A DNA stretch of 64,000 nt from the NCBI GenBank assembly GCA_004297205.1, contig SCUL01000001.1, positions 29,862-93,861 of the forward strand, in the 5' to 3' direction. Below the pieces are notes generated by a model. That model saw only the letters and a list, made by a program, of their open reading frames with translations, was not told the origin of the DNA and ran no database searches. Positions within the stretch are counted from its first letter, which is position 1. Each line of letters begins with the position of its first letter. The DNA comes from Patescibacteria group bacterium. Lineage in GTDB: Bacteria; Patescibacteriota; Patescibacteriia; 2-12-FULL-57-11. The position numbers were made by a program, and so were the translations under genes. Positions 1-64,000 of this stretch are shown here, piece by piece.

Positions 1-171
1 CATGGCCACGAAGGCCAGATCCCAGGCCAGCCGCGCCTCGAGTCCCTCGCGCTTCAGGGTGCGGGACAGGAGCGCCGTTGCAGCGACGATGCCGAGCGCC
101 ACGAACGAGCCCCATACCTGGATGGGGATGGGGCCGAGCGGAATCACGTGCAGTTCAAAATACGGAATCAT
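1..171 (-). CDS. lgt: Prolipoprotein diacylglyceryl transferase Lgt, N-terminal fragment (gene continues beyond window start)
   Basis: Minus-strand ATG at 171..169 translates to MIPYFELHVIPLGPIPIQVWGSFVALGIVAATALLSRTLKREGLEARLAWDLAFVAM. This is the Lgt-like N-terminal pattern (GP..I..WG...LG, then a basic stretch). The ATG overlaps the ubiB stop in an ATGA arrangement. Confidence 0.5.
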   Translation of the reverse strand, partial: MIPYFELHVIPLGPIPIQVWGSFVALGIVAATALLSRTLKREGLEARLAWDLAFVAM

Positions 172-1853
172 GCCGGTTTATGGCGTGCTTGCAGGAAGAC
201 GCCGAGCAGCATCACGGCGGCGGCGAGCAAGCCCATCTTGCCGAAGACGCTCCCCCACGGCAAGACGCCGGGCGAGGCCAGAACGAGCGCCGAGGCCACG
301 AGGATGGCGGCCGCCACGATCGCCAGGATGCGCAGATCGTTCTCGCGGTCGAACTCCTCCATCAGCACCTTCAGTTCGTCGAGATCGAGCCGCACCGAGA
401 AGTTCCCCTCTTCCATGCGCTTCAGAAGGGCCGAGGTACGCTCCGGGATCAACGGCAGCTTGCGGACGAACTCCAGAGCCTCCTCCCGTGTTTCCGGCAG
501 CCAGCTGCGCGGGTCAAGGCGCGCCATGGTCAACTGGTCGAACAACGGCGCCATGGACGCATCCAGGTTGATCTTCGGATCAAGCTTCTGCAGCACGGTC
601 TCGATGGTCAGGAGCGCTTTGGCGAACAGCACGAGGTCCGTCGGGAACCGCACGCCGTGGCGGCCGCCGGAGACGATGATCTTGTAGTAAGCGTGCGGCA
701 ATCCCTTGTGCGACGACGGCCGGTAGACCACGGCGTCGACGTGCTTGCGCACTTCCGCGCTGAAACCGACGACGTCGGCCTCCGGCGCAAGCGTCGACAT
801 GTCGAGCACGTGCTTCACGAAGGCCTCCATGTCGCGGCGCAGGTAGGCCTGGAAGGCGGAAACAAGCTCGTAACGCAGCGCCGAAGGCAGATAGCCCATG
901 ATGCCGAAATCGTAGAGCACGATGCCCCCGCCCGGCGCGACGAGCAGGTTGCCCGGATGCGGGTCGCCGTGAAAGAAGCCGGTGACGAAGAACTGGTGCA
1001 GGAAGGCTTCCATGACGAAGGCGGCAGTCTCCTTACGGTTGACCTTTGTGCTGCGCAGCCGCTTCAGCTGTCCGAGGCGGATGCCGGAGACCTCGTCGAG
1101 CGCGAGGAGTCCCGGCCGCGTGTAGTCCCAGTGGACGGCCGGCACGTGCATGCGCGGCTCCTCGGCGAAGTCCGCGCGGAAACGTTCGACGTGCCCGGCT
1201 TCGACGGTGAAATCCAGCTCGCGCAGCGTCCATTCGGAAAAAGTGCGGACGATGTCCACCGGCTGGTAGTTGCGCGCGGCCGGCAGGGCGCGTTCCAGCA
1301 GGCGCGCCAGGAGCGCCAGGAGATGCAAGTCACGCGTCACCTCGGCGCGGATGCCGGGCCGCTGCACTTTCAAGACGATGTGCTTGCCGTCATGGGTCAC
1401 GGCGCGGTGCACCTGCGCCATGGACGCCGAAGCGATCGGGCGGGGCGACACGGATCGGAAAAACGTCTTCACGCCGCCGCCCAGCTGTTCTTCGAGCGCG
1501 GCCAGCACGTCCGCGTACGGCACCGGCGCGGCGCGCTCCTGCAATTTGGCGAATTCCGCGGCCGCATCCTCCCCCACCACGTCCGGCCGCAGCGCCAGCA
1601 TCTGTCCGAATTTCACGAAGGTCGGCCCGAGCTGTTCGCAGGCTTTGCGGAAACGCACCTCGACCGACACGGCCGGACCGGCCTGCGCCGCACGCAGACC
1701 GCAGACCAGCCGCCGCGGCAGCGGCACCAGTCTGCACAGGTTGATGTCCTGGAGCTGGCGCTCAAAACCCGCTTCAAAAAGAACACTGACAATTTCTCGC
1801 AGGCGCTGCGCGTCGTCGATGCCGCGGCGCAGATTGTATGCCTCCTTTTTCAC
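168..1853 (-). CDS. ubiB: UbiB/ABC1 (AarF) family atypical protein kinase, C-terminal TM helices
   Basis: Contains FVKFGQMLALRPDVV, ASASMAQVHRA, VLKVQRPGI and HGDPHPGNLLV, the ABC1/UbiB kinase signature blocks. GTG start with upstream AGGAGG. Confidence 0.85.
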   Translation of the reverse strand: MKKEAYNLRRGIDDAQRLREIVSVLFEAGFERQLQDINLCRLVPLPRRLVCGLRAAQAGPAVSVEVRFRKACEQLGPTFVKFGQMLALRPDVVGEDAAAEFAKLQERAAPVPYADVLAALEEQLGGGVKTFFRSVSPRPIASASMAQVHRAVTHDGKHIVLKVQRPGIRAEVTRDLHLLALLARLLERALPAARNYQPVDIVRTFSEWTLRELDFTVEAGHVERFRADFAEEPRMHVPAVHWDYTRPGLLALDEVSGIRLGQLKRLRSTKVNRKETAAFVMEAFLHQFFVTGFFHGDPHPGNLLVAPGGGIVLYDFGIMGYLPSALRYELVSAFQAYLRRDMEAFVKHVLDMSTLAPEADVVGFSAEVRKHVDAVVYRPSSHKGLPHAYYKIIVSGGRHGVRFPTDLVLFAKALLTIETVLQKLDPKINLDASMAPLFDQLTMARLDPRSWLPETREEALEFVRKLPLIPERTSALLKRMEEGNFSVRLDLDELKVLMEEFDRENDLRILAIVAAAILVASALVLASPGVLPWGSVFGKMGLLAAAVMLLGVFLQARHKPA

Positions 1854-1876
1854 ATCCTCCCAGATGAGAGCGGCGG

Positions 1877-2464
1877 TTATGTCCGCTTCGGCGCACGCCA
1901 GACGGCGCGGGCGGGCAGGTCGTCGCTGCCGTAGCTGATCTCCAATTTCCCCCCTTTACGGCTCTCATTTAGTTTTTTCCCGATCCGGACGGCGAGATGG
2001 TTCTGCGTCGTCAGGACGCGGATCTCGGCGCCGCGCATGTCCACCGACAGCACGCGCGTTTCCGAATTGCGCTGGCGCTCACGGGCCGCGTAAGCGGCGA
2101 TCGTCTGAAGCACCAACGGCCGGTCGTCCGCCGCCAATCCTTTGATGACGAGTACCCCTTCGGCGGCGGTCACGCCACGGGTGCGCTCGCTGGCGCAGGC
2201 CGGGCAGGTCGCGCCACGGGCGATGCGCACGAGCTTCTTTTCGAGCGTCGCAGGAACGAACAACCAGTGCCCCTTCAGGAAGTAGGCGCCGCAAGCCGAA
2301 CACCGCACCGCACCGCGCTTTTTGACTTCCTTTTCCCACCACTGCGGCGTGTGCTGCTCGATCAGCCGTTTGCGCGCCTTCATGGAACGCGCAGTGACGC
2401 CGCGTCCGGTGGAACGCGCCGTCTTCGTCTTGATCCGTTTGTTGGAGTTGGGTCCGGTGCGCAT
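1877..2464 (-). CDS. Hypothetical basic protein with CxxC...CxxC zinc-ribbon
   Basis: ATG at 2464. Has CSACGAYF ... CPACASER cysteine pairs and a Lys/Arg-rich N-terminus. No family recognised. Confidence 0.5.
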   Translation of the reverse strand: MRTGPNSNKRIKTKTARSTGRGVTARSMKARKRLIEQHTPQWWEKEVKKRGAVRCSACGAYFLKGHWLFVPATLEKKLVRIARGATCPACASERTRGVTAAEGVLVIKGLAADDRPLVLQTIAAYAARERQRNSETRVLSVDMRGAEIRVLTTQNHLAVRIGKKLNESRKGGKLEISYGSDDLPARAVWRAPKRT

Positions 2465-2467
2465 AGT

Positions 2468-3916
2468 TCAGCCGAACAGACGCGGCTCCGTCGTTCCCAT
2501 CGGGTGGGTATCTTGATAGAGGCCGGCGGCCGCCAACAGCGTTCCTTCGGACAACGCCGGACCGATCAGCTGGAGACCGACCGGCAAGCCGTGCGCGAGT
2601 CCGCACGGCACGGACACGGCCGGCAGCCCGGCGATGTTCACGGACACGGTGTAGACGTCGGACAGGTACATGGTCAGCGGATCGCTGAACTTCTCCCCCA
2701 GCGGCCAGGCCACCGTCGGCGACGTCGGGGTCAGCAGCAGATCGACCTGGCCGAAGGCGCTGTCGAAGTCGGTACGCACCAGCGTGCGCACCTGCTGGGC
2801 GCGGCGGTAGTAGGCGTCGTAGTAGCCGGCCGATAACGCGTAGGTGCCCACCAGAATGCGGCGACGGACCTCCGGACCGAACAGCGCGCCGCGCGTGGCG
2901 GCGTAGGTGGCGTGCAGGTCGGCGGCACGGACGCGTTCGCCGTAGCGGATGCCGTCGTACCGCGCCATGTTGGACGAGACTTCCGCGGGAACGATGACGT
3001 AATACGCGGCCAGCGCGTGGGATGAGGCGGGCAGCGAGACTTCGCGCACCTTCGCTCCCATCCCTTCAAAGGCCTTGATGGCTTCACGTACGCGCGCTTC
3101 CACTTCTGCATCCATGCCCTCGGCGAAAAACTCCTGCGGCACGCCCACGGTCAGCCCTTCCAGCGAGGCGCGCGAGCTCCAGGCAAAGGCCTCACCGGCC
3201 AACGTCGTGGCGTCCTTGGGGTCGGCGCCGGAGATGATGGAAAACAAGATGGCGGCGTCCTCCGGCGTGCGCGTCAGCGTGCCGATTTGGTCCAAAGAGC
3301 TCGCCATGGCCATCAGACCGTGACGCGAGACGCGGCCGTAGGTCGGCTTCAGGCCGACGATGCCGGTCAGCGCGGCGGGTTGGCGGATGGAGCCGCCGGT
3401 GTCCGAACCGAGCGCGGCCGGCACCATGCCGGCGGCAACGGCCGCGGCCGAACCGCCGGAGGAACCGCCCGGCACGCGTTCCCTGTCCCACGGGTTGCGC
3501 GTCGCGCCGAAGGCCGAATTTTCCGTGGACGATCCCATGGCGAACTCGTCCATGTTGGTGCGCCCGACGATGATGGCGCCGGCCGAACGCAGACGCTCCA
3601 CGGCCGTGGCCGTGTAGGCGCTGCGGTACGTGGCGAGCATGCGCGAACCGGCGGAGGCGGCGTGGCCTTCGTCGACGAGGTTGTCCTTGATGGCGATGGG
3701 AATACCGGCCAGCGGCCCGAGCCCGCCGCCCGCGGCGCGCGCGGCATCGCAAATCTCGGCGGCGTGCACGGCCTCCTGTTCGTACACCTCAACGAAGGCA
3801 TGCACCGCCGGTTCGTGCCGGGCGATGCGCGCCAAGGTGTCCTTCATGGCTTCGGCGGCCGAGAGGCTCTTGCCGCGCAGGGCTTCCTGGAGTTCCGCAA
3901 CGGTCATGGCCGCCAT
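2468..3916 (-). CDS. gatA: Glutamyl-tRNA(Gln) amidotransferase subunit A (amidase signature family)
   Basis: True start is MAAMTVAELQEAL. Amidase signature GGSSGGSAAAVAAG and IAIKDN present. The first 40 aa of the ORF are a spurious Arg-rich extension. Confidence 0.9.
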   Translation of the reverse strand: MAAMTVAELQEALRGKSLSAAEAMKDTLARIARHEPAVHAFVEVYEQEAVHAAEICDAARAAGGGLGPLAGIPIAIKDNLVDEGHAASAGSRMLATYRSAYTATAVERLRSAGAIIVGRTNMDEFAMGSSTENSAFGATRNPWDRERVPGGSSGGSAAAVAAGMVPAALGSDTGGSIRQPAALTGIVGLKPTYGRVSRHGLMAMASSLDQIGTLTRTPEDAAILFSIISGADPKDATTLAGEAFAWSSRASLEGLTVGVPQEFFAEGMDAEVEARVREAIKAFEGMGAKVREVSLPASSHALAAYYVIVPAEVSSNMARYDGIRYGERVRAADLHATYAATRGALFGPEVRRRILVGTYALSAGYYDAYYRRAQQVRTLVRTDFDSAFGQVDLLLTPTSPTVAWPLGEKFSDPLTMYLSDVYTVSVNIAGLPAVSVPCGLAHGLPVGLQLIGPALSEGTLLAAAGLYQDTHPMGTTEPRLFG

Positions 3917-3917
3917 A

Positions 3918-4223
3918 TCAGCCCTGTTTATGTCCGAGCGCGGCTTGCGCTTTGACGTAGTCGCCACTTTTCTCCGGCGCGGCCTCAAGCAACGCCTGCC
4001 GCGTTTCCGCGTCGCCGGCATCCGGAATGTCCTCACGCAACCGCTGGCCGAGCTCGACGCCGCGGAACGTCGGGTCCACGCCGGTCACGTCGATCTTCTG
4101 CAAAGAAGCGACATAACCGATGATGGCGCCGACCTGCTCCTGCATGGTTTCGCGCTCCCCCGCCGGTACGTCCAAACGCGCCAGTTTTGCCAGATGATCC
4201 AGTTCTTCCGAAGTGAGCTTCAT
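3918..4223 (-). CDS. gatC: Asp/Glu-tRNA amidotransferase subunit C
   Basis: MKLTSEELDHLAKLARL... is a GatC-like N-terminus. Sits immediately upstream of gatA, separated by 1 nt. Confidence 0.85.
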   Translation of the reverse strand: MKLTSEELDHLAKLARLDVPAGERETMQEQVGAIIGYVASLQKIDVTGVDPTFRGVELGQRLREDIPDAGDAETRQALLEAAPEKSGDYVKAQAALGHKQG

Positions 4224-4249
4224 ATCGCCAAAGTATATCACGCCGCCCC

Positions 4250-7111
<2,862 letters not shown>

Positions 7112-7122
<11 letters not shown>

Positions 7123-7699
7123 ACAGGCGGCTGGCGACGGTAGTCTGGACGCGGACGGACGCGGCCGAGGCGCCGCTGCCGGAGCGCAAGGCGAGCACGA
7201 CGGTCACCGACGGCTGCGGCACGACCGAGCCGGGCGGCGAGACGAACGGGTCGGTGATCGGATTGACGACGACCATGAACTGCTCGACGACCGCGCCTTC
7301 CGGAGTCAGCGAGGCCGTTTCCCCGTTTTCCTCGACGAGCAGGCAGGGGCTCGATCCCGTCGGACAGCCGCTCTCCGACCGGCGGAAGGAAAACGTGCCG
7401 CCGCCGGACGCCGACAGGAACAGCCGCGTGTCGGTCAACCCGAGCGGGCCGCCTTCGGCCGGATCGGCGTACCGGGCATAGTCGATGCTCCCCCGCCGGA
7501 CGCCGCGGGCCATCTGTTCGACGGCCACGCGCGCCGTCGCCGCCAGCTCCTCGCGGCCCAGCACCTTGCGCTCGGCGCGGTTGGCGATCAGGAACATGTC
7601 GGTCACGGCGACCATGGCCGTGGAAAAAATCGCCACGACCACCAGCACCTCCATCAAGGTAAAGCCGGCACGACCCTTTTGTTCCTTACCTCCAGTCAT
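7112..7699 (-). CDS. Type IV pseudopilin (prepilin-type N-terminal cleavage/methylation domain)
   Basis: MTGGKEQKGRAG|FTLMEVLVVVAIF: leader ends in Gly, mature residue F1, Glu at +5. Confidence 0.75.
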
Positions 7700-8309
7700 A
7701 TAATTCGCCTTGCATTTCCAAACGATGGCCGCGGCCGGACACGGTCCAGGTGACGAGGACGCGCACGTCGGTGCCTACTTCGACCTGGCCGCCCGGACAG
7801 GCCGTGCCGTCGACCGAGGCGATCGTCGCCGCGTCGCCCTCCACCATGCAGATCGGCCGCAGCGTCAGCAGGCGGCGGAACGGCGACTCCACGGCGCCGG
7901 CCGGCGGCGCGCCGTCGTACTGGCGCAGCGAGCCGTCGGGGTCCTCGTAGACCACGGCGTCGGCGTCGCTGATCCCGGCGGCCGTAAAGTCGATCCGCCA
8001 ATCTTTTTCCGGCATGAAAAACGGCACGCCGGTGCGGTCGCCGCCGGGACCGACCAGCGCCGTGTTCCAGGGAACGGCGGCCAGCCAGTTGCCGTCGCGG
8101 ATGACGCGGGACGCCTCCATGGCTTCGCGGGCCAGACCGGTGGCCACGACGCGCGTCTGGCTTTCGTTGGAGGCGTTGAGCGAACTCGAGACGAGCGACA
8201 GCGTCCCGGCAATGCCGGACACGATGATGCCGAGCGCGATGATCATCTCCAGCATGCCTTGGCCGCGCGGAGGGAGGGGGTCGCGTGTCGCGTGTCGGAA
8301 ACGCGTCAT
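7686..8309 (-). CDS. Type IV pseudopilin, PilV-like (non-canonical +1 residue)
   Basis: ...PPRG|QGMLEMIIALGIIVSG has Glu at +5 relative to a Gly cleavage site, followed by a hydrophobic helix. Confidence 0.6.
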   Translation of the reverse strand: MTRFRHATRDPLPPRGQGMLEMIIALGIIVSGIAGTLSLVSSSLNASNESQTRVVATGLAREAMEASRVIRDGNWLAAVPWNTALVGPGGDRTGVPFFMPEKDWRIDFTAAGISDADAVVYEDPDGSLRQYDGAPPAGAVESPFRRLLTLRPICMVEGDAATIASVDGTACPGGQVEVGTDVRVLVTWTVSGRGHRLEMQGELYDWR

Positions 8310-8911
8310 AGCGGCTGGTCTTCGATCCGCCGGCTGATGCGGTTGTAGCGCACCTCGCGCCGGGTGTTATTCAGCAGCTGTTCGAGCGTCACGGAAAACT
8401 CCTGCGCAGCCTGCGCGCCGTTGATCCAGACGTCCGGCCGCGGCGGCACGAACACCATGTCTCCCCCGCCGGCCGAGACGCGCACCCCGCCGGAGGCCGA
8501 AAACTTCTCCGTCAACAGCACTTCGCCCGCGTTCATGATGCGGTTGGCGTCGAGATCGGCGAACAACATCGCGTCCAACTCGCCCGTACCGACGTGGATG
8601 CCGTAGCCGCCGCGCGGGACGGTGTCGGACGGTGTTCCGCCGCCCGGACAGGTGCGCTCCGCCGTGCAGACCGGACCCGTCGGATCCCCGCTCAGGCACA
8701 GACAAACGGTGACGCCGGACGAGGCGCGGGATTCGGCGTCACGGATGAGCGAGGCGAAGGTCTGGGCGCCGAGGCGCAGCTCGTCGCTGCGCTCGCCGAC
8801 GCGGAAGTTGACCATGACGAGCGCCGACATCACGGCGAAGATGCTCATGGAGACAAGCAGCTCGATGAGGGTGAACCCTTCGACGTGGTTCAGGGCAGGC
8901 CCGCGCTTCAT
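8306..8911 (-). CDS. Type IV pseudopilin
   Basis: MKRGPALNHVEG|FTLIELLVSMSIFAVM is a classic prepilin motif. ATGA overlap with the pilD stop. Confidence 0.75.
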   Translation of the reverse strand: MKRGPALNHVEGFTLIELLVSMSIFAVMSALVMVNFRVGERSDELRLGAQTFASLIRDAESRASSGVTVCLCLSGDPTGPVCTAERTCPGGGTPSDTVPRGGYGIHVGTGELDAMLFADLDANRIMNAGEVLLTEKFSASGGVRVSAGGGDMVFVPPRPDVWINGAQAAQEFSVTLEQLLNNTRREVRYNRISRRIEDQPL

Positions 8912-9699
8912 AGCACGCCGTACAAATACCAATCGAGCATGGCCCGGCCCCAGAACAGCACGACGACGGTGGCCGCGCTCAGGAAGGTCCCGAACGGAAT
9001 CTGGCTGCCGACGGTCTTCCGCTTCGATGCCAGCAGGACCGCGCCGACCGCGCCGCCGGAGAGGTAGGCAATGAAGAGCGCCACCAGCACCAACGGCCAG
9101 CCCAGGAGCACGCCCATCAGCGCGCCGAGCCGGATGTCGCCGCCGCCGATCCACTTCCCGCCGGAAATGACGTACTGCAGCAGGAAGAAACCGCCGCCCA
9201 CCGCCGCGCCGATCAGCAGCATCGGCAACGGCACGCCGAGCGCCAGATTCCAAAGCAGGAACACGGCGATCGCCGGCAACGTGACCTGGTCCAGGATATA
9301 GCCGAACCATAGGTCGTACAGGAAGATCTGCACGAGGACCACGATGGCCGCCCAGTCGCGCAACAACGGCAGCACCCAGTCCGGCGCCAGGAACGCCTCG
9401 ACGCCGCCGAATGCCGCGGGACCCAGCCGGATCACGGCGGCAAGCGCAAACAGCGCCGCCGTCGCCAGCTCCAACAACGGATAGCTCGCGCCGATCACGC
9501 CGCGGCAGTATCTGCACTTTCCGTCGAGCACAAGGTACGACAAGACCGGGACCAGGTCCCAGACGGCGAGCGGGTGGCGGCACTTCGGGCAGTGGGAACG
9601 TCCTGTCGCCCACCGCTCCCCCTTCGCCTGCCGCGAAATCAAGGCCGTAAGGACGCTGCCGAAGACCAGTCCGAGCAGCGCCGCAAGCGCGACGATCAT
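8908..9699 (-). CDS. pilD: Prepilin peptidase (A24 family)
   Basis: N-terminal CPKCRHPL...CRYC zinc-binding tetracysteine, polytopic membrane protein with GGGDI/KL motifs. Confidence 0.85.
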   Translation of the reverse strand: MIVALAALLGLVFGSVLTALISRQAKGERWATGRSHCPKCRHPLAVWDLVPVLSYLVLDGKCRYCRGVIGASYPLLELATAALFALAAVIRLGPAAFGGVEAFLAPDWVLPLLRDWAAIVVLVQIFLYDLWFGYILDQVTLPAIAVFLLWNLALGVPLPMLLIGAAVGGGFFLLQYVISGGKWIGGGDIRLGALMGVLLGWPLVLVALFIAYLSGGAVGAVLLASKRKTVGSQIPFGTFLSAATVVVLFWGRAMLDWYLYGVL

Positions 9700-9747
9700 G
9701 CCGACAGTATACCAAAAGCGCCCCGGTTGTGCCGGGACGCTCGCGTT

Positions 9748-10245
9748 TCAGTCGCAGCTGATGCCGTCCGGCGCGGACGTGCACTGGATGATCCCGTCGC
9801 CGCTGGTGTCCGCGAACTCGGCCGCCGGGCGTTCCAGGCGGAAGGTGATGCGGTAGGCGGCGCAGGGCGCGGCGCAGGTGTAACGGTAGACCCGGCCGGT
9901 CGCGGCGTCGTTCTGCGGGTCGCGGGGTACCTGGCCCATGTAGACCTGCTCCCCCGCCGCGGCCGCGGCGCGGAAGCCGGTGCCGTCGAGGACGCGGGAA
10001 GCGGCTTCGCCGAGCACCAGGTCCTGGGCCGGATAGGCGCTGGCGCCGGCGTAATGCAGCTCCAGCGCGTTGCCGATCTGCTTGAGGTCGGCGAGCCGCT
10101 TGGCATCGCGCGACTTGAGCCGGGCGTCGTTGAGCGCCGCGACGCCGATCGTCGCCAGCAGGCCGATGATGGCGATGACGACGAGCAGCTCGATCAGGGT
10201 GAACCCTCCGACGTGGCTCAGGACGGGCCCTTTCGTGTGTCGCAT
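9748..10245 (-). CDS. Type IVa pilin (major pilin candidate 2)
   Basis: MRHTKGPVLSHVGG|FTLIELLVVIAIIGLLATI... with a C-terminal Cys pair (C..C...DGISCD). Confidence 0.8.
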   Translation of the reverse strand: MRHTKGPVLSHVGGFTLIELLVVIAIIGLLATIGVAALNDARLKSRDAKRLADLKQIGNALELHYAGASAYPAQDLVLGEAASRVLDGTGFRAAAAAGEQVYMGQVPRDPQNDAATGRVYRYTCAAPCAAYRITFRLERPAAEFADTSGDGIIQCTSAPDGISCD

Positions 10246-10290
10246 AGGTAACGCGAAAGCCACCCCGTCTCGGCGGGGTGGCTGCGCGGC

Positions 10291-10758
10291 TTACGTGCAG
10301 GCGATGCCGTCCTGCGTGGCGGTGCAGGTGATGTTCCCGTCGCCGCTCGTGTCGGTGTACTGGCCGGTCGGGCCTTCCAGGCTGAAGCCGAGCGTGTAGC
10401 TCGTCACCGAATTGCGCGTGTAGGTGTAATTGATCGTCGGCGACTGCGGGTCCCTCGGCATGAGACCCATGTAGACCGGTTCGGTCGCCGCGGCGCCGAA
10501 GCCGTCGCCGTCGAGCCGCGTCAGCCCTGCGGCAGTACCGATCACGGAACCCGCTGCCGCGTCCGGATACTGCTGGTTGTCCGAGTAGTAGAGTTCGAGC
10601 GCGGTCTGGATCTGTTTGACGTCCGAGACGCGCTTGGCGTCGCGCGACTTCTCACGGGCGCTGTTGAGGGCGACGACGGCGAGGGTCGAGAGCAAACCGA
10701 TGATGGCGATGACCACCAGGAGCTCGATCAGGGTGAAGCCTTTGTGCGACTGTTTCAT
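10291..10758 (-). CDS. Type IVa pilin (major pilin candidate 1)
   Basis: MKQSHKG|FTLIELLVVIAIIGLLSTL... with a C-terminal Cys pair (NITCTATQDGIACT). ATG at 10758. The upstream part of the 357-aa ORF is spurious. Confidence 0.8.
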   Translation of the reverse strand: MKQSHKGFTLIELLVVIAIIGLLSTLAVVALNSAREKSRDAKRVSDVKQIQTALELYYSDNQQYPDAAAGSVIGTAAGLTRLDGDGFGAAATEPVYMGLMPRDPQSPTINYTYTRNSVTSYTLGFSLEGPTGQYTDTSGDGNITCTATQDGIACT

Positions 10759-10820
10759 AATGCCTCCTTCGAAAATGACGTGTGGATAAATGTTCGAACC
10801 TATTATAGCACTTTCCCGTC

Positions 10821-12026
10821 CTAGAAGCTGTTGGCGATGTTGTACATGGGCAGAATCACGGCCGCGACCATGGTGCCGACGGCGACGCCCATGATGACCA
10901 TGATCAGCGGCTCGATCAGCGTCACCAGGTTGCCGACCATGTTGTCGATCTCGCGGTTGTAGAAGGCGGCCAAACGGCGCAGCACTTCCCTGATCTTCCC
11001 GGTGTCTTCTCCCACGGCGAGCATCTGCACCAGCATCACCGGCACCGCCTTGTTCCCGCTCATGACCGTGACGATGGAGTTGCCGTCCTCGACTTCCTTC
11101 TGGGTGCGCAACAGGATGTCGCGGTAGGTGGCGTTGCCGACCACGTTCGAGGCGATGCCGAGCGCCGTCACTTCGTCCACACCGCCGGCCAGGAGCGTGT
11201 CCATGCTGCGGGCGAAACGCACCAGCGCGATGCGCTTGAACAACCCACCGAAGATCGGCATGCGGATCTTCATGGCATCCCACACGGCGCGGCCGAGCGG
11301 CTGGCGGATGGCGAACTGCAGGCCGACGATGGCGCCGACCACGAGGATGATCACCAACCACCACCAGTGCTGGAAGAACGACGAGACGCCGATCAGGATG
11401 CGCGTCGAGAGCGGCAGTTGGGCGCCGGTTTCGGCCAGCACGTCGGTCAGTTTGGGCAGCACCCAGGTCACCATGACGAAGCCGACGATGCTCAGGCCCG
11501 TCACGATGAAGGCCGGATACATCATGGCGCCGCGGATTTTCGCGGTCAGGTCGTAGTCCTTCTCCTCCTGGTCGGCCAGATATTCCAGCACGTCGGCGAG
11601 ACGGCCGCTGGTTTCGCCGGAGCGGATCATGTTGACCATGAAGTCCGAGAAGGCATGGTGCTGCGCCATGGCGTCGGACAGCTTGGCGCCGGCTTCCACT
11701 TCGTCGGCCACGCTCTCCAGAACCTTCTGCAGCTGGCTGTTGGTGGTCTGGTTGATCAGCGCGCGCAGCGACTGCACCAGCGGCACGTTGGCAGAGACGA
11801 GCACGGAAAGCTGCCGCGCGAAGATGACGATGTCGCGCCGGCTGATGCGCTTCAGCCGCGCCAGCAAGGATTCCACCGTGGCCACGCGGATGTGCTCGGT
11901 GATCTGGACGTCCAAAAGACCCCGGTCCGTCAGAGTCGAGGCGGCGAATTCAGGAGTGTCCGCGTTGACGACGCCGCGGACCTCCTTGCCGCTGCGGTTG
12001 CGTGCGACGTAGTCGTACAGCGGCAT
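10821..12026 (-). CDS. pilC: Type IV pilus inner-membrane platform protein (GspF/PilC family)
   Basis: Two T2SS-F domains and about 400 aa. Conserved position downstream of pilB. Confidence 0.9.
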   Translation of the reverse strand: MPLYDYVARNRSGKEVRGVVNADTPEFAASTLTDRGLLDVQITEHIRVATVESLLARLKRISRRDIVIFARQLSVLVSANVPLVQSLRALINQTTNSQLQKVLESVADEVEAGAKLSDAMAQHHAFSDFMVNMIRSGETSGRLADVLEYLADQEEKDYDLTAKIRGAMMYPAFIVTGLSIVGFVMVTWVLPKLTDVLAETGAQLPLSTRILIGVSSFFQHWWWLVIILVVGAIVGLQFAIRQPLGRAVWDAMKIRMPIFGGLFKRIALVRFARSMDTLLAGGVDEVTALGIASNVVGNATYRDILLRTQKEVEDGNSIVTVMSGNKAVPVMLVQMLAVGEDTGKIREVLRRLAAFYNREIDNMVGNLVTLIEPLIMVIMGVAVGTMVAAVILPMYNIANSF

Positions 12027-12031
12027 GCTGC

Positions 12032-12421
12032 TCAGGAGACGTGCGCCAGGATTTTGCGCACTTTGGCGACGGTGTCGGCGGGAACGAAATGGGCCTTGAT
12101 GAGGTAATCCACGGCACCGCCCTTGAGGCCGCGCTGGACGTCCTCCTTCTGGCCGAGGTTGGTCAGGATGACGACCGGAATGTGCTTGGTCGCGGCGTCC
12201 TTCTTGAGTTCGTCGAGCACTTCGAAGCCGTCCATCTTCGGCATCAGGACGTCCAGGAGGATGATGTCCGGCAGCTCCTTGCGCGCCACCTTGAGTCCGG
12301 CCAGGCCGTCGCCGGCCGAGAGCACGTCAAAGCCCTCCAGGGAGAACTTGGTGGTGTAGATGCCGGCCAGGAAAGCGTCGTCTTCGACGATCAGCACCCG
12401 AAATTTTTTCTTTGCGGCCAT
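12032..12421 (-). CDS. Stand-alone response-regulator receiver domain (CheY-like)
   Basis: RVLIVEDD...ILLDVLMPKMDGFEVL...VVILTNLG..K: receiver fold with the phospho-acceptor Asp in LLDV. No output domain. Confidence 0.85.
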   Translation of the reverse strand: MAAKKKFRVLIVEDDAFLAGIYTTKFSLEGFDVLSAGDGLAGLKVARKELPDIILLDVLMPKMDGFEVLDELKKDAATKHIPVVILTNLGQKEDVQRGLKGGAVDYLIKAHFVPADTVAKVRKILAHVS

Positions 12422-12430
12422 AGAAACGGG

Positions 12431-14191
12431 TTATTCGGTGTCCTCTTCCTCGCTGATGCGCAACACTTCTTCAACGGTGGTGATGCCGGCCAAGGCCTTC
12501 AGGATACCATCCTGCTTGAGCGAAATCATCCCTTGTCGGCGCGCTTCGGCGCGGATCTCGTCGGGCTTGGCGCCGCTGCTGATGATGCGCTGCAAGTCGC
12601 GGCTCACCGGGAGAATCTCGGCAATCGAGACGCGGCCCTGGTACCCCGAGTCGCCGCAGGTCTTGCAGCCCTTCCCGGCATAGAACACCAGCTGCCCCTC
12701 GATGCTGACGCCTTCCGGCAGCAAGCTGGCGGGCACGTTTTTCAGGTCCTTGCGCAGCACCTCGACGACCTCCTGCGGGATGTCGGTCGGGGCTTTGCAG
12801 TCCTTGCAAATGCGGCGTGCCAAACGCTGGGCGATGCCGACGTTGATGGTCGCGGCGATCAGGAACGGCTCCACGCCCAGGTCGACAAGCCGCGGAATGA
12901 TGCCGAAAACGTCGTTGGTGTGGATGGTGGAGAAGATCAGGTGGCCGGTCAGCGCGGCATGGACGGCCAGCTCGGCCGTTTCCTTGTCGCGGATTTCGCC
13001 GACCATGATGACGTTGGGGTCCTGACGGAGCAGGGCGCGCAGACCGGAGGCGAAGGTGTAACCGATCTCCGGGCGGATCTGCGACTGGTTAACGCCCTTG
13101 ATGTAGTACTCGACCGGGTCTTCCAAGGTCACGATGTTCTGCCCCTCGGCGTTCATCATGTTCAGCGTCGTGTAGAGCGTCGTGGATTTTCCGGAACCCG
13201 TGGGACCGGACACGAGCACGAGTCCGTGCGGCTGGGAAATTTCCTTCTTGATGATGGCGATGTTTTCCGGACGGTAGCCGAGCTGCTCCAGCGTCGGCAC
13301 GCCGACGGACGTGTCCAAGATACGCATCACGACCTTCTCGTTGTCGACGACCGGGATGGTCGACACGCGGAAGTCGATGACTTTGCCGCCCAGCGTCTGG
13401 GTGATGCGGCCGTCCTGCGGGATGCGCGTTTCGTCCAGCTTCAGGTTGGCCATCACTTTGACGCGGGAGACGACGGCGCCATGGATATAGGCGGGCAGGG
13501 TCAGCGAAGTGCGCAGCACGCCGTCGACGCGGTAGCGGACGCGCGTCTGCTTCCCGAACGGTTCGACGTGGATGTCGGAGGCGCCCTGTTCCACGGCGGC
13601 GCGCATGATGACGGACACCATGCGGGACACCGGTGCGCCCTTGATGACCTCTTCCATCGTGCCTTCGGCGGCTTCGGCGGCCTTGCCCGGGCCCTTTTCG
13701 AACTTGCCTTTGGCGATCTCCAGGGCCTTTTCGACTTCCTGTCCGAATTCCTCATAGCGGCGCAACGCCGCGGCCAGACTCGATTCCGACGTCACGGCGA
13801 GACGCGCCGTCATCCCCTTCCCTTCCGCGTAGAAGGTCACGGCCTGAACATGCGCGTAGTCTTCCGGATCGGCAATCGCCACGGACAGCTGGCTGCCGTC
13901 GACGGCATAAGCCACGGCGCGGTGCGCTTCGGCGATTTCGCGCGGCACCAGTTCAATCACTTCGCGCGGGATGTCCACGTCGCGCAGGTCGACGTAGGGC
14001 AGGCCGAGCACGGCGGCGCGGGCGCGGGCCAGCGCTTCTTCCGGAATGCCGGAGTCCTTGAGGATGCGCAGCTCGTCCGCGGGTTTTTTGGCGATATCGG
14101 CGCGCACCGCCGCGATTTGCGCGTCGGTGGCGTCTCCGGCGCGCTTGAGCGCGTCCAGAAGCGGCGAGGGTTGTGCGGGTGCAGCGGGCAT
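12431..14191 (-). CDS. pilB: Type IV pilus assembly ATPase (GspE/PilB family)
   Basis: Walker A VSGPTGSGKSTT and a tetracysteine (CKDC...CKTC). About 586 aa with GspII_E N-domain. Confidence 0.92.
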   Translation of the reverse strand: MPAAPAQPSPLLDALKRAGDATDAQIAAVRADIAKKPADELRILKDSGIPEEALARARAAVLGLPYVDLRDVDIPREVIELVPREIAEAHRAVAYAVDGSQLSVAIADPEDYAHVQAVTFYAEGKGMTARLAVTSESSLAAALRRYEEFGQEVEKALEIAKGKFEKGPGKAAEAAEGTMEEVIKGAPVSRMVSVIMRAAVEQGASDIHVEPFGKQTRVRYRVDGVLRTSLTLPAYIHGAVVSRVKVMANLKLDETRIPQDGRITQTLGGKVIDFRVSTIPVVDNEKVVMRILDTSVGVPTLEQLGYRPENIAIIKKEISQPHGLVLVSGPTGSGKSTTLYTTLNMMNAEGQNIVTLEDPVEYYIKGVNQSQIRPEIGYTFASGLRALLRQDPNVIMVGEIRDKETAELAVHAALTGHLIFSTIHTNDVFGIIPRLVDLGVEPFLIAATINVGIAQRLARRICKDCKAPTDIPQEVVEVLRKDLKNVPASLLPEGVSIEGQLVFYAGKGCKTCGDSGYQGRVSIAEILPVSRDLQRIISSGAKPDEIRAEARRQGMISLKQDGILKALAGITTVEEVLRISEEEDTE

Positions 14192-14556
14192 CAGGGAGCC
14201 GGTTCGGGTTCAGGAACGGCCGGCGCGGGCACTTCCGGCTCGGGCGGCGGCGCCGGCTCCTCCGCCGTCGCTCCCTCGGCGAGCCGCTCGGAGGCGGCGC
14301 CGGTCGCGTCGCGGAAGGGGTTGGCACGGCCGCGCACCGGCGGCGGCTGGACGGCGGCGGGCGCGCGCAAGGCGCTGAAGCGGGCATCGCGCAGCACGGC
14401 GGCGTCGAGCGTTTCCGGACGGCGGATCGGTGCGGCGTCCGGCGCCGCGCTATCGCGCAGGAAGAACCACCACGTGCCGAAGACGGCCACGGTGGCCACG
14501 GCGACGAGCAGCAGGATCAGCACCGGCCGGGAAAGTTGTGCGGAAGGTGCGGCCAT
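14191..14556 (-). CDS. Small membrane-anchored Pro-rich protein (PilP-like position)
   Basis: TM helix LILLLVAVATVAVFGTWWFFL followed by a Pro/Glu/Ala-rich tail. ATGA-coupled to pilB and pilO. Confidence 0.45.
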   Translation of the reverse strand: MAAPSAQLSRPVLILLLVAVATVAVFGTWWFFLRDSAAPDAAPIRRPETLDAAVLRDARFSALRAPAAVQPPPVRGRANPFRDATGAASERLAEGATAEEPAPPPEPEVPAPAVPEPEPAP

Positions 14557-14557
14557 A

Positions 14558-15151
14558 TCAACGGGCCAAAAGATGGTACGTCCGCAGGTTCAGGCTGTAG
14601 GCGCCGGATTGCTGGAAGGCCACGGCCGTCACGTCGAACAGCCGGAGACTCCCCTCCAGGTTGCGCACGAAGGCCTTGAGTTTGGGATAGTCGCCGCCGG
14701 CCAGTGAAACGGCCACGTCGGTGCCGCCCACGGACGGCAGACCGGCAATGCTGTCTTTGCGCGGATTGGTGTCGACGGCGAGCATCTGGAGACCGGCCAG
14801 GCGCGACAGCTCCTCCAATGCGGTGATCACGGCCGGGACATCCGCTTCCGACGGCAGAAACCGCTCCAGGCGTTCGGTGTCGGTGCGCGAGAGCGCCGCG
14901 AATTGCCGCTGCAACGCTTCGAGTTCGGTGAGCTTGGCCTCGCGCTCGCCGAGCGCGGCCCGCTTGGCATCCACGTCGTATTTTCCGCCGTCACGGAAGG
15001 CGGCAAACACCGGGTGGACCAGACCGAAGTAGCCGGAGGCGAGGATCGCCAGGGCGAGCACCACGGACACGCCCGGCCAGTTGCGGCCGACGGCGTCAAG
15101 CGCCGAGGGACGGCGCGGCGCGGCTTTGAGGGGTCTGATGGGAGCGGCCAT
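14558..15151 (-). CDS. PilO-like pilus assembly protein
   Basis: Single N-terminal TM followed by a coiled-coil (EREAKLTELEALQRQ) and a periplasmic domain. Position after pilN. Confidence 0.6.
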   Translation of the reverse strand: MAAPIRPLKAAPRRPSALDAVGRNWPGVSVVLALAILASGYFGLVHPVFAAFRDGGKYDVDAKRAALGEREAKLTELEALQRQFAALSRTDTERLERFLPSEADVPAVITALEELSRLAGLQMLAVDTNPRKDSIAGLPSVGGTDVAVSLAGGDYPKLKAFVRNLEGSLRLFDVTAVAFQQSGAYSLNLRTYHLLAR

Positions 15152-15166
15152 ATCCTTAAGGACGGG

Positions 15167-16222
15167 TCAGCGCGGAGTGGACGACGCCGTGGCGGCCGGA
15201 GTGAGCAGGGTCGGCGCCAGGGTCAACGTCATGGTGAAGCGCACCCCGCGCACTTCTCCGTTCGGGGCGACGTCGGCGGTCATGCCGCCGGCCTCGACGC
15301 CGCTGATCATGCCGGTCGAGGTGCGGAAGACGACGATCTGCTCGGCGGCCGCGGCGAAGGATTCCGCCAACCCGTCGAGGGTGACCGTGCCCACGGATTC
15401 GCTGCGCAGCTGGGTGAAGGTGACGGTCGGAATGGTGTTGCGTTCCAGATAATCAAAGAAGCGCGTCCACTGGATATGGCCGTCGAGGAGCTTGCGCACG
15501 GCACCAAGCTGCCGGCCGGCACGGCGCGTGCTGACGAGGTTGGCGTCGGCTTCGGCGATGCGGGCGTCGGTCTGGGCGATGACCGCTTCGACGTTTTTGA
15601 TCTCGGCGGTGCGCTGACCGGCCATGGCCCGGGCCACGCCGTAGCCTGCGGCCACGGCGATCACCGACACGATACCGACGGCCACGACGATGCGCAGACC
15701 GCCGCGGCTGCTCTTGACCGGCTTGCCGCCCTCTTCCGGAATCAGGGAGACGCGCAGCACGTGGTCGCTGCCGGCAGGCACGGAAAATTGCGGTCCGGTT
15801 TTGGTTTTGGCCGGCGGGGGCGGCGCAGCCGGCGGTTTGGCGGGCGGCGTCGGTTTCGGGGGGGGCGGCGGCGGGGGCGGCGCAGCCGGCGGCAACGGTT
15901 GCGGCCGGGGCGGTTGGGAAACGGCCGGCGGAGCGCTCATGGCCAGCGGCTTCGGCCCGGGCCCGGGCGTGGCGATCGGCGCGGGCTTGGTCGGCGGCTT
16001 GGCGATCAGCGGCTTCGGCTTGGCGCGGAACAAACGACCAAAGAACCCCGGTTGTTTGACCGGCGTTGCTGCGGACGGAGGCGGGGCGGCGGGCGCGTTC
16101 CCCGGGACGTACAGGGCGAATCCGGGTTTGTCCTTGGTGCGCTTTTTGCGTTCCTCCTCTTCTTTTTTCTTGAACTCCTCAGGAAGGAGCGAAATGCCGT
16201 CAGCCATCGGTGCGACGGTCAA
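15167..16222 (-). CDS. PilN-like fimbrial assembly protein with long poly-Pro linker
   Basis: Cytoplasmic N-terminus, a long Pro-rich tract (PPPPPPPKPTPPAKPPAAPPPP), TM helix IVVAVGIVSVIAVAAGYGV and a periplasmic domain. Follows pilM. Confidence 0.6.
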   Translation of the reverse strand: MTVAPMADGISLLPEEFKKKEEEERKKRTKDKPGFALYVPGNAPAAPPPSAATPVKQPGFFGRLFRAKPKPLIAKPPTKPAPIATPGPGPKPLAMSAPPAVSQPPRPQPLPPAAPPPPPPPPKPTPPAKPPAAPPPPAKTKTGPQFSVPAGSDHVLRVSLIPEEGGKPVKSSRGGLRIVVAVGIVSVIAVAAGYGVARAMAGQRTAEIKNVEAVIAQTDARIAEADANLVSTRRAGRQLGAVRKLLDGHIQWTRFFDYLERNTIPTVTFTQLRSESVGTVTLDGLAESFAAAAEQIVVFRTSTGMISGVEAGGMTADVAPNGEVRGVRFTMTLTLAPTLLTPAATASSTPR

Positions 16223-16248
16223 GAATCACGAGAGCAGTATAGCACGTC

Positions 16249-17310
16249 CTATTCAATATCACGCATCGCCAGGCCCACAGCAACGCTGAAGCGAGCGCCG
16301 ATCTGGTCCAGCACCGGCCGCAAATCAAGCGGGTAGACAACGCGGGCCCAGGGATCGCCGACGTAGGTCTTGATGCCGATGGTCGCGCCGATGGCATCGG
16401 CCAGCCGCGGAAACAACGCCGCGCCGCCGGTCAGGATGATCTTCTCGATCTGCCGCGGCGTTTCGTTCTGGCCGGCGTAGAGGTTCGAGGAGTAACGGAT
16501 TTCGTTGAGCAGCATGGTCAGCGCGCTGTCGAACATCTTGGGCAGGCCGACGTCCGGCATGATCTCGGCCACGGCCTGGGCGTCGATCTTCATCTGCTCG
16601 GCCTGGGAGAGCGGCACGCGCATCGTCTCCGACATGGCGCGGGAGAGCGCCAGGCCGCCGAGGTTGAGCGAGCGGGACAGGAACGGGATGCCGTTCTGCA
16701 CCACGACGATGTTGGTGCGCAACGCGCCCATGTCGATGATCATGACGTTGGCGCGGTCGCGGCCGATCAGCGAGCGGATCAGCGCGAAGGCTTCCGTCTC
16801 CAGCGACAGCAACTGCAGCCCGGCCAGCTTGAAGACGTCGATATATTTCTTGACCAGCGATTTCGAGGCGCCGGTCAGCAGCATGCGCGAGTAGTTGGCC
16901 TTCTTGGCCTCGCCACCGGCGTCCGGAATCGGCGTCGTCTCCAGGATCATCTCCTCGAGCGGCATCGGAATGAGTTTTTTGGCCTGCAGCTCGACCGCGG
17001 CGGACAGCGCTTTGCCCGTGGCCGCCGGCACGGTCACGACCGACGAAAAGACGGACGAGACCGGCAGGCCGGAGACGACTTTGACGGTGCTGGTTTTGGC
17101 GCGCTTGCAGATTTCCCGGAGCAACGCCGCGGCCGCGTCGGGCTTGTCGAGCAGGCTCTCCCCCACTTTGGCCACCGGATGCTCGGCAAAACCGTACGTC
17201 AAAAGCTTGGCGCGTCCTTTTTCGTTCATCAGTTCGACGACTTTGATGCCGCCGGCGCCGATGTCGATGCCGAGGTAGCTTTGCTTGGCGGGTTTTCCGA
17301 AGAGGGCCAT
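16249..17310 (-). CDS. pilM: Type IV pilus assembly protein PilM (actin-like ATPase fold)
   Basis: YLGIDIGAGGIKVVEL... is an actin/FtsA-like N-terminus typical of PilM. Confidence 0.85.
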   Translation of the reverse strand: MALFGKPAKQSYLGIDIGAGGIKVVELMNEKGRAKLLTYGFAEHPVAKVGESLLDKPDAAAALLREICKRAKTSTVKVVSGLPVSSVFSSVVTVPAATGKALSAAVELQAKKLIPMPLEEMILETTPIPDAGGEAKKANYSRMLLTGASKSLVKKYIDVFKLAGLQLLSLETEAFALIRSLIGRDRANVMIIDMGALRTNIVVVQNGIPFLSRSLNLGGLALSRAMSETMRVPLSQAEQMKIDAQAVAEIMPDVGLPKMFDSALTMLLNEIRYSSNLYAGQNETPRQIEKIILTGGAALFPRLADAIGATIGIKTYVGDPWARVVYPLDLRPVLDQIGARFSVAVGLAMRDIE

Positions 17311-17339
17311 GCGTGGAAGATTCGCCCCGAGTATATCAC

Positions 17340-19361
17340 CTATCGCGGCGCGACGTCTGTGAATTTCGGCAGCGACGACACCACGTCGGCCATGCCCGGT
17401 GGCGGATTGGCCACGGCCCGACCGTCATACGTGATGCGTTCCGCAGGCTCCCCGCCCGCGGACGCGGCGCGTTCGAAGTTGAACTGGCGCGCGATCATCA
17501 AGCCGCCGACCTTCAAATGCTGGGTGCTGCCCGCGCCGGTGTAGACCGTGCCTTCCACGTAGTACGTGCCGACGATCTGGCTGACGCTCGCTTCCGACAG
17601 GCTGACCACGGCCGGCACAAGGACGGCCCCGCCCGCCGCGCGCTTGTCCACCACGATCACGCCGAGGGACGCCAGGTTGCGCAGCGTCCCGCCGGGCGCG
17701 CCCGCAGCGTAGCTCAGGTCGGCGTTGATGCTGAGTTTGCCTTCCACGAGGATGAGTCCGGCGCCGCTGCGCGTTCCGGCGGCGTTGCGGAACGCGCGCA
17801 GCGCGTTCACGTCAAGACCGTCCGGGAAGTAATAAACGCGGCCGTCGAGCACGTCCGGCACCTCGTTCCATTCGTCGGGCTGCAGCGTGGTGACGCGGCC
17901 GTAGGCGCCGCGCTTGATCCCGGCGATGTCGAGGCGGCCGAGCGGGCTGGCGTAGTTGGAAGATGCCGTCGGCAGCAGGAAGTCCTCGGGGTTCGGCACC
18001 GGGTCGCAGCCGGCCGTGCCGGAACCAGCCGCACCGCTCTGCACGACGAAGTTGACCGGCGCTCCTCCGCCGGCGGACACCAGGCAGAAGGTGGCGTTGG
18101 CCTGACCGGCGGGCGGCGGGTTCTCGGCGCGAATGCCGCGGCGCGAGTAAATATCCTCGAACAGCGCCTGCAGCCATGGCGTGTAGACCGGCTCGCAAAA
18201 CGTGGGGTTGCCGTCGCCGTCGACCGGACACTGGTTGGGATCGGCCGTCGGCATGCAGCGCAGCGCGTTGTCCACCTGGCAGATGCCCGGGCACCACGGC
18301 GCGCAGGAGGAGTCGAGGCAGTCGATGTCGCCGTCGACGTCGTTGTCGTTCACGTCGGAACAGGCCACCTGCTCCAGGCCGGCGCCGAAGACGAAGGCTT
18401 CTTCGTTTGCACAGACGCCGACGCCCAGACAATCCGTGTCCGCGCAGTCCACGCCGGAGGTCGGCTGGTCGTCGTAGTTGCCGAAGCCGTTGTCGACGTC
18501 GTTGTCCACGCCGTCGTCGCAGACGAGTTCCGTCGAGGGGCAGCCGTAAGCATCCTGATGCCAGCAGGTGTCGTTGTCGGCATCCAGCAGGTTGTCGGCG
18601 CAGTCGGTCCGGCCGTCGCCGTCGTTGTCGTTGGTGTCCGTGCACTCGGCCGGGGACGATTCGGGGCCGCAGGTGACGCCGCCCGGACCGGCCACGCCCA
18701 GGCAGTCGGTGTCCGCGCAGTCGACGCGGCCGTCCAGGTCGTTGTCGAGGCCGTCGGCGCAGAGCGTCTCGTTGGTCACGAGCGTGGCCGTGGAAAAATC
18801 GATCCAGCCGACGCCGGTGCCGTCGTCGTTGCCGTTCCAGGCGAACCCGGTGACCGTGCCGGTCCCCAGATTCATGGTCACGAAGTACTCGCCGCAACCG
18901 ACCGGTCCGCTGTTGTCGCAGTTCAGGGACACCCAACCGCGGCCCTTGAGCGACGGGATGTAGGCCCAGCCATGCACCTCATAATCGGCCGCCACCCAGG
19001 CGTAGACGCTGCCTCCGGGTTGCGTCGGCGCCGAGGCGTACGGGTTGCAGGTCTGACCGAAGCACATCCACCCCACGTTCTTGGACCAGGCCCAGCCCTT
19101 GATGCTGTAGCCGGTGGCGCCGCCGTACTGCCCGCTCACGGTATCCGCGATGTCCACGCCGTACTCCGGCGGACAGCCGCCGCCGGTGACGCAGTTCACG
19201 GAAAACCAGCCGACGCGCTCGCTCCACAACCACCCGCGCAGCCGGTCGCCGTCCGAGGCTCCCGCAGTCGACGCAAAAACCGCCGTGCCGAGCAGCACGA
19301 GGGTGCACGCCAACAATGCGGTGCGCCATGTCCTCCGCATGGCATCAGTATACCACGTCAA
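17340..19361 (-). CDS. Secreted 673-aa repeat protein: N-terminal aromatic GW...N.GW..F repeats plus Asp/Cys-rich calcium-binding-like repeats
   Basis: Signal peptide [28 protein letters not shown]. Four GWxWSxxVGWxxxNC-type repeats and four D-x-D-N-D-x-D-G-x-x-D-C-A-D-x-D-C units (MopE/TSP3-like). First gene of the pilus operon. Confidence 0.7.
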
Positions 19362-19768
19362 CGCGCGAGATGGGCGTCGATGGCTTTGTTGACCTCGGCG
19401 TCCGCCTCCGTGTTCTTCTCGCGGCGGACGTGGTGGAAGGTCACTTTCTTAAAACCGGTTTTGACGTTATGGATTTTGAGAAAAATCTGGGCCAGGCCGG
19501 GGTTCTTGACCTTGTACTCCCCGTTCATCTGCTTCACGACGAGCTCCGAGTCCATGCGCATCTCGACCTCCTCCGCGCCCAAATCTTTGCAGCGCTCGAG
19601 TGCCGAGAGCACGGCCGAGTATTCGGCGATGTTGTTGGTCTGCCTGCCGAGGTAGCGGCCGTACGCTTCGATCGTCTCTTTCTCGTCCTTGATGACCACG
19701 CCCAAAGCGGCCGGCCCGGGATTGCCCCGCGCGCCGCCGTCGGTGTAGGTGATGAGTTTCTTATGGGA
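19358..19768 (-). CDS. rnhA: Ribonuclease HI
   Basis: [14 protein letters not shown]...[13 protein letters not shown]...VKGH-like RNase H catalytic motifs (DEDD). Confidence 0.85.
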
Positions 19769-21515
19769 CATGGGGCCGCAGATCAACGATCTTCAACTGC
19801 AATTCGCTCTTGCCGTTCCATTCGTTCGTGCCGAGCGTGAAGGCGACGTCAATGGTATCACCACTTTTTAACCGCGTCGCCCACTCCCCCATCCGGAAAC
19901 CGATGGTCCGACGCACCGTGCCGTCCTCGCCGCGCACCGAGAGGCGCAGGTGTCCGCCGTCCTTCCCGACCACGCCGAACGAGTCGACGGTGACGCGCCG
20001 CGCCAGAAAACGCGGCTCCGGATTCTTTTCGCCGAACGGTTGGAAGCGTTCCAACGCTTCATGCAGTTCCCAACCGATGTCGGCCAGGCGCACCTGCGCG
20101 TCGAGATGCAACGTCGGCAGCAATTCGGCTTGCGCCAGGAGGGAGGTGGCATGCGCGCTCATCCGTTCACGGAACATCGGAAGCATCTCCGGTTTCACGG
20201 TGAACCCGCAGGCCTGAGGGTGACCGCCGTACTTCACGAAGAGTTCGGGCATGGCGTTCAAGGCCGTCATCATGTCGAATTCGGGGATGCCGCGGCCGCT
20301 GCCGACCCAGCCCGTTTCTTTTTTTCCGAGCGCGAACGTCGGCCGGTAAAACTGCTCGGCGATGCGCCCGGCGACCAGCCCGACGAGTCCGGCCGGCCAG
20401 TCTTCGCCGGCCACGACAATGGCGTGCCGCTCATCCTGCCGCTCATCGACGACCTGCCGGCGCGCTTCCAGCATCATCCGCTCGACCGCTTTCTGGCGGT
20501 CCTTGTTCAAATCCTGCAGCCGCTGCGCGAACGTCGTCGCCTCATCGTCATCCTCCGCCGTGAGCAGCCGGAAGGCATCTTCGGCATGGTGCATGCGTCC
20601 GGCGGCGTTGATGCGCGGACAGATCTGGAAGGCCACCGTCTCGCTGTCCACAATCTTCGGCTTCATCAGTCCCAACTTGTCGATGTGACCGGTCAGCTCG
20701 AGCAGTTTGCGCATGCCCGGGCGGCGATGCTTGTTCAGCACCACCAGCCCGTACTTCACGATGGCGCGCGTTTCTCCCAAGAGCGGGACCACGTCGCCGA
20801 TGGAGCTGATCGCCGCGAATTCCAGCAGCCACTTCTCCCAGCCGAGCGGCATGTCGGCGGTGCGCTCGGGAAACTTTTTGCGCGCTTCGCTCAACAGGGC
20901 GCAGGCCAGCTTGAAGGCCACGCCGCCGCCCGCAAGTCCCTTGTCCGGATACGTTTCTCCGGGCACCAGCGGATGAATGGTGGCGTGTGCCTCCGGCAGT
21001 TCCGCTGGCATGGCGTGGTGATCCGTAATGATGGTGTCGATGCCGAGCTCGTTGCCGCGGGCGATCTCCGCGCGGTTGGCGATGCCGCAGTCGCAGGTGA
21101 TCATCACGGTCGTGCCGCGCGCGGCCAGCATCTCCACGGTCCGCGTGATGATGCCGTAGCCGTCATCCTCGCGGTGCGGCAGGAAGACGTCGATCACCGC
21201 GCCCAGTTTTTTCAAAAGGATGTAGAGGAGCGCCGAAGCGTCCACGCCGTCGGCGTCGTAGTCGCCGTGGATGGTGACGGTCTCACGCTTCTCGATGGCG
21301 CGCATCAGCCGGTCCACGGCTTTCTGCATGTCGCGGAATAGGAACGGATCGTGCAAGGCCGTGGCGTACTGCGGATCCAAAAACGTCTCGGCCGCCTCGG
21401 GCGCGGCGATGCCGCGGCGGTACAGCAAATCGACCGCCACCGGATGCCACCCCGCAAACCGTTCACGCACCTCGCTCGGTGCGGGGTCCGCCACCTGCCA
21501 TCGCCGTTCGGCCAT
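19761..21515 (-). CDS. recJ: Single-stranded-DNA-specific exonuclease RecJ (DHH/DHHA1)
   Basis: HGDYDADGVDASALL (DHH motif), followed by a DHHA1 region and an OB domain. Confidence 0.9.
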   Translation of the reverse strand: MAERRWQVADPAPSEVRERFAGWHPVAVDLLYRRGIAAPEAAETFLDPQYATALHDPFLFRDMQKAVDRLMRAIEKRETVTIHGDYDADGVDASALLYILLKKLGAVIDVFLPHREDDGYGIITRTVEMLAARGTTVMITCDCGIANRAEIARGNELGIDTIITDHHAMPAELPEAHATIHPLVPGETYPDKGLAGGGVAFKLACALLSEARKKFPERTADMPLGWEKWLLEFAAISSIGDVVPLLGETRAIVKYGLVVLNKHRRPGMRKLLELTGHIDKLGLMKPKIVDSETVAFQICPRINAAGRMHHAEDAFRLLTAEDDDEATTFAQRLQDLNKDRQKAVERMMLEARRQVVDERQDERHAIVVAGEDWPAGLVGLVAGRIAEQFYRPTFALGKKETGWVGSGRGIPEFDMMTALNAMPELFVKYGGHPQACGFTVKPEMLPMFRERMSAHATSLLAQAELLPTLHLDAQVRLADIGWELHEALERFQPFGEKNPEPRFLARRVTVDSFGVVGKDGGHLRLSVRGEDGTVRRTIGFRMGEWATRLKSGDTIDVAFTLGTNEWNGKSELQLKIVDLRPHVP

Positions 21516-21589
21516 AGTGGGCGCATCCTAGCAGAGCCTTGAAAAAGCCGCGTTGGGGATAAAAAAGAGAGGCCGCCCCGTAGGGTGCC

Positions 21590-22057
21590 TCAGGCCGCGC
21601 GCTCGACCAGGAACTGGCCGACGGCGTTGGCGACGATGACCGCCTCCGGGGCGCGGATCTCGCCCAGGCTCTTCTGGGCAAGCACGCCGCCCGTCAGCCG
21701 GTCGTAGACGCCGTCCCACTGGAACAGCCGCTCCGACAGCTCGATGTGCAGCCGCCAGATCCCGGTCTTGAAGTGGAGCAGCAGCAGCCCGAGGCCGTCG
21801 GTGCGCGCCGGCCTCCCCGGCGTCATGTCGCTCACCGTGATGCTGAACTCGCACTCCTCCGGCTTGGTGCGCGGAGCGGAGCACCCCAGCGTCACCATGA
21901 AGTTGCCGACTAGGACGTTCTCCGTGAAGCCGCGCATGGTCCTGTCAGGCCCGGGGCCGAACAGTCCGATGGTCAGGCCGGCGTCCCGCGGTCCGGCCCA
22001 GAGCGCCGCACGCACCGCGCGGACTTCCTGCGGTACGTTGATGTCGTCTCGATGCAT
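21590..22057 (-). CDS. Hypothetical protein (155 aa)
   Basis: ATG preceded by GCGAGGAGGG. The ORF continues without internal stops, and no family was recognised. Confidence 0.5.
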   Translation of the reverse strand: MHRDDINVPQEVRAVRAALWAGPRDAGLTIGLFGPGPDRTMRGFTENVLVGNFMVTLGCSAPRTKPEECEFSITVSDMTPGRPARTDGLGLLLLHFKTGIWRLHIELSERLFQWDGVYDRLTGGVLAQKSLGEIRAPEAVIVANAVGQFLVERAA

Positions 22058-22103
22058 GGACCCTCCTCGCTTTCCCCTATCACGTTGAAGCGTCCGCGTC
22101 AAT

Positions 22104-22205
22104 CTAGAACCGGAAGAATGGCAGGAGCATGCCGACGACGGTCATGAGCGCCACGAGCAGCACGAAGAAAACCTTGGCAGCGTGGAACAGCTGTTTGCGT
22201 TTCAT
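22104..22205 (-). CDS. Possible 33-aa hydrophobic micro-protein, ATGA-coupled to lepA stop
   Basis: MKRKQLFHAAKVFFVLLVALMTVVGMLLPFFRF: a basic N-terminus followed by a single TM. No clear RBS. Confidence 0.25.
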   Translation of the reverse strand: MKRKQLFHAAKVFFVLLVALMTVVGMLLPFFRF

Positions 22206-23998
22206 GCGTTTCTGCGTAATACCGCGAGATAGGTCTCCGGCGGAATGTCAACGCTCCCCTGCCCGGCCATGCGCTTCTTGCCCTTCTTCTGCTTCTCCAG
22301 GAGCTTGCGTTTGCGCGTCACGTCGCCGCCGCTCATTTTGGCGAGCACGTCCTTGCGGAAGGCCGAGATGCGCTCCGAGGCCACGACTTTGCCGCCGATC
22401 GAGGCCTGCAGCTTCACTTCGAAGTTCTGGCGCGGCAGGGATTCCTTGAGCTTCTCGACAACGGCGCGACCGACGCGCAGCGTTTCCTCGCGCGGCAGCA
22501 GCGCGGCCAGCGCCTCGACCGGCTCTTCGGCCACCAGAATGTCCAGCTTCACGATGTCGGCTTCGCGTTCGCCGATCAGTTCGTAATTCATGGAAGCGTA
22601 GCCGGAAGACGCCGACTTCAGCCGGTCGTAAAAGTCGACGAGGATCGAGGAGAGCGGAATGTCGTAATGGAGCACGACGCGGCCTTTGCCCTGCTCGCCG
22701 CTCGTCAGATACTCCGTGTTCTTGTAGATGCCGCGCTTCTCGGCCACCAGCGCCATGATGCCGCCGATGGCCGCCTCCGGCGCCACGACATCGAGTTTGA
22801 CCCACGGCTCTTCCACTTTGGCGAGGCGGGACGGGTCCGGAAACGCCGCCGGGCTCTTGATGACGTTCACCTGCCCGTCGGTCGTGCTGACGCGGTAGGC
22901 CACGGACGGCGTGGTCACCACGATCTCCATGTTGTGCTCGCGCTTCAAACGCTCCTGGACGATTTCCAAGTGGAGCAGGCCGAGCATGCCGCAACGGAAC
23001 CCGAAGCCGAGCGCCGCCGAATGTTCCGGCTCGAAGGCCAACGAGGCGTCGGAGAGTTTGAGTTTCAAGATGGCGTCACGCAGCCGTTCGTATTCGTTCC
23101 CTTCTTTGGGGAAGATGCCGGCGTAGACCATCGGTTTGACCTCGCGGTAACCGGCCAGCGGTTCCGCGCCTGCGCCTTTCACGGTGACGGTGTCGCCGAC
23201 GCGAACGCCCTCGATATTTTTGAGCGCCGTGACGATGTAGCCGATCATGCCGGTTTCCAGATCCGGCTCCGCGATGGGCTGCGGCGTGAAGCGGCCGACC
23301 TCGAGCGCCTGGCCGTCCAGCGCCGTGCCGATCAGGTGGATCGGCGCGTTGGTGCGCACGCTTCCATCGACGATGCGACAGTAGGCCACCACGCCTTTGA
23401 ACTCGTCGTACTTGGAGTCGAAAATGAGCGCGCGCAGCGGCGCGGACGGATTCCCCTTCGGCGGCGGGATGCGCGCGAGAATCGCGTCGAGGATGGCGGG
23501 GACGCCCTCGCCGGTTTTACCGGAGGCGCGCAGCACGTCCTCGGGCGCGCAGCCGATCAGCCCGACGATTTCCCCGATCACCTTGTCCACCTGCGCGTTC
23601 GGGAGGTCGATCTTGTTGACGACCGGGATGATCGTCAGATTCTGCTCCATCGCGAGGTACAGGTTGCCGAGCGTCTGGGCCTGCACGCCCTGCGTGGCAT
23701 CGACGAGCAGCAGCGCGCCTTCGACGGCGGCCAGCGAGCGGGAGACTTCATAGGTGAAGTCGACGTGTCCCGGCGTGTCGATCAGGTTCAGCACGTGGTC
23801 CTTGTAGGTCATGCGCGCCGGCTGCAGCTTGATGGTGATGCCGCGCTCGCGTTCCAAATCCATCATGTCCAAGAGCTGCTCCTTCATCTTGCGCTTCTCG
23901 ACCGTGCCGGTGATCTCAAGCAAACGATCGGCAAGCGTGGACTTGCCGTGGTCGATATGGGCGATGATGCAGAAGTTACGGATCCGGTTCTGATCCAT
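22202..23998 (-). CDS. lepA: Elongation factor 4 (LepA)
   Basis: True start is MDQNRIRNFCIIAHIDHGKSTLADRLL. C-terminal LepA_C signature. The upstream 80 aa of the ORF are spurious. Confidence 0.92.
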   Translation of the reverse strand: MDQNRIRNFCIIAHIDHGKSTLADRLLEITGTVEKRKMKEQLLDMMDLERERGITIKLQPARMTYKDHVLNLIDTPGHVDFTYEVSRSLAAVEGALLLVDATQGVQAQTLGNLYLAMEQNLTIIPVVNKIDLPNAQVDKVIGEIVGLIGCAPEDVLRASGKTGEGVPAILDAILARIPPPKGNPSAPLRALIFDSKYDEFKGVVAYCRIVDGSVRTNAPIHLIGTALDGQALEVGRFTPQPIAEPDLETGMIGYIVTALKNIEGVRVGDTVTVKGAGAEPLAGYREVKPMVYAGIFPKEGNEYERLRDAILKLKLSDASLAFEPEHSAALGFGFRCGMLGLLHLEIVQERLKREHNMEIVVTTPSVAYRVSTTDGQVNVIKSPAAFPDPSRLAKVEEPWVKLDVVAPEAAIGGIMALVAEKRGIYKNTEYLTSGEQGKGRVVLHYDIPLSSILVDFYDRLKSASSGYASMNYELIGEREADIVKLDILVAEEPVEALAALLPREETLRVGRAVVEKLKESLPRQNFEVKLQASIGGKVVASERISAFRKDVLAKMSGGDVTRKRKLLEKQKKGKKRMAGQGSVDIPPETYLAVLRRNA

Positions 23999-24128
23999 AG
24001 AACGCAGCCGATCATACGGGGAAAAGCCCGCCTTGGCTAACCCTCGTCGTTCTTTCTTCAGGCTTGACCGGAAGCCGTTTTTGTTGCATGATCTTGGCCG
24101 TCTTGGGAGCTCCCTTTCCCGGACCCAC

Positions 24129-24317
24129 GGAGGACGCGTGATCGACACCACCGGATACGGCCGCCTGCGCGCGCAGCAAGAGAACCGTCGCAAGCTCCGG
24201 GGCATGATCGCCGTCGCGATCATCCTCGGCCTCGTCAATTACCTGAAGTGGCAGGCCGAGCGCGACGCGCCGCCCCCGCCGCGCGACCTGCCGATCGCCA
24301 TCGGCCCCGGCATGTAG
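24129..24317 (+). CDS. Small protein with C-terminal TM helix (hypothetical)
   Basis: GTG preceded by ACGGAGGAC. Contains ...KLRGMIAVAIILGLVNYLKWQ. Plus-strand, inside an otherwise minus-strand region. Confidence 0.3.
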   Translation, partial: GGRVIDTTGYGRLRAQQENRRKLRGMIAVAIILGLVNYLKWQAERDAPPPPRDLPIAIGPGM

Positions 24318-24349
24318 GATTCGACACGTCTGCCGCCCTCTGAGCGGCC

Positions 24350-24377
24350 GCAGCGCACCCGCGCTGCTTCTTTTTTT
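24350..24377 (+). terminator. Rho-independent terminator, copy 1 (GCAGCGC-ACCC-GCGCTGC followed by a T-run)
   Basis: Perfect 7-bp GC stem, 4-nt loop and TTCTTTTTTT. The 33-nt string cgcagcgcacccgcgctgcttctttttttaca is repeated exactly at 25968..26000. Confidence 0.7.
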
Positions 24378-24408
24378 ACAGCCGTTCCCCTTCCCCATTG
24401 CTGGCGGA

Positions 24409-25944
24409 TTGACTCACCGCCTTTTTCATGATAGGAAAGTGACGCCTGGAGAACAACGAAAACAGTCGAGGTTCTTCGAGGTCGGTCCTGAACAAACGGA
24501 GCGAACATTGGAAATCCTGTTGATGCGGACGACGTTCCCCGAACCGACGTCATACCACGAAGCTACGGTTCGTCTGGCAGCCCTGAAGCAGGGCGTGAAG
24601 GAAGTCACGGCAGCCCTGAAGGACAAGCACCTGCGGTTTCCCGAAACCGGCCGTCGCATGACGACGGCGGAGTACTTCGAGTGGAAACTGACGGCGCGCA
24701 GGTCGCTGATGGAGAAGGAGCGCGAGATCGCCTTCCTTCGGGCATGGGTGAACGAGAACAAGTCGGTCGGCGTCCAGCACCACCAGGCCCAGTCGTCGCT
24801 GGACCAATCGATGCTGTCTGAATGCCGTACGGCCTTGCTGCGCCTCGATATGAAGGGACTGCTGCAGGAGCAGGAGCGCGTGTTGCTGCGACAGCTGGAA
24901 CATCGGCTCGGCGTCGGTCTGGATCCGCTGATCCAGAAGGCGCGGTCCTGCATGACGGGCAACCCGCACAATATCTTCTCGTACGGTTCCATGATCGTCC
25001 GGGCGACCCGCGACCAGGAGGACCTGGACGCCCTTCGCCGTCAATGGGAGTCCGTCAGCGGCGGCGCGTACGATCCCGTCGTCAAGGCACGGTGCGCGCG
25101 GGAGCATGTCCGGGCGCTGCTCGCGATGGGCGCCACCGACGAAGCGCGCGGAATCCTCGAATCCTGCGACGAATCGGTGATCGATACGGCCTACGCCTGG
25201 TTGTGGTTCGCGGAGGAGACGGAGGATGCCGACGCCCTGGAACGAGTGCGCGTCCTGGCAGCTTCACGCGCGGACTCGCGGGATGCGATGCTGTGGATCC
25301 TGACCTACCGAGTCTCGGGCGAGGCGGCCGACGCGCTGCAGGCGAATCGGATGGTCAGAGACCACAAGAATCCACCCCTCTTCCTGATGGTCCTCGGTCA
25401 GGCGTACGCGTGGCACGGGCGCGTCGAGGAAGCTCAGGCGATCCTGCGCGGACTTGACGACGAACGGGCGCTCGAGCTTTCCTGCACCATCGCCCTCGAG
25501 ACGCGCGATGAGGCGGATCGTACGCGCGCGATCAGCGTGCTGGAGCGGCATGTTCCCGAGAAACAGCGCACGATCCGCGAGGTCCTGCGCGTGCTCGCCT
25601 CGCACGGGGAGACGGATCTGGCTCTGCGGACCGTCAAGGATCTGAAGAGCCAGACGGACCGCTGTTTCGCCTTCGGACGCCTGTCGTGGGAGATCGACGA
25701 CCTCGACCTGCGCAAGAAGTTTCTGGTCAAAGCGGATGAACTGACGGTCAACTTGGTCGATAAGAGCAGTGCCGGTGCCATGGCCCTTCTGAACGTCAGC
25801 GTCGGCCACGCGATGCTGGACAACATCGCCCGCGCCGCGCAGATCGCGGAAACCATCAGGGACCGGGAATGCCGGTGCCGCGCCTTCTTGATCAGTTACG
25901 AAATCACGCGGGACGGCATGTCGCGCATCGTCGAAGACATCTAG
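24409..25944 (+). CDS. Hypothetical all-alpha protein (about 470-511 aa), start uncertain
   Basis: Long ORF opening at a TTG (24409). Internal ATG candidates exist, e.g. MRTTFPEP. No signal peptide or TM. Leu/Ala/Arg/Glu-rich helical repeats in the C-terminal two thirds. A TTGACT -35-like hexamer lies at 24409. Confidence 0.55.
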   Translation: MTHRLFHDRKVTPGEQRKQSRFFEVGPEQTERTLEILLMRTTFPEPTSYHEATVRLAALKQGVKEVTAALKDKHLRFPETGRRMTTAEYFEWKLTARRSLMEKEREIAFLRAWVNENKSVGVQHHQAQSSLDQSMLSECRTALLRLDMKGLLQEQERVLLRQLEHRLGVGLDPLIQKARSCMTGNPHNIFSYGSMIVRATRDQEDLDALRRQWESVSGGAYDPVVKARCAREHVRALLAMGATDEARGILESCDESVIDTAYAWLWFAEETEDADALERVRVLAASRADSRDAMLWILTYRVSGEAADALQANRMVRDHKNPPLFLMVLGQAYAWHGRVEEAQAILRGLDDERALELSCTIALETRDEADRTRAISVLERHVPEKQRTIREVLRVLASHGETDLALRTVKDLKSQTDRCFAFGRLSWEIDDLDLRKKFLVKADELTVNLVDKSSAGAMALLNVSVGHAMLDNIARAAQIAETIRDRECRCRAFLISYEITRDGMSRIVEDI

Positions 25945-25969
25945 ACGAACACGGCGGCACGAACCGCAC

Positions 25970-25997
25970 GCAGCGCACCCGCGCTGCTTCTTTTTTT
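25970..25997 (+). terminator. Rho-independent terminator, copy 2 (identical to 24350..24377)
   Basis: Identical hairpin and T-run immediately after the 24409..25944 stop. Confidence 0.7.
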
Positions 25998-26011
25998 ACA
26001 CGGAAATAAAA

Positions 26012-26045
26012 AAGGCGGGCTCCCGAGGGGGAACCCGTCGTCCGA
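26012..26045 (-). terminator. Terminator for the minus-strand 26057..27142 gene
   Basis: Minus transcript reads GGGUUCCC-CCUC-GGGAGCCC (8 bp with one G.U) followed by GCCUUUUUUAUUU. Confidence 0.5.
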
Positions 26046-26056
26046 CGGCCGCGCGC

Positions 26057-27142
26057 TCAGCCGAGCGCGGCGACGACGGCGTCCGCGATGCGCTCCGGCG
26101 CGTCCGGCGCGATCAGCGCCCGGAACGGGTCGGCGAGCGATCGCATGGCGTGCGCGCCGTGCGCCGTACCCGCGAGCACGTCGATGACGCGGTCGCGCAC
26201 CCCGGCCGGGGTCGTCGCCTTGATCGCGGCGCCGGCGGCCACGGCCGGCGAGTCGCCGCGCGGGTAGCCGACCGCGAGGCGCGGCTCCGGCGGCCCGTAG
26301 TGCGTGCTGATGCACGCCACGTGCGCCAGCACGGCCACGTAGCACTGCGTGCTGCCCCACGTCCCGACGACGACGTCGGAGCCGATCGTGAGCTCGTCCG
26401 CCCCGAGCGCCGTGGCCGCAGCCGGATCGATCCGGAACGACGCCGGCCAGGACGCGATGCGCTCCCGGATCTGGCCGAGCACTGGTTCGGCCATCTTGGG
26501 GTGCACGCGCGCGGCCACGCGCAGCTCCGGATGCTTCTGGAGCGGCTCGATGCCCTCGATGACGGTCGCGAGCTCCTCCGCGGGACGGTCGCCCCCCGAG
26601 TACCAGGTGAGCAGCTTCTCGGCGGTCCGTAGGCCGAGCGCCGTACGGACGCGTTCGCGCACGTCCACCTGCCGGGCGATCAGCTGACCGACGTGGGCGA
26701 ACGTCGGCTTGCCGCAGACGACGATCTGCGCGTCCGGCCACGCCTGGTGCGCGATACCCCCCGCCACCTCGTCGATGGCGCAGAGCACGCTCGGCCCGGC
26801 GCAGCCGCGCACCGAAGCGCGCTCGCCGGTGCCGTACAGATCCTCGATCCAAATCACCGGAATTCCGCGCGAGCGGCCCCAGTCCGTCCAGGCGATCTGC
26901 GCGCCCACCGCCGTGGCGCTCACCCCGACGACGATCGCGTCGGGCGCGTCGCCGTCGACCGGCATGCGGCCCTGCGACGTCGGACCGAGGTCCGGCGGCA
27001 GCACCGTCGCCGCCTTGGACTGCGGCGAGGCGTCGAGCACGATCTCGATCCCGACCCTGCGCTTCTTGAGGAGCGCGAGCGCCGGGACCGTCTCCTTGCA
27101 TCCTCCGATGTCGCCGAACACGGCGATGATGTGCTTCTGCAT
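26057..27142 (-). CDS. Hypothetical 361-aa protein, possibly GT-B-like/envelope-related (co-transcribed with murJ)
   Basis: Start MQKHIIAVFGDIGG preceded by GAAGGAGAG. The overlapping 422-aa ORF in another frame is Arg/Gly-rich junk. No confident family. Confidence 0.55.
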   Translation of the reverse strand: MQKHIIAVFGDIGGCKETVPALALLKKRRVGIEIVLDASPQSKAATVLPPDLGPTSQGRMPVDGDAPDAIVVGVSATAVGAQIAWTDWGRSRGIPVIWIEDLYGTGERASVRGCAGPSVLCAIDEVAGGIAHQAWPDAQIVVCGKPTFAHVGQLIARQVDVRERVRTALGLRTAEKLLTWYSGGDRPAEELATVIEGIEPLQKHPELRVAARVHPKMAEPVLGQIRERIASWPASFRIDPAAATALGADELTIGSDVVVGTWGSTQCYVAVLAHVACISTHYGPPEPRLAVGYPRGDSPAVAAGAAIKATTPAGVRDRVIDVLAGTAHGAHAMRSLADPFRALIAPDAPERIADAVVAALG

Positions 27143-27212
27143 GGAACCGTCTCTCCTTCTTCCCCGCTGGGGGTGCCGCGAACGTACGCGAGGAAATACC
27201 ATACGTCAAGGG

Positions 27213-28880
27213 CTACAGCCGCTCCCCTTCTCCCACGCCGAGCGGACGCGTAATGCGCATGACGCGCTTGTGCGCCGCGGACAGGAACAGTTCGGCTTCT
27301 TCCGTTTTAAAGGCCAACGCGGCAAGCATGTACACGGCGCCGCCCAGCCCGGCCGCGACCAGGAACTGCGCCAACAAACCGAGATAGGTACGGGTCTGCG
27401 CGAAAATTTCCGCCGCCTGCAGCCCGCCGTACGCGGCGACCGCCGCGAGCAGCGACGCGGCCAGCACCTTGACCGCGGACAATGCCAGCCGCCGGCCGCC
27501 GAACGAACCAAAACGCAGGCGCAGCACCACGGCCAGCGCCGTGACGTGCACGGCCGCCGCGGCCGAGAACGCCAGCGGCAAGGCCAGCATGCGCAGGTCA
27601 GCAATGTCCTCGAGGCGCAGCAGGCGCACCAGCGCGTCCACGACCGGACCGTCCGCCGCCAGGAATCCGGGGAAACCCCAGGCCAACGTCAGGTTGACGG
27701 CCACGGCCGCGCCGGAGACGAGCACCGGAATCCAGGTGTTCTTCATGGCGTAGAAGGCGCGGGAAAACAGCGGCGCCAGCCCCTGCAGGAACAGCGTGAG
27801 CGCGAACAGCGCCAACGCCGCGGCGGCCAGCCGCGTGTCGCTCCAGGAAAGTTCGCGCGTGCCGATGATGAGGCGGATGATGTGGGCGCGCAACACGATC
27901 GTCAAAAATCCGATGGGCAACAGAAAGAACACGATTTGCCGGCCGGCGGCACCGAAGGCGCGGACAAAAGCCTCGCGGTTTTTGCTTGCCAACGATTCGG
28001 TCAGCGTCGGGAAGGCGGCGATGGCGAACGGATAGCCGAAGACCGCCACCGGCACCACGGCGATGTTCGTGGCCAGGTTGAACAACGCGACCGAACCGGA
28101 CGCGAGCATCGAGCCGATGGCCGTGCCGACGAAAACGCTGACCTGGGAAATGTCGACGCCCCAGATACGCGGCACGAACAGTTTCAGGAAATCCCGGAAG
28201 GCCGCGCCGGAAAAGGTGAACGACGGCCGGACGCGCCAGCCGGTCATGACGGCCGCCGCGGCCTGCACGCACAGGTGCAGCGCCGCACCCGCCACCACGA
28301 ACCAGGCCACGCCGCGCACGTCCTTGCCGGCCAGGAGCCCGGCGATGATGGCCGCGTTATAGACGACCGGGGCCGCGGCCACGGCCAGGAACCGTTTCCG
28401 CGCGTTCAGCACCGATCCGAAAACGTTGGAGAGGGAAAACAGGAACACCGACAACGCCAGGATGCGCGTCAGCTCGGCGGTCATCACACGCGTCGCCGGT
28501 GCGAAGCCCGGCAGGAAGGCGTCGGTCAACGGCGGCGCGAAGCAGGCCACGCCGAGCGCGAGCACGCCCATGACGAGCGCGGTCGCCGTCAGCACGCCGT
28601 CGGCAAAGCGCCAGGCGTCCTGTTCGCGTTTCTGCCAGAGCGCCGTGAAGACCGGAATGAAGGCCACGGACAGCGTGCCGAGCACGAGCAGGTTGTAGAC
28701 CATGTTCGGCACCTGGAAGGCCGCGTAATAGGCATCGAGCTCCGGTCCGACGCCGAACCGGCCTACCAGGAGCCGCTCGCGCAACACCCCGAGGATGCGC
28801 GATGCCAAAGACGCGGCGCCCAGCAGGAGCGCCGCGCCGGTGATGCTCGTGGTTTCGCGGGAGAGCAACTTGCCGATCAT
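27213..28880 (-). CDS. murJ: Lipid II flippase MurJ (MviN)
   Basis: True start MIGKLLSRETTSITGAALLLGAASLASRILGVLRERLLVGRFG matches the MurJ N-terminal consensus. About 14 TM helices. The upstream 104 aa of the ORF are spurious. Confidence 0.88.
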   Translation of the reverse strand: MIGKLLSRETTSITGAALLLGAASLASRILGVLRERLLVGRFGVGPELDAYYAAFQVPNMVYNLLVLGTLSVAFIPVFTALWQKREQDAWRFADGVLTATALVMGVLALGVACFAPPLTDAFLPGFAPATRVMTAELTRILALSVFLFSLSNVFGSVLNARKRFLAVAAAPVVYNAAIIAGLLAGKDVRGVAWFVVAGAALHLCVQAAAAVMTGWRVRPSFTFSGAAFRDFLKLFVPRIWGVDISQVSVFVGTAIGSMLASGSVALFNLATNIAVVPVAVFGYPFAIAAFPTLTESLASKNREAFVRAFGAAGRQIVFFLLPIGFLTIVLRAHIIRLIIGTRELSWSDTRLAAAALALFALTLFLQGLAPLFSRAFYAMKNTWIPVLVSGAAVAVNLTLAWGFPGFLAADGPVVDALVRLLRLEDIADLRMLALPLAFSAAAAVHVTALAVVLRLRFGSFGGRRLALSAVKVLAASLLAAVAAYGGLQAAEIFAQTRTYLGLLAQFLVAAGLGGAVYMLAALAFKTEEAELFLSAAHKRVMRITRPLGVGEGERL

Positions 28881-30058
28881 GCGTTCTTCGACCGTCGCCG
28901 CGCGCCTTCCGCGAGCGCCACCATGCCCGCGGCCACGGCACCGATCAGGCCCATGAGTGCCAGGAGCCGCCAGTTGCGCAGGTCGAAGAAAGCGATGTGT
29001 ACGCGCATGACATCCTTGGCTTGCACGCCGTCCGCGCCCGTCACGGTCAGCGTCACGTTGTAGGATCCGGGCGTGCCGAAGCGATGTTCCACTTCCGTAC
29101 CATCCGCGGACGAACCGTCGCCGAAGTCCCAATGCACGGAGGAGCCGCGTCCGCCGTCGGCGTCCTTGGCGATGAAGCGGAAGGTGTCCCAACCGACGCG
29201 TTTGCTGGAAATCGCAGCCACCGGCGGGAGCGCCGGCGTGCCGGTGGCGCTGCCGACGTTGACGATCTCCGGCGTGGTCGTGGCCGTGAGTGCAACGTCG
29301 GATGCAGCGGACGCGCGCGTGCCCTCCTCTTCTTCCGCGGCAGCGGGTTGCGGCGCAGGCGTCGGTGCGGGGGCTGGTGCGGGTGCAAGAGCTGGCGCGG
29401 GCGGCGGCGTCTGCGTGCGGTTCGGATCGGCCGGGAAAGCGTCTTGGCCGTCGTTCACGCCGTCGCCGTCGGAATCCGGATTGGTCGGCGACGTGCCGAG
29501 GCCGCCTTCATTGGCGTCCGGGATGCCGTCGTTGTCGTCGTCGGTGTCGCAGGCGTTGCCCTGGCCGTCGCCGTCGGTGTCGAGCTGGTCGGCATTGGCC
29601 ACGGTCGGACAGTTGTCGGCGTTGTCCGGTCTGCCGTCGCCGTCGCCGTCTTTGACGACGGTGAACAGCGCGGACACGGCGGTGTCGTTGGCCGGGTTCT
29701 GGTCGGCCGGATTCGTGCCCTGGACCTGGACGCGGATGTTGAAATCGTTGTCGGGCACGGTGAAGTCGACCCAGACTTCCTCGTCCTGGCTGCCGGCGCG
29801 CACGGAAATGACCTGCGACTGCCCGAGCAGCTGGTTGCTCTGGAAAAAACTGGCGTAGCCGCTGACGTCGAGATTGCCTTCGTTCTTGATGCGGGCGTAG
29901 ACGCGGATGTTGTCGCCCGCCAGAAGCGTCGGTTTGGAAAAACTGATGGTGTTGTTGTAGACCCCCAGGTCGTAGTCGAATTGCGCTGCGACGGCGGGCC
30001 AGGCCAGGCTGAGCATGGCGGCGGCTCCGACGGCGATCCTCCCGACGCGCTGGAACAT
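28877..30058 (-). CDS. Secreted/anchored surface protein: CARDB-like N-domain, TSP type-3 Ca-binding repeats, Pro/Ala linker, PKD domain, C-terminal TM
   Basis: Signal peptide MFQRVGRIAVGAAAMLSLAWPAVAA. TSP3-like DTDGDGQGNACDTDDDNDGIPD. PKD-like VHWDFGDGSSADGTEVEHRFGTPGSYNVTLTVTGADG. C-terminal hydrophobic anchor followed by RRRSKNA. Confidence 0.7.
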   Translation of the reverse strand: MFQRVGRIAVGAAAMLSLAWPAVAAQFDYDLGVYNNTISFSKPTLLAGDNIRVYARIKNEGNLDVSGYASFFQSNQLLGQSQVISVRAGSQDEEVWVDFTVPDNDFNIRVQVQGTNPADQNPANDTAVSALFTVVKDGDGDGRPDNADNCPTVANADQLDTDGDGQGNACDTDDDNDGIPDANEGGLGTSPTNPDSDGDGVNDGQDAFPADPNRTQTPPPAPALAPAPAPAPTPAPQPAAAEEEEGTRASAASDVALTATTTPEIVNVGSATGTPALPPVAAISSKRVGWDTFRFIAKDADGGRGSSVHWDFGDGSSADGTEVEHRFGTPGSYNVTLTVTGADGVQAKDVMRVHIAFFDLRNWRLLALMGLIGAVAAGMVALAEGARRRSKNA

Positions 30059-30068
30059 AGATGACCTG

Positions 30069-30392
30069 TTAGACGTCATTATCCGGTAGAAAAAGCACGA
30101 TCTTCCCGTCTTCAACCGCCAGCTCGGCGGGTGGTAATATGCTGCCTTCCGGCGCTTCGCCGGCGATACGCTGCCCGCTCACCGCGTCGAAGGTGGCATG
30201 GTGCCGCGCGCAGACCATGGCCTCGCCCCGCTGTTGCAAGGCGCCGCCCTGGTGCGTGCAAGAGTCATAGTAACCGCGCACCCGCTCCCCGCTGCGCCAC
30301 ACCCAGACGCTCCGAAACCCCGCCCGATACCGCCGCAGCGCGCCGTCCGCGTGCGCGGAGAGTGCACCGAGCGGCAAACGGATCGAACTCAT
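30069..30392 (-). CDS. Rieske [2Fe-2S] domain small protein (about 107 aa)
   Basis: CTHQGGAL...(17 aa)...CARHHATFD forms a CxH...CxxH Rieske box. ATGA overlap with the GT2 stop. The rest of the 298-aa ORF is an out-of-frame artefact. Confidence 0.6.
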   Translation of the reverse strand: MSSIRLPLGALSAHADGALRRYRAGFRSVWVWRSGERVRGYYDSCTHQGGALQQRGEAMVCARHHATFDAVSGQRIAGEAPEGSILPPAELAVEDGKIVLFLPDNDV

Positions 30393-31118
30393 GGGCGGTC
30401 GGAACCGACCGCTTCCCTGGTGTATCCGAAGCGGTAGCGGAAGATGTCCGTCTTCACCGGACCGAGCGTCATCATGTGCATCTCGCACAGCGCGTAGCGC
30501 GCGGCGATGGACAGGTAGCCGTCGCGCCGGAAACGGCGCATGGACACCCTGATGCGGGGCTCCTTGATGATGCCGGCGCGGAAACCGAGGCGGGCGGCGC
30601 GCTGGGCGTAGTCGTGGTCCTCCGCGAGCCGGACCTGCTCGTCGAAGCCGTTGATGGCGTCGTGCGCCGGGCGGCGCGCCATCATGCACGGCCCGTGGGC
30701 GTGCGGCAGGATGCGCTCCATGGCGGTGATGTACCCGTTGTAGAAATCGTGGGAGACGCGGTCGATGAGCTTGTCGGACATCGGTTCCACAAGACAGGTG
30801 GCGACGTCGAGGCCGCGGACGGTGAACTGCGTCTGCACCTCGGCCAGGAAGTGCTCGTTCGGCACGATGACGTCGGCATCCAGAAACAGGAGCATGTCGC
30901 CTTTGGCGGCGGCAGCTCCCCGGTTGCGTCCGGGCGCCGGCATCCCGCCGTCCACGACGCGGCAACCCGCCGCCGTGGCGATCTCGCGGGTGCGGTCGGT
31001 GGAGTGCGCGTCGGCGACGATCACCTCGAAATCCCGGAACGTCTGGCGTTCCAGGGAGCGCAAAAGAAGAGGAAGAAACCCTTCCTCGTTGTACGTCGGA
31101 ATCACGATCGAAAGCATA
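30389..31118 (-). CDS. Glycosyltransferase family 2
   Basis: MLSIVIPTYNEE...VIVADAHSTDRT...LFLDADV (DxD) is the classic GT-A/GT2 N-terminus. Confidence 0.85.
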
Positions 31119-31180
31119 GGTTGATCGTTCCCAGCATAGCAGAAACCCGGGGCGGTGTCGAGCATAAAAAAGGAACCCGT

Positions 31181-31800
31181 TCAGGGTTCTTCAGCGCATC
31201 CGTCGTCGATCCGCCCCGAGACGCTTCGGAAGTCCCCCGGGAAACCCTCGGGCATCCGGCCCTCGAAGAGGACGATGCAGGGAGTCCTCGGAAACCGGCT
31301 GGCGAACAGCAGGGCAACGTCGCGACGAACGAACTCGACGATGTCATCCCCCGTCAGGTTCCAGCGGCGTCCGTCATATCGCTGCAGCGAGAACGCCTGG
31401 AACTGCAACGGCAGCCATCTCGTATGGAAGCCGTCACCGGAACGCGCGTCGATGCGGATGTCCGCTTCCGTCATCGGCACCCGATCCGCGGCCAGGAACG
31501 ACAGCCGCGCGTCGATGCGATGTCCGCCTCCGCACATGCGGACGGACAGCATTTCCTTGCCGGTCAGCGGCTCCCGGCGAGGGGCCGCGCAGGCCATGAC
31601 GGCCGCGAGCTGCGCTTCCTCCTCCGCGGTCAGCGGAGCGGCCTCGTCCGCCGGCGCTTCCGACGACGTGGCATACGCGTGACGGGCGCGGGCGACTTCC
31701 TCGCGCCGCAGGTCGATCATCTCGTCCATCAGGAACGCGGCGACCGTGACGGACACGATCACGAAGACCAGTCCCCAGAACGGAGCATCTTTTTTGCTCA
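31181..31800 (-). CDS. Hypothetical membrane-anchored protein
   Basis: MSKKDAPFWGLVFVIVSVTVAAFL (single TM) preceded by GGAGGAGGA. Confidence 0.5.
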
Positions 31801-31884
31801 TTCCTCCTCCATGCAGGTTTTGCCACGCCGTTGCTTCCTCCGTCAACCCTTCCCGGTCGGGTCGTTCCCGCGTATGCTCGGGCC

Positions 31885-33243
31885 ATGAAATACGGCACGC
31901 CGGTCTCCGGCACCATCAGCAGCGTGTCTCCCGAGGGGCCGGGCGTCTTTGAAAAGGACGGCCGCACCTTTGCCGTGCGCTTCGCCGTCCCCGGCGACCA
32001 GGTGGACGGCACCTTCCGTCGGCGTGACAAAAAGACGCTCTTCCTCGACGCGCAGGTCACATCACCTTCCTCGGACCGCGTGACGCCGCGCTGCCCGTTC
32101 GCCGGCCGCTGCGGCGGCTGCGCCTGGCAACAGATGGACTACCCGGCGCAGCTTGAATGGAAACGACGTCTGGTCCACCAGGCGTTGGGCGACCACATCG
32201 GGTCGCCCCTGCCGCCGGTGGAACCGTCGCCGGACATTTTCTACTACCGCAACCGGATGGACTACGTCTTCGGCACCGACGGCACGCTCGGGCTCAAGGA
32301 ACCGGAAAAATGGTGGAGCGTGCTCGACCTCACGGACTGCCATCTGCTCTCGCCGGAGACGCCGCGCATCCTGGCCGAAGTGCGCGTCTGGGCGAAACGG
32401 CACGGGCTGACCTTCTGGAACGGGCGTTCCGGCACCGGACTCTTGCGGTACCTGATGATCCGTGAAGGCAAGCATACCGGTGAACGGCTCCTGAACCTCG
32501 TGACGAGCGCCGAACCGCTGCCGGACGATGCCGCGCATGATCTCGTCGCCCGCCTCTCCCCGCTCGCCACCTCCATCGTCCATGGCGTGCAGCCGAAGAT
32601 CACCGACCTGTCGCTGGCCGAGACGTTCCGCGTGCTCCACGGTTCGCTCGAGCTTCATGAAAAGCTGACGGACCACGCCTTCGCCATCCACCCCAACAGC
32701 TTCTTCCAGACCAACACCAAAGGCGCCGAGCAGATCGTGCACACCCTGCGCGGCATCTTCGGCGCGGACCGCACGGAGCAGGCGTTGCTCGACTTGTACT
32801 GCGGCGTGGGCGCGCTCGGCATCAATCTCGCCGACCGCTTCAAAACGGTGCGCGGCATCGAAGTCGACGCCGACGCCATCGCGCTGGCGCAGAAGAACGC
32901 CGCGGCGAACGACATCGGCAACGCGACGTTCGAGGCCGCCAAAGTCGAAGACGTGGTGACGCGTCCCGGTGCGGCGCTGGCCGAACAGATGAGCACGAGC
33001 GACGCCGTCATCCTGGATCCGCCGCGCGCCGGACTGCATCCGCGCGTCGTCAAAACGCTCGTCGCCTCCGGTCCGGCGGACGCCGTCTACGTCTCCTGCA
33101 ACTACCGGATGTTGGCCCGCGAGCTGCCGGAGATCCTCACCGCCTACCGCATCGCCTCGATCCGGCTCGTCGACCTGTTCCCCCACACCCCGCACGTCGA
33201 GACGGTGGTACACTTGCAACGAACGTCGAAACGTGGTACCTGA
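31885..33243 (+). CDS. rlmD: 23S rRNA (uracil-C5)-methyltransferase RlmD/RumA family (TRAM + 4Fe-4S + SAM MTase)
   Basis: Start MKYGTPVSGTI (TRAM). Cys cluster CPFAGRCGGCAWQ. DLYCGVGALG SAM motif. C-terminal ...DLFPHTPHVE. Confidence 0.85.
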   Translation: MKYGTPVSGTISSVSPEGPGVFEKDGRTFAVRFAVPGDQVDGTFRRRDKKTLFLDAQVTSPSSDRVTPRCPFAGRCGGCAWQQMDYPAQLEWKRRLVHQALGDHIGSPLPPVEPSPDIFYYRNRMDYVFGTDGTLGLKEPEKWWSVLDLTDCHLLSPETPRILAEVRVWAKRHGLTFWNGRSGTGLLRYLMIREGKHTGERLLNLVTSAEPLPDDAAHDLVARLSPLATSIVHGVQPKITDLSLAETFRVLHGSLELHEKLTDHAFAIHPNSFFQTNTKGAEQIVHTLRGIFGADRTEQALLDLYCGVGALGINLADRFKTVRGIEVDADAIALAQKNAAANDIGNATFEAAKVEDVVTRPGAALAEQMSTSDAVILDPPRAGLHPRVVKTLVASGPADAVYVSCNYRMLARELPEILTAYRIASIRLVDLFPHTPHVETVVHLQRTSKRGT

Positions 33244-33248
33244 CCCGC

Positions 33249-34133
33249 ATGACTCCCTCCCCCGAACTCAAGAAATCCGGCTTCGCCGTCCTCATCGGAC
33301 GTTCCAATGTCGGCAAGTCGACGCTCTTGAACGCGCTCGTCGGCACCAAAGTCGCCATCACGAGCCCCAAACCGCAGACCACCCGCCAGGCCATCCAAGG
33401 CATCGTCCATGATCCGCGCGGGCAGATCGTCTTCGTCGACACGCCGGGCGTTTTTGAAAAGGCGCGCGATCCGCTCACCAAGCACCTCAACGCCGCGGCG
33501 CGCGAGGCGCTGCAGGGCGTCGACCTGGTCATCTACGTGGCCGATCCGACGCGCGAAATCGGCAACGAAGAGCACATCGTGCTCCGCCTTCTGGAAGGCG
33601 TGACCGCGCCGAAAATCCTGGCCATCAACAAAACGGACCTGCGCAACCTGCCGTTCATCGAGGAGTACAAGGCGCTGGCCGACCGTTTCGACCGCGTCGT
33701 GGAAATTTCCGCGCTCCACCAGGTCAACCTGAAGCCGCTCATCGACGCCGCCATCGAACTGCTCCCCGCGGGCGAACCGTTTTATCCGCTCTACCAGTTT
33801 TCGAACATCGACCACCGCTTCTGGCTCTCCGAGCTGATCCGCGAGAAACTGTTCATCCAGCTGCAGCAGGAACTCCCCTACTCCACGGCCGTCGAAATCG
33901 ACGAGGTCGAGGACCGCGAAACGAACGAAGGAAAAAAGATCCGCTACATCAAGGCGCGGATCCTGACCAACGGCCAGCAGTACAAGCGCATGATCATCGG
34001 CGCCGGCGGCCGCAAGATCAAGGAAATCGGCTGGGCGACGCGCAAGGAACTGGAGCAGATTCTGGACACGCGCGTCTTCCTGGAGCTCGAAGTCGAGGTC
34101 GACCCGGACTGGATGCTGCGGATGGGCGCCTGA
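33249..34133 (+). CDS. era: GTPase Era
   Basis: GFAVLIGRSNVGKSTLLN (G1), DTPG (G3), NKTD (G4) and a C-terminal KH domain. Confidence 0.92.
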   Translation: MTPSPELKKSGFAVLIGRSNVGKSTLLNALVGTKVAITSPKPQTTRQAIQGIVHDPRGQIVFVDTPGVFEKARDPLTKHLNAAAREALQGVDLVIYVADPTREIGNEEHIVLRLLEGVTAPKILAINKTDLRNLPFIEEYKALADRFDRVVEISALHQVNLKPLIDAAIELLPAGEPFYPLYQFSNIDHRFWLSELIREKLFIQLQQELPYSTAVEIDEVEDRETNEGKKIRYIKARILTNGQQYKRMIIGAGGRKIKEIGWATRKELEQILDTRVFLELEVEVDPDWMLRMGA

Positions 34134-34149
34134 GGTATACTGGGCGGGT

Positions 34150-34893
34150 ATGCCCAAGCCCAAAAAACCCTCGCCCGAACGTTTCCATGGCGACCTGGCC
34201 CGCATCTGCCGCAACCTCGTGACGGAAGAATACGGCGAACGGCCGCTCGATTTCCGCAAGGAATTCTCCTGGCGCATCTTCCGCATCATGTCGGAATTCG
34301 TGGAGGGCTTCGAGTTCCTCTACGACCTGCGCCGCGAAGTCTCGTTTTTCGGATCGGCGCGCTTCAAAGAGACGAACTACCACTACAAGGAAGCGCAGGA
34401 ACTTGCCCGGATGCTGGCCAAGGAAGGGTTCACCATGATCACCGGCGGCGGTCCGGGCATCATGGAGGCGGCCAACCGCGGCGCCGTGGAAGGCAAGGGA
34501 TTGTCCGTGGGGCTGAACATCCAGCTGCCGAACGAACAGCGCGTCAATCCATGGGTGCGCCGTTCCATGGCCTTCCACTACTTCTTCACCCGCAAGGTGA
34601 TGTTGTCGATCAGCGCCCAGGCGTACGTCTTCTTCCCGGGCGGGTTCGGCACGTTGGACGAATTTTTCGAACTGGTGACGCTGGTGCAGACCAAGAAGGT
34701 CGAACCGATCAAGATCATCTGCGTCGGCAAGGATTATTGGCAGACCCTCGACACCTGGATCGCCAAACACGTCGAGCACGAGCACCATGCCATCAACCCG
34801 CAGGACCGCAAGATCTACACCATCGTCAGCGACATCCACGAAGCCTTCGCCATCCTCAAAAAGACGAAAGAGAAGAAATACGGTAACTCCTGA
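34150..34893 (+). CDS. LOG family protein (TIGR00730; cytokinin riboside 5'-monophosphate phosphoribohydrolase-like)
   Basis: TGGGPGIMEAANRGA and PGGFGTLDE are LOG signature motifs. Confidence 0.85.
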   Translation: MPKPKKPSPERFHGDLARICRNLVTEEYGERPLDFRKEFSWRIFRIMSEFVEGFEFLYDLRREVSFFGSARFKETNYHYKEAQELARMLAKEGFTMITGGGPGIMEAANRGAVEGKGLSVGLNIQLPNEQRVNPWVRRSMAFHYFFTRKVMLSISAQAYVFFPGGFGTLDEFFELVTLVQTKKVEPIKIICVGKDYWQTLDTWIAKHVEHEHHAINPQDRKIYTIVSDIHEAFAILKKTKEKKYGNS

Positions 34894-34895
34894 GT

Positions 34896-35183
34896 ATGGA
34901 AACCTCCCGGAAGTTCGAGATGGAACAGACGCCGCCCTGGGTCGCGGAAGGGCTGGCCAAGGTCGCGCGCTGGCTCGAAGCCGATGCCGTGACCTACGAC
35001 CGCGCCTCCGATGCCGAGGCGGCCGAGCAAAAACGTGAACATGCCGAAGCCATCATCGGCCTGGCCAAGGGCAACGGCTCGGACGACCTGCGCAAACAAG
35101 CCATCGAATTCCTCAAAGCCTCGCGGGTGCCGAACTGGGAGAACATCATCGAATATTTGAAAGGGATGGATTTCCACGAATAA
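34896..35183 (+). CDS. Hypothetical small acidic protein (95 aa)
   Basis: ATG start 2 nt after the LOG stop, an open frame, and no family recognised. Confidence 0.45.
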   Translation: METSRKFEMEQTPPWVAEGLAKVARWLEADAVTYDRASDAEAAEQKREHAEAIIGLAKGNGSDDLRKQAIEFLKASRVPNWENIIEYLKGMDFHE

Positions 35184-35216
35184 GAAAACTCCCCCGGCCG
35201 GGGGAGTTTTCTTTTG
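35183..35216. terminator. Bidirectional intrinsic terminator between convergent genes
   Basis: AAAACTCCCCC-GGCC-GGGGGAGTTTTCTTTT: an 11-bp stem flanked by an A-run and a T-run. Confidence 0.6.
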
Positions 35217-35229
35217 CGCGCAGGGCGCA

Positions 35230-36111
35230 TCAAGAGTTGGTGTTGGACGCGTCGTCGTCGTCGTTTTCATCCTCGACGTCGCCGCGGTTGACGTTCGCGT
35301 TGGTCGTCGTGCGGGTCGCGCGCAGGGCTTCGAGCGCGGCCTTGCGCGTCGTGCGTGCGGTCTCCACAGCCGTCTTCAGCGTTTCGCGCGCGGACAGGGT
35401 GGACGCTTTGTACGCGGACTGCGCGTCGGACAACGCGGCGCGGTAGGTCTTGTTGGCGGATTCCACCGCGGCGACGTACGCGGTGCGGGCGGCGGCGACG
35501 TCCGACTTCAGCTTCTGCTGCGCGGCGGACAACGCGGCGCGGTCCGTGGTGTTGCAGATGGAAGACTTGAACGCGGCGACGGCGCTGTCGACGGCGGCCT
35601 TGCGCGTACTGAGTGCGCTGTCCATCGCCGCACGGCGGACCGCATGCGCTGCATCAACCGCGGCACGCCGGATTTCGAGCTGTCCGCTGACGGCGCTGCG
35701 ATGCGCGGCCTTGGCGGCTTCAACGCCCGCAGCGAACGCGTCGTTGATGGCCTTCACGTCCGCATTGCCGGAAAACTTCTCGTCGGCCTTGGCCTTGCGC
35801 TCCGCGATTTTGGCATCCACCTCGCCGCGGCGCTCTTCGAGTTTCGTGTCACGCGCGGCGCGCTGCTTGGCCAAGCGGGAGTCGATTTCTCCCCGCTTGT
35901 CACTGAGCTTCTTTGAGGTGTCGGCGCGGCGGGCATCGAGCCTTGCTTCCTGGGCGGCGATCCGCTCAACCAACTGGGCGTAGCGCGGATTCGTGCAGAA
36001 ACCCGCCGCGGAGGGCGTCGTCGTCCCTGTTTCCTGAGCGGATACCAGGTTCGCGGTCAGCAGCTGTGCCGCAAGTCCGAGCGCGACTGCCGAGACGATG
36101 GGTCGTTTCAT
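35230..36111 (-). CDS. Secreted Ala/Arg/Lys-rich alpha-helical repeat protein
   Basis: Signal peptide MKRPIVSAVALGLAAQLLTANLVSAQ, repeated AA...RKAAVD-like helical heptads, acidic C-terminal tail. Confidence 0.55.
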   Translation of the reverse strand: MKRPIVSAVALGLAAQLLTANLVSAQETGTTTPSAAGFCTNPRYAQLVERIAAQEARLDARRADTSKKLSDKRGEIDSRLAKQRAARDTKLEERRGEVDAKIAERKAKADEKFSGNADVKAINDAFAAGVEAAKAAHRSAVSGQLEIRRAAVDAAHAVRRAAMDSALSTRKAAVDSAVAAFKSSICNTTDRAALSAAQQKLKSDVAAARTAYVAAVESANKTYRAALSDAQSAYKASTLSARETLKTAVETARTTRKAALEALRATRTTTNANVNRGDVEDENDDDDASNTNS

Positions 36112-36164
36112 AGGCATGGGGATGAATGATGTCCGTAAGAATATACCATGTTGCCAGCCTTCCG

Positions 36165-37187
36165 TTACAGACGGTCCGAGCGCTCGACGCTCTTGCCGAT
36201 GAGGACGAATCCCAAAAACACCGCGATGTACGGGAGATGGCCGGTCAAGTCAGAGACCGGCAGGAAGATCGCGCTGACGCAAAACAGCAGCGCCAGGAAC
36301 GCGGCGAGCGGACGCAGCAGCCAGCCAGTCAGGAGCAAGCAGGCGATGACGATCTCGACCGCGGCGATCATGAACAGATAGAGGTTTTCCGAGAGCGCCG
36401 GCCAAATTGTGGAACGGAGGATGACCAGCGGATTCCAGGCGGCATGGGCCGCGATCAACGCCAGGTGCAGCTCCGGATGCCACAGCTTGTCGATGCCGCC
36501 CCAGAGCAACGCCAAGCCCGTGACGATGCGCAGGACCGACAACGCCACCGGCTTCATGTGCGCCGTGTCCATGGCGAACACGATGCGCGAGAAGACCGCG
36601 CCGAGCGCCAGCCGCCCGCGGCCCCAGACGAACAGGAAGAAACCGACGCCGAGGAAGAACAGGTTTTCGACGGCCGGAACGCCGTGCAGGGCGAAACTCC
36701 AGACGACGAGCACGATCAGGCCGCCGGCGGCGACCCGCGCGAACAGGCCGAGGACCAACAGCGCCGCGATGACCAGCTGGGCGATGACGAGCGCGGTGCC
36801 GCTGGACGTGTCCGGCAGCGCCAGATGCGGCGCCAGCAGCGTGCGGCCGAGCGCGGACACCGCCAGGACGACCGCCGTGGCCAGGCCGACCGCCAGCGGC
36901 ACGAACGGGGCGGTGCGTGCCAACGACACGGACGCGCCGCGGCCGAACTGCAGGCGGCGCAACCATCCGTCGACGATCCGCGCGGCCACGAGGACGAGGA
37001 GCGCGGCGACGATGGCAATCGGGATGTGCCAGCCGAAACTGCGGAAAAAGGCCGGCGTCTCCCCGACCGCGCCGCCGACGAACCAGCGTTCATGGGCGCG
37101 TGCAACAACGGGAAACGCAAACGCGGCCGCCGTAGCGACCGCCGTCCCCCATCGGCGCAGACGCGCGCGCTGGAGCATACGTGTCAT
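36165..37187 (-). CDS. Polytopic membrane protein with C-terminal DoxX-like domain
   Basis: ...VALSVLRIVTGLALLWGGIDKLWHPE... is DoxX-like. At least 8 predicted TM helices. Start ambiguous (MTRM or MLQR). Confidence 0.5.
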   Translation of the reverse strand: MTRMLQRARLRRWGTAVATAAAFAFPVVARAHERWFVGGAVGETPAFFRSFGWHIPIAIVAALLVLVAARIVDGWLRRLQFGRGASVSLARTAPFVPLAVGLATAVVLAVSALGRTLLAPHLALPDTSSGTALVIAQLVIAALLVLGLFARVAAGGLIVLVVWSFALHGVPAVENLFFLGVGFFLFVWGRGRLALGAVFSRIVFAMDTAHMKPVALSVLRIVTGLALLWGGIDKLWHPELHLALIAAHAAWNPLVILRSTIWPALSENLYLFMIAAVEIVIACLLLTGWLLRPLAAFLALLFCVSAIFLPVSDLTGHLPYIAVFLGFVLIGKSVERSDRL

Positions 37188-37444
37188 TTCTTTGCCGCCC
37201 ACTTCTTAAGCTCTTCGTACGAGACTTCGCCACAGATGCTCTCTCCGGTTTCCGTATTGAAGAAAAACGGCACGCCGCCGCAGATCCCCTTGTCGTAGTC
37301 CTGCATCCTCTGCTGGTTGACATCGTCATGCCAGACTTCGTAACTCTCGACCGCAACGCCGGTTTCCTTCTTCAACCGTTCAATAAGCGGCTTCATGCGC
37401 GTGCAGTGCGGACATTCGCGGCCGTAGAATTCAAGGAGGGGCAT
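37184..37444 (-). CDS. Thioredoxin-fold small protein (CPHC active site)
   Basis: MPLLEFYGRECPHCTRMKPLIERL... is a Trx/Grx-like CxxC protein of 86 aa. Overlaps the start of the DoxX-like gene. Confidence 0.75.
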   Translation of the reverse strand: MPLLEFYGRECPHCTRMKPLIERLKKETGVAVESYEVWHDDVNQQRMQDYDKGICGGVPFFFNTETGESICGEVSYEELKKWAAKK

Positions 37445-37486
37445 AGAAAGGGTGATGCCGCCATCATAGCATCGGCGCGGAAAACC

Positions 37487-37515
37487 AAAAACCCCGCCGT
37501 GAGGCGGGGTTTTTG
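37487..37515. terminator. Bidirectional intrinsic terminator
   Basis: AAAACCCCGCC-GTGA-GGCGGGGTTTTT. Confidence 0.6.
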
Positions 37516-37524
37516 GGCCCTTCG

Positions 37525-37875
37525 TTAGAAGGAGCGTCCCTGCCGGCGGTTGCGGTTGCAATCGCGGCAGTAGACCGGACGGTCGCTGGACGGCTGGAAC
37601 GGGAGTTCCGTCACGTCCGCGCCGCAGGAGGCGCATTTGAGGCCCATTGCGGCCACGTCGACCATCGGCCGGGGCGCGCCGCGGTCGGCGCCGCCCATTG
37701 CCGGGCGGTCGGACTGCTTGCGGTTGCGGTTGCAATCGCGGCAGTAGACCGGGCGGTCCGACGTCGGCTGGAACGGGAGCTCAGTGATCGCCGCTCCGCA
37801 ACCGGCGCATTTGAGGCCCATTGCAGACACGTCGACCATCTGGCGCGCTCCGAAGCTGTTGTTGTCGTAAGCCAT
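37525..37875 (-). CDS. Tandem double zinc-ribbon protein (2 x CxxC-x18-CxxC)
   Basis: Two roughly 50-aa repeats: MVDV(S/A)AMGLKCA(G/S)CGA(A/D)(I/V)TELPFQP(T/S)SDRPVYCRDCNRNR. Confidence 0.65.
   Translation of the reverse strand: MAYDNNSFGARQMVDVSAMGLKCAGCGAAITELPFQPTSDRPVYCRDCNRNRKQSDRPAMGGADRGAPRPMVDVAAMGLKCASCGADVTELPFQPSSDRPVYCRDCNRNRRQGRSF
37541..37840. repeat. Intragenic tandem direct repeat (2 units of about 150 bp, roughly 85-90% identical)
   Basis: ctgc(c/t)(g/t)gcggttgcggttgcaatcgcggcagtagaccgg(a/g)cggtc... appears twice in tandem. Confidence 0.6.
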
Positions 37876-37931
37876 GTTATTGGTGCTACGGTGGTGAATG
37901 ATTCGACCTTTCGCGGACCGTGCACCGTTCT

Positions 37932-37946
37932 CTATCGAATCGATAG
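37932..37946. promoter_or_regulatory. Perfect palindrome CTATCGA-A-TCGATAG, candidate operator upstream of the Zn-ribbon gene
   Basis: 7-bp perfect inverted arms with 1-nt spacer, about 57 nt upstream of the start at 37875. Confidence 0.35.
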
Positions 37947-38014
37947 CTGGTTTGACACGTCTCGCACGCCGAACAAGATATCACATTCCCAGAGGAATGT
38001 CAACCCTTCTGAAA

Positions 38015-38043
38015 GTATAAAAAGAGGACGCTTTTAGGCGTCC
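38015..38043 (-). terminator. Intrinsic terminator after 38069..39220 gene
   Basis: Minus transcript reads GGACGCC-UAAAA-GCGUCC followed by UCUUUUU. Confidence 0.55.
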
Positions 38044-38068
38044 CTCCGCGGGGTTCCGCGGAGACCGG

Positions 38069-39220
38069 TCAGCGCGAGCGCCGACCGGTCGTCTGGCCGC
38101 CGCGCTGCGACGGCAGCGGCGGGGGCGACTTGCCGCCACCGGACGGGGGCGACACCGGCACGGCGCCGACCGTGGTCCTGACGTCGTCCTCGTCGAGCTC
38201 GAGCGGCCCGTCGCCGTCGGGCTTCTTCTCCTTGTCCTTCTCGGCCTGCCCGCGCAGCAGGTCTTCGAGGGCGGCGTCGTCCTCGTCCGGATCCGACGCG
38301 GCACCGTCGCCCTTGCCGATCTCGACGATCGGCTCGTCGCTGTCGCCGTCGGGCTTCTTCGCCGGCGGCGGTGTCGTCGGCACCTTCTCGTCGTCGTCCG
38401 GATCACCGGTCGGGGCGAGCGTGGTCGACGCCGGAGGCGACGCGGGCTCCGCCGGAGGCTCGGGCTTCTTGACGAAGCCGAACGTCTGCGCAGCGGCCCG
38501 GATCGGCCGCATCAGCAGCGGGATCGGGAGGTGCTCCGACAGCACGTCCGTGCTGGCGACGAGCGCCATCACGTCGACGCTGAACGCCACACCCTGCGGC
38601 AGCGGACTCGCATCCGGCGCGCCCTTGCCGTCGTTCACCCCGCGCGCCGTGCGGATGATCTCGACGAGCACCTCCTTCGGCAGGTACTCGACGTAGGCCT
38701 CGATGCCGATCGCGTCCTCGATCGCGTGGAGCGTGCGCGTCGGACCCCCCCCGAGCTCGAACTCCTTGAACGCGGTGAGGCACGCGCGGACGAGCGTCCG
38801 GTGCTCGGGCGTGTCCTTCTCGTCCCACTTCTTGTCCTCGAGGAGCCCCCAGAGCTTGTCGGGCTCGAAGATGCGGACGAGCTCCTGCGCCGTGATGTAG
38901 CGGTAGATCGCGTCCTTCCCGAGCTCCTGCGCCGCGACCGCCGCCTCCAGGAGCTGCGTAGCGACCGCGCTGCCGAGCGTCTTGGCCGTGGCGCGGCCGA
39001 TGGCGCTGAAGCAGCCGCAGACCACGTCCGCGATGCGCTCGTCCTCCTGCGCCGCCGCGTACCGCTCGAAGACCAGCTTCGGCGGGAACGCCGCGTAGAG
39101 GTCGCTCCCCGTGATGTCCCCCGAGGCCTTGGCCTCGGGGATGACGCTCACGAGGAACTTCTTCCCGTTGTCGAAGAGCTTCTCGTAGTCGGGAAGCTTC
39201 ACTCCCCTGGTATCCACCAT
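38069..39220 (-). CDS. Hypothetical protein: about 270-aa folded N-domain plus about 110-aa acidic/Pro-rich disordered tail
   Basis: Start MVDTRGVKLPDYEKLF preceded by ACGGAGGACGAC. Tail rich in PDGD, PEPPAEP and DPDEDD. Confidence 0.6.
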   Translation of the reverse strand: MVDTRGVKLPDYEKLFDNGKKFLVSVIPEAKASGDITGSDLYAAFPPKLVFERYAAAQEDERIADVVCGCFSAIGRATAKTLGSAVATQLLEAAVAAQELGKDAIYRYITAQELVRIFEPDKLWGLLEDKKWDEKDTPEHRTLVRACLTAFKEFELGGGPTRTLHAIEDAIGIEAYVEYLPKEVLVEIIRTARGVNDGKGAPDASPLPQGVAFSVDVMALVASTDVLSEHLPIPLLMRPIRAAAQTFGFVKKPEPPAEPASPPASTTLAPTGDPDDDEKVPTTPPPAKKPDGDSDEPIVEIGKGDGAASDPDEDDAALEDLLRGQAEKDKEKKPDGDGPLELDEDDVRTTVGAVPVSPPSGGGKSPPPLPSQRGGQTTGRRSR

Positions 39221-39289
39221 GTCGTCCTCCGTTTCTCCCGTCGTGGGGTGCCGACACCCTTTCAAACCTGAAGGTTTCTGTCAATCCCT

Positions 39290-40180
39290 TTATGGCAGCT
39301 TGATCCGGCCCCGCTCCATGCTGATCAAACCATCAGCAGCCAGCCCGGTCAGCGCTTTCACGACGCGCAGTTCGGTGATGCCGCGGTCGCGTTGTTGCAG
39401 CGAGGTGAGCAGCGCCGGCACGGCCAGGCTCGGCCGCTCGCGCAGCAGCATCAGGACGAGTCCGCGCACGTAGCGTTGCGACTCCTTGAACGGCACGACT
39501 TTCTTCCTCCGCGACGCGGTGATCTCCATCCCCTTCCGCTCGATGGCCGGCCGCGCTTTGCAGACGGTAGCGAGCGGACAAGAGACGCACGCCGGACGCT
39601 TCGCGGTACAGACCGCGGAACCGAAATCCATGATCGCCTGATTCCAGTCGTAGCTGCCGCGCGGCACCAATGCATCGGCCGCGTCCTGCAACGCCGCATC
39701 GTCCTTGGCCGCCCTCCCCCACTCCGGCCCGAAGACGACGCGCTGCACCCAGCGACGCACGTTCACGTCGAGCACCGACAGCCGTGCGCCGAAAGCGAAC
39801 ACGGCGAGCGCGCGGCTGGTGTACGGGCCCACGCCGGGCAACTCTTGCAGCCCGTCGACATCTTTCGGCCAACCGCCACGCGCCACGACGGCTTGGGCCG
39901 TCTTCTGCAGAAACAACGCCCTGCGGTTGTAGCCGAGTCCTCCCCACAGACGGATGACATCCGCCGCAGACGCGCCGGCCAGCGCCTCGACCGTGGGAAA
40001 CCGTTCCAGGAACCGTTCGTAAAAAGGAATGACACGGTCGACCTGCGTCTGCTGGAGCATGACTTCGGACACCAGGATGCGGTACGGATCCGTCTCGCCG
40101 CGCCACGGCAGCATGCGGCCGTGGCGGCGGTACCAGGCAAGCACTCTTTTGGCGATGATCGGGCGATCTGGCGGCGGCAT
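39290..40180 (-). CDS. mutY: HhH-GPD DNA glycosylase, MutY-like (4Fe-4S)
   Basis: LVSEVMLQQTQV, LPGVGPYT (HhH-GPD) and CTAKRPACVSCPLATVC (FCL 4Fe-4S loop). 296 aa, no obvious NUDIX domain. Confidence 0.85.
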   Translation of the reverse strand: MPPPDRPIIAKRVLAWYRRHGRMLPWRGETDPYRILVSEVMLQQTQVDRVIPFYERFLERFPTVEALAGASAADVIRLWGGLGYNRRALFLQKTAQAVVARGGWPKDVDGLQELPGVGPYTSRALAVFAFGARLSVLDVNVRRWVQRVVFGPEWGRAAKDDAALQDAADALVPRGSYDWNQAIMDFGSAVCTAKRPACVSCPLATVCKARPAIERKGMEITASRRKKVVPFKESQRYVRGLVLMLLRERPSLAVPALLTSLQQRDRGITELRVVKALTGLAADGLISMERGRIKLP

Positions 40181-40198
40181 GACGATACCCTACCACCA

Positions 40199-40227
40199 TT
40201 GACGGGACGCCGAAAATCCGCTAGCTT
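40199..40227 (+). promoter_or_regulatory. Sigma70-like promoter for cellulose-synthase-like GT2 gene (leaderless or near-leaderless)
   Basis: TTGACG - 17 nt - TAGCTT, with the -10 ending 6 nt before the ATG at 40234 and no Shine-Dalgarno. Confidence 0.45.
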
Positions 40228-40233
40228 CGCCCC

Positions 40234-41775
40234 ATGTCCACCCCCGCCCTCAGCGCCTCGAAACCTGCGGACCCGACGGTCTACCTGATCCGCCATCCTT
40301 GGCAGATCCGCCTGGTGTATGTCCTCGGCATCCTGACCTGGTTCAGCGTTGTCTGGGGATACGTCTTGTTCTTCCAGCTCAACCCCTGGTACTGGCTGAT
40401 CTTCGGCCCGATCGTCGGCGTGTTCACGATCTATCACGTGCTCGCCTACGGCATCAACGCCTGCTATCCGGGCTTCGACCTGGCCGCGCACGAGCGGCGC
40501 GTGAAAAGCCATTGGCAGCACGCCACCGCTCCGGCCGTCGACATCTTCGTCCCCGTGGCCGGCGAATCCGTCGACCTCTTGCGCCGCACGTTTGCCGCGG
40601 TCCGTGTCATCGACTACGGGCCGAAGACAGTCTACGTCCTCGATGACAAGCCGAGCGCCGCCGTGCGCCAGCTGGCCGGCGAGATGGGTTTCCGGTACCT
40701 GACGCGCCCCGACCCGGGGCACATGAAGAAGTCCGGCAACCTCAAGCACGGCCATGAGAACAGCACCAGCCCGTTCATCGCCTACTTCGACGCCGACTTC
40801 GCGCCGCACCCGCAGTTCCTGCGCGAGCTGCTCCCCTACATGGACGACCCGAGGGTGGCCATCGTCCAGTCGCCGCAGTACTTCGACGTCGATGCCGCGC
40901 TGCATGAACGCGCGCCCGTGGCCTTCGGCGCCGGCCATTTGCAGCAGGACTTCTACCGCATCATCCAGCCGGCGCGCGACCGCTTCGGCGCGGCCATCTG
41001 CGTCGGCACCAACGCCCTCTACCGCCGCAGCGCGCTCGATGCGGTGGGCGGCGTCGAGCAGATCGAACACAGCGAAGACATCCTGACCGGCTTCAAGCTG
41101 ACCGCGCAGGGCTGGAAGATCCGTTACGTGCCGCTCGTGCTTGCCACCGGCTTCTGCCCCGAGGACATCCATACCTATTTCCACCAGCAGCACCGTTGGT
41201 GTTCCGGCACGCTCACGCTCTGCCTCTCGAAGCGTTTCTGGACGGCGCACCTGCCGCTCGCCATCAAGCTCTGCTACCTGGCCGGCTTTTTCTACTACCT
41301 GTTCCAGCCGCTGGCGCTTCTGATGGTGTTCCAAATGTTCGTCGTGCTGTTCCTCCACTTCGACGCCATCACCCTCCGCCATGCGCTACCGTTCGTGCCC
41401 CACATCCTGTTCATCACGCTCGTGATCCCGCTGACCCGCGGCACGGCCTCGCGCTTCGGCACATTCCTGGCGCGTACCACCCACGTCTTCAGCGCAAGCC
41501 ATGCCATCCTCTCGCACGCCGCCGGCCGCCGGCTTGAATGGCAGCCGACCAACGTCCGCGTGACGCGGGTCTCCCCCGCCTTCCTGCTGCTCCTGGGCAT
41601 GAGCGCGCTCCACTTCGGCCTGCAGGCAGTGCTCGTCGTCCTCGCGGTGATGACGTATCACGCCGCGCTGATCCGGCTCCACTATTTCCCGGTGACCCTG
41701 TGGATCGCCTACCACCTCGTCACCGGCGGCATGTTCCTCGCGCACGCGACGGCCGCAATGCGCCGTCCGGCATAA
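40234..41775 (+). CDS. Membrane glycosyltransferase family 2, cellulose synthase/BcsA-like processive beta-glycan synthase
   Basis: N-terminal TMs, a GT2 core (D, DAD...) with QQHRW (QxxRW) and C-terminal TMs. Confidence 0.85.
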   Translation: MSTPALSASKPADPTVYLIRHPWQIRLVYVLGILTWFSVVWGYVLFFQLNPWYWLIFGPIVGVFTIYHVLAYGINACYPGFDLAAHERRVKSHWQHATAPAVDIFVPVAGESVDLLRRTFAAVRVIDYGPKTVYVLDDKPSAAVRQLAGEMGFRYLTRPDPGHMKKSGNLKHGHENSTSPFIAYFDADFAPHPQFLRELLPYMDDPRVAIVQSPQYFDVDAALHERAPVAFGAGHLQQDFYRIIQPARDRFGAAICVGTNALYRRSALDAVGGVEQIEHSEDILTGFKLTAQGWKIRYVPLVLATGFCPEDIHTYFHQQHRWCSGTLTLCLSKRFWTAHLPLAIKLCYLAGFFYYLFQPLALLMVFQMFVVLFLHFDAITLRHALPFVPHILFITLVIPLTRGTASRFGTFLARTTHVFSASHAILSHAAGRRLEWQPTNVRVTRVSPAFLLLLGMSALHFGLQAVLVVLAVMTYHAALIRLHYFPVTLWIAYHLVTGGMFLAHATAAMRRPA

Positions 41776-41802
41776 AAAAGCCCCTCCGGCGAACGGATGG
41801 GC

Positions 41803-42459
41803 TCATGCCACGATGACCTGCCACACCTGCGGATGCAGCGTGCTGTTGTAGACCACGCACTCCGAGAGCATGCGGACGAGCGGCGTGCGCTGCAGCGCGA
41901 CCTTCCGCCACGGCGCGCCGAGACGCGCAGAGAGCAGCCATGCGCGCAGGATGTCGAGCGTATGCTGCAGGACGCGCTGCTCGATTTTGAACGCAGCCGA
42001 GTGGTGCGGGAAGAGCGACTTGAACGCCGCGGTCGTCTGCGCATGCAAGCGGATCCAGGCAGTGGAGGACTCCAGCTTCTTCAGGATCGCGGCCGTTTCC
42101 GGAGGATGATTCGCCGCGGCCATCAACCCCCGCAACAGCCACTGCTCGCCGAAGTTGCGCGTCGCGAGCGGATTCGCCCTCTCGTGACGATGGGACAGCG
42201 CAGGTGCGCCGTCCTCCGCCGTCGCCGCGGCGATGAGCGCGCGCAGCGAAACGGGGTGGACCTGGACGCCGTTGTGTCCGAAGGACGCGCCGATCGCTTC
42301 CGCCGTCCGGCAGAGCAGCGCATCGGATGCCGACGCCAGCGCGAACGATCCGCCCGTGAGCCGCGCCCGATACGTCGCCAACGCTTTCTCGAGAACGAGC
42401 CGTTGCTTCCTGGGAATCGACCGGGCCGGAAGCAGCACGGCCGCGTCTTTCGAAAACAT
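41803..42459 (-). CDS. Hypothetical cytoplasmic protein (218 aa)
   Basis: Start MFSKDAAVLL preceded by AAGAGGAAACGG. No family recognised. Confidence 0.5.
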   Translation of the reverse strand: MFSKDAAVLLPARSIPRKQRLVLEKALATYRARLTGGSFALASASDALLCRTAEAIGASFGHNGVQVHPVSLRALIAAATAEDGAPALSHRHERANPLATRNFGEQWLLRGLMAAANHPPETAAILKKLESSTAWIRLHAQTTAAFKSLFPHHSAAFKIEQRVLQHTLDILRAWLLSARLGAPWRKVALQRTPLVRMLSECVVYNSTLHPQVWQVIVA

Positions 42460-42535
42460 CCGTTTCCTCTTTCTGCCGCGGCTCTTCCGCAGCCGCCGCA
42501 CCTTAGCGCGCCTGCCGCAAAAGCAAAAGAGTCTT

Positions 42536-45500
42536 CTAAAAATTCCTGCCGTCCCCCGGATACTGGACCGACGCCGCGGCGGTCGCCGGATCGTAGTCGG
42601 CGGGAGAGATCACGTCGCTGCCAAAGGCGTAGTTGCCGTAGAGGACGTCATTCACGTCATCGACCATCTGATTCCAATCGGGGCCGTAGATCGTGGCCGC
42701 GATGAGTTCGGAGGTGATCCAACGCAGGATGCCGCCGGAAGCGACGGCGTAGACTTTGGGATCGGTCAGGAACTTCACGAGACTGACGCCGGGCTTCGAG
42801 GTGACGTTTGCGCCGAGCGGGATGGTGGCGAGGTCCGACGCGCTCACGATCTGGATGCCGTTGAAGTCAGGGTACCAGGTGAAATAGACGTTTTCGTTCG
42901 GAAACGCATGGCGCTTGCCGTCGGTGCCGACGTCATAGACGGCGGGGTTGTCCGGCGTTTTGACGAGCGCATGGACAGCGACGTTGAGTCTTTGGAGATT
43001 GTCGAGAAGAGCGGTGGTCGGGGCGTTTGACGGCAGGGGTGCGGAGGTTGCAGGTGCGGGAGAAGCCGAAACCGTTCCTGTGACGGTGAGGAGGATCGTA
43101 TCCGTGTATGTCCCGGATGCGCCGCCGTTTGCGGTGTAGAACCGGACGTACACCGAGTGGTTGCCTGCGGCACAGACGGACAGACCCGTACAAAGGTTCC
43201 AGGATTTCGTTCTCGAGTACGTCTCAAGAGGAATGTTCGTGAAGTCCGCGCTGTTTGAAATCGCCATCGTCGCCGTGTCCGAACCGCCGATGAGCGTCAG
43301 CGTCACCGCCGTGCTCGTCGTGGATGGAGCGCCGCCGTTCACCGAGATGCTGAACCCGGTCATGGGGGGCTGGGGCGCGGAAACGTCGCCCCCGCCGCGG
43401 GTGACAGCCACGGTCGCCTGCCCGAACAAACCGAAGGTCGAGAATTGCGTGGTGGTGCACGTGACGGTATTCGTCTGTTCGTTCACGGAACAGCCCGTGA
43501 GCACGCTCCAAGCGGTCCCGTTCCAGCGGTAGATCCGCAAACTGGATTCATCAATGCCGGAAACATCGGCGGAGGCATACGCAATTCTCAGCGTGATGGG
43601 GTTGTTGAAGGACGTGATGGCCGTCGAAACGCCGGAGAGCGCTTGCAGGCTGTACATGTAACTGCCAATGGCGGAATAACCGCTCGGGGCGCTCGCCGTT
43701 GCAAGCACGGAGGCGGAATCCAGCTGGTTGATCTGGAAATTCGCATCGCTGCCGGAGAACGCCGCGGGCACGGTGAGCGTGATGCCGGTAGCGCCGCTCA
43801 ACAGGTTCATGGTGCCGCCGGCGGCAGCCGTCATGTCGGCGCTCGTTGATGCGGTGACGGCCGCGGAGCCGGTGCATCCGGTCGTCGTGAATGTGGCGTC
43901 CGACCCGGTGCCCAGGTTCGCATACGAGTCATTGGAACGCGGACGGTAATGGTAGGTCGTACACGGCAACAGTCCCGTGAGCGAGACGCTGTGGCTCGTG
44001 ACACGCGGCGATGTATCCGCTTCGGTGGACGTGCTGCCGTAGGCCGTCGTCAATCCGTAGTTGACCATCGAAGACCCGAGCTCGTTTGTCGTCCAAACGA
44101 CTTCCGCTCCCGACGCATTCGGCGTGGCGACAACGGAGGAGAACGTCGGACCAGCGAGATCGAATGCGAGAGAAATTTCCGCCGCGTTCGCCGTCTCATT
44201 CACCGTGGTCGCGTCGTTGTCATACGCAGAAACCGTGAAATAGTAAGTCTGTGCCGTGAGGCCGCTGATGTTCTTCGATAAGACGTTACCGACGTCCACC
44301 GTCGTCGTATAAACGCCCGGGGACGTGCCGTACTTCACCTTGTATCCGGCGACGGTGGCATCCACGGTCGAAAGATTGTTCCATGACAGTTGAACCGTAC
44401 TCGTCACCTGCGATGCGCTGAAACTCTTCGGACTCATGATGGAGAGCGCCCACAATCGCGCCATCTGCGTATGTCCGGCGGCGGTCGGATGCACGGGATC
44501 GCCCCCGTATAAGGCGATGTGGTTGCCGTAATACGTCCAGAAATCAGGCCCGCCGCCGAGTGCGTTGTTGCTCCGCAAGGTGACGATGTTCGGCAGATAA
44601 TTTTCGGTGTACGTATAGACGTTGCTGTAACTCGGTTTGGCGAGCCACATGGACGAACTCGCCGCGCCGTACGTGCTGGCGAGCGTGTTCATGATGGTCT
44701 GCATCTGTGACTGAAAATTCGTCGGTGTGACGGTCGCAATGCCGTCGTTCACGCCGAGGTGGATCAGCCACTTGTTCGGCACCAATGCCGCCTGCCGCGT
44801 CGACCACTGGCCGGTAGCCATGAGCGTGATGTAGTCCGTGGCTTTATAGCTTCCCCAGCCTTCATTCATGACGAACACCGGGTATCCGTAGTAGGTCGTG
44901 AGTTCGTCATTCAGTTCCGACATCCAGCTTTTCTTGTAAGAGAGCGATGTGGGTCCGAACTGGGCGAAGTTGCGATTGTCTGCTGACAGTGAACCCGCTG
45001 GCGCGTCTATCCAGCTCGTCACGGCCGTGGCGCCGTAATCCGTTCCGTAATACCCCTCCGTGATGGAATCGCCGATCGCCGTAATGATGTCGCCGATGCC
45101 GATGCTTGTAGCAGTGTCCTGATCGCCGGCGCCGGTCTGCACCACCTGCGAAGAATTCACGACATGCGCATCCAGGGTATACGTACCCTTGGCAAGCCCA
45201 GTAAAACTCGCGGTGAACGGCGAACTCATGTCGTACAACGACTGCTCGGTGCCGAGCCCCTCATTCAAAATGAACTTCACGCCGCCTCCGGCCGGTAAGA
45301 CGGTGCTGCCGACCGTTGCTGCGACCGCAAGCGTCGTGCTCGTCTGGATGTACGGGATGTAAAAGGTACCGCCCTCGTCGGTGATCGCGACGGTCGCGGT
45401 CTGAGGAGAAAGCGCGACGCTGCGAGACGGCGACGTGATGCTGATCGCGTCACTCGACGTGCCGTAGGCGTAAAAATTGTCGAACGAACCCGCGACCACA

Positions 45501-47014
45501 TTCACCCCGGCGGCAACGTATCCGGAAGCAAACGGACTTGAACCGTCCGTGTACGTCATGAGCGGCGCGCCGCGCGTTCCGCCCACCGGGTAGATGTAGG
45601 CTTGCAACACGGGGTTTCCGCTCGGATTGTCGACGGCTTCGAGCTCCATCGTGTACCACACGCCGTTCGTCAGGGCGTAGCTCGCCGTGGTCAACGTCGT
45701 ATTGCCCGGTGCGCCGGCCGCGTGTTTCAACAAGTACCACGAGCTGGCATCGGCATGATGCAGCAGGTACCCGCCCCCGTTGCCCGTCGCCGCGGTTTTT
45801 CTCACCCACAACTGATGGTTATCTCCCGTTGATTCCAAAAAATCCACTTTCACCCGTTCGTTGACCCAGGCCGACTGGCCGTTTGCGATTTGATTCGTAT
45901 CGAACGTCCCAACGCCGCTCGTCTCACTCACCACTTTACCGCCGTTTCCCGCGGCGACCGCCCACGTTCCTGCGCCGACCGCTTGCCAGCTGTTTTGGCC
46001 GGCAATGGCCGCGGTGTTCAGCGCGTCAAACGTGTCCGAAAAAATCAAGTCCAACGGCTTTGAATTCGGATTGTTCGACGAAAGCCCTGTCCCGTCCGAT
46101 GTCACCGCCTTGACGTTGAACTCGTATCGGACGCCGTTCGTCAATCCCGTGACGGTCGCCGTTGCGGAAGCGCTCGTCCCATCGTCGAAGGTCGTCCATG
46201 TTGTTGCACCGTATATGCGGTATTGGATGACGTAATCTGTTACTGGATTGGCCGTCGAAGGCGCCGTCCAGTTCAGCAACATCGACCCGTCAAGACTGCT
46301 TGCCGTGAGGTCGGTAACGACCGCATCCGTGCCGGTCACGGAGACATCATCAAAGGTGCTCGCCGTCGTTGATGACTCGAGAAAAATCGGCTTATTCGTA
46401 ATGCTCGTGTCAACGGTCATGGAACACTGCGAGACAAGCCCGGCGCCCGTGTCCATCAACACATCGAAACCCGTTGCCGTCACGAGGAGTTTGTACGTCG
46501 CACCGCTGGTGAGCGTTCCACAACTTAGATTTGAATCTACTAACAATCCGTTGCTCCAGTGCAACGCATAAATCGGACCGGATGTTCCTGAGAGATCGAT
46601 AATATATGCCTTGGTGCCCGCTGCTTGAAAATTATAATCACCGTATCCAAGCAACTGAGCGGACCCCGGCGTCATCTTTGCGACGATGCTCAAATTCGTT
46701 CTTTGGAACGTACTCACGGAATAAACCGCCGTGTTCCCCCATGTTCCGGAAAGACTGTTTGAGACGGATAAGCTGCCGTTCTGCGAAATATTCGCGCCGG
46801 GATCGACGACCGTCCACTTGGCGGTGTCGATCGTCGAACCCGTGAACGTATCCGTCAAAAGAGTTGCTGCAAAAGTGAACGGTGCATGATGAAGGAAAGC
46901 GACGACGCTACCGATGACAAACAATGCGCCGAATACAAATACGCGTAACTTCGAGGACCCCCCCCCCGCGGTTTTTGCCGTTTTTTGATCATAATTCCGT
47001 TGCAACGACCGCAA
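42536..47014 (-). CDS. Giant secreted surface protein (1492 aa) with multiple FN3-like modules and an SGNH/GDSL hydrolase domain
   Basis: TTG-initiated ORF. Signal peptide ...LRVFVFGALFVIGSVVAFLHHAPFTFA. IGDSITEGYYG (GDSL block I). Several about 90-aa modules with ...YEFNVKAVT... / ...YYFTVSAYD... FN3 signatures. Confidence 0.8.
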   Translation of the reverse strand: MRSLQRNYDQKTAKTAGGGSSKLRVFVFGALFVIGSVVAFLHHAPFTFAATLLTDTFTGSTIDTAKWTVVDPGANISQNGSLSVSNSLSGTWGNTAVYSVSTFQRTNLSIVAKMTPGSAQLLGYGDYNFQAAGTKAYIIDLSGTSGPIYALHWSNGLLVDSNLSCGTLTSGATYKLLVTATGFDVLMDTGAGLVSQCSMTVDTSITNKPIFLESSTTASTFDDVSVTGTDAVVTDLTASSLDGSMLLNWTAPSTANPVTDYVIQYRIYGATTWTTFDDGTSASATATVTGLTNGVRYEFNVKAVTSDGTGLSSNNPNSKPLDLIFSDTFDALNTAAIAGQNSWQAVGAGTWAVAAGNGGKVVSETSGVGTFDTNQIANGQSAWVNERVKVDFLESTGDNHQLWVRKTAATGNGGGYLLHHADASSWYLLKHAAGAPGNTTLTTASYALTNGVWYTMELEAVDNPSGNPVLQAYIYPVGGTRGAPLMTYTDGSSPFASGYVAAGVNVVAGSFDNFYAYGTSSDAISITSPSRSVALSPQTATVAITDEGGTFYIPYIQTSTTLAVAATVGSTVLPAGGGVKFILNEGLGTEQSLYDMSSPFTASFTGLAKGTYTLDAHVVNSSQVVQTGAGDQDTATSIGIGDIITAIGDSITEGYYGTDYGATAVTSWIDAPAGSLSADNRNFAQFGPTSLSYKKSWMSELNDELTTYYGYPVFVMNEGWGSYKATDYITLMATGQWSTRQAALVPNKWLIHLGVNDGIATVTPTNFQSQMQTIMNTLASTYGAASSSMWLAKPSYSNVYTYTENYLPNIVTLRSNNALGGGPDFWTYYGNHIALYGGDPVHPTAAGHTQMARLWALSIMSPKSFSASQVTSTVQLSWNNLSTVDATVAGYKVKYGTSPGVYTTTVDVGNVLSKNISGLTAQTYYFTVSAYDNDATTVNETANAAEISLAFDLAGPTFSSVVATPNASGAEVVWTTNELGSSMVNYGLTTAYGSTSTEADTSPRVTSHSVSLTGLLPCTTYHYRPRSNDSYANLGTGSDATFTTTGCTGSAAVTASTSADMTAAAGGTMNLLSGATGITLTVPAAFSGSDANFQINQLDSASVLATASAPSGYSAIGSYMYSLQALSGVSTAITSFNNPITLRIAYASADVSGIDESSLRIYRWNGTAWSVLTGCSVNEQTNTVTCTTTQFSTFGLFGQATVAVTRGGGDVSAPQPPMTGFSISVNGGAPSTTSTAVTLTLIGGSDTATMAISNSADFTNIPLETYSRTKSWNLCTGLSVCAAGNHSVYVRFYTANGGASGTYTDTILLTVTGTVSASPAPATSAPLPSNAPTTALLDNLQRLNVAVHALVKTPDNPAVYDVGTDGKRHAFPNENVYFTWYPDFNGIQIVSASDLATIPLGANVTSKPGVSLVKFLTDPKVYAVASGGILRWITSELIAATIYGPDWNQMVDDVNDVLYGNYAFGSDVISPADYDPATAAASVQYPGDGRNF

Positions 47015-47091
47015 TGATTAGAGTATAACAAAATTCCAATCTCCATAAAAGGTTGTCCTTTGGGCATTTTTCGCGTATCTTTCCGTCGTAC

Positions 47092-47165
47092 TCCGGGGTC
47101 GTCTAATGGTAGGACATGGGCCTTTGAAGCCCAGTATCATGGTTCGAATCCATGTCCCGGAACCA
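47092..47165 (+). tRNA. tRNA-Gln (anticodon UUG)
   Basis: Cloverleaf: acceptor tccgggg/tcccgga, D-arm gtct..ggac, anticodon arm tgggc-cuUUGaa-gccca, T-arm catgg-ttcgaat-ccatg, discriminator A, encoded CCA. Confidence 0.9.
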
Positions 47166-47197
47166 AAAGAGCGCCACAGCTGTGGCGCTCTTTTCGT
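47166..47197 (+). terminator. Intrinsic terminator after tRNA-Gln
   Basis: AGAGCGCCACA-GC-TGTGGCGCTCT followed by TTTCGTTTG. Confidence 0.65.
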
Positions 47198-47279
47198 TTG
47201 AGAAAAAGAAGAACTTGCCACTCGAAAGCATTTGCCTCGTACCGCCGAGGCCTGTAGAGACATCAGTCGATGGGTCAAG

Positions 47280-47800
47280 CGCGGACTCTAGATTGTGACA
47301 AATCAACCTAAGAGATACCCTGCTCACTGAAAGGTGTTAACTTGTCTCTAGACTATGACCGCCGACCCATACTTTCAGCCAGTGTCGGGAGACGAGTTGG
47401 CTGATACTTTCCGGCAAAAATGTGGCGACTCCCCGATCGCAACATATGATACCGATTATCAGTTCAATTATCTGAATCTCACTCTACTTCTTGGAATAGT
47501 GATTGTTGCTGCTTTGATAATTCACAAAAACCGTTCAAGAGTTGCAAAGCATGCAATGAGGATTGGAATATTTCTAAAAAGCCATATTTTGACTTCTCTC
47601 TTAATAATCTTGGCAATCACGTTGTCCTTCTCAATTGCCGCAGGCAACTTGGAGCTCAGGAATCGGATGGAAGAAAGTCTTGGACGCATTCCCGATCACT
47701 TTTACTCGGTTAACCATACCCCAACAAAGGCATACTTGGATGCTTATCAGGAATATTGGGGGTGCGGTAACAGCTTCTAAAAGACCTCCTCGGAACCAAA
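47280..47800. other. Low-GC islet (about 40% GC against about 68% flanks) immediately 3' of tRNA-Gln
   Basis: Visibly AT-rich 60-nt blocks (30-45% GC) spanning one small ORF. Short imperfect direct repeats ctctagattgtgac (47286) and ctctagactatgac (47346). Confidence 0.4.
47355..47780 (+). CDS. Low-GC small membrane protein (141 aa), likely horizontally acquired
   Basis: ATG start. Two TM helices (LTLLLGIVIVAALII and ILTSLLIILAITLSFSIAAG). Codon usage clearly AT-rich, unlike its neighbours. Confidence 0.5.
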   Translation: MTADPYFQPVSGDELADTFRQKCGDSPIATYDTDYQFNYLNLTLLLGIVIVAALIIHKNRSRVAKHAMRIGIFLKSHILTSLLIILAITLSFSIAAGNLELRNRMEESLGRIPDHFYSVNHTPTKAYLDAYQEYWGCGNSF

Positions 47801-47830
47801 AGCGCCTCGCATCTTGCGAGGCGCTTTTTG
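47798..47830. terminator. Bidirectional intrinsic terminator
   Basis: AAAGCGCCTCGC-ATCTT-GCGAGGCGCTTT followed by TTG, flanked by an A-run and a T-run. Confidence 0.6.
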
Positions 47831-47851
47831 CATAAAAAACACCCGCCGCAG

Positions 47852-48370
47852 TCAGCGGAGGGGCATGCGGTAGACGTGCGTGTCCACGCGCTCGTAGCCG
47901 AGGTTGACGTAGAACTGATGTGCATCGGCGCGGTGCGCGCGGCTGGTGAGCTGCATGCGCACGACGTTCTCGGCCTTGGCGACGCGATGCGCAATCGTCA
48001 TGAGCGTCCGGGCGATCCCCTGGCGCTGATGGGACGCGGTGACGATGACGTTGTGGATCGTCGCGTAGCGCCCGTGCATCGACTCGTGGATGCACAGCGT
48101 GACCATGCCGACAACATGTCCACGCCAGTCTTCGGCAACGAAGACGCGCTCCTTCTCGACCGTCGCCGCGATCGCCTCGGGCTTCAGCTCCACGTCGCGA
48201 CCGGACAACTCGCACAGCAGTTTCCAGACGTCCTTGGTAGAACTCTCGTCCAACGGCACATCATGGCGGTCGATCTCCTGCGGCCAGGAGTCGACACGGG
48301 ACAGCTCTGGCCGGGACAGATACCCGTAGCTGAGCACTTTTGTAACCCAGAGCGGAATCTCTTCCGACAT
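47852..48370 (-). CDS. GNAT family N-acetyltransferase
   Basis: ...VVGMVTLCIHESMHGRYATIHNVIVTASHQRQGIARTLM... contains GNAT motif A (Q/RxxGxA-like). Confidence 0.85.
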   Translation of the reverse strand: MSEEIPLWVTKVLSYGYLSRPELSRVDSWPQEIDRHDVPLDESSTKDVWKLLCELSGRDVELKPEAIAATVEKERVFVAEDWRGHVVGMVTLCIHESMHGRYATIHNVIVTASHQRQGIARTLMTIAHRVAKAENVVRMQLTSRAHRADAHQFYVNLGYERVDTHVYRMPLR

Positions 48371-48430
48371 GACAAACCTCCCGGCGCAGCGTACGCGGCG
48401 GCCGGGAGGAGGTCAATGACGGCGACCTTC

Positions 48431-48700
48431 TTACTTCATCTTCACGACCGTGTTCCAAATCATGGCGAGGACCCAACCCACGACGTAGCCGAAGAGGAAC
48501 GTCACGACGACGAGCCCGATCGCCGATCCGAGATTGAACGGCAGCACGGTGTACGGCGGCGTGATCATGTGCAGCCGGAAAATGAAGTCCAAGAACGGCT
48601 GTGCCAACCCCAAGAGGACGAGCAGCGACCAGACGAGGTGCCACAGGCCGAGGAAACTGCCGAAAATAAGACCGCACTTCTGCACATTGAGGGTGTTCAT
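48431..48700 (-). CDS. Small membrane protein (2 TM), hypothetical
   Basis: MNTLNVQKCGLIFGSFLGLWHLVWSLLVLLGLAQ... Immediately upstream of ftsX. Confidence 0.45.
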   Translation of the reverse strand: MNTLNVQKCGLIFGSFLGLWHLVWSLLVLLGLAQPFLDFIFRLHMITPPYTVLPFNLGSAIGLVVVTFLFGYVVGWVLAMIWNTVVKMK

Positions 48701-48710
48701 ACCCAATGGG

Positions 48711-49625
48711 TTACCGCTTGAGGTATCTGCCGACCGCGATGCCGCTCGTGATGGTCGTGAGCGCGGCGGCGACCAGGAATTCGATGCCGAAGATGCGCCA
48801 ACCTTCGCGTTCGAAGAAGCCGAGCAGGTCGAACTGCGTGCCGTCGAAGAAGTTGCGGATGCTGGGGCCGACCGCGCCGGACAGCGGGAAGATCACGGCC
48901 GCGGCGATGAGCGTGCCGAGCAGGCTGTAGAGCAACGCCTCGATGATGTACGGCATGCGGATGAACCAGGCCGACGCCCCGACCAGCCGCATGATGCCGA
49001 TTTCTTCGCGGTGCGTGTAAATCGTGATGCGGATGGAGTTCCAGACGATCAGCAGCGAAATGATGGCGAACAGCGCGCTGACGCTGATCGCGGTGCGCTC
49101 GACCTTCTCGGAAATGCGGCGGATGCGGGCGATCAAGTCCCGGTGGTCGTCGAAGTTCTTTTCCTGGATGTACGGCGCATAGGACGGATGTTCGAGCGAC
49201 GCCAGGATGGCCGGGTAGTCGTTGGTGCTGCGTGCCTTCACGGCCAGCGACGGCCCGAGCGGATTCTTGCCGAGCTCGCTGACCGCGTTCTGGATGGCTT
49301 CGTTGTCGGGATGCCGTTCCTGCAGCTTACGCAGCGCTTCGTCGGCGCTCGTCACGGTCACTTCCATGACGCTCGGCTGCGCCAACAGCGACGACTTCAT
49401 GGCAGCCACGACTTCCTCCCCCGCCGTCGGCTTGAGATAGACGGAGACGGAAATGCGCTGCGAGACGGCGTCGAGTGCCACGCCCGCCAGGATGTTCAGG
49501 ACGAGCAGGATGTTCACGGAAATGAGCGCGAGCGCCAGGATGCTCGTCGTCACCACGGACAGCCAAAAATTCCGGACGAAGTCCTGGAGCGAGGCTTTGA
49601 TGACGCGGAAGAAGGAAATGAACAT
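48711..49625 (-). CDS. ftsX: Cell division ABC transporter permease FtsX
   Basis: 304 aa with 4 TM helices and a large periplasmic loop. Located directly downstream of ftsE. Confidence 0.88.
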   Translation of the reverse strand: MFISFFRVIKASLQDFVRNFWLSVVTTSILALALISVNILLVLNILAGVALDAVSQRISVSVYLKPTAGEEVVAAMKSSLLAQPSVMEVTVTSADEALRKLQERHPDNEAIQNAVSELGKNPLGPSLAVKARSTNDYPAILASLEHPSYAPYIQEKNFDDHRDLIARIRRISEKVERTAISVSALFAIISLLIVWNSIRITIYTHREEIGIMRLVGASAWFIRMPYIIEALLYSLLGTLIAAAVIFPLSGAVGPSIRNFFDGTQFDLLGFFEREGWRIFGIEFLVAAALTTITSGIAVGRYLKR

Positions 49626-49632
49626 GGTCCCC

Positions 49633-50325
49633 CTAGAGCAGATATTTGCCGACTTCCTGGTCGGACACCACCTGGCCGGCGTCCAGCGTGACGACGCGGC
49701 GGCGCAGGGTATTCACGACTTCGCGGTTGTGGGTCACGAGCAGCACGGTGGTGCCGAACTGGTTGATCTTAACCAGCAGGTCGATGATCTCGCGCGTGTT
49801 GATGGAGTCGAGGTTGCCGGTCGGCTCGTCGGCCACGAAAATCTTGGGTCGGTGGACGAGCGCGCGGGCGATGGCGGCGCGCTGCTTTTCACCGCCGGAC
49901 AGCTGGACCGGGTATCGCTGAGCCTTCTCTTCGAGCCCCACGATCTTCAGCACTTGCGGCACGACCGTTCGGATGCGCTTCATGGACGCACCGGAAACTT
50001 CCAGGGCGAAGGCCACGTTCTCGTAGATGGTCTTTTGCGGCAGGAGCTTGAAATCCTGGAACACGACGCCCATCTGGCGGCGTAACAGCGGGATGTCCTT
50101 TCCCTTGATCCGGGTCACGTCCCAGCCGCCGATCTCGATCCGGCCGCGATCCGGCCGCTCTTCGGCAATCAGGAGCTTGACCAGCGTGGTTTTTCCGGTG
50201 CCGCTCTGGCCGACGATGGAGACGAATTCTCCCGGGCGGATGCGCAAATTGACGTTGGTCACGCCCACGATGTCCGGATGGTACATCCGGCTCACGTCCT
50301 GAAATTGAATCATCGTGTCCGCCAT
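49633..50325 (-). CDS. ftsE: Cell division ABC transporter ATPase FtsE
   Basis: True start MADTMIQFQDV. Walker A GQSGTGKTT, ABC signature LSGGEKQR and Walker B IFVADEPTGNLD. The upstream 64 aa of the ORF are antisense translation of two tRNA genes. Confidence 0.92.
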   Translation of the reverse strand: MADTMIQFQDVSRMYHPDIVGVTNVNLRIRPGEFVSIVGQSGTGKTTLVKLLIAEERPDRGRIEIGGWDVTRIKGKDIPLLRRQMGVVFQDFKLLPQKTIYENVAFALEVSGASMKRIRTVVPQVLKIVGLEEKAQRYPVQLSGGEKQRAAIARALVHRPKIFVADEPTGNLDSINTREIIDLLVKINQFGTTVLLVTHNREVVNTLRRRVVTLDAGQVVSDQEVGKYLL

Positions 50326-50359
50326 GGGGATCCGGAGTTTTTTGCCGGCCTTCAAGATC

Positions 50360-50388
50360 TTGCTTAGCTGAAATAGCGGTGTTAGTAT
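50360..50388 (+). promoter_or_regulatory. Sigma70-like promoter for tRNA-Gly/tRNA-Thr
   Basis: TTGCTT - 17 nt - TAGTAT, ending about 33 nt before the tRNA-Gly 5' end. Confidence 0.4.
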
Positions 50389-50421
50389 AGCACACGCCGA
50401 AACCGGGCATAGCCCGCGCTC

Positions 50422-50495
50422 GCGGGTATAGTTCAATGGTAAAACGACTGCTTCCCAAGCAGTAGTCGCGGGTTCGATTCCCGCTACCCGCTCCA
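50422..50495 (+). tRNA. tRNA-Gly (anticodon CCC)
   Basis: Acceptor gcgggta/tacccgc, anticodon arm actgc-uuCCCaa-gcagt, T-arm gcggg-ttcgatt-cccgc, discriminator T, encoded CCA. Confidence 0.9.
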
Positions 50496-50512
50496 AGGGC
50501 ACGCTGCCGTTC

Positions 50513-50588
50513 GCCACCTTAGCTCAGCTGGTAGAGCAATGCTTTCGTAAAGCAGAGGTCCCGGGTTCGAATCCCGGAGGTGGCTCCA
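50513..50588 (+). tRNA. tRNA-Thr (anticodon CGU)
   Basis: Acceptor gccacct/aggtggc, D-arm agctcagctggtagagc, anticodon loop uuCGUaa, T-arm cccgggttcgaatcccgg, encoded CCA. Confidence 0.9.
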
Positions 50589-50622
50589 AAAGGACCGCAC
50601 CATGTGGTGCGGTCCTTTTGAT
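50589..50622. terminator. Bidirectional intrinsic terminator
   Basis: AAAAGGACCGCACCA-TG-TGGTGCGGTCCTTTTG. Confidence 0.65.
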
Positions 50623-50630
50623 TCACGCCT

Positions 50631-51245
50631 TTATTTCTTCATGAAATAAACCGTGACCTGCTGCGCATTGGCTGCTTCCTGCTGATAGATCTCATCGCCC
50701 AGCGCGCCGCGGAGTTTCTGCTGAAGCAGGTAGACGCGGATGACCCGGCGCTTGAACTCGGCTTCGGACCAACCGAACTGCTTGAGCATCTCCTGCAGCT
50801 CGGAGCCGCCCCGCGTCGCGGCGGCAAACTCGGCATCGACCTCGGCGTCGGTCACGACGATGCCGCGCTGGGCGGCGACCTGTTCAAACCACGCTTCCTG
50901 CACCAGCCGCGACAGGACGTTGGACTGGATCTGTTCGCGCGTCAGGTCCGCTCCCTGCACTTCCGGATGCGCCTCGCGGTAGGCCACGAAGGCATCGGTG
51001 TCGGACAACACGTCGCGCACCCAGACCGGGCGGCCGTCCACGATGGCCGCGGGAAACGGAAAGACGCCGGCGGCCCAGCCGCTCATGGTGCCGTGCCAGC
51101 CGCCGCTGTAGATGCCGATGGCAAAGGTCGCCATCACGCCGAGCAGCAGGATGAAAAGCCCGGCCGCCGTGGCCACCCACGGCGCCGGCGAGAGGCGCAC
51201 CTCGCGCGTCTCCGGCGGCATCTTTTTGTTCTCCCGTTCCGCCAT
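50631..51245 (-). CDS. Membrane-anchored hypothetical protein (SurA/PpiD N-domain-like chaperone?)
   Basis: N-terminal TM LFILLLGVMATFAIGI followed by a helical periplasmic domain. Family assignment is weak. Confidence 0.45.
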   Translation of the reverse strand: MAERENKKMPPETREVRLSPAPWVATAAGLFILLLGVMATFAIGIYSGGWHGTMSGWAAGVFPFPAAIVDGRPVWVRDVLSDTDAFVAYREAHPEVQGADLTREQIQSNVLSRLVQEAWFEQVAAQRGIVVTDAEVDAEFAAATRGGSELQEMLKQFGWSEAEFKRRVIRVYLLQQKLRGALGDEIYQQEAANAQQVTVYFMKK

Positions 51246-51248
51246 AGG

Positions 51249-51662
51249 TCAGGTGGAGGTGCGCAAGGTCTCCGGATCGAAGAAGAAAAGCCACCAGCGC
51301 TCGGCGTTGCTGTGATGGGCGCGGACCGGAACGGCACGGGCGGTGGAGCTTGCCGTCGCCGCGGCGCGTTCCACGACGACGACCGTCTCCCCCGGCTTCT
51401 GCAGGTTCAGTTTGAGCCGCGCCTCGCGCTCCAGGAAGCCGGAGGTCTCGAAACGCTTCAGGAGTTCCACCAACTCGACGTTGCGCGTTTCGAGCGAGCG
51501 CGCTTCGGCGTCCAGCCGCGCCAGGTCGGCGTCAATCGAGCGGTTGCGCAGGGACAGGCTGATCAGCCCGCTGCCGACAACGAACACGCTCAACGCGCCG
51601 AGGACGGCAAGCGTCCTGGCGTTCCACAGCCGTTGTGTCCAGCTCCGCGATCGCGTGCGCAT
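51249..51662 (-). CDS. Septum formation initiator family protein (FtsB/DivIC-like)
   Basis: Single TM followed by a coiled coil (DADLARLDAEARSLETRNVELVELLKR), about 137 aa. Confidence 0.6.
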   Translation of the reverse strand: MRTRSRSWTQRLWNARTLAVLGALSVFVVGSGLISLSLRNRSIDADLARLDAEARSLETRNVELVELLKRFETSGFLEREARLKLNLQKPGETVVVVERAAATASSTARAVPVRAHHSNAERWWLFFFDPETLRTST

Positions 51663-51691
51663 GCGTCAGTTGCCCCCTCACTATAGCAAAA

Positions 51692-52336
51692 TCAGCCCTG
51701 GTCGTCGCCTTCGGTCTCCGACGAAAAGTCGGCGAAGGCCTTCCGGCTGCGCAGATGGTCCACGTATTTTGCCACCGCCCGACGGTCTTCCGGGGCCAAG
51801 TCCTTCATGCGGCGATCCAGGTCCGGCAGCGATTCCGACGCGGCGTCGAGCTGCCGGCGGACGGCGTCCTGCGCCTCGGTGATGCGGGCACGCAGGGCGA
51901 AGGGGTGGGGAACGTGGCCGATTTCCAGGATGGCGGAGCTGCCGGCGGTCTGAATTTCGATGGCGCCGGTGCGGAAGGCGTAGTCAAGAAGGCCGTGTTT
52001 GTGCACGGAAATGTCCTGAATGCGGTCGAGGTCAGCCTCGGAGACCGTCCATTCGAAGAAGCCGTGGCGGTCCACGTCGATGACGCGATGCGTGGTGACC
52101 AGAAAGACGTTGGAAACCCAGAGCAGCCAGGCGCGCAGGGCGGCGATCAGGCAGAATCCCGCGACGAGCACGAAGATGATGCCGCCGAACACGCCGAGAC
52201 GGAACAGCTGCGACATGAAGAACGCGTCGAGCAGGAGCAGGCCGAACAGGAAGCCCAACGGCACCACGACCATCACGGCGTGGCGGCGGGCGTGCTGCAG
52301 GACTTTTTCGTTAGGACGAAGCGTGAAGCGTTCCAT
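51692..52336 (-). CDS. Membrane-flanked bacterial PH (bPH_2/YdbT-like) domain protein
   Basis: Two N-terminal TMs followed by a PH-like domain (...VTTHRVIDVDRHGFFEWTVSEADLDRIQDISVHKHGLL...). Confidence 0.55.
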   Translation of the reverse strand: MERFTLRPNEKVLQHARRHAVMVVVPLGFLFGLLLLDAFFMSQLFRLGVFGGIIFVLVAGFCLIAALRAWLLWVSNVFLVTTHRVIDVDRHGFFEWTVSEADLDRIQDISVHKHGLLDYAFRTGAIEIQTAGSSAILEIGHVPHPFALRARITEAQDAVRRQLDAASESLPDLDRRMKDLAPEDRRAVAKYVDHLRSRKAFADFSSETEGDDQG

Positions 52337-53681
52337 AGCGTTTGGCGATTTCTTCGCGAAGGATGGTACGGTCGTCCCAAGGGATCTTCCGTCCGCCGGA
52401 TACGGCCATGACCTGTTCCGCGCCTTTGCCGGTGACGAGCACCAGGTCGTCGGGCCGTGCCAGTTCCACGGCTTTGGCGATGGCGGCGCGCCGGTCGACG
52501 ATGTCGTAGAGCGTTTCTCCGGCGGTCTTTCCCTTCACCCCGACGATCACCTGGCGCGAGAGCTCCTGCGGATCGTCGTCATACGGGTCGTCGGTGGTGA
52601 CGATCACGATGTCGGCCCGCGACGAGGAGATCTCCCCCATCACCGGGCGGCGCGCCGCGTCGCGCCCGCCGCCGGTGGCCCCGAAGACGTGGATGATGCG
52701 GCCGGCCGGCTTTCCGACGGCTTCGAACAGCTGCCGGAACGATTCCGGCTCGTGGGCGTAATCAACGAACGCCGTGAACGGCTGACCCGACGCGACGCGC
52801 TCAAAGCGGCCGGGAACGCCGGTCACCGCGGCCAGCGCATCGACCGCGGTCTTCAAGGAAACGCCGAGCGCGGCTGCCGCGCCGAACGCGGCCAGGGCGT
52901 TCCAGACGGAGGCACTTCCCGGCATCTGCAGGCGCACGGCCGCGTCGCCGATGCGGAAGGAAACGCCGTCGGGTCCAAGGGCGATCTGCGTGGCCATCAG
53001 CCGCGTGTAGCCGGTCCGCAGGAAGGCGGGCGGGATGACGCAGCGCTCACAACCGTCCTCCACATGAAACGTGACCAGCCGGTCCGCAGGCATGTCCATG
53101 AAATGCGCCGCATCGGAAAAACACCCGTTGACCACGAACGTCCGCGGCACGACTTTGCCGCCGACCGCTTTGGGCGGACGCGTCGACACGGCCCGGAAGA
53201 GTTCGCGCTTGGCGTCGCGGTAGGCCTCAAAACTGCCGTGCGCCTGCAGATGCTCGGGCGTCAGGTTGGTGATGAGCGCCAGGTCGTAGGCGATGCCGCG
53301 GTGGCGGTGCTGCAGGATGCCCTCGGACGACGTCTCGATGACGGCATGCGTGCAACCTGCATCGACCATGTCCTTGAGCAGCTTCTGCAGCTTGAAGCGC
53401 CCCAACATCGTCATTTTGTAACGGTTCAACTCCTCGTGCTCCCCCACCTTGATGAGCGCGGTCGTTGCCAGGCCCACCTTGTGGCCGGCCTTTTCCAGGA
53501 TGCGGGCGATGAGCACGCTGGTGGTGGTCTTGCCTTTGGTCCCGGTCACGCCGACGACGACCATGCGCCGCGACGGGTAGCCGTACAAAAAGGCCGCCGC
53601 TTCGGCCAGGAAACGGTGGTACCAGAGGAGCGCGGCCGGCGGTACCAGCGGCCGCACCCAGGATTTCAGGCGTCCTATCAT
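52311..53681 (-). CDS. Mur ligase family protein (MurE/MurF-like UDP-MurNAc-peptide ligase)
   Basis: VGVTGTKGKTTT P-loop, Mur ligase middle domain and DYAHEPES-like C-domain. Short N-terminal region. Confidence 0.8.
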   Translation of the reverse strand: MIGRLKSWVRPLVPPAALLWYHRFLAEAAAFLYGYPSRRMVVVGVTGTKGKTTTSVLIARILEKAGHKVGLATTALIKVGEHEELNRYKMTMLGRFKLQKLLKDMVDAGCTHAVIETSSEGILQHRHRGIAYDLALITNLTPEHLQAHGSFEAYRDAKRELFRAVSTRPPKAVGGKVVPRTFVVNGCFSDAAHFMDMPADRLVTFHVEDGCERCVIPPAFLRTGYTRLMATQIALGPDGVSFRIGDAAVRLQMPGSASVWNALAAFGAAAALGVSLKTAVDALAAVTGVPGRFERVASGQPFTAFVDYAHEPESFRQLFEAVGKPAGRIIHVFGATGGGRDAARRPVMGEISSSRADIVIVTTDDPYDDDPQELSRQVIVGVKGKTAGETLYDIVDRRAAIAKAVELARPDDLVLVTGKGAEQVMAVSGGRKIPWDDRTILREEIAKRYGTLHASS

Positions 53682-53690
53682 GGTCTGATC

Positions 53691-55085
53691 CTACAGCCCC
53701 GCGACCGCTTCGCGGAAGCGCTCCCCGCGGTCGAACTCGTTTTTGAACAAGCCGAAGCTGGTGCAGCCCGGGGAAAGCAGCACGGTGTCGCCCCGTCCGC
53801 CGATGCCCGCGGCGAGCGTCACGGCGGCGTCCATGGAGTCGGCCGAGAAGGCCGGCATGCGGATCCCCTGCGTGCGGAACGCCGCCACCATCTTGTCGGT
53901 GCCGGATCCCGGCAGCAGGATCATGGTGCGCACGGCGCGGCGGACGGCCTTGGGAACGTCCCGGAAATCGAGGTTCTTGTCGGTGCCGCCGGCGATGAGG
54001 ACAAGATGTTTCTTGCTGCCGAAGGTGGCGAGCGCGGCAAGGAGCGCGTCCGGCGTGGTCGCCGTCGTGTCGTTGACGAAGCGGACGCCGCCGATCCGTG
54101 CGACGGTTTCCTGACGATTCGGCAGGCCGCGGAACGACTTCAGCGCCTTTCGAATGCCGGCGTCGGTCGCACCGGCGGCGATCGCCGCCATGGCTGCGGC
54201 GGCTGCGTTGGCACGGTTATGTTCTCCGGGGAGGGGCATCGACTTCAGGTCGGCAACGATGCGTTCTTTGCCGTTTTCCCGGACGATCAAGCGCGAACCG
54301 CGCAAGAAGGCGCCGTTCTCTTCCGGAAACGGCGCGGCCGACCACCAGTAGCGTCGGCCGACGACGCGCGCGCCCATCTTGCGCGTCCACGTGTTGTCAC
54401 GGCCGACCACCGCCGCGCTCGTCAGCGACTGGAACGAGAAGATGCGTTCCTTGGCCGCGGCGTAGGTCTTCATGTCCGGGTAAAAATTTAGGTGGTCGCG
54501 CATCAGGTTGGTGATGACGGCGACCTGCGGCGCACGGCGGTCGGGACCGAGCGTCTCCGTCAGGAAGCTGGAGAGCTCGAGCACCACCCGATGCCCCGGC
54601 TTCACGCGATGCAAAAAGGACAGAGGCGACACGAGGATGTTGCCGCCCAACCATGTCCGGTATCCCGACGCTTCGAGCATGGCTGCCGCAAGCGCCGAAG
54701 TCGTGCTCTTACCGCGCGTGCCGGTGATGCCCACGACCGGCGCCGGACAGGCCTCCAGAAACAGCGACACGTCCGAATGGACGGGAATGTGGCGCCGCTT
54801 GGCCAGCTCAAGATAGGGCGAGTGCCATGGCACGCCCGGATTGCGGACGATCAGGTCGGCGCGCAGGAAATCCGACCTGCGGTGCTTCCCCAGGACGAGC
54901 GTCACGTTGCGCTTCCCGCGCAGCTGCCGGACGGTGGCGGCCACGCGGTCGGCGGTTTTCATGTCCGTGACGGTGACGCGCGCGCCCCGTTTGGCGAACC
55001 ACAAGGCTGCGGTCACGCCGGACCCCTGGGGAAACTGGCCGAGTCCGAAAATCAGGACGCGCTTTCCGGTCCAGCGGGTCTTCAT
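53691..55085 (-). CDS. murD: UDP-N-acetylmuramoylalanine--D-glutamate ligase
   Basis: Start MKTRWTGKRVLIFGLGQ (Rossmann N-domain), GITGTRGKSTT P-loop and MurD-like C-domain. Confidence 0.88.
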   Translation of the reverse strand: MKTRWTGKRVLIFGLGQFPQGSGVTAALWFAKRGARVTVTDMKTADRVAATVRQLRGKRNVTLVLGKHRRSDFLRADLIVRNPGVPWHSPYLELAKRRHIPVHSDVSLFLEACPAPVVGITGTRGKSTTSALAAAMLEASGYRTWLGGNILVSPLSFLHRVKPGHRVVLELSSFLTETLGPDRRAPQVAVITNLMRDHLNFYPDMKTYAAAKERIFSFQSLTSAAVVGRDNTWTRKMGARVVGRRYWWSAAPFPEENGAFLRGSRLIVRENGKERIVADLKSMPLPGEHNRANAAAAAMAAIAAGATDAGIRKALKSFRGLPNRQETVARIGGVRFVNDTTATTPDALLAALATFGSKKHLVLIAGGTDKNLDFRDVPKAVRRAVRTMILLPGSGTDKMVAAFRTQGIRMPAFSADSMDAAVTLAAGIGGRGDTVLLSPGCTSFGLFKNEFDRGERFREAVAGL

Positions 55086-55086
55086 A

Positions 55087-55752
55087 TCAGAAAGCGCCGC
55101 GGCGGGCCGCCAGCCGCACGGCAAGGTAGGCCCAGGCCACCTGCTTGAACATCTTCACATATTCCACGATCCCGCGAACCACGCCGAATTTGGCGATCTT
55201 GCGGCGGATGTCGAGACCGGAGAGCTGCACGCTTCCGTACGGGATGCCGCGGCGTCGGCAGGCGTAGTTCAGGGCGGCCTCAAGCATGAATCCCTGCAGA
55301 TACTTGTCTGGAATCCGCTCAAAAATCGAACGCTGCAGCGCCCGCTCGCCGCCGATCAGCGGCAGGTGCGGCTGAATGCGCATCATCCAGCGGCCGCGGT
55401 CGCGCAAACCCACGCACATCCCCTTCTCCCCGGAGAGCACGGGGTCGAGGATGGTACGGATGTGCTGGACGGTCAGCCCGATCAGATCGGCGTCGCAGAA
55501 AAAAAGCACCGGCGCGTCGGTGTGCGCCACGCCATGCTGCACGGCCTTGCCTTTGCCGGCGCGGATCGGCAGCTCATGGACGAGCGTGGCCCCGGCGGCG
55601 CGGGCGCGTTCCGCGGTCGCGTCGGTGGAACCGTCGGAGATGACGACGATCTCGGAAATCAACGGTGAAGCACGCAGGGCGCTCACCACGTCCGCGATGG
55701 TCTTCTCCTCGTTGTAGGCGGGCACAACGGCCGCGACGGCAGGTCTCGGCAC
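55087..55752 (-). CDS. Glycosyltransferase family 2 (small, DPM/GtrB-like)
   Basis: AAVVPAYNEEKTI...VVISDGSTDAT...FFCDADL (DxD). Confidence 0.8.
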   Translation of the reverse strand: MPRPAVAAVVPAYNEEKTIADVVSALRASPLISEIVVISDGSTDATAERARAAGATLVHELPIRAGKGKAVQHGVAHTDAPVLFFCDADLIGLTVQHIRTILDPVLSGEKGMCVGLRDRGRWMMRIQPHLPLIGGERALQRSIFERIPDKYLQGFMLEAALNYACRRRGIPYGSVQLSGLDIRRKIAKFGVVRGIVEYVKMFKQVAWAYLAVRLAARRGAF

Positions 55753-55761
55753 AAGGATGCG

Positions 55762-56331
55762 TCAACGCAGCGAGAGGTCGTACAGGATTTCCTCGAGCTT
55801 GCGCAGGTTGGTCTTCAGCTGGTCGAACTTGTTGCGCATGTGCCCGGTGATGTTCATCTTGATGAGCTCCTGGGCGACGGCCTCCACCGCGGCGTGCGCC
55901 CGGCGGACTTCCTTCTCATCCCCGTTCGTCGCCGCTTTGACGGCGTAACGCACCGCTTCCCCGGTGAAGTCCATGACGCCGCCGAGATAAGCGTCCTCGT
56001 CGATGGCCGGCGCGTCCACGGCGCCGATCTTTTTCCGTTTCAGGAAGTCCAGGAACAGGCGCGCTTCGGCGTATTCCTCGAGCGCGGCGCGGTACGAGCC
56101 TTCATCCGAGAGGCCGACCGTCCGCTTGAAGCGTTTGGCGAGCATCCCGAGCAGGCGCTCGGCATGGGAGAGCAACCGCTCCCCGCCGGCCAGGTCGCCG
56201 CGGTGGAACGCGAAAATCGCCTGCTTGGCGTCGGCCAGCACATCGCCGGAGAGCTTGATGGTTTCGCGCCGCTCGGCGTCGTAGCCGGCGTAGCGTTTGC
56301 GCAAACCGGCGAAAAAGACGGAGTGGATCAT
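55762..56331 (-). CDS. Translin-family protein (Pfam PF01997-like)
   Basis: KQAIFAFHRGD..., EEYAEARLFLDFL and YLGGVMDFTGEAVRYAV correspond to conserved translin blocks (KKAIFLLHR / EYVEA..F / YLLGVADLTGEL). Confidence 0.6.
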   Translation of the reverse strand: MIHSVFFAGLRKRYAGYDAERRETIKLSGDVLADAKQAIFAFHRGDLAGGERLLSHAERLLGMLAKRFKRTVGLSDEGSYRAALEEYAEARLFLDFLKRKKIGAVDAPAIDEDAYLGGVMDFTGEAVRYAVKAATNGDEKEVRRAHAAVEAVAQELIKMNITGHMRNKFDQLKTNLRKLEEILYDLSLR

Positions 56332-56380
56332 GCCCTCATCCTACCGGAAAAACCCCGAATAAAAAAGGTCCCGCGGAGAC

Positions 56381-57184
56381 TCACGTCTTCTGCGGGGAGC
56401 CGCCCGGGGGCGGCACGAAAGACAAGTTGTGCAGGCGATAGAAGTACTGTCGCGCACCCTCGAGCAGCACGCTGTCGAGGGCCTCGCAGCCCATGGACTG
56501 CGCATACATCTCCAGGTGCCGGACGTAGTCCATGACCTTCTTGAGGTCGCGGCCGAGCACGTGGCAATCGTGCCGGATGGCGTTGACGTCCACGATGTTC
56601 TCGACCAACGCGTACACGACGTGCGGATCGCCGTTCTCGTCGCGACAGCGGAGCGGAACCCGGAACGGGCCGCACTCGTCCTCCTCCTGCACCTCGGTCG
56701 TCTCGCGGAACTCCGCGAGGGCGTCGGCGTACGGAGCGATGAAGCCGTCCGATTCGCCGCTGAACTCCATGGCCCGGGCGAAGCTGCGCACCAGATCCGA
56801 GAACAGCCGTCCGTGCGCCTCGCAGGACGCGAGGTGGCCGGCGGCCGCATCGGCCGTGGCACAATCGAGGTAGCCGCGCGCGATCGGCTCGCCCGTGATC
56901 GGGCAGACGTCGCCGCAGGCCTCGAGCATCAAGACGAGGATGTGGTCCGCCACCGCGCGCGCGTCCGGAAGCCAGATCGATCCGTCCGGCGGAAATACCG
57001 GATGGAAGCGCACGAACGGGTGAAGCCGCTGCAGGGCGTCGCGCAGGCGATCGAGCGCCGACGACGCGCCTTGTCGGTTGCAGGCGTCGCGCAGCGTGGC
57101 CGGATAGCCCGTCACGCCGATGACCGTCTGCTCCAGGGCAGCCACCACGGAATCGCTCCGCGGTTTGATGTGTTCGCTACTCAA
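56381..57184 (-). CDS. Hypothetical Cys-rich cytoplasmic protein (267 aa), TTG start
   Basis: AAGGAGG followed 7 nt later by TTG, then SSEHIKPRSDSVVAALEQTV... The N-terminal 72 aa of the track ORF are spurious. Confidence 0.5.
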   Translation of the reverse strand: MSSEHIKPRSDSVVAALEQTVIGVTGYPATLRDACNRQGASSALDRLRDALQRLHPFVRFHPVFPPDGSIWLPDARAVADHILVLMLEACGDVCPITGEPIARGYLDCATADAAAGHLASCEAHGRLFSDLVRSFARAMEFSGESDGFIAPYADALAEFRETTEVQEEDECGPFRVPLRCRDENGDPHVVYALVENIVDVNAIRHDCHVLGRDLKKVMDYVRHLEMYAQSMGCEALDSVLLEGARQYFYRLHNLSFVPPPGGSPQKT

Positions 57185-57242
57185 CGCCGTACCTCCTTCT
57201 TGGGGGCGTCCTTTTCGAATATACGGAAGGGGGGTCGCACTG

Positions 57243-58355
57243 TCAACCCCGCAACCGCTGGTATAGGGCGTCGGTTTTTGCGGCAATGGCGTCCCAGTCG
57301 AAATGGGCGCGGATGAAGGCTTTTCCGCACTGCCCCATCTCCCGCAGCCGCGGCTCGTCGGGCAGGAGTTCCTTGAGACGGACCCGCAGGTCCAAGGCAT
57401 CGCCCGAACGGAAGAAGTACCCGCAGCCGTCCACGGCTTCCTTGTTTTCCGGAATGTCGGAGACGAGTACCGGGAGTCCGTAGCTCATGGCTTCGAGCGT
57501 CGAAATCGACAGCCCTTCCGACTCCGACGGGCTGACGTAGACGTGGGCATGCGCAAACAGCGCCTGCAACGTGCGACCGCCTTGGTAGCCCAAGAACAAA
57601 ATGTCCGGGTTGCCATGTGCCATGCCGAGCAGGAACGATTGGTATTCCTTCGTGAACGACGGCGCGCCGACGATGACCAGCTTCTTGTCCGTGGTCAGGC
57701 CCTGATAGGCCTCGATCAGCGTGTGGATCCCCTTGTGCCGCACCAAACGCGCCACAACAAGCAGGTAGCCGCCGCTCTTCAGACCGAACTCGGCGAGCGC
57801 TTCGGGACCCGGCGCCGGCAGAAGCGACACGCCGTTCGGGATGTACACGGCCTTCTTCTTGAAGCGGGCTTCGATGATACCCTGGAGCGCCTGGGAGACG
57901 GCGATGGTGGCATGCGCCCAGCGCACTGCGGTCCATTCACCGAAGGTCAGATACCCGCGCGCCAAGATCCCCCACTTCCTGTGATAGCGGTCCTGGCTGT
58001 GGAAGGTCACGACGACCGTGGCGTGCCGCGCGAACAGCCGCGGAATCCAAGCCAGCGTGGACGGACCGACGCCGTGGTAGTGGATGATGTCGGCGTTGCG
58101 GCGGCAGACGTCGAGCGACGAAAAAAAGGCGTGGGTGATGGTGTCGAAGTTCTTGGTGTGCCAGCTCCAAGCCCGTATGAGGGTGATCCCGCGCCAGCTC
58201 GACCGGTTGCTGCCCGGATACCACGGCCGGACATATACCAAAACCTCGTGTCCGCGGGACACCAAGCGCGCCGAGAGTTCTTCCACGTGTTTCTCGATGC
58301 CTCCGCCCTGCTCCCCCATCGGGACCCCCTTTTGTCCGATCATGGCGATACGCAT
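57243..58355 (-). CDS. Glycosyltransferase family 4 (GT-B, group 1)
   Basis: MRIAMIGQKGVPMGEQGGGIEKHV... followed by a C-terminal ...SESEGLSISTLEAMSYGLPVLVSD (the EX7E region). Confidence 0.85.
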   Translation of the reverse strand: MRIAMIGQKGVPMGEQGGGIEKHVEELSARLVSRGHEVLVYVRPWYPGSNRSSWRGITLIRAWSWHTKNFDTITHAFFSSLDVCRRNADIIHYHGVGPSTLAWIPRLFARHATVVVTFHSQDRYHRKWGILARGYLTFGEWTAVRWAHATIAVSQALQGIIEARFKKKAVYIPNGVSLLPAPGPEALAEFGLKSGGYLLVVARLVRHKGIHTLIEAYQGLTTDKKLVIVGAPSFTKEYQSFLLGMAHGNPDILFLGYQGGRTLQALFAHAHVYVSPSESEGLSISTLEAMSYGLPVLVSDIPENKEAVDGCGYFFRSGDALDLRVRLKELLPDEPRLREMGQCGKAFIRAHFDWDAIAAKTDALYQRLRG

Positions 58356-58378
58356 GGCGGGAGTATATCATGGAGGGG

Positions 58379-58407
58379 TTGAAATGCGCGGGAAAATGTG
58401 TTAGTCT
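58379..58407 (+). promoter_or_regulatory. Candidate promoter for tRNA-Lys
   Basis: TTGAAA - 17 nt - TAGTCT, about 85 nt upstream of the tRNA. Confidence 0.35.
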
Positions 58408-58490
58408 CCCGGCAACTCGGTATCGACTTCGTCGATGCCGAGTCGGCGTTCGCTCGGCGCCGAAAGCAAGCTTTCGCGCCTCACTCACTT

Positions 58491-58566
<76 letters not shown>

Positions 58567-58598
58567 AAACGCGCCTCACCCGGTGGGGCGCGTTTCTA
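58567..58598 (+). terminator. Intrinsic terminator after tRNA-Lys
   Basis: AAAACGCGCC-TCACCCGGTGG-GGCGCGTTTCT. Confidence 0.55.
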
Positions 58599-58629
58599 TT
58601 AGATTAGCGAGTTGCCGTCTTCATTGGAC

Positions 58630-58658
58630 TTGACATTTTAATGAAAAAATGATATAAG
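58630..58658 (+). promoter_or_regulatory. Near-consensus sigma70 promoter
   Basis: TTGACA - 17 nt (ttttaatgaaaaaatga) - TATAAG, followed by AGAGG and a GTG at 58675. Confidence 0.55.
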
Positions 58659-58674
58659 CCATTCAGAGGTTACA

Positions 58675-58872
58675 GTGATACCGAAAGACTTCCTGATTGC
58701 GTTGGCAGTCCTGATCGCTGGTCTCGCTCTGGGTTCGGTGTTCGAGCGTATCGCCGGAGTCCACTACTCTGGTTCGGGTACGTGGTTCGTGTACAAGGTC
58801 GTACTCATGAGCAGCGGTACGCTCGCCGGAAGCATCATGGGCAGGACGCTCTGGCGACGTAAGACCAGCTGA
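58675..58872 (+). CDS. Small membrane protein (65 aa, GTG start), hypothetical
   Basis: VIPKDFLIALAVLIAGLALGSVFERIAG... with a second hydrophobic segment. GC lower than the genome average. Driven by the strong promoter above. Confidence 0.4.
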   Translation: MIPKDFLIALAVLIAGLALGSVFERIAGVHYSGSGTWFVYKVVLMSSGTLAGSIMGRTLWRRKTS

Positions 58873-58930
58873 AGATGAGGAGAGGACGCGGATCAACGGG
58901 GTCTTCCTGAACAAGGAGGGCCTCAATTTT

Positions 58931-59965
58931 TTATTTCTTGGCGACCCTCTGTACCACCTTCGAGAGCGGCCCCGGATCGCCGTCGCCCAGCGCGGCGCGC
59001 AGGTTGTCGCCGAGCATCTTGCGCTGGTCGGCGTCATCAAGGAGCCGCCGGACGACGCGCGTCAGCAATTGGACGGTGCAGGCGCGCTCGGCCAGGAGTT
59101 CGGCGGCGTTCCGGCCCACGACGTAGCGAGCGTTTTTCTCTTGCGGCGAGTCCGGCAGCGGCACGAGCAGGGTCGGCTTCTTGAAAACCGCCAGTTCACT
59201 GAGCGTGCCGAATCCGGCGCGGGAGATCACGAGATCGGCGGAGCGGTAGGCGTCGGCCAGTTCTTCCCTCATGAACGGCACCGGACGGTAACGCGCCCGT
59301 TCCGGCGCCGCCTCCTTGCCGCCCGTGACGTGCACAACCTGGCAAAACTTGATGAGCCGGTCGAGCGCCGCATTGATGCGCCGGTTCAAACCAAGCGCGC
59401 CGGTGCCGCCGCCCAAAACGAGCAGCGTGGGTGGCGTTCCCGACACGGCCGGGCGCGCCGCAGCGTCGCGCAGGAATGTTCGGACGGGATTGCCGACGAG
59501 CGTCGGCGCAAAACGCGTGAATCCTGCGGCCGCGCCGTCGCAGGAGGCGGTCACGGCCGCGGCGAGGCGCGCCATCAGCAGGTTGGAGCGCACCGGCTCG
59601 ATGTCCTGCTGGTGCACCACAAGCGGTACGCCGCGCATCTTTCCCGCAGCAGCTACCGGCACGGACACGAATCCTCCGGCAGTGACATGCACGTCGGGTT
59701 TGAACTCACCGATCAGGGAAAGCGCCGCAGCCGTCCCAGCCACGTTCTTGAAGGGGTCCGTGACGTTACGCACGTCGGCGTAGCGGCGGATTTTGCCCGC
59801 CGGCACGGAGGCAAAGCGGATGCCGGCGGCCTCCACAAGCGCGCGTTCCGGCCCGTCGGCCGTGCCGATCCAGAGGAAATCGTTGCCGTCTTTGAGATGT
59901 TCGGCCAGGGCCAGAAGCGGGGTCACCGGCCCCAGCGTCCCGCCGCCGGAAAGGAGGATCTTCAT
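58931..59965 (-). CDS. murG: UDP-GlcNAc:undecaprenyl-PP-MurNAc-pentapeptide GlcNAc transferase
   Basis: True start MKILLSGGGTLGPVTPLLALAEHL matches the MurG N-terminal G-loop. The upstream 80 aa of the ORF are spurious. Confidence 0.9.
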   Translation of the reverse strand: MKILLSGGGTLGPVTPLLALAEHLKDGNDFLWIGTADGPERALVEAAGIRFASVPAGKIRRYADVRNVTDPFKNVAGTAAALSLIGEFKPDVHVTAGGFVSVPVAAAGKMRGVPLVVHQQDIEPVRSNLLMARLAAAVTASCDGAAAGFTRFAPTLVGNPVRTFLRDAAARPAVSGTPPTLLVLGGGTGALGLNRRINAALDRLIKFCQVVHVTGGKEAAPERARYRPVPFMREELADAYRSADLVISRAGFGTLSELAVFKKPTLLVPLPDSPQEKNARYVVGRNAAELLAERACTVQLLTRVVRRLLDDADQRKMLGDNLRAALGDGDPGPLSKVVQRVAKK

Positions 59966-61107
59966 GCGTGTTCCATCTTCCCGTGGCTGGAGATGTTCAG
60001 CAAGATCCCCATGGCGCCCATCAGCACCACGAGCGACGTGCCGCCGTAGGAGACGAACGGCAGGGTGATGCCGGTCAGGGGCAGCACGGAGAGCATCGAG
60101 CCGATGTTCACGAAGGCCTGGACGGCGACCAGCGCCACGATTCCGGAAGCAAGCAACTTCCCGAAGCGGTCCGGCGCGCGGTCGGCGATGGTCAGGCCGC
60201 GCCACAGGAACAGCAGCAGCAGCAGCACGATGAACGCCGCGGAGAGCAGGAACCCGAGTTCTTCCGCCATGACCGCGAAGATCGAATCACCGGCGACTTC
60301 CGGCAGGTAGGAAAACTTCTGGCGCGAACGGCCGAAACCGAGGCCGAACAGCCCGCCGGAGCCGATGGCGAGCAACGCCTGGTTGATGTGGTAGCCGACG
60401 CCCTGCGGATCCAGTTCCGGATGCAGGAAGGTCGTCAGACGCAGGGCGCGGTACGGCGCCACTTTGATGAGCAGCAGGATGAGACCGAACCCGGCCGCCG
60501 AGAGCGCCGCCAAATGCTGGACCGAGGCGCCGCCCAGGAAGTAGACGACGAGCGACACCATGACGATGACCGAAAAGGTGCCAAGGTCCGGCTGCAACAT
60601 GATGAGCGTGCCGATCACGGCCAGCAGGGTCAGAAACGGCACCAGCCCGGCGTGCAGATCGCGGGCGCCGGCATCACCGCGGGCCTCGAGCCAGGCCGCG
60701 AGATAGATCAAGAAGGTGATTTTTACGATTTCGGCCGGCTGGAGGGAGAAGCCGCCGATGCCGATCCAGCTTTTGCTGGTCCCCCAGTCCGCGGAAAGAC
60801 CTGGGATGAAGACGAGGACGAGCAGCACGATGGTCACGAGCAAGATCGGCATGGCCCAGACGCGGTACAACCGGTAGTCGACCTGAGACAACACGAACAT
60901 GACGACAATACCGGGCAGGAAGCCGAACAGCAGCTGGTGGCGGACGAACCAGAACGCGTCGCCGAAGCGCGCAAAGGCAGACGGTCCCGAGGCCGACGAC
61001 AACATGGCAAGCCCGAAGATCGCCAGCCCCAGCACGGCGAGGAGCAGCGGTCGGTCGACGCGCTGCAGGTGCGCGCGCAGCCGTTCCACGACCTTCGGCT
61101 TTTTCAT
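59962..61107 (-). CDS. ftsW: SEDS-family peptidoglycan glycosyltransferase FtsW
   Basis: 10-TM SEDS protein with ...SYGGTSL... near the C-terminus, between murG and lon-adjacent region. Confidence 0.9.
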   Translation of the reverse strand: MKKPKVVERLRAHLQRVDRPLLLAVLGLAIFGLAMLSSASGPSAFARFGDAFWFVRHQLLFGFLPGIVVMFVLSQVDYRLYRVWAMPILLVTIVLLVLVFIPGLSADWGTSKSWIGIGGFSLQPAEIVKITFLIYLAAWLEARGDAGARDLHAGLVPFLTLLAVIGTLIMLQPDLGTFSVIVMVSLVVYFLGGASVQHLAALSAAGFGLILLLIKVAPYRALRLTTFLHPELDPQGVGYHINQALLAIGSGGLFGLGFGRSRQKFSYLPEVAGDSIFAVMAEELGFLLSAAFIVLLLLLFLWRGLTIADRAPDRFGKLLASGIVALVAVQAFVNIGSMLSVLPLTGITLPFVSYGGTSLVVLMGAMGILLNISSHGKMEHA

Positions 61108-61117
61108 AGATGGACGG

Positions 61118-63487
61118 TCAGCTCTTGGCGCGGGGCATCATGGCCGTCTTCATGACGTCGTCCATGGTGCGGGCGTAGACGAAGCGCAGCGCCTTGCGCA
61201 CCTCCTTGGGAATCTCCGCGATGTCGCGTTCGTTTTCCTTTGGCAATATCACGGTATGCATGCCGGCGCGGTGCGCTGCCAGGACCTTCTCTTTGACGCC
61301 GCCGATTTCGAGCACCTTGCCGCGCAGCGTGACCTCCCCTGTCATGGCCACGTCGTGGCGGATGGCGCGCCCGGAAACGAGCGAGGCCAGAGCCAGCGCC
61401 ATGGCCACGCCGGCGGACGGACCATCCTTGGGGATGGCGCCTTGCGGCACGTGCACATGGATATCGGACGTTTTGTGGAACGGGACTTTCACGCCAAGCT
61501 CTTTGGAGCGCGCCCGGGCGTAGGAAAACGCGGCCTGCGCCGACTCCTGCATGATCTTGCCGAGGTTGCCGGTGAGAATGAGCTGGCCGCTGCCCGGCAT
61601 GATGGCCGCTTCGATGCGCAGGATCTCCCCGCCCGCTTCGGTCCATGCCAGGCCGGTGACGACGCCGACCTCATCGCGCTTCTCGCTCCCCGCGGCGTGG
61701 AAGCGTTCCGGACCGAGGTACTTCGCCAAATCGGAAATGCCGACGGCGAAGTGTCCCCGCTTCCCCTCCGCTACCTGGCGCGCGATCTTTCGGCAGACCG
61801 TGGACAGTTCGCGTTCCAGGTTGCGCACGCCCGCTTCCCGCGTCCAGGAACGGATGACGGTGCGCACGGCGTTGTCCGTGAAGGTGAGCTTCTTGCCGGC
61901 AAGGCCGTTCGCCTCGACCGCTTTGGGGATCAGGTACCCCTTGGCGATGTGGAACTTTTCGTCTTCCGTGTAGCCCGGGAACTCGATCACTTCCATGCGG
62001 TCGCGCAACGGCGCCGGGACGGTGTCGAGCAGGTTGGCCGTGGTGATGAACAGCACGTCGGACAAGTCGAACGGCGACTCCAAGTAGTGGTCGGAAAATT
62101 CGTTGTTCTGTTCCGGATCGAGGGCTTCCAAAAGCGCCGCCGAGGGATCGCCGCGGAAGTCGTTCCCGAGCTTGTCGATCTCGTCGAGCATGAAGACCGG
62201 ATTCTTGGTGCCGGCTTCGGCGATGCCCTGGATGATGCGGCCGGGCAACGCGCCGACGTAGGTGCGGCGGAAGCCGCGGATCTCGGCTTCGTCGCGCACG
62301 CCGCCCAGCGAAATGCGGACGAACTTGCGCCCGAGCGACCGGGCGATGGATTTGCCGATCGAGGTTTTGCCGGTACCCGGCGGTCCGGCGAAGCACAAGA
62401 TCGGCCCTCTCACGCGGCCGACCAGCTTCTGCACGGCAAGGTAATCAAGGATGCGTTCCTTCACTTTCTCGAGGCCGTAATGGTCGTCGTCCAGAATCTT
62501 TCCGGCCTTGGCGATGTCGATCTCGGAGGCGGTCTTCTTGTTCCACGGCAAACCCACGAGCCAGTCCAGGTACGTGCGCACGTAGGAAATTTCCGGCGAA
62601 AACGACGGCATGGCCTGGAGCCGTGCCAGTTCCTTGGTCGCCGTGGCCTTGACCTTGTCCGGCATGCCGGCCGCCTCGATCTTGGCGCCGAGCTCGTCGA
62701 ATTCGCTCTTGCCGCCGACCGTGCCGAGTTCCTTTTCAATCGACTTGAGCTGTTCGCGGAGGAACATCTCGCGCTCCATCTTGCCGAGCTCCTTGCCGGT
62801 GTCGTCCTGGATCTTGCGGGAGAGTTTGAGCACCTTGTTCTGGCGGGCCACGGCCAAGCCGGTCTTCTCCAGCTTTTCTTCCGTGGTCTTGGCCTCGAGG
62901 ATGGCCTGCTTCTCGTCGGCCCGGAAATCCATGTTGAGCGCGATGAGGTCGGCAAGCTGCCAGGGATCGGTCAGGTTCATGACCACGAGCATCACATCGA
63001 ACGGCACCGGCGCGCCGAGCGAGACGGCTTCCTTGAACTGGTTCACGACGGAGTACATCTCGGCCTCGACGCGGTCGTTCTTGGCCGACTGCGGCGCGGG
63101 CCAGGCCGCGACGTCGGCTTCGAGGTGCCCGCCGACGGCGACGACCTGGGAGACGCGGACGCGCTCCAGTCCTTCCACGAGCAGGCGCATGGTGTCGTCC
63201 GGCAGCTTCATGGCCTCCCGGACGCGGCAGGCCGTGCCGACGTCATACATATCGTCCGGCTGGGCTTTTTTGTCCGGCCGCGCCTTTTTAACGGTGATGA
63301 AAGCCACGATCTGCCCGGCGGCCTGGGCCGTGGTGACCGCTTCCTGCGCCTGCGGATCCGTCAGGAGCAGCGGCACGGAAATCTTCGGGAACATCACCAG
63401 GTCGGCCAACGCCACCACAGGGACGTGCGGCGGAATGACGGCCGGGGGCGGCGCGGCGGCGATGGGGAGATCACGAGGTTCGGGCAT
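61118..63487 (-). CDS. lon: ATP-dependent Lon protease
   Basis: Lon N-domain, AAA+ GPPGTGKTSIGKSIA and Ser-Lys dyad protease domain (...PKDGPSAGVAMA...). 789 aa. Confidence 0.93.
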   Translation of the reverse strand: MPEPRDLPIAAAPPPAVIPPHVPVVALADLVMFPKISVPLLLTDPQAQEAVTTAQAAGQIVAFITVKKARPDKKAQPDDMYDVGTACRVREAMKLPDDTMRLLVEGLERVRVSQVVAVGGHLEADVAAWPAPQSAKNDRVEAEMYSVVNQFKEAVSLGAPVPFDVMLVVMNLTDPWQLADLIALNMDFRADEKQAILEAKTTEEKLEKTGLAVARQNKVLKLSRKIQDDTGKELGKMEREMFLREQLKSIEKELGTVGGKSEFDELGAKIEAAGMPDKVKATATKELARLQAMPSFSPEISYVRTYLDWLVGLPWNKKTASEIDIAKAGKILDDDHYGLEKVKERILDYLAVQKLVGRVRGPILCFAGPPGTGKTSIGKSIARSLGRKFVRISLGGVRDEAEIRGFRRTYVGALPGRIIQGIAEAGTKNPVFMLDEIDKLGNDFRGDPSAALLEALDPEQNNEFSDHYLESPFDLSDVLFITTANLLDTVPAPLRDRMEVIEFPGYTEDEKFHIAKGYLIPKAVEANGLAGKKLTFTDNAVRTVIRSWTREAGVRNLERELSTVCRKIARQVAEGKRGHFAVGISDLAKYLGPERFHAAGSEKRDEVGVVTGLAWTEAGGEILRIEAAIMPGSGQLILTGNLGKIMQESAQAAFSYARARSKELGVKVPFHKTSDIHVHVPQGAIPKDGPSAGVAMALALASLVSGRAIRHDVAMTGEVTLRGKVLEIGGVKEKVLAAHRAGMHTVILPKENERDIAEIPKEVRKALRFVYARTMDDVMKTAMMPRAKS

Positions 63488-63500
63488 AGAGAACCCCGTG

Positions 63501-63506
63501 ATTATA
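63501..63506 (-). promoter_or_regulatory. TATAAT -10 element 14 nt upstream of lon ATG
   Basis: Minus strand reads ...ctgttctgcTATAATcacggggttctctATG. No convincing -35. Confidence 0.3.
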
Positions 63507-63518
63507 GCAGAACAGGAT

Positions 63519-63549
63519 AAAAAAAGACGACGCCGCGAGGCGCCGTCGG
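63519..63549 (-). terminator. Intrinsic terminator after purE
   Basis: Minus transcript reads GACGGCGCC-UCGC-GGCGUCGUC (9 bp with one G.U) followed by UUUUUUU. Confidence 0.5.
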
Positions 63550-63579
63550 TCGAGCTCAGCTCGACTCGGGACCGTCCGC

Positions 63580-64000
63580 TCAGGCCGGGGGCACGAGCGG
63601 CGCGTTGAGCTGCGCCGGCTTGCTGCCGAAGGTCGTCGGCGGGAACTCGTGCTCCATCGCCGCCCGGCAGGCTGCGAAGAACCCCTGTCCCCCGAAGTAG
63701 GCCCGGCCGTTGCTGTGGAGCACGACCGGCTGACCCGGCAGCTGCTCCATCGACAGCACGGCCGCCTGGTTGGCCGCCTCGTTGCCCGAGCTCTCGCAGG
63801 CGATGCCGATGACCGGGATGTGCGCCTTGCCCAGCTTCACGAGATGGGCCTTGAGCACGCCCGGCAACTGCGCCGCCATGCCCGCCCCGGCGATCACCAC
63901 CGCGTGGTCCGGCAGCTCCCGCGCGATCTGCGCGAGCTCCTCCGGATGCCGGTGGCAGCTGACGATGTGACGCTCGGCGGTGATCTTGCCCGCCGCCTGC
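63580..64000 (-). CDS. purE: N5-carboxyaminoimidazole ribonucleotide mutase PurE, C-terminal part (continues beyond window)
   Basis: ...SCHRHPEEL...VVIAGAGMAAQLPGV...PVIGI...MEQLPGQPVV matches the PurE blocks (SAHRTP / AGGAAHLPG / PVIGVP / QMPGGVPV). Confidence 0.7.
   Translation of the reverse strand, partial: QAAGKITAERHIVSCHRHPEELAQIARELPDHAVVIAGAGMAAQLPGVLKAHLVKLGKAHIPVIGIACESSGNEAANQAAVLSMEQLPGQPVVLHSNGRAYFGGQGFFAACRAAMEHEFPPTTFGSKPAQLNAPLVPPA

Follow-up and report, generated by a model that had tools for sequence, protein, structure and literature searches.

A secreted three-module protein encoded directly before pilM in Patescibacteria, a candidate accessory of the type IV pilus

The gene described here, the target, lies directly ahead of the type IV pilus genes in a stretch of Patescibacteria DNA that was analysed as a whole (the window, 64,000 nucleotides). 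It codes for a three-module secreted protein, and it is tied to pilM across wide divergence. We tentatively propose, giving the reading slightly less than an even chance, that the protein is a Sec-exported, non-pilin accessory of the type IV pilus that works at the tip as an adhesin or a plug, in analogy with PilY1 or ComZ; both its place on the pilus and a role in adhesion are inferred.

Patescibacteria account for a large share of bacterial diversity, and their cultivated members live attached to host cells. The target is a conserved candidate protein that adjoins the pilus machine genes in these ultrasmall bacteria of the candidate phyla radiation (CPR). Nearly all related genomes have its gene immediately ahead of the genes for pilus assembly, which makes the product a strong candidate attachment factor associated with the pilus. 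In Saccharibacteria, type IV pili are essential (PMC11665869).

Results

The gene and its N-terminal leader

An earlier note on this DNA had described a 673-aa open reading frame with four aromatic GW modules and four Asp-Cys units, and all of these elements are present (Table 1). The true start is probably not the TTG codon of the longest frame but the ATG of Met8, because homologues P0001-P0005 begin MRRTWRT. In the sequence, a TGGTATACT box can be read 6 nt 5' of this ATG, which is separated from the rnhA stop codon by only 17 nt. Seventeen full-length homologues were found, with 35-85% identity to the target, the closest of them in metagenome-assembled genomes of Patescibacteria (CPR). GC content is 63-71% across most of the window, and a 780-aa open reading frame on the opposite strand (17313..19655, plus strand) was set aside as a by-product of high GC; the homology evidence all favours the minus-strand gene.

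As read from the sequence, the leader is of the Sec type, with a hydrophobic core and an AGA/SD cleavage site, and not a prepilin leader. A-x-A sites right before the first GW module recur among the homologues. The N_methyl family (PF07963) gave no match to the target in the Pfam scan, and four neighbouring open reading frames do match it. The target was consequently rejected as a type IV pilin or pseudopilin, having no PF07963 match and an N-terminus that reads as a Sec-type leader. It was likewise rejected as a lipoprotein: Cys19 falls within the leader's hydrophobic core, and only close homologues conserve it. The protein is probably exported.

Table 1. Coordinates of the target, its parts and the neighbouring pilus genes in the window
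Feature	Residues	Position	Strand	Remarks
Target gene, longest open reading frame	1-673	17340..19361	-	673 aa, TTG start; stop codon 17340-17342
Target gene, probable true extent	8-673	17340..19340	-	ATG at 19340 = Met8; 666 aa
Signal peptide, Sec-type	8-35	19257..19340	-	ending AGA/SD; read from sequence
GW domain, four Trp-rich beta-hairpin modules	36-196	18774..19256	-	predicted single 8-stranded meander beta-barrel
GW module 1	43-56	19194..19235	-	GW..GW pattern; module-2 HMM
GW module 2	89-101	19059..19097	-	GW..GW pattern; source of module HMM
GW module 3, divergent	131-147	18921..18971	-	family-wide GWAR..S....GWDGWISL
GW module 4	172-189	18795..18848	-	GW..GW pattern; module-2 HMM
Four acidic double-disulfide repeats	198-357	18291..18770	-	four Cys each; NCBIfam NF033662
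Cys-rich linker	358-389	18195..18290	-	four further Cys; low model confidence
C-terminal domain, ice-binding-protein/ComZ-like beta-solenoid	390-655	17397..18194	-	model and Foldseek
Extreme C-terminal tail, conserved	656-673	17343..17396	-	L664 and P665 invariant in family
pilM		16249..17310	-	PF11104, E 1.8e-39; 29 nt past target stop codon
pilN-like		15167-16222	-	PilN 18.9 bits, under cutoff 22.8
pilO		14558-15151	-	PilO 24.7 bits, cutoff 22
Remaining pilus cluster: pilB, response regulator, pilC, two pilins, prepilin peptidase, four minor-pilin-like genes		6334..14191	-

The GW aromatic domain

A GW..GW regular expression matched the target segment four times, compared with a mean of 0.04 and a maximum of 2 matches in 20,000 shuffles. 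An HMM built solely from module 2 of 49 homologues recovered module 1 (E 1.4e-4) and module 4 (E 4e-3), and did not recover the divergent module 3. Together, the four modules make up one conserved unit of about 150 aa, with the consensus G[YWF]AWS..IGWIsfN / GYAWS.NIGWI.F / GWAR..S....GWDGWISL / GYAWG...GWIDFS.

Pfam-A and NCBIfam scans, which included the choline-binding, Listeria GW and LysM models, returned no match for this unit in the target, nor in eight further members of the family; no Pfam family, these three included, reached E <= 1 in the target, and none did so in the GW regions of the eight other proteins. A profile of the domain had no meaningful match among PDB sequences. The earlier statement that the repeat resembles none of these three known modules is thus borne out. 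Its description as previously uncharacterised is right in that no curated family covers the repeat, but the repeat is not rare: when the GW profile was scored exhaustively against 1.84 billion cluster representatives, at least 5655 clusters (50% identity) matched at E <= 1e-3, and 1964 at E <= 1e-10. All matches that carry an organism name come from Patescibacteria groups. We conclude that the GW repeat is real, very common in Patescibacteria and absent from the libraries searched. No description of a GW-barrel family was found in the literature searched, papers on CPR type IV pili included. A large family that matches no Pfam-A, NCBIfam or PDB sequence merits a family model.

An AlphaFold2 model of the domain, made with a 49-sequence alignment (pLDDT 88, pTM 0.87), predicts that the four hairpins form one Trp-rich 8-stranded beta-barrel. 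The closed ring of four-stranded blades that defines a beta-propeller is not seen in it. The suggestion that the GW repeat would fold as a beta-propeller or beta-helix accordingly failed, the beta-helix being that of the C-terminal domain.

In other proteins, the GW domain occurs together with PKD, Ig, Gly-rich, Lcl_C and PG_binding domains, as a widespread extracellular module; some of these proteins carry the peptidoglycan-binding domain PF01471. Paralogues are found in unrelated contexts, for example inside the ribosomal S10 operon and beside phage-tail-like genes. A general co-occurrence of the repeat with type IV pilus loci in metagenomes, which had been suggested as a check, was not observed: GW proteins generally do not lie beside pilus genes (none of 3 loci inspected, and only 3 of 80 metagenome loci).

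Acidic repeats

The Asp-Cys units span aa 201-231, 240-274 (a variant), 281-317 and 334-357; a narrower delimitation puts them at aa 201-220, 240-266 (the variant), 281-311 and 334-353. NCBIfam model NF033662 matched the target in 3 stretches with 66 bits (cutoff 41; E 1.7e-18), and the units follow its pattern, an acidic unit of about 30 residues with four Cys, equivalent to two predicted disulfides. Pfam models for MopE (PF11617) and TSP3 (PF02412, PF18884) had no match in the target at E <= 1. Other proteins that were matched through the Asp-Cys repeat carry Pfam MopE (PF11617) or bacterial TSP3 (PF18884), and the earlier assignment of the units to a calcium type resembling MopE and TSP3 is upheld by these proteins and by the catalogued family. 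A weak PDB match to the teneurin Cys-rich region was also obtained. Homologues differ in the number of these units, down to none in the shortest members of the family. The repeats probably constitute a Ca2+-binding stalk or spacer; we take the target units to bind Ca2+ on the grounds of their DxDxDG-like motif.

The C-terminal solenoid and tail

Family-wide conservation runs from about aa 386 to aa 673 and ends in DGRAxxNPPPG-x7-LP. In the full-length model of the target, the solenoid is modelled confidently over about aa 460-650 (pLDDT 74-96 in most 10-residue blocks), and aa 395-460 lie mostly under pLDDT 50. A Foldseek search with the model returned ice-binding proteins and ComZ as top PDB matches; these belong to the C-terminal domain, because they vanish when the N-terminal domain is used alone. 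The predicted C-terminal domain is a triangular right-handed beta-solenoid, as in the DUF3494/IBP-1 fold. The DUF3494/IBP-1 family model itself gave no match at E <= 1 in the target or in 20 homologous C-terminal domains, and a profile of the domain had no meaningful match among PDB sequences. With Pfam DUF7305 (PF23981), the best score listed for ten full-length homologues was 16.3 bits, below the gathering cutoff of 27; weak matches occurred in 5 of 20 homologous C-terminal domains (best E 0.0032) and none in the target, so that a relation to DUF7305 is only a lead from sequence. The earlier note had called this part a Gly/Ala-rich domain. Enrichment turned out to be only moderate (Gly/Ala 12.3/13.7%, versus 7.7/10.5% in neighbouring genes); that it is a folded domain is upheld by the model.

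The last 12 or so residues of the target are conserved, yet the confidence of the monomer model is low there, which is what a docking peptide would lead one to expect. The motif LPx[WFYILV] was present within the last 14 aa of 76 of the 149 top GW representatives, compared with 0 of 100 control proteins and 0.7% of random windows. GW proteins whose architectures differ widely end in a similar motif (one example ends NWKEVAP), and many GW proteins are without it; in the split loci inspected (L026, described below), the separate GW gene ends differently. The shared C-terminal motif may be a docking or sorting signal.

The pilus cluster and conservation of gene order

The minus strand of the window reads lepA, recJ, rnhA, the target, pilM, pilN-like, pilO, a 121-aa open reading frame and pilB, followed by genes for a response regulator, pilC, two pilins, a prepilin peptidase and four minor-pilin-like proteins. 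The last four lie at 6334-7122, 7112-7699, 7686-8309 and about 8306-8900. None of the pilins of the cluster contains a solenoid, and the four minor-pilin-like genes are small and code for no bulky tip domain. No terminator-like site was found in the interval between the target and pilM, and a promoter scan found no sigma-70 consensus site. The C-domain of secretins (PilQ/GspD) had no Pfam match among the open reading frames scanned, whether the target or others of the cluster. Of the earlier claim that the target is the first gene of the pilus operon, the position directly upstream of pilM-pilN-pilO-pilB-pilC stands, and the word "first" is plausible only, given how close rnhA lies.

A profile of the C-terminal domain, made from an 8-sequence alignment, was scanned against one genome per species, which yielded 80 loci. 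By record title, they come from Patescibacteria, Uhrbacteria, Komeilibacteria and Parcubacteria, and in some cases from "uncultured Gammaproteobacteria", a label that we take as a placeholder because those loci have the same gene order. In 66 of the 74 informative species-level loci, pilM follows within about 400 nt on the same strand, mostly after a gap of 10-40 nt, and is itself followed by pilN/O/B, the response regulator and pilC. The link to pilus genes that had been noticed in the window is thus strongly conserved. Homologues P0016, P0017 and P0009 show the same pilus arrangement, and pilM adjacency persists down to about 30% identity of the target homologues. The genes upstream, lepA-recJ-rnhA, are also syntenic across loci, so that common descent accounts for some of the conserved order. 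Identity across the loci is 34% for the target, 27-28% for PilN and PilO, and 50-56% for PilM and PilB.

The GW barrel and the solenoid are fused in one protein at 60 loci and are encoded by adjacent separate genes at 12; among the 72 loci whose upstream region is complete, none has a solenoid without a GW domain. At split loci such as L026, a GW gene of about 540 aa stands directly upstream of a solenoid gene of about 1450 aa that is rich in acidic repeats. Nearly all exceptions to pilM adjacency belong to a subfamily of about 470 aa without acidic repeats, and at one locus of this subfamily pilM is preceded by 4 kb of large genes together with a gene for signal peptidase I. In lineages of lower GC content, the gene directly before pilM codes for a GW protein of about 395 aa with a different C-terminal part, Ig/PKD-type by eye, and a tail that reads LPEWREIKP or LPEFKEITPK. 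Thus, the slot before pilM is held by GW proteins across lineages, and the cargo domain varies.

Discussion

According to our tentative proposal, the target would be made together with PilM/N/O/B/C, and the mature protein would start after signal-peptide cleavage at about AGA/SD. The Trp-rich 8-stranded GW barrel would serve as a ligand- or surface-binding head and the four acidic double-disulfide (Ca2+-type) repeats as a rigid spacer, while the triangular beta-solenoid and the short conserved tail would dock the protein onto the pilus. Recruitment would most likely be to the tip complex that the cluster's four small minor pilins would form, where the protein could be a tip plug or adhesin and perform the job of PilY1 or ComZ. 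The proposal draws on the conserved pilM adjacency, on the pairing of barrel and solenoid in fused or adjacent genes, and on the occupation of the pre-pilM slot in other lineages by the 395-aa GW protein with its similar tail. It is also consistent with the placement of this solenoid fold at the pilus tip in ComZ and in cyanobacterial PilX, with minor-pilin-like proteins in the window that have no bulky tip domain of their own, with a leader that appears to be Sec-type rather than prepilin, like that of PilY1, and with a tail that would fit a docking peptide. Against it, the gene adjoins pilMNO of the alignment complex and not the minor pilins, which is where PilY1 and ComZ genes are located; lepA-recJ-rnhA synteny makes the gene order partly a matter of shared ancestry; and GW domains are present in thousands of proteins, the majority of which are encoded away from pilus genes.

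Several other explanations have to be weighed against a tip accessory. The target could be an extracytoplasmic envelope part of the pilus machine, tied to the wall or S-layer, that forms or guides the pilus exit and stands in functionally for PilP/PilQ/TsaP in a cell without an outer-membrane secretin. In diderm bacteria, the pilM-N-O set ends with PilP and PilQ, whereas here the target heads that set, at the short gaps given above, and no secretin was detected among the cluster proteins scanned; the peptidoglycan-binding domain in some GW proteins, and a divergence of the target that resembles that of PilN and PilO, point the same way. We nevertheless regard an envelope part as rather unlikely: no oligomerisation or ring-forming domain was detected in the target, a solenoid and a small ligand-binding barrel are features typical of adhesins, and lineages differ in how many stalk repeats there are and even in the type of C-terminal domain, which is unusual for a machine part. 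We consider it unlikely that the target belongs to the cell surface in general, as an adhesin or surface-layer protein that is only transcribed along with the pilus genes and makes no contact with the pilus. The wide extracellular use of the GW domain and the paralogues in unrelated contexts are what such a protein would lead one to expect, but pilM adjacency is retained at low identity, the GW-solenoid pair keeps its position before pilM whether fused or split, and a GW protein of other architecture occupies the same slot in other lineages. This exceeds what one would expect of passive co-location.

It is very improbable, in our estimate, that the target is instead a cargo, with the pilus machine working as a type II secretion-like piston that pushes GW proteins through the wall or S-layer and the tail acting as the signal. 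TcpF and CofJ are proteins secreted by type IV pilus systems and bound at the pilus tip, and so offer a precedent; the frequency of the tail among dissimilar GW proteins, set against the control proteins and random windows, fits as well. A signalling function of the tail is nevertheless unsupported, many GW proteins have no tail and the separate GW gene ends in another way in the split loci inspected (L026), and in a single-membrane cell Sec leaders alone may suffice. The reading of the earlier note, an adhesin or tip protein of the pilus, still seems the best one, and no match of the target to a carbohydrate-binding or PilY1/PilC family, which could have refuted it, was found.

A broader idea, which we consider quite improbable, is that the GW barrel and the tail, LPx[W/F]xE-hydrophobic-xP, mark a class of proteins, specific to Patescibacteria, that are either loaded onto the type IV pilus machine or exported by it, the member next to pilM being the core priming one and the paralogues exchangeable adhesins. 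If this were true, the paralogues with PKD, Ig, PG-binding or solenoid domains, which number in the hundreds to thousands, would be host-attachment adhesins displayed at the tip or secreted by the pilus, and barrel plus tail would represent a new sorting or display system of the candidate phyla radiation.

Comparison with known systems

The predicted GW barrel resembles 8-stranded ligand-binding barrels (hemophilin, HpuA/TbpB, fHbp, avidins) at 5-15% identity, with no sequence relation; unlike them, it has four recognisable sequence repeats and occurs in Patescibacteria. Choline-binding repeats and Listeria GW are likewise aromatic Gly-Trp hairpin motifs of secreted wall-associated proteins, but the former build a superhelix and the latter an SH3-like module, whereas the GW domain of the target, with no Pfam match, is predicted to close into a barrel. 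The acidic repeat shows no difference from NF033662, which is related to MopE, bacterial TSP3 and teneurin Cys-rich motifs. DUF3494/IBP-1 ice-binding proteins are similar to the target solenoid in fold, without a Pfam match, and the context of the target is pili rather than ice binding.

PilY1 is exported with a Sec-type leader and not with a prepilin leader. Like PilY1/PilC, the type IVa tip adhesin of Proteobacteria, the target is a large non-pilin protein with an ordinary signal peptide that is encoded in a pilus cluster, and in our proposal the likeness would extend to a seat on the minor-pilin tip complex and to a double function as plug and adhesin. The two have no relation in sequence or fold: the C-terminal domain is a beta-propeller in PilY1 and a predicted beta-solenoid in the target, in which the Pfam model of that propeller (Neisseria_PilC) found no match. 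The PilY1 gene also lies within the minor-pilin operon, and the target gene before pilM.

The solenoid of ComZ from Thermus thermophilus was described as closest to the ice-binding protein FfIBP and has been proposed to sit at the pilus tip (PMC6561018); cyanobacterial PilX pilins contain the same solenoid, proposed to replace the PilY1 plug (bioRxiv 10.64898/2026.02.12.705559). In both, the solenoid is inserted into a pilin fold, whereas the target has neither pilin module nor prepilin leader, and its solenoid shares only about 14% identity with theirs, with no match at the sequence level. Each ingredient of the target is of a known kind, be it the barrel, the Ca-type Cys repeats, the solenoid of ice-binding type or the proposed role as a pilus accessory adhesin. 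New with respect to the libraries and literature searched are the combination of modules, the pilin-free solenoid, the position of the gene, and the GW family with its tail. If the target is indeed a tip plug or adhesin, it would represent a third route by which an ice-binding-like solenoid reaches the pilus tip, in trans and without a pilin fold.

GW-barrel proteins encoded within the ribosomal S10 operon

In four independent Patescibacteria contigs (homologous loci L087, L088, L089 and L090), the ribosomal S10 operon encodes, on the same strand, a secreted GW-barrel protein of ca. 280-317 amino acids, whose C-terminal end is ..KTKFWQF. rplB was not detected upstream of the gene in L090. Its position inside the S10 operon suggests that this protein is expressed constitutively and at a very high level; it is perhaps a major surface protein.

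The ..FWQF ending, or the alternative LPx[W/F]xE-hydrophobic-xP, is found at the extreme C-terminus of many GW proteins of differing domain architecture (76 of 149 GW proteins, versus none of 100 controls). No membrane helix comes after the motif, which may serve as a signal for docking or sorting.

GW genes preceding pilM

Twelve species have one gene for the GW barrel and a neighbouring one for the solenoid, both 5' of pilM; the separate solenoid protein is ca. 1450 amino acids long, with at least seven acidic double-disulfide repeats. In lower-GC Patescibacteria lineages, the gene immediately preceding pilM encodes a ca. 395-residue GW protein without a solenoid, in whose place stands a C-terminal part classed by eye as Ig/PKD-type; the tail is of the same kind as that of the target. 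Two further loci, L048 and L051, contain a short (ca. 460 amino acids) GW-solenoid paralogue with a divergent clpB gene upstream, followed by unannotated proteins of 900-1000 amino acids. Between the latter and pilM, L048 also has a gene for signal peptidase I.

An extended -10-like box, TGnTATACT, is present 5' of the initiation codons of both the target gene and pilM; a consensus promoter scan revealed no match at either box. Since the box is so close to the target ATG, a leaderless target mRNA is possible.

Between pilO and pilB, the window contains a 121-codon ORF with no match in Pfam, whose product has a single membrane helix and a tail rich in Pro, Glu and Ala; ORFs of 132-444 codons occupy this position in the homologous loci L001 and L004. 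Elsewhere in the window, a stretch adjoining tRNA-Gln has a GC content of 0.51, versus about 0.65 outside it, and may be an island or insertion. Many contigs among L007-L085 are titled 'uncultured Gammaproteobacteria' despite typical Patescibacteria gene order, and two bear the names Vicinamibacterales and Acutalibacteraceae; such titles are probably placeholders or the result of mis-binning.

Positions of features in the window and in homologous loci (L handles; P handles, individual homologous GW proteins)
Feature	Location	Position	Remark
S10-operon GW gene	L087	7001-7954	between rplB (L2) and rpsS (S19)
S10-operon GW gene	L088	7001-7843	between rplB and rpsS
S10-operon GW gene	L089	3001-3858	between rplB and rpsS
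S10-operon GW gene	L090	3001-3723	immediately 5' of rpsS
C-terminal motif	window	17343-17396	target; also P0124, P0130, P0139, P0283
Split barrel/solenoid pair	L026	980-2515, 2446-6849	also L053, L055, L059, L062, L067, L070-L073, L077, L082
Pre-pilM GW gene	L127	1741-2934	ORF read
Pre-pilM GW gene	L156	1137-2321	ORF read
Pre-pilM GW gene	L165	789-1328 (GW match)	pilM from 1933; tblastn table only
Short paralogue region	L048	5443-12194	
Short paralogue region	L051	5401-12558	
TGnTATACT, target	window	19345-19353	minus; 6 nt upstream of ATG
TGnTATACT, pilM	window	about 17330-17338	minus; 19 nt upstream of ATG
pilO-pilB ORF	window	14191-14556	minus
Low-GC stretch	window	46001-48000	
tRNA-Gln	window	47092-47165	
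314-residue GW protein	L086	7001-7945	

The GW barrel in other settings

GW repeats and the peptidoglycan-binding domain PF01471 are combined in one protein of ca. 300 amino acids in P0378, P0291 and about 14 others. In L086, the gene of a GW protein adjoins phage-tail-fibre-like genes (GP38, Gp10_C and Gly_rich_2). This neighbourhood is a hint that some structure on the cell surface may be bound by the GW barrel.

Follow-up and report, generated by a model that had tools for sequence, protein, structure and literature searches.

The spacer between lepA and the murJ operon in the genome studied here contains a large accessory gene that, as judged from sequence comparison, is probably a lineage-specific insertion beside a resident transcription terminator (hereafter T'): the gene has a predicted promoter of its own and ends in a copy of T', and the spacer that received it appears to be a hotspot of gene turnover. 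The window, that is, the whole stretch of DNA analyzed, is 64,000 nucleotides (64 kb) long, and all coordinates refer to it. The footprint of gene gain is clear but fairly ordinary.

T' is an exact repeat of 32 nt, CGCAGCGCACCCGCGCTGCTTCTTTTTTTACA, with two plus-strand copies in the 64-kb window (24349-24380 and 25969-26000); the count stays at two when up to three mismatches are allowed, and a match at that tolerance is found in 0 of 100 shuffled sequences. The first-pass annotation had rightly described an exact repeat occurring twice, but had given its length as 33 nt; the copies are preceded by different bases, C at 24348 and A at 25968, and its coordinates were therefore off by one. The edges of the repeat are sharp, and the sequences flanking the two copies are unrelated. 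The GC hairpin and T-run seen in that first reading are borne out in both copies, each of which has a 7-bp stem (6 GC pairs) and a 4-nt loop followed by TTCTTTTTTT, with folding energies of -14 to -18 kcal/mol (minimum free energy in the stem-loop context, -15.9 to -18.2 kcal/mol); four bases of the repeat, a 5' C and a 3' ACA, are non-structural. Copy 1 (24349..24380, plus strand; hairpin at 24350-24367, T-run at 24368-24377) begins 31 nt past the stop of a small ORF (24317), of which it is the predicted intrinsic terminator, and copy 2 (25969..26000, plus strand), its exact duplicate, begins 24 nt past the stop of the large ORF (25944) and is the predicted terminator of the inserted gene. 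Across five sequences, a small sample, 90.9% of cells are paired as against 18-61% in slid controls, and in relatives two base pairs have changed in a compensatory way (A-U to G-C and G-C to C-G), which preserves the hairpin. With its stem-loop and U-tract, a same-strand stop codon just upstream and a conserved structure, T' is a predicted intrinsic (Rho-independent) terminator; a search of Rfam with positions 23800-26200 gave nothing relevant.

Codon-position GC indicates that the credible genes from 168 to 31846 are all on the minus strand with the exception of the small ORF and the large gene, in agreement with the initial description of two plus-strand ORFs in a minus-strand region. One side of the spacer is bounded by the core gene lepA (elongation factor 4, 598 aa; 22202..23998, minus strand, with the true start at the ATG at 23998; Pfam GTP_EFTU, LepA_C and EFG_C), whose product has orthologues (P0055 and P0056) that are 93% identical. 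Rather than lying upstream of the small ORF, as had been stated, lepA is transcribed divergently from it. The lepA promoter-like site, TAGCCA-17-TATGAT (24011..24039, minus strand), has a -10 box conserved in relatives, and CGTATGATC is conserved in the alignment of this promoter with three of them (L008, L012 and L013). Divergent from it is the promoter-like site of the small ORF, TTGACC-17-CATGAT (24064..24092, plus strand), whose -35 segment CCGGTCAAGCCTG is common to the window and L012. The small ORF itself (24138..24317, plus strand) encodes 59 aa from a GTG at 24138, preceded by GGAGGA at 24129-24134, and has coding-like GC1/2/3; the 63 aa first assigned to it had counted position 24129, which belongs to the ribosome-binding site, as a start codon. 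Similarly, the transmembrane segment placed at its C-terminus is in fact a central hydrophobic helix (residues ~22-36), after which come a Pro-rich tail and a conserved C-terminal DAPPPPRDLPI motif. Searches of Pfam, NCBIfam, PADLOC and PHROGs yielded no meaningful family for this protein.

The other side of the spacer is formed by a core gene downstream of murJ, which codes for a conserved 381-aa protein of no known function (26057..27202, minus strand) that has no Pfam hit and no meaningful family in NCBIfam, PADLOC and PHROGs searches. Its orthologues adjoin murJ in the relatives L008-L013, and the lepA, recJ and murJ flanks are in conserved synteny. The predicted intrinsic terminator of this gene and the murJ operon (26006..26037, minus strand), consisting of CGGGTTCCCCCTCGGGAGCCCG and a T-run, is conserved in L008, L012 and L013. 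Copy 2 of T' stands back to back with this convergent terminator, and the junction can be aligned to its counterpart in L012.

Between the two copies of T' an ORF starting with TTG does extend from 24409 to 25944 on the plus strand, as first annotated; however, its start is likely to be at 24508 or 24523. We thus delimit the large accessory gene as 24508..25944 (plus strand), encoding 478 aa from the TTG at 24508, which is preceded by GGAG 6 nt upstream, or 473 aa from the ATG at 24523 (the NCBI call). Homologues of the protein align from about residue 32-40 of the longer ORF, and the TTG at 24409 is part of the -35 hexamer of a predicted promoter, TTGACT-17-TAGGAA (24409..24437, plus strand), followed by a 5' UTR of ~70 nt. 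In the window this promoter scored below the rule of the scanner, having no T at position 6 of its -10 box (TAGGAA). It is nonetheless of a type that travels with the gene: family members in unrelated contexts each have a TTGAC-N16/17-TAGGAT-like promoter ~95 nt upstream (for example, TTGACA-17-TAGGAT in L002 and TTGACA-16-TAGGAT in L007), with an invariant TTGAC, a TAGGAT-like -10 box and an equal distance to the gene. A weak resemblance between the promoters of the two plus-strand units is explained by this family-typical promoter. We rejected the idea that the second unit arose by copying the small-ORF unit in tandem, as the two share only T'.

The large protein was first described as all-helical and uncharacterizable; the former holds, whereas it proves to be no orphan. 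A word-indexed protein search returned only the protein itself, and an exhaustive HMMER search revealed a family with about 15 full-length homologues. AF2 models (pLDDT 85.9 and 91.7) predict an antiparallel coiled-coil hairpin domain at the N-terminus and a TPR-like α-solenoid at the C-terminus, the latter comprising ~330 residues predicted as stacked helix-turn-helix repeats. The predicted solenoid recalls those of scaffold proteins with TPR/PPR-like repeats such as Tom70/71, APC/C subunits and LbcA, and the top Foldseek matches are all TPR/PPR proteins; however, their TM-scores are only ~0.3, the fold searches give generic TPR and coiled coil, the Pfam matches (TPR_19, TPR_14 and ANAPC3) are all below the gathering score, and the N-domain is an undescribed one. 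A PDB sequence profile search found nothing, and neither the large protein nor the relatives of its N-domain could be placed in a meaningful family with Pfam, NCBIfam, PADLOC or PHROGs. The family is an uncharacterized two-domain one. Its N-domain, with the motif F.EP...EA..R...L..(I)Q.QL....R.DP.G.R(L/M)...EY..W(R/K), which corresponds to no described family, has homologues in phage-like contigs, where it occurs as a stand-alone protein. A locus search with the subfamily alignment recovered three loci, all in genomes and none in metagenomes or viruses; the gene family was also not found in IMG/VR, and tblastn against GenBank phages and PLSDB plasmids gave nothing. The GC1/2/3 of the large gene, like that of the small ORF, is host-like. 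Its codon usage is only mildly atypical: the codon-bias distance (B) of 0.29 lies inside the span covered by resident genes. Composition thus gives no hint of a recent foreign origin, and we rejected such an origin on this basis.

The relatives available for comparison are at approximately genus-level distance (86.7% nucleotide identity in lepA at best and 63% identity in the 381-aa protein), with the tree order ((window, L008), L012), L013. In the nearest of them, L008-L011 (LepA 93.5% identical), the site is empty: there is no cassette, and the lepA promoter is immediately adjacent to the terminator of the 381-aa gene. In the more distant L013, a homologue of the small ORF (E = 2e-11) occupies the orthologous position and has a single T'-type terminator behind it, ACGCAGCGCACATGCGCTGCTTTCTTTTTT, to which copy 1 of T' is orthologous; the large gene is lacking. 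In L012, two different opposite-strand genes occupy the spacer, each ending in a near-identical T'-like terminator. The large gene is absent from this spacer throughout L008-L013. Thus, of four related genomes one has an empty spacer and the other three each carry a different gene set there, which points to the junction being a gene-turnover hotspot. Given the tree order, the small ORF and T' would be ancestral and the large gene a gain; at genus-level distance, the large gene is probably a gain, but not one strictly separable from loss in the other relatives. The initial proposal of a terminator-to-terminator insertion or duplication is supported by the empty site and the relative with a single T', both of which agree with its predictions, but gene conversion between two terminators and a duplication coupled to insertion are inseparable on these data.

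In light of these observations, we propose that the spacer from lepA to the 381-aa gene and murJ is an accessory-gene turnover hotspot in an Uhrbacteria-like lineage of Patescibacteria, and that it ancestrally held one opposite-strand unit composed of a promoter, a gene for a membrane protein of ~55 aa and T'. In the lineage of the window genome, a further self-contained unit, with a sigma-70-type promoter, a 5' UTR of ~70 nt and the gene for a coiled-coil and TPR-like protein of 473-478 aa, would have been inserted beside T', resulting in the layout P-small-T' followed by P-large-T'. Copy 1 would then end the small-ORF transcript and copy 2 that of the new gene, and copy 2 together with the convergent terminator would stop antisense read-through into the murJ operon. 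Other family members have terminators of their own that are unrelated to T', which suggests a local origin for the T' that follows the window gene on its 3' side. As to how T' came to be duplicated, it could have happened by a crossover through T' or by a later homogenization of the copies; we prefer a single, Campbell-type crossover through T', in which circularized or taken-up DNA carrying the gene and a T' sequence recombined with the chromosome; this would produce T'-gene-T' with sharp boundaries. Counting against this route, 32 bp is close to the shortest homology on which RecA-dependent recombination operates.

The arrangement resembles Campbell-type integration and direct-repeat islets (with attL/attR-like ends) in its order of repeat, insert and repeat, its sharp boundaries and the presence of a single repeat in the uninserted state, as seen in L013. 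It differs in that there is no integrase, tRNA or att core at the site, the insert measures only 1.6 kb and the sequence of the crossover would be a 32-bp intrinsic terminator. The insert is more than 20 kb from the closest tRNA of the window, which does not fit a tRNA-targeted element. Nor do the features of an IS or transposon apply: the segment ends carry no inverted repeats, the large protein matched no transposase or recombinase family and the repeat is 32 bp long. Phage morons are described as independent transcription units added between conserved genes (PMC3594210). The unit in the window is moron-like in that one gene, equipped with a promoter and a factor-independent terminator of its own, stands between two genes that adjoin each other in a close relative, and in that its N-domain has homologues in phage-like contigs. 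It is unlike a moron in lying in the core chromosomal lepA/murJ region and not in a phage or prophage, in its host-like composition, and in being bracketed by a duplicated host terminator, a feature that the moron definition does not include. A literature search on terminator-flanked insertions gave nothing useful.

The alternative that deserves most attention is concerted evolution, by which each plus-strand gene had a terminator of its own, or the two stem from an old duplication, and gene conversion subsequently homogenized the hairpins; the identity of the copies would then say nothing about the arrival of the large gene. L012 lends some weight to this, as its two genes are ancient paralogues (27% identical) in which the nucleotide likeness is limited to an identical 18-nt ribosome-binding-site stretch and 22 nt of exactly shared T'-like terminator. 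Furthermore, copies of T' are identical within one genome and different between genomes, which is the classic pattern of homogenization. We nevertheless consider this explanation unlikely: conversion requires prior similarity, and the terminators of other family members are unrelated; the repeat takes in the four non-structural bases and has razor-sharp edges; and only one such pair is seen per ~22-64 kb examined.

An improbable further reading is that T' is an attachment or recombination site, loosely comparable to an integron attC or a Xer-dependent pdif, at which a recombinase encoded elsewhere stacks promoter-bearing cassettes in the lepA hotspot. The order promoter, gene and T', repeated twice, does recur with unrelated cargo at the same site in two genomes, and from the window to L013 the sequence of T' is conserved at ~90%, against 40% identity for the small protein in the BLASTP alignment. 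Moreover, the family member in L002 is bracketed by a direct repeat of 184 nt (99% identity) that includes a terminator hairpin as well as the 3' end of a tRNA-Ser, so that tRNA-Ser 3' ends are duplicated there, with no integrase within 8 kb. On the other hand, the stem of T' in L012 differs by compensatory changes, which argues for selection on structure and not on a protein-binding sequence. Likeness to integron cassettes and pdif modules extends to small single-gene modules with similar imperfect palindromes at their ends, set in one orientation at one locus, but the units in the window carry promoters, number only two, and end in a hairpin that is a terminator with a U-tract; intI, attI and a Xer-type core are lacking, the 32-mer contains no GTTRRRY, and no integrase or other recombinase is encoded within 10 kb on either side in the annotated orthologous neighborhoods. 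T' is likewise absent at five other family loci. Flanking repeats of any kind are present at only 2 of 7 family loci, on which count we rejected them as a hallmark of the gene family. The related notion that T' doubles as a recombination joint, making the lepA-murJ spacer a hotspot of terminator-bounded cassettes served by RecA or by a recombinase acting in trans, seems to us similarly doubtful; if true, it would explain the independent duplications of T' in the window and L012, the unusually close match in sequence of the window T' to that of L013, and the direct repeats with a hairpin that surround the family member in L002.

An assembly artifact, in which a 1,620-bp segment (gene and T') that is circular or located elsewhere was threaded into the contig at T', is very improbable. 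A loop in the assembly graph does yield a repeat-segment-repeat layout, the source is a metagenome-assembled genome, and the Logan contig of the L002 homologue has the flanking repeat at both its ends; however, the large gene has host-like GC1/2/3, an analogous two-unit layout was assembled independently in L012, and 32 nt is shorter than the final k-mers of common metagenome assemblers. Still more remote is the prospect that T' is a dispersed REP-like terminator following many genes genome-wide, with the bracketing a coincidence, which the first-pass annotation had named as the refutation of its proposal. The copy count for the source genome covers 64 kb, within which the two copies (at up to three mismatches) are accompanied by no other shared intergenic repeat of at least 18 nt; ~65 kb of DNA from relatives has one T' copy, the orthologous one, and there were no matches to the exact 32-mer in GTDB species representatives or to a degenerate T' pattern in JGI metagenomes, so that within these collections T' is not of the many-copy REP/BIME type. 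We give hardly any credence to a leader-peptide attenuator, with the small ORF and copy 1 regulating read-through into the large gene as one operon: the genes are on the same strand with ~190 nt between them, but L013 has the small ORF and T' without the large gene, the promoter of the large gene, which is its own and is conserved in its family, lies past T', and neither an alternative antiterminator pairing nor an Rfam match was seen.

Returning to the preferred reading of an insertion beside T', the locus does not overturn current understanding, but provides a clean and comparatively documented case of such a hotspot in a chromosome. To our knowledge, little is known of gene gain in Patescibacteria, whose genomes are tiny. 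The new gene appears to have arrived here as an insulated unit from promoter to terminator, ending in a copy of the resident terminator, and its product defines an uncharacterized two-domain protein family whose N-domain circulates in stand-alone form in phage-like elements. Together with the same architecture in a second genome, L012, these observations suggest that terminators may guide or stabilize gene gain, either as short patches of homology or as insulators that shield adjacent operons from antisense transcription.

Examination of the source, a 65%-GC Patescibacteria MAG (locus tag EPO33_00320), by codon-position GC reveals that the credible genes from 168 to 31846 all lie on the minus strand save two plus-strand ORFs, both with a genome-typical coding signature, in agreement with the strand layout described in the first-pass annotation. 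The first, a small ORF of 59 aa with a central hydrophobic helix and a Pro-rich tail (24138-24317, plus strand; GTG start at 24138, GGAGGA at 24129-24134), is divergent from lepA (minus strand, ATG at 23998), with back-to-back promoter-like sites on the lepA side (24039-24011, minus strand) and the small-ORF side (24064-24092, plus strand). Following a 31-nt gap 3' of the small ORF is the first of two exact plus-strand copies of an element that we call T' (CGCAGCGCACCCGCGCTGCTTCTTTTTTTACA), located at 24349-24380 and 25969-26000 in the 64-kb window. Downstream of copy 1 lies the promoter of the second, large gene (TTGACT-17-TAGGAA, 24409-24437, plus strand). What was formerly read as the TTG start (24409) of a 511-aa ORF is its -35 box. 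Homologues align to the long ORF only from residue ~32-40, NCBI places the start at ATG 24523 (473 aa), and an alternative TTG at 24508 has a GGAG 6 nt upstream; therefore, the coding sequence runs from 24508 or 24523 to 25944. Its stop is separated by 24 nt from T' copy 2, which stands back to back with the terminator (26037-26016, minus strand) of a gene for a 381-aa protein downstream of murJ. Thus, the promoter-like sites, ORFs and T' copies make up a pair of insulated monocistronic units (P-small-T' and P-large-T') facing the end of the murJ operon.

Each T' copy consists of a 7-bp stem (6 GC pairs), a 4-nt loop and then TTCTTTTTTT, making it a textbook plus-strand intrinsic terminator. 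The identity of the copies stands as first reported, but their length is 32 rather than 33 nt, with the preceding bases (24348 and 25968) differing. Sequences flanking the copies are unrelated on both sides, and the repeat therefore has sharp edges. No further copy was found in the 64-kb window even with 3 mismatches allowed, no shuffled sequence gave a match, and a relaxed hairpin pattern allowing 2 mismatches recovered the same two sites only. Across the 64-kb window and ~22 kb from each relative, no exact non-coding direct repeats of this kind occur other than the T'-type pairs. Exact direct repeats of 33 and 21 nt, 174 nt apart, also occur at 37546-37824 inside a small minus-strand ORF (37525-37875), where they suggest that a 174-nt segment within the gene was duplicated in tandem.

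The closest LepA proteins in a 5.8-billion-protein collection are 93%, 93% and 86% identical to that of the window, and their contigs were compared with it. Given that the top lepA nucleotide identity is 86.7%, the genomes with loci L008, L012 and L013 are roughly genus-level relatives; judged by pairwise identity in LepA, MurJ and the 381-aa protein, they are ordered as ((window, L008), L012), L013. All relatives retain the synteny of murJ, the 361-aa gene, lepA, recJ, RNase H and pil genes. The 381-aa protein (26057-27202, minus strand), which has no match in Pfam, NCBIfam or PADLOC, is 63%, 57% and 43% identical to its L008, L012 and L013 orthologues, diverging much faster than its neighbors LepA (86-93%) and MurJ (72-90%).

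The spacer beside lepA is a variable hotspot. In L008-L011 it is empty, with the 361-aa gene's terminator joined directly to the lepA promoter in 105 nt, so that the comparison proposed in the first-pass annotation finds the site without the cassette. The L012 spacer contains two opposite-strand genes (331 and 320 aa), and that of L013 a same-strand AAA_28 gene together with a 53-aa ORF on the opposite strand, after which comes one terminator alignable with T' (ACGCAGCGCACATGCGCTGCTTTCTTTTTT); this bears on whether lepA is normally followed by a single terminator, a check also proposed at first pass. The 53-aa ORF is homologous to the window's small ORF (E = 2e-11), sharing DAPPPPRDLPI, and no large-gene homologue was found anywhere in the relatives' loci. 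By parsimony, the ancestral spacer contained the small ORF and one T', which were lost in L008 and replaced in L012, and the branch to the window acquired the large gene. DAPPPPRDLPI is a conserved C-terminal motif of a 53-59-aa small membrane protein (window:24138-24317, L013:9712-9873), whose gene is divergent from lepA in two relatives (window and L013). The AAA_28 ATPase gene (L013:8506-9597) is oriented opposite to the hotspot's other inserts, with its own TTGACA-17-TAGGGT promoter and a CCGCTG-ACCC-CAGCGG terminator plus T-run having the ACCC loop of T' and a similar tail.

The P-gene-T'-P-gene-T' layout recurs in L012 with unrelated cargo. Here (L012:7828-9895, GCA_041643055.1) the opposite-strand genes encode paralogues with only 27% identity, an N-terminal TM, HELYH/HEISH metalloprotease-like (HExxH-like) motifs and no Pfam match. 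Their DNA is alike only in two short stretches: an identical 18-nt ribosome-binding-site sequence (CAAGGAGGTGGGGACATG) and a terminator (AGCGACCC(C)ACCCGGGCCGCTTCTTTTT; 22 nt exact, ~30 nt with one indel). When it is aligned with T', its stem differs by two pair changes, both compensatory, and a single mismatch, which favors selection on the hairpin fold over selection on a sequence recognized by a protein. L012 and the window can also be aligned across the junction from T' to the convergent terminator of the 360/381-aa gene. T' is a structurally conserved terminator.

A word-indexed search with the large protein retrieved only itself, and HMMER run exhaustively against 1.84 billion representatives gave 15 matches at E ≤ 1e-10, namely itself and P0002-P0015 (mostly full-length, 23-34% identity, ~470-500 aa), with ~35 further proteins of ~140 aa matching only residues ~40-165. 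The homology search suggested at first pass hence yields a family, which has no match among curated families, defence systems, phage families or PDB sequences. Uhrbacteria and other Patescibacteria MAGs are the source of the full-length members, which lie in unrelated neighborhoods and are usually oriented against their neighbors, with a tRNA gene <1 kb away at 3 of 7 loci. Every member has, ~95 nt 5' of its start, an unvarying TTGAC together with a TAGGAT-like -10; the gene takes its promoter with it. This TAGGAT-type -10 is unusual and the spacer T-rich (window:24409-24437; L002:7890-7918; L007:5893-5920, the latter two being homologue loci); a 5' UTR of ~70-95 nt follows, with a partly conserved AACAAG..AAG segment. 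Where visible, the members' terminators are unrelated to T', so the copy 3' of the window gene is local in origin. AlphaFold2 gives confident models (pLDDT 85.9 overall and 91.7 for the N-domain) in which a hairpin of antiparallel coiled coil precedes a TPR-like alpha-solenoid. Their structural neighbors are generic (Tom70/71, APC/C, PPR, DksA-type coiled coils); at most, a protein-binding scaffold may be predicted.

The N-terminal coiled-coil domain has no described family. Contig neighbors of the stand-alone version P0020 match phage helicase and methyltransferase PHROGs, so that the N-domain also circulates on phage-like elements. Stand-alone homologues of ~140 aa occur on phage-like contigs at L014-L017 (gene 8001-8423 in L014) near an SNF2 helicase (phrog_62), DNA methyltransferases and DUF6884, and the 550-aa proteins P0018 and P0035 each contain three copies. 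Codon usage of the large gene is mildly atypical (B = 0.29 vs 0.14-0.42 in resident genes). Elsewhere in the window, a 1,492-aa minus-strand ORF (42536-47014) combines a high codon-bias distance (0.35) with atypical codon-position GC (GC1 0.50, GC2 0.53, GC3 0.74 vs ~0.66/0.45/0.85 in neighbors); its product may be a large protein of repetitive or surface type, or the ORF may have a foreign origin.

At L002 (GCA_028715505.1, JAQURS010000002.1) the family member P0003 lies between 184-nt direct repeats of 99% identity (7518-7701 and 9595-9778), each containing a bidirectional terminator hairpin and folding very stably (z = -7.4). Both edges of the repeat resemble the adjacent tRNA-Ser(GGA): the first 20 nt nearly match the 3' end of this tRNA, and the last 23 nt are that 3' end; this att-like sequence is present in four copies in total, and an inverted tRNA T-arm fragment lies within the repeat. 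No integrase was found within 8 kb. Hairpin-containing repeats around 2 of 7 members are notable; a flanking repeat as a family hallmark was rejected, the other five loci having none of ≥13 nt.

Together, these data show the large gene to be an insertion specific to this lineage that carries its own promoter and ends in a duplicate of the resident terminator. This comparative evidence upholds the original proposal of a terminator-to-terminator insertion or duplication, for which we infer the duplication route. We favor recombination through T': a single crossover with circular or taken-up DNA carrying the gene and a T' sequence would directly give T'-gene-T' with sharp edges. This also fits the L012 and L002 layouts, and type IV pilus/competence-type genes (PilM, T2SSE/F) adjoin the locus on relatives' contigs. 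The main rival is gene conversion homogenizing two terminators, which accounts equally well for copies that are the same within but unlike between the window and L012 genomes. A dedicated cassette system, an assembly loop, a leader-peptide attenuator and a dispersed REP-like element, the last having been raised at first pass as making the arrangement coincidental (T' does not qualify as a REP in the window and relatives' loci covered), are weak or contradicted.

The phage moron has been described as an independent promoter-gene-terminator unit between genes adjacent in a relative (PMC3594210). The window unit is likewise a self-contained promoter-gene-terminator insert and behaves functionally alike, but is not a member of that class because it sits in a core chromosomal region. 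Its repeat-insert-repeat layout resembles Campbell-type integration, although the locus has no integrase, and the unit qualifies as neither an integron nor an IS. The finding is real; it belongs, as a well-documented case, to an already known class of events and does not amount to a new mechanism. Given that terminator duplication recurs at one hotspot, a low-probability reading in which terminators would serve as cassette joints is kept open.

Follow-up and report, generated by a model that had tools for sequence, protein, structure and literature searches.

The minus strand of the window, by which we mean the whole 64-kb stretch of DNA analysed here, carries a gene for a 116-aa protein composed of two CxxC-x18-CxxC modules (Table 1). 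The open reading frame list and a tblastn search agree with the sequence-only reading on the sequence and modular make-up of this protein, and module 1 used as a tblastn query recovered exactly two copies in the window, with 86% protein identity between them. Homologues are numerous (792 in a database search) and nearly all come from Patescibacteria; a metagenome scan gave at least 587 relatives. All eight cysteine columns are invariant in an alignment of 54 sequences, and the dN/dS of module 1 is ~0.07 in comparison with the relative L001. Because the upstream gene has its own terminator-like hairpin and T-run, the zinc-finger gene is set apart as a separate transcription unit. It has a terminator of its own and a near-consensus promoter and would be expressed as a stand-alone gene.

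Table 1 Features of the zinc-finger locus in window coordinates
Feature	Position	Strand	Basis and remarks
Upstream gene's terminator-like hairpin and T-run (GGGACGCCTAAAAGCGTCCT then CTTTTTAT)	38016-38044	-	Terminator scan
Predicted sigma-70-type promoter: TTGACA (38003-37998), 17-nt spacer, TG-n-TATCTT (-10 at 37980-37975)	37975-38003	-	Consensus scan
Palindrome CTATCGAATCGATAG, predicted leader hairpin P1 (CUAUCG-AUU-CGAUAG on the mRNA, -3.9 kcal/mol)	37932-37946	-	Folding and relatives
Predicted leader stem-loop P2 (GGUGCACGGU...ACCGUAGCACC) around the conserved motif, its end 6 nt short of the ATG	37882-37926	-	RNAfold
Family-wide leader motif AAAGGTCG	37904-37911	-	Motif enrichment in leaders
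Zinc-finger gene (CDS; 116 aa, two modules)	37525-37875	-	ORF list; ATG start; TAA at 37525-37527
Direct DNA repeat with copies of 132 nt at 37540-37671 and 37714-37845	37540-37845		83% identical without gaps; spacing 174 nt
Module 1, aa 13-54, CxxC-x18-CxxC; predicted Zn ligands C23/C26/C45/C48	37714-37839	-	tblastn self-match, alignment, AlphaFold2
Low-complexity linker, aa 55-70, QSDRPAMGGADRGAPR, predicted disordered	37666-37713	-	pLDDT <50 at residues 57-66
Module 2, aa 71-112, CxxC-x18-CxxC; predicted Zn ligands C81/C84/C103/C106	37540-37665	-	tblastn self-match, alignment, AlphaFold2
Intrinsic terminator 3' of the zinc-finger gene: perfect 14-bp stem, 4-nt loop, T-run	37485-37516	-	Inverted-repeat search and terminator scan

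The zinc-finger protein is a member of a named family that is common in Patescibacteria. It matches Pfam PF23477 (zf_Tbcl_2) with 91.3 bits against a cut-off of 27 (E=2.9e-26) and NCBIfam TIGR04272 (CxxC-x17-CxxC) with 91.4 bits against a cut-off of 36 (E=2e-26), in both cases over two stretches. Because a known family is matched this far above its cut-offs, the statement in the sequence-only reading that the module could not be placed in one fails, and the family is neither of the two that it had named as examples, FmdB and rubredoxin. FmdB/Zn_ribbon_8 proteins are also small bacterial proteins with a CxxC...CxxC pattern, but the protein scores below their cut-offs (PF09723, 21.1 bits versus 34.4; TIGR02605, 16.6 versus 31.3), and no rubredoxin family was present among the Pfam and NCBIfam matches up to E=10. 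The spacer between the two cysteine pairs is 18 residues, as opposed to the 17 of the family, in each module of the window protein and without exception in the 120 closest homologues (239 modules), a one-residue difference that the HMM absorbs. The Patescibacteria subgroup has a signature of its own, (M)xDVxxMGLxCxxCGxxIxELPFxPxxDRPVYCRDCNRNRR. Other family members, which include the Methanosarcina mazei small proteins A00184 and A01980, are likewise small and often have tandem modules. Zinc binding by two M. mazei proteins with the same domain has been demonstrated by ICP-MS (PMC12704099), and our literature searches found no functional study of TIGR04272/PF23477 proteins. An exact-sequence look-up returned no record for the window protein. 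PADLOC gave no match for it, PHROGs gave weak matches only, all to families of unknown function, and Pfam searches with ten longer family members, made in search of informative fusions, returned extra copies of the same module only. The protein itself is, therefore, ordinary in the sense that it is one more member of a catalogued and functionally uncharacterised zinc-finger family.

The label of zinc ribbon given in the sequence-only reading is not borne out by the predicted fold. Pfam describes PF23477 as a probable treble clef, and the AlphaFold2 model (mean pLDDT 72; 72-83 over module 1), in which each module has two short beta-hairpins and a helix, agrees with this assignment. Foldseek found no match of the model in the PDB at E <1; the best structural neighbours, all non-significant, are treble-clef fingers (LIM, PHD, and the ClpX zinc-binding domain). 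We would expect each module to bind one zinc ion via its four cysteines. The protein would consist of two treble-clef-like modules separated by a disordered linker, each followed by a basic, Arg-rich segment. A sequence-profile search of the PDB gave matches at the level of the cysteine pattern only, to C2H2 linkers and GATA fingers, one of them a weak match to the GATA-3 double finger that spans both modules (E=0.016). GATA-type fingers are eukaryotic DNA binders with a C-x2-C-x17-C-x2-C treble clef, and double fingers occur in GATA-1 and GATA-3. The likeness extends to a cysteine spacing that is one residue off, the order of structural elements (a treble-clef-like knuckle, then a hairpin, then a helix), a basic stretch that follows the second CxxC, and the tandem pair. 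The scores of the window protein are, however, below curated thresholds (KDM6_GATAL, 24.1 bits against a cut-off of 27; no Pfam GATA match), and the similarity is largely one of cysteine pattern. Neither sequence nor structure gave a significant match to GATA fingers.

As to function, the protein most likely binds nucleic acid, with RNA as a more probable partner than DNA. Across 148 family representatives, the residues outside the modules comprise 11% R, 11% K, and 11% G, and the tails and linkers of homologues are rich in RGG or in lysine. RGG repeats are known to mediate RNA binding (PMC4275035). The suggestion of a small nucleic-acid-binding zinc protein in the sequence-only reading was, in light of these tails and linkers, a reasonable guess.

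The gene is preceded by a predicted promoter with 10 of 12 consensus matches plus an extended -10 element, a score for which shuffles give 0.1. From this consensus scan, transcription is predicted to start near 37968 and to yield a leader of ~93 nt. Of 71 homologous loci, 57 have a near-consensus promoter, and the median leader length is 127 nt. Because the -10-like boxes of neighbouring genes in close relatives lie only ~7-19 nt before the ATG, the long leader of the zinc-finger gene is exceptional. The absence of a Shine-Dalgarno sequence was rejected as a special property of this gene, given that in close relatives the majority of its neighbours are likewise devoid of such a sequence and appear to be leaderless. 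The idea that the leader may mimic the 3' end of 16S rRNA was set aside; the resemblance occurs in one leader class only.

Within the leaders of the zinc-finger genes, the motif AAAGGUCG recurs family-wide. GGTCG is present in 29 of 35 non-redundant leaders (5.0 in shuffles) and AAGGTCG in 20 of 35 (0.7 in shuffles), and, of 43 copies of the 8-mer across all the loci retrieved, ~34 fall in the leader of the zinc-finger gene. The motif is conserved across the family, as is the architecture of promoter and leader, and we infer a regulatory role for the leader. In the window, the motif lies within the stem-loop P2, which RNAfold predicts in the context of the leader and for the segment alone (-15.9 kcal/mol). 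The pairing of the P2 closing stem is kept in relatives: GGUGC/GCACC in the window corresponds to AGUGC/GCACU in L021, UACGUGC/GCACGUA in L002, GGGGACA/UGUCCUC in L003, and GGGACAAA/UUUGUCCU in L103. More generally, P1, P2, and the hairpin before the AUG vary in sequence between sub-clades while their pairing is kept; in the window's clade, the apparent covariation comes from only about five independent sequences.

Across the family, the leaders have more structure than their shuffled counterparts (mean z -2.56, n=34, p=6e-11). For the window's own clade, leader stability is not significantly above that of shuffles (z -0.83 for the window; +0.9 for L021 and L002). RNAalifold applied to MAFFT alignments of the best-structured leader class gave only a 3-bp helix because MAFFT alignment of sequences is not structure-aware. 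With seven leaders from this class as input, a covariance model recovered its own class only, namely L043 (E=0.14) and L037 (E=2.9, at the correct place), and did not detect the leader of the window; accordingly, the relatedness of leaders across classes rests on the short motif and the shared architecture and is not a demonstrated homology. Rfam searches of the region at a permissive threshold, the whole window, and 20 related loci returned terminator-like chance matches and tRNAs and no match for the leader.

The 15-nt palindrome reported in the sequence-only reading is present and perfect, with 7-nt arms around one central base, and 57 nt separate its near end from the A of the start codon. 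It lies 29 nt past the -10 hexamer, which corresponds to ~+22 to +36 when counted from the predicted transcription start, and we read it as most likely forming a small hairpin (P1) of the long leader transcript, in preference to a repressor site. Palindromes whose arms measure 7 nt or more and whose spacers span 0-4 nt number 66 in the window versus ~48 in shuffles. Three of them lie in the 193-nt intergenic region, where at least one is found in 5.5% and at least two in 1.1% of shuffles. Because palindromes of this class are common, the palindrome alone is weak evidence; still, inverted repeats are over-represented in the intergenic region. The sequence is identical only in L001 and L022 (relatives at least 92% identical). 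At the same place, the sequence is CGAUC-GAAC-GAUCG in L021 and, including one G-U pair, CUAUCG-UUU-CGAUGG in L003. The sequence in L103 differs, and L002 lacks a hairpin at the corresponding place.

Two readings of the palindrome other than a leader hairpin with a role in control have to be weighed. The first is that it has no function of its own and is a clade-specific inverted repeat, arisen by chance or drifting, in a variable part of a leader whose relevant parts are just the AAAGGUCG region and the stem ahead of the start codon. The frequency of palindromes of this size, the weakness of P1, the retention of promoter, motif, and P2 in L002, and the shuffle-like stability of leaders in the window's clade all fit this reading. 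We consider it unlikely because a hairpin-forming sequence occupies the P1 position in three of four sub-clades despite the turnover in sequence, and because the better-structured leader class has, at a comparable place, a variable hairpin with conserved internal loops on either side.

The second is that the palindrome is a DNA operator, bound either by a dimeric repressor, as proposed in the sequence-only reading, or by the two-finger protein itself as a GATA-like binder, and that the bound protein would block RNA polymerase soon after initiation. Its perfect 7+1+7 symmetry, its uniqueness in the window, the local enrichment in inverted repeats, and its exact conservation in L001 and L022 would suit an operator. 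Moreover, its ends are inverted GATA cores (CTATC...GATAG), in keeping with the GATA-like cysteine spacing and the weak GATA-3 profile match, and an operator that co-evolves with its protein would also change symmetrically in both arms, as the L021 sequence does. Nevertheless, the palindrome lies within the predicted leader and not over the -35/-10 elements, and its sequence is not kept beyond the two closest relatives. The GATA cores are missing from L021, L003, and L103, and the pairing in L003 depends on a G-U pair that is acceptable in RNA but a mismatch in DNA. The search for further copies, which had been suggested as a regulon check, found none with up to three mismatches in the 64-kb window, and no repressor gene is linked to the locus in the conserved neighbourhood. 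Within the reach of 64 kb, the poor conservation and the non-recurrence are what the sequence-only reading had named as grounds for giving up the operator. We conclude that an operator is quite improbable and retain the leader hairpin as the preferred reading of the palindrome.

The two halves of the coding sequence form a direct DNA repeat, as the sequence-only reading had recognised, albeit with values that were slightly too generous (about 150 bp and 85-90% identity; compare Table 1). Over the 126-nt module core, the copies are 83.3% identical, with 76% identity at third positions, a dS of 0.40, and a dN of 0.14. Two modules are present in all seven closest relatives examined, and in all seven members of the window's clade they are joined by a homologous linker; the linker motif SDRPAMG is common to the window protein, L021, L002, P0001, and P0003, and 119 of the 120 closest database homologues also have two modules. 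The dS between the repeats is not below that between the window gene and its 92-94% identical orthologues (0.15-0.33), and it reaches 1.1-1.8 within L001 and L022. On the evidence of these comparisons, the two-module architecture is old in the window's lineage and not a fresh duplication. That module number varies, as had been surmised, is borne out across the family, although two is the most frequent number in hundreds of Patescibacteria homologues: among the 148 representatives, one module occurs in 30, two in 96, three in 11, four in 2, and five in 2. Even with this range, the 83% identity of the repeat, and the occurrence of one-module genes (L010, L011) and two-module genes (L004-L007, L023) behind very similar leaders in related lineages, we find it very doubtful, in view of the shared linker and the dS values, that the tandem duplication is recent and its copy number unstable.

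The similarity of the two DNA halves probably reflects strong purifying selection together with episodic homogenisation by intragenic gene conversion. In comparisons of the window protein with each relative beyond the closest clade, 2-8 sites have changed jointly in both modules, while orthologous module-specific differences number 0-1. Lineage-specific residues are common to the modules of one protein, which is indicative of intragenic gene conversion; parallel selection on both modules could mimic it. In L021, the repeats are 94% identical and have a dS of 0.19 versus at least 0.46 to any orthologue. Across sub-lineages, the modules have undergone concerted evolution in one and orthologous divergence in another.

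Taken together, we favour, with modest confidence, a model in which the locus encodes a nucleic-acid-binding, probably RNA-binding, zinc-finger protein that is under leader-mediated and possibly autoregulatory control, and in which an old duplication has been homogenised by conversion. In this model, the palindrome would lie inside the predicted leader and form P1 just 5' of the larger P2, which would display the family motif and end immediately before the start codon. Expression would then be controlled after transcription has begun, through the leader. The most likely route would be binding of the protein to its own leader (autoregulation) or a structural switch in the RNA, by analogy with cspA and the leaders of ribosomal-protein genes.

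The cspA gene of E. coli encodes a small, abundant nucleic-acid-binding protein and has a long, conserved, and structured 5' UTR through which it is subject to post-transcriptional and autoregulatory control. The zinc-finger gene resembles it in being a monocistronic gene for a small basic protein with predicted nucleic-acid binding, in its strong promoter, in a long leader with a short conserved box, and in the structure near the start codon. The two differ in that CspA has an OB fold and the window protein a zinc finger, and their leaders have no sequence similarity. Leaders of ribosomal-protein genes are autoregulatory mRNA structures, many of which are represented in Rfam. Shared with these are a cis-acting leader dedicated to one gene family and conserved single-stranded motifs between variable helices, both predicted in the present case. 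Unlike them, the leader in the window has no Rfam match at gathering or permissive thresholds, the zinc-finger gene lies outside a ribosomal operon, and its product is not a known ribosomal protein.

A more far-reaching possibility, which we put forward tentatively, is that the AAAGGUCG leader constitutes an undescribed class of cis-regulatory RNA that accompanies CxxC-x18-CxxC genes across Patescibacteria and serves as the binding site of the encoded protein. The protein might then be an abundant, autoregulated RNA binder or RNA chaperone of these reduced bacteria, functionally comparable to CspA, and the palindrome would be the variable helix of one lineage.

The modules, with concerted evolution in one sub-lineage and orthologous divergence in another, would be a tidy example, on a small scale, of intragenic gene conversion. 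The near-consensus promoter and the long leader, whose 8-nt motif is highly specific and has no counterpart in Rfam, are an interesting by-product of the analysis. The family is among the commonest small stand-alone genes in Patescibacteria, which have minimal genomes and few known regulators. The leader may be the first post-transcriptional control element described for Patescibacteria and, together with the protein, offers a concrete route to a first function for the family.

The tandem two-module architecture proposed by the sequence-only reading was confirmed: the 116-aa ORF contains two CxxC-x18-CxxC modules, which are 86% identical to each other. The intragenic DNA repeat beneath the modules also exists but is slightly shorter and less alike than claimed (132 nt, 37540-37671 versus 37714-37845, 83% identity). 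Because purifying selection is strong (dN/dS ~0.07 against the related locus L001), this is a real protein-coding gene. The sequence-only reading could not place the module in a named family; it does have one, with matches far above the cut-offs to PF23477 (zf_Tbcl_2; Pfam, 91.3 bits versus a cut-off of 27) and TIGR04272 ("CxxC-x17-CxxC domain-containing protein"; NCBIfam, 91.4 bits versus 36), each with two matches in the protein. Membership of FmdB/Zn_ribbon_8 was rejected because the protein scores under the cut-offs of that family, and no rubredoxin model was among its Pfam and NCBIfam matches.

Pfam describes the fold of PF23477 as a "probable treble clef zinc finger". An AlphaFold2 model of the protein (54 homologues as input; mean pLDDT 72) has, in each module, two short beta-hairpins followed by a helix starting at the second CxxC, with a disordered linker between the modules. 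No PDB structure was significantly similar to this model in Foldseek; the best local alignments, below significance, paired it with LIM, PHD, and ClpX zinc-binding domains, which are all fingers of the treble-clef type. A sequence profile search of the PDB gave a weak match (E=0.016) aligning both modules to the two fingers of GATA-3. Because GATA fingers have the spacing C-x2-C-x17-C-x2-C, the likeness is one of pattern and fold class and not of membership. In the literature, two small Methanosarcina mazei proteins with this domain bound zinc as measured by ICP-MS (PMC12704099); we found no other experimental work on the domain, and searching by the family accession numbers returned nothing. 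We conclude that the gene is a real feature of a known, named, and functionally uncharacterised family.

Database relatives of the protein number 792 (E up to 1e-3), the named ones being Patescibacteria (Uhrbacteria, Magasanikbacteria, Parcubacteria, and others), and the closest locus, a MAG labelled "Patescibacteria group bacterium", shows 94% identity. With a G+C content of ~65%, the window therefore comes from a high-G+C member of this group; separately, G+C falls to 0.51 between 46000 and 48000 versus ~0.65 elsewhere, a dip at the start of a 1492-aa ORF (42536-47014, (-)) and next to a tRNA gene (47092-47162). Two modules are present in 119 of the 120 closest homologues, and all 239 modules in these 120 proteins have the 18-residue spacer. 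A single-module query against 1.8 billion representatives returned 735 proteins; among the best 148 of these, 30 have one module, 96 have two, 11 have three, two have four, and two have five. One-module genes of ~60 aa are present in related genomes, and because one-module genes (L010, L011) and two-module genes (L004-L007, L023) sit behind clearly alignable leaders, copy number does change on an evolutionary scale. Every member of the clade of the window copy (WIN, L001, L022, L021, L002, L003, L103) has two modules.

The duplication had been read as recent, a reading that finds no support. The linker (…QSDRPAMG…APRP) is recognisably common to WIN, L001, L021, and L002 and, therefore, the duplication is older than their split; moreover, the modules of the window gene have diverged from each other to dS 0.40, and the orthologues 92-94% identical to it are no further away (dS 0.15-0.33). 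Inside these orthologues, dS between the modules is 1.1-1.8. Comparing the window protein with every relative outside the nearest clade, we found 2-8 sites per comparison where one lineage-specific residue is present in both modules (for example, GLKC/GLKC versus GLTC/GLTC versus GLSC/GLSC) and only 0-1 sites with module-1- and module-2-specific residues common to orthologues, a clear sequence signal of concerted evolution. In L021, the modules are 94% identical at the DNA level, with dS of 0.19 versus at least 0.46 to any orthologue. A Magasanikbacteria-like group has the opposite pattern: the modules of one protein share 62-72% identity, and each is 90-100% identical to its orthologous counterpart. 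Selection may have acted in parallel on the two modules; the most economical reading is that occasional intragenic gene conversion has acted on the module core in the Uhrbacteria-like lineage.

Features of the zinc-finger gene and its flanking regions
Feature	Position	Strand	Sequence	Remarks
Upstream gene's terminator-like hairpin + T-run	38044-38016	(-), coding strand		
Predicted -35	38003-37998	(-)	TTGACA	followed by 17-nt spacer
Predicted extended -10	37980-37975	(-)	TG-n-TATCTT	
Palindrome (predicted leader hairpin P1)	37932-37946		CTATCGAATCGATAG	57 nt from ATG
Predicted leader stem-loop P2	37926-37882	(-)		-15.9 kcal/mol; encloses AAAGGUCGAAUC; ends 6 nt before AUG
Leader motif	37911-37904	(-)	AAAGGTCG	one further occurrence in 64 kb (chance level)
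Zinc-finger ORF	37525-37875	(-)		116 aa; ATG start
Module 1	aa 13-54		MVDVSAMGLKCAGCGAAITELPFQPTSDRPVYCRDCNRNRKQ	~42 residues; CxxC-x18-CxxC
Module 2	aa 71-112		MVDVAAMGLKCASCGADVTELPFQPSSDRPVYCRDCNRNRRQ	~42 residues; CxxC-x18-CxxC
Terminator hairpin + T-run, 3' of stop codon	37516-37485	(-)		perfect, 14 bp

With its own predicted promoter, a terminator-like hairpin before it, and a terminator after it, the zinc-finger gene forms its own transcription unit. The predicted promoter is the only such site within 1.2 kb (0.1 in shuffles) and leaves a leader of ~93 nt between the predicted transcription start and the ATG. A perfect 8-bp inverted repeat (CTCCGCGG-GGTT-CCGCGGAG, 38044-38063) directly follows the stop codon of the upstream gene (398 aa) and shares sequence with the beginning of the terminator-like hairpin of that gene; L022 has one at the equivalent position (TTCCGCGG-AATG-CCGCGGAA), and none was detected there in L001.

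The palindrome does lie where the sequence-only reading had placed it relative to the ATG; its interpretation as an operator is unsupported, as it lies at ~+22 to +36 of the predicted transcript, off the promoter, and its sequence is not conserved past the closest relatives. It is identical in L001 and L022 (92-94% protein identity) and replaced by CGATCGAACGATCG in L021 (84%) and by CTATCGTTTCGATGG and CTAATCGTTTCGATGGG in L003 and L103 (~74%), respectively, where pairing as RNA is possible only via a G-U pair; L002 (81%) has no equivalent at that place. Thus, hairpin-forming ability is retained in three of four sub-clades despite sequence turnover, which would fit an RNA or DNA structural element rather than a sequence-specific repressor site, a thin argument given ~5 independent sequences. 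Within the 64-kb window, the palindrome has no other copy, even allowing three mismatches. Palindromes of this size are not rare in the window (66 versus ~48 in shuffles), and the 193-nt intergenic region contains three, while only 1.1% of shuffles reach two. One inverted repeat (ACATTCC-N4-GGAATGT, 37983-38000) lies inside the promoter spacer, its arms retained and its central bases different in L001 and L022; three of its seven arm bases, however, simply coincide with the last bases of the -35 hexamer and with the TGT of the extended -10. Were one of these palindromes an operator, the repeat in the spacer would be in a better position for it than the palindrome at 37932-37946. The P1 hairpin is weak (-3.9 kcal/mol). 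On balance, we favor the palindrome being part of the transcribed leader and not an operator; it is a minor, lineage-specific element.

The leader itself is a family trait. For 71 related genes, the DNA 5' of the coding sequence was taken from genome and metagenome contigs. A near-consensus TTGACA-17-TATAAT promoter is predicted for 57 of them, in many cases with an extended -10 TG, and lies far 5' of the ATG (median leader 127 nt). Of 35 non-redundant leaders compared with shuffles, 29 contain GGTCG (shuffle mean 5.0), 22 contain AAAGGTC (1.2), and 20 contain AAGGTCG (0.7), with no 7-mer above 15 occurrences in shuffled leaders. This motif lies mainly 30-60 nt 5' of the ATG, and across all fetched loci (~330 kb, both strands) ~34 of the 43 occurrences of AAAGGTCG are on the coding strand in the leader of a zinc-finger gene. 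Around the zinc-finger gene in close relatives (L021, L022, L103, L104), most called genes carry a -10-like box only ~7-19 nt 5' of the ATG and lack a Shine-Dalgarno sequence; because these neighbours look leaderless or nearly so, the long conserved leader stands out.

Leaders are more stable than dinucleotide shuffles (mean z -2.56; 85% below -1; p=6e-11); the window's own leader is not (z -0.59 to -0.83). Single-sequence folds of the best-structured class (L004-L007, L010, L011, L023) agree on a 5' GGUAA that pairs with UUACC and closes a multi-helix domain, a small hairpin presenting the AAA of the leader motif, a hairpin 15-25 nt 5' of the AUG whose sequence is wholly different between members, and a short helix taking in the AUG. 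The leader of the window clade is shorter, with P1 followed by P2, the closing stem of which is GGUGC/GCACC in WIN, AGUGC/GCACU in L021, UACGUGC/GCACGUA in L002, GGGGACA/UGUCCUC in L003, and GGGACAAA/UUUGUCCU in L103. No Rfam family matches the leader, RNAalifold on sequence-based leader alignments found almost nothing, and a covariance model of the best-structured class failed to detect the window's leader. The common motif, the common promoter-leader-gene arrangement, and analogous helices suggest that all these leaders may form one RNA family.

Other groups have variant leaders. In Parcubacteria-type leaders of one-module genes (L012, L013, L015, L040, L053, L075), AAGTCGACAAGGCAAAAACC replaces AAAGGTCG; it resembles AAGTCGTAACAAGGTAACC, the universal 3' segment of 16S rRNA, which could hint, post hoc, at rRNA mimicry. 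Magasanikbacteria-type leaders (L025-L038) contain three mutually complementary elements (TTGGGtAAC, GTTCCCAAAAT, CATTTTGGGAAC). The middle element has a possible pairing partner on each side, and the third can pair with a nearby CTCAAAA as well; compensating changes are present in L037 and L038, and the layout looks like a switch around the AGGTCGA motif. In AT-rich one-module genes (L041, L042, L085, L092, L097, L099, L101), the motif supplies the 3' side of a hairpin (such as GCGACC...GGTCGC) with a T-run after it, resembling an intrinsic terminator or attenuator within the leader.

No conserved operon surrounds the gene among the loci compared. Its neighbourhood (a MutY-like glycosylase, a hypothetical gene, the zinc-finger gene, a small thioredoxin-like gene, and a DoxX-like membrane protein) is restricted to close relatives; L104, L105, and others have different neighbours. 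In the window, the thioredoxin-like gene (within 37184-37468 (-), ATG at 37444) has a TATGAT at 37468-37463 and looks leaderless or short-leadered. Longer relatives have no informative domain fusions, only extra copies of the same module. Family-wide, regions outside the modules are Arg/Lys/Gly-rich, with RGG repeats, RD/RS-like repeats, and lysine-rich tails; in some members (L047, L062, L064, L081, L084, L096 and the homologous proteins P0126, P0137, P0142, P0164, P0214), long RGG or GGYGGRS repeats, Arg/Asp-rich repeats, coiled-coil-like segments, and lysine-rich (AKK)n tails flank the modules. RGG repeats are established RNA-interaction elements (PMC4275035).

Given the strong promoter and the gene-specific leader motif, the most coherent model, which we put forward tentatively as a possibility rather than as the expected outcome, is that of an abundant small RNA-binding protein (DNA being the less likely target) that would control its own synthesis through its leader, comparable in logic to cspA and to ribosomal-protein leaders. 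Most useful among these results is the leader found across the family, whose AAAGGUCG box appears not to have been described before and lends itself to direct testing.
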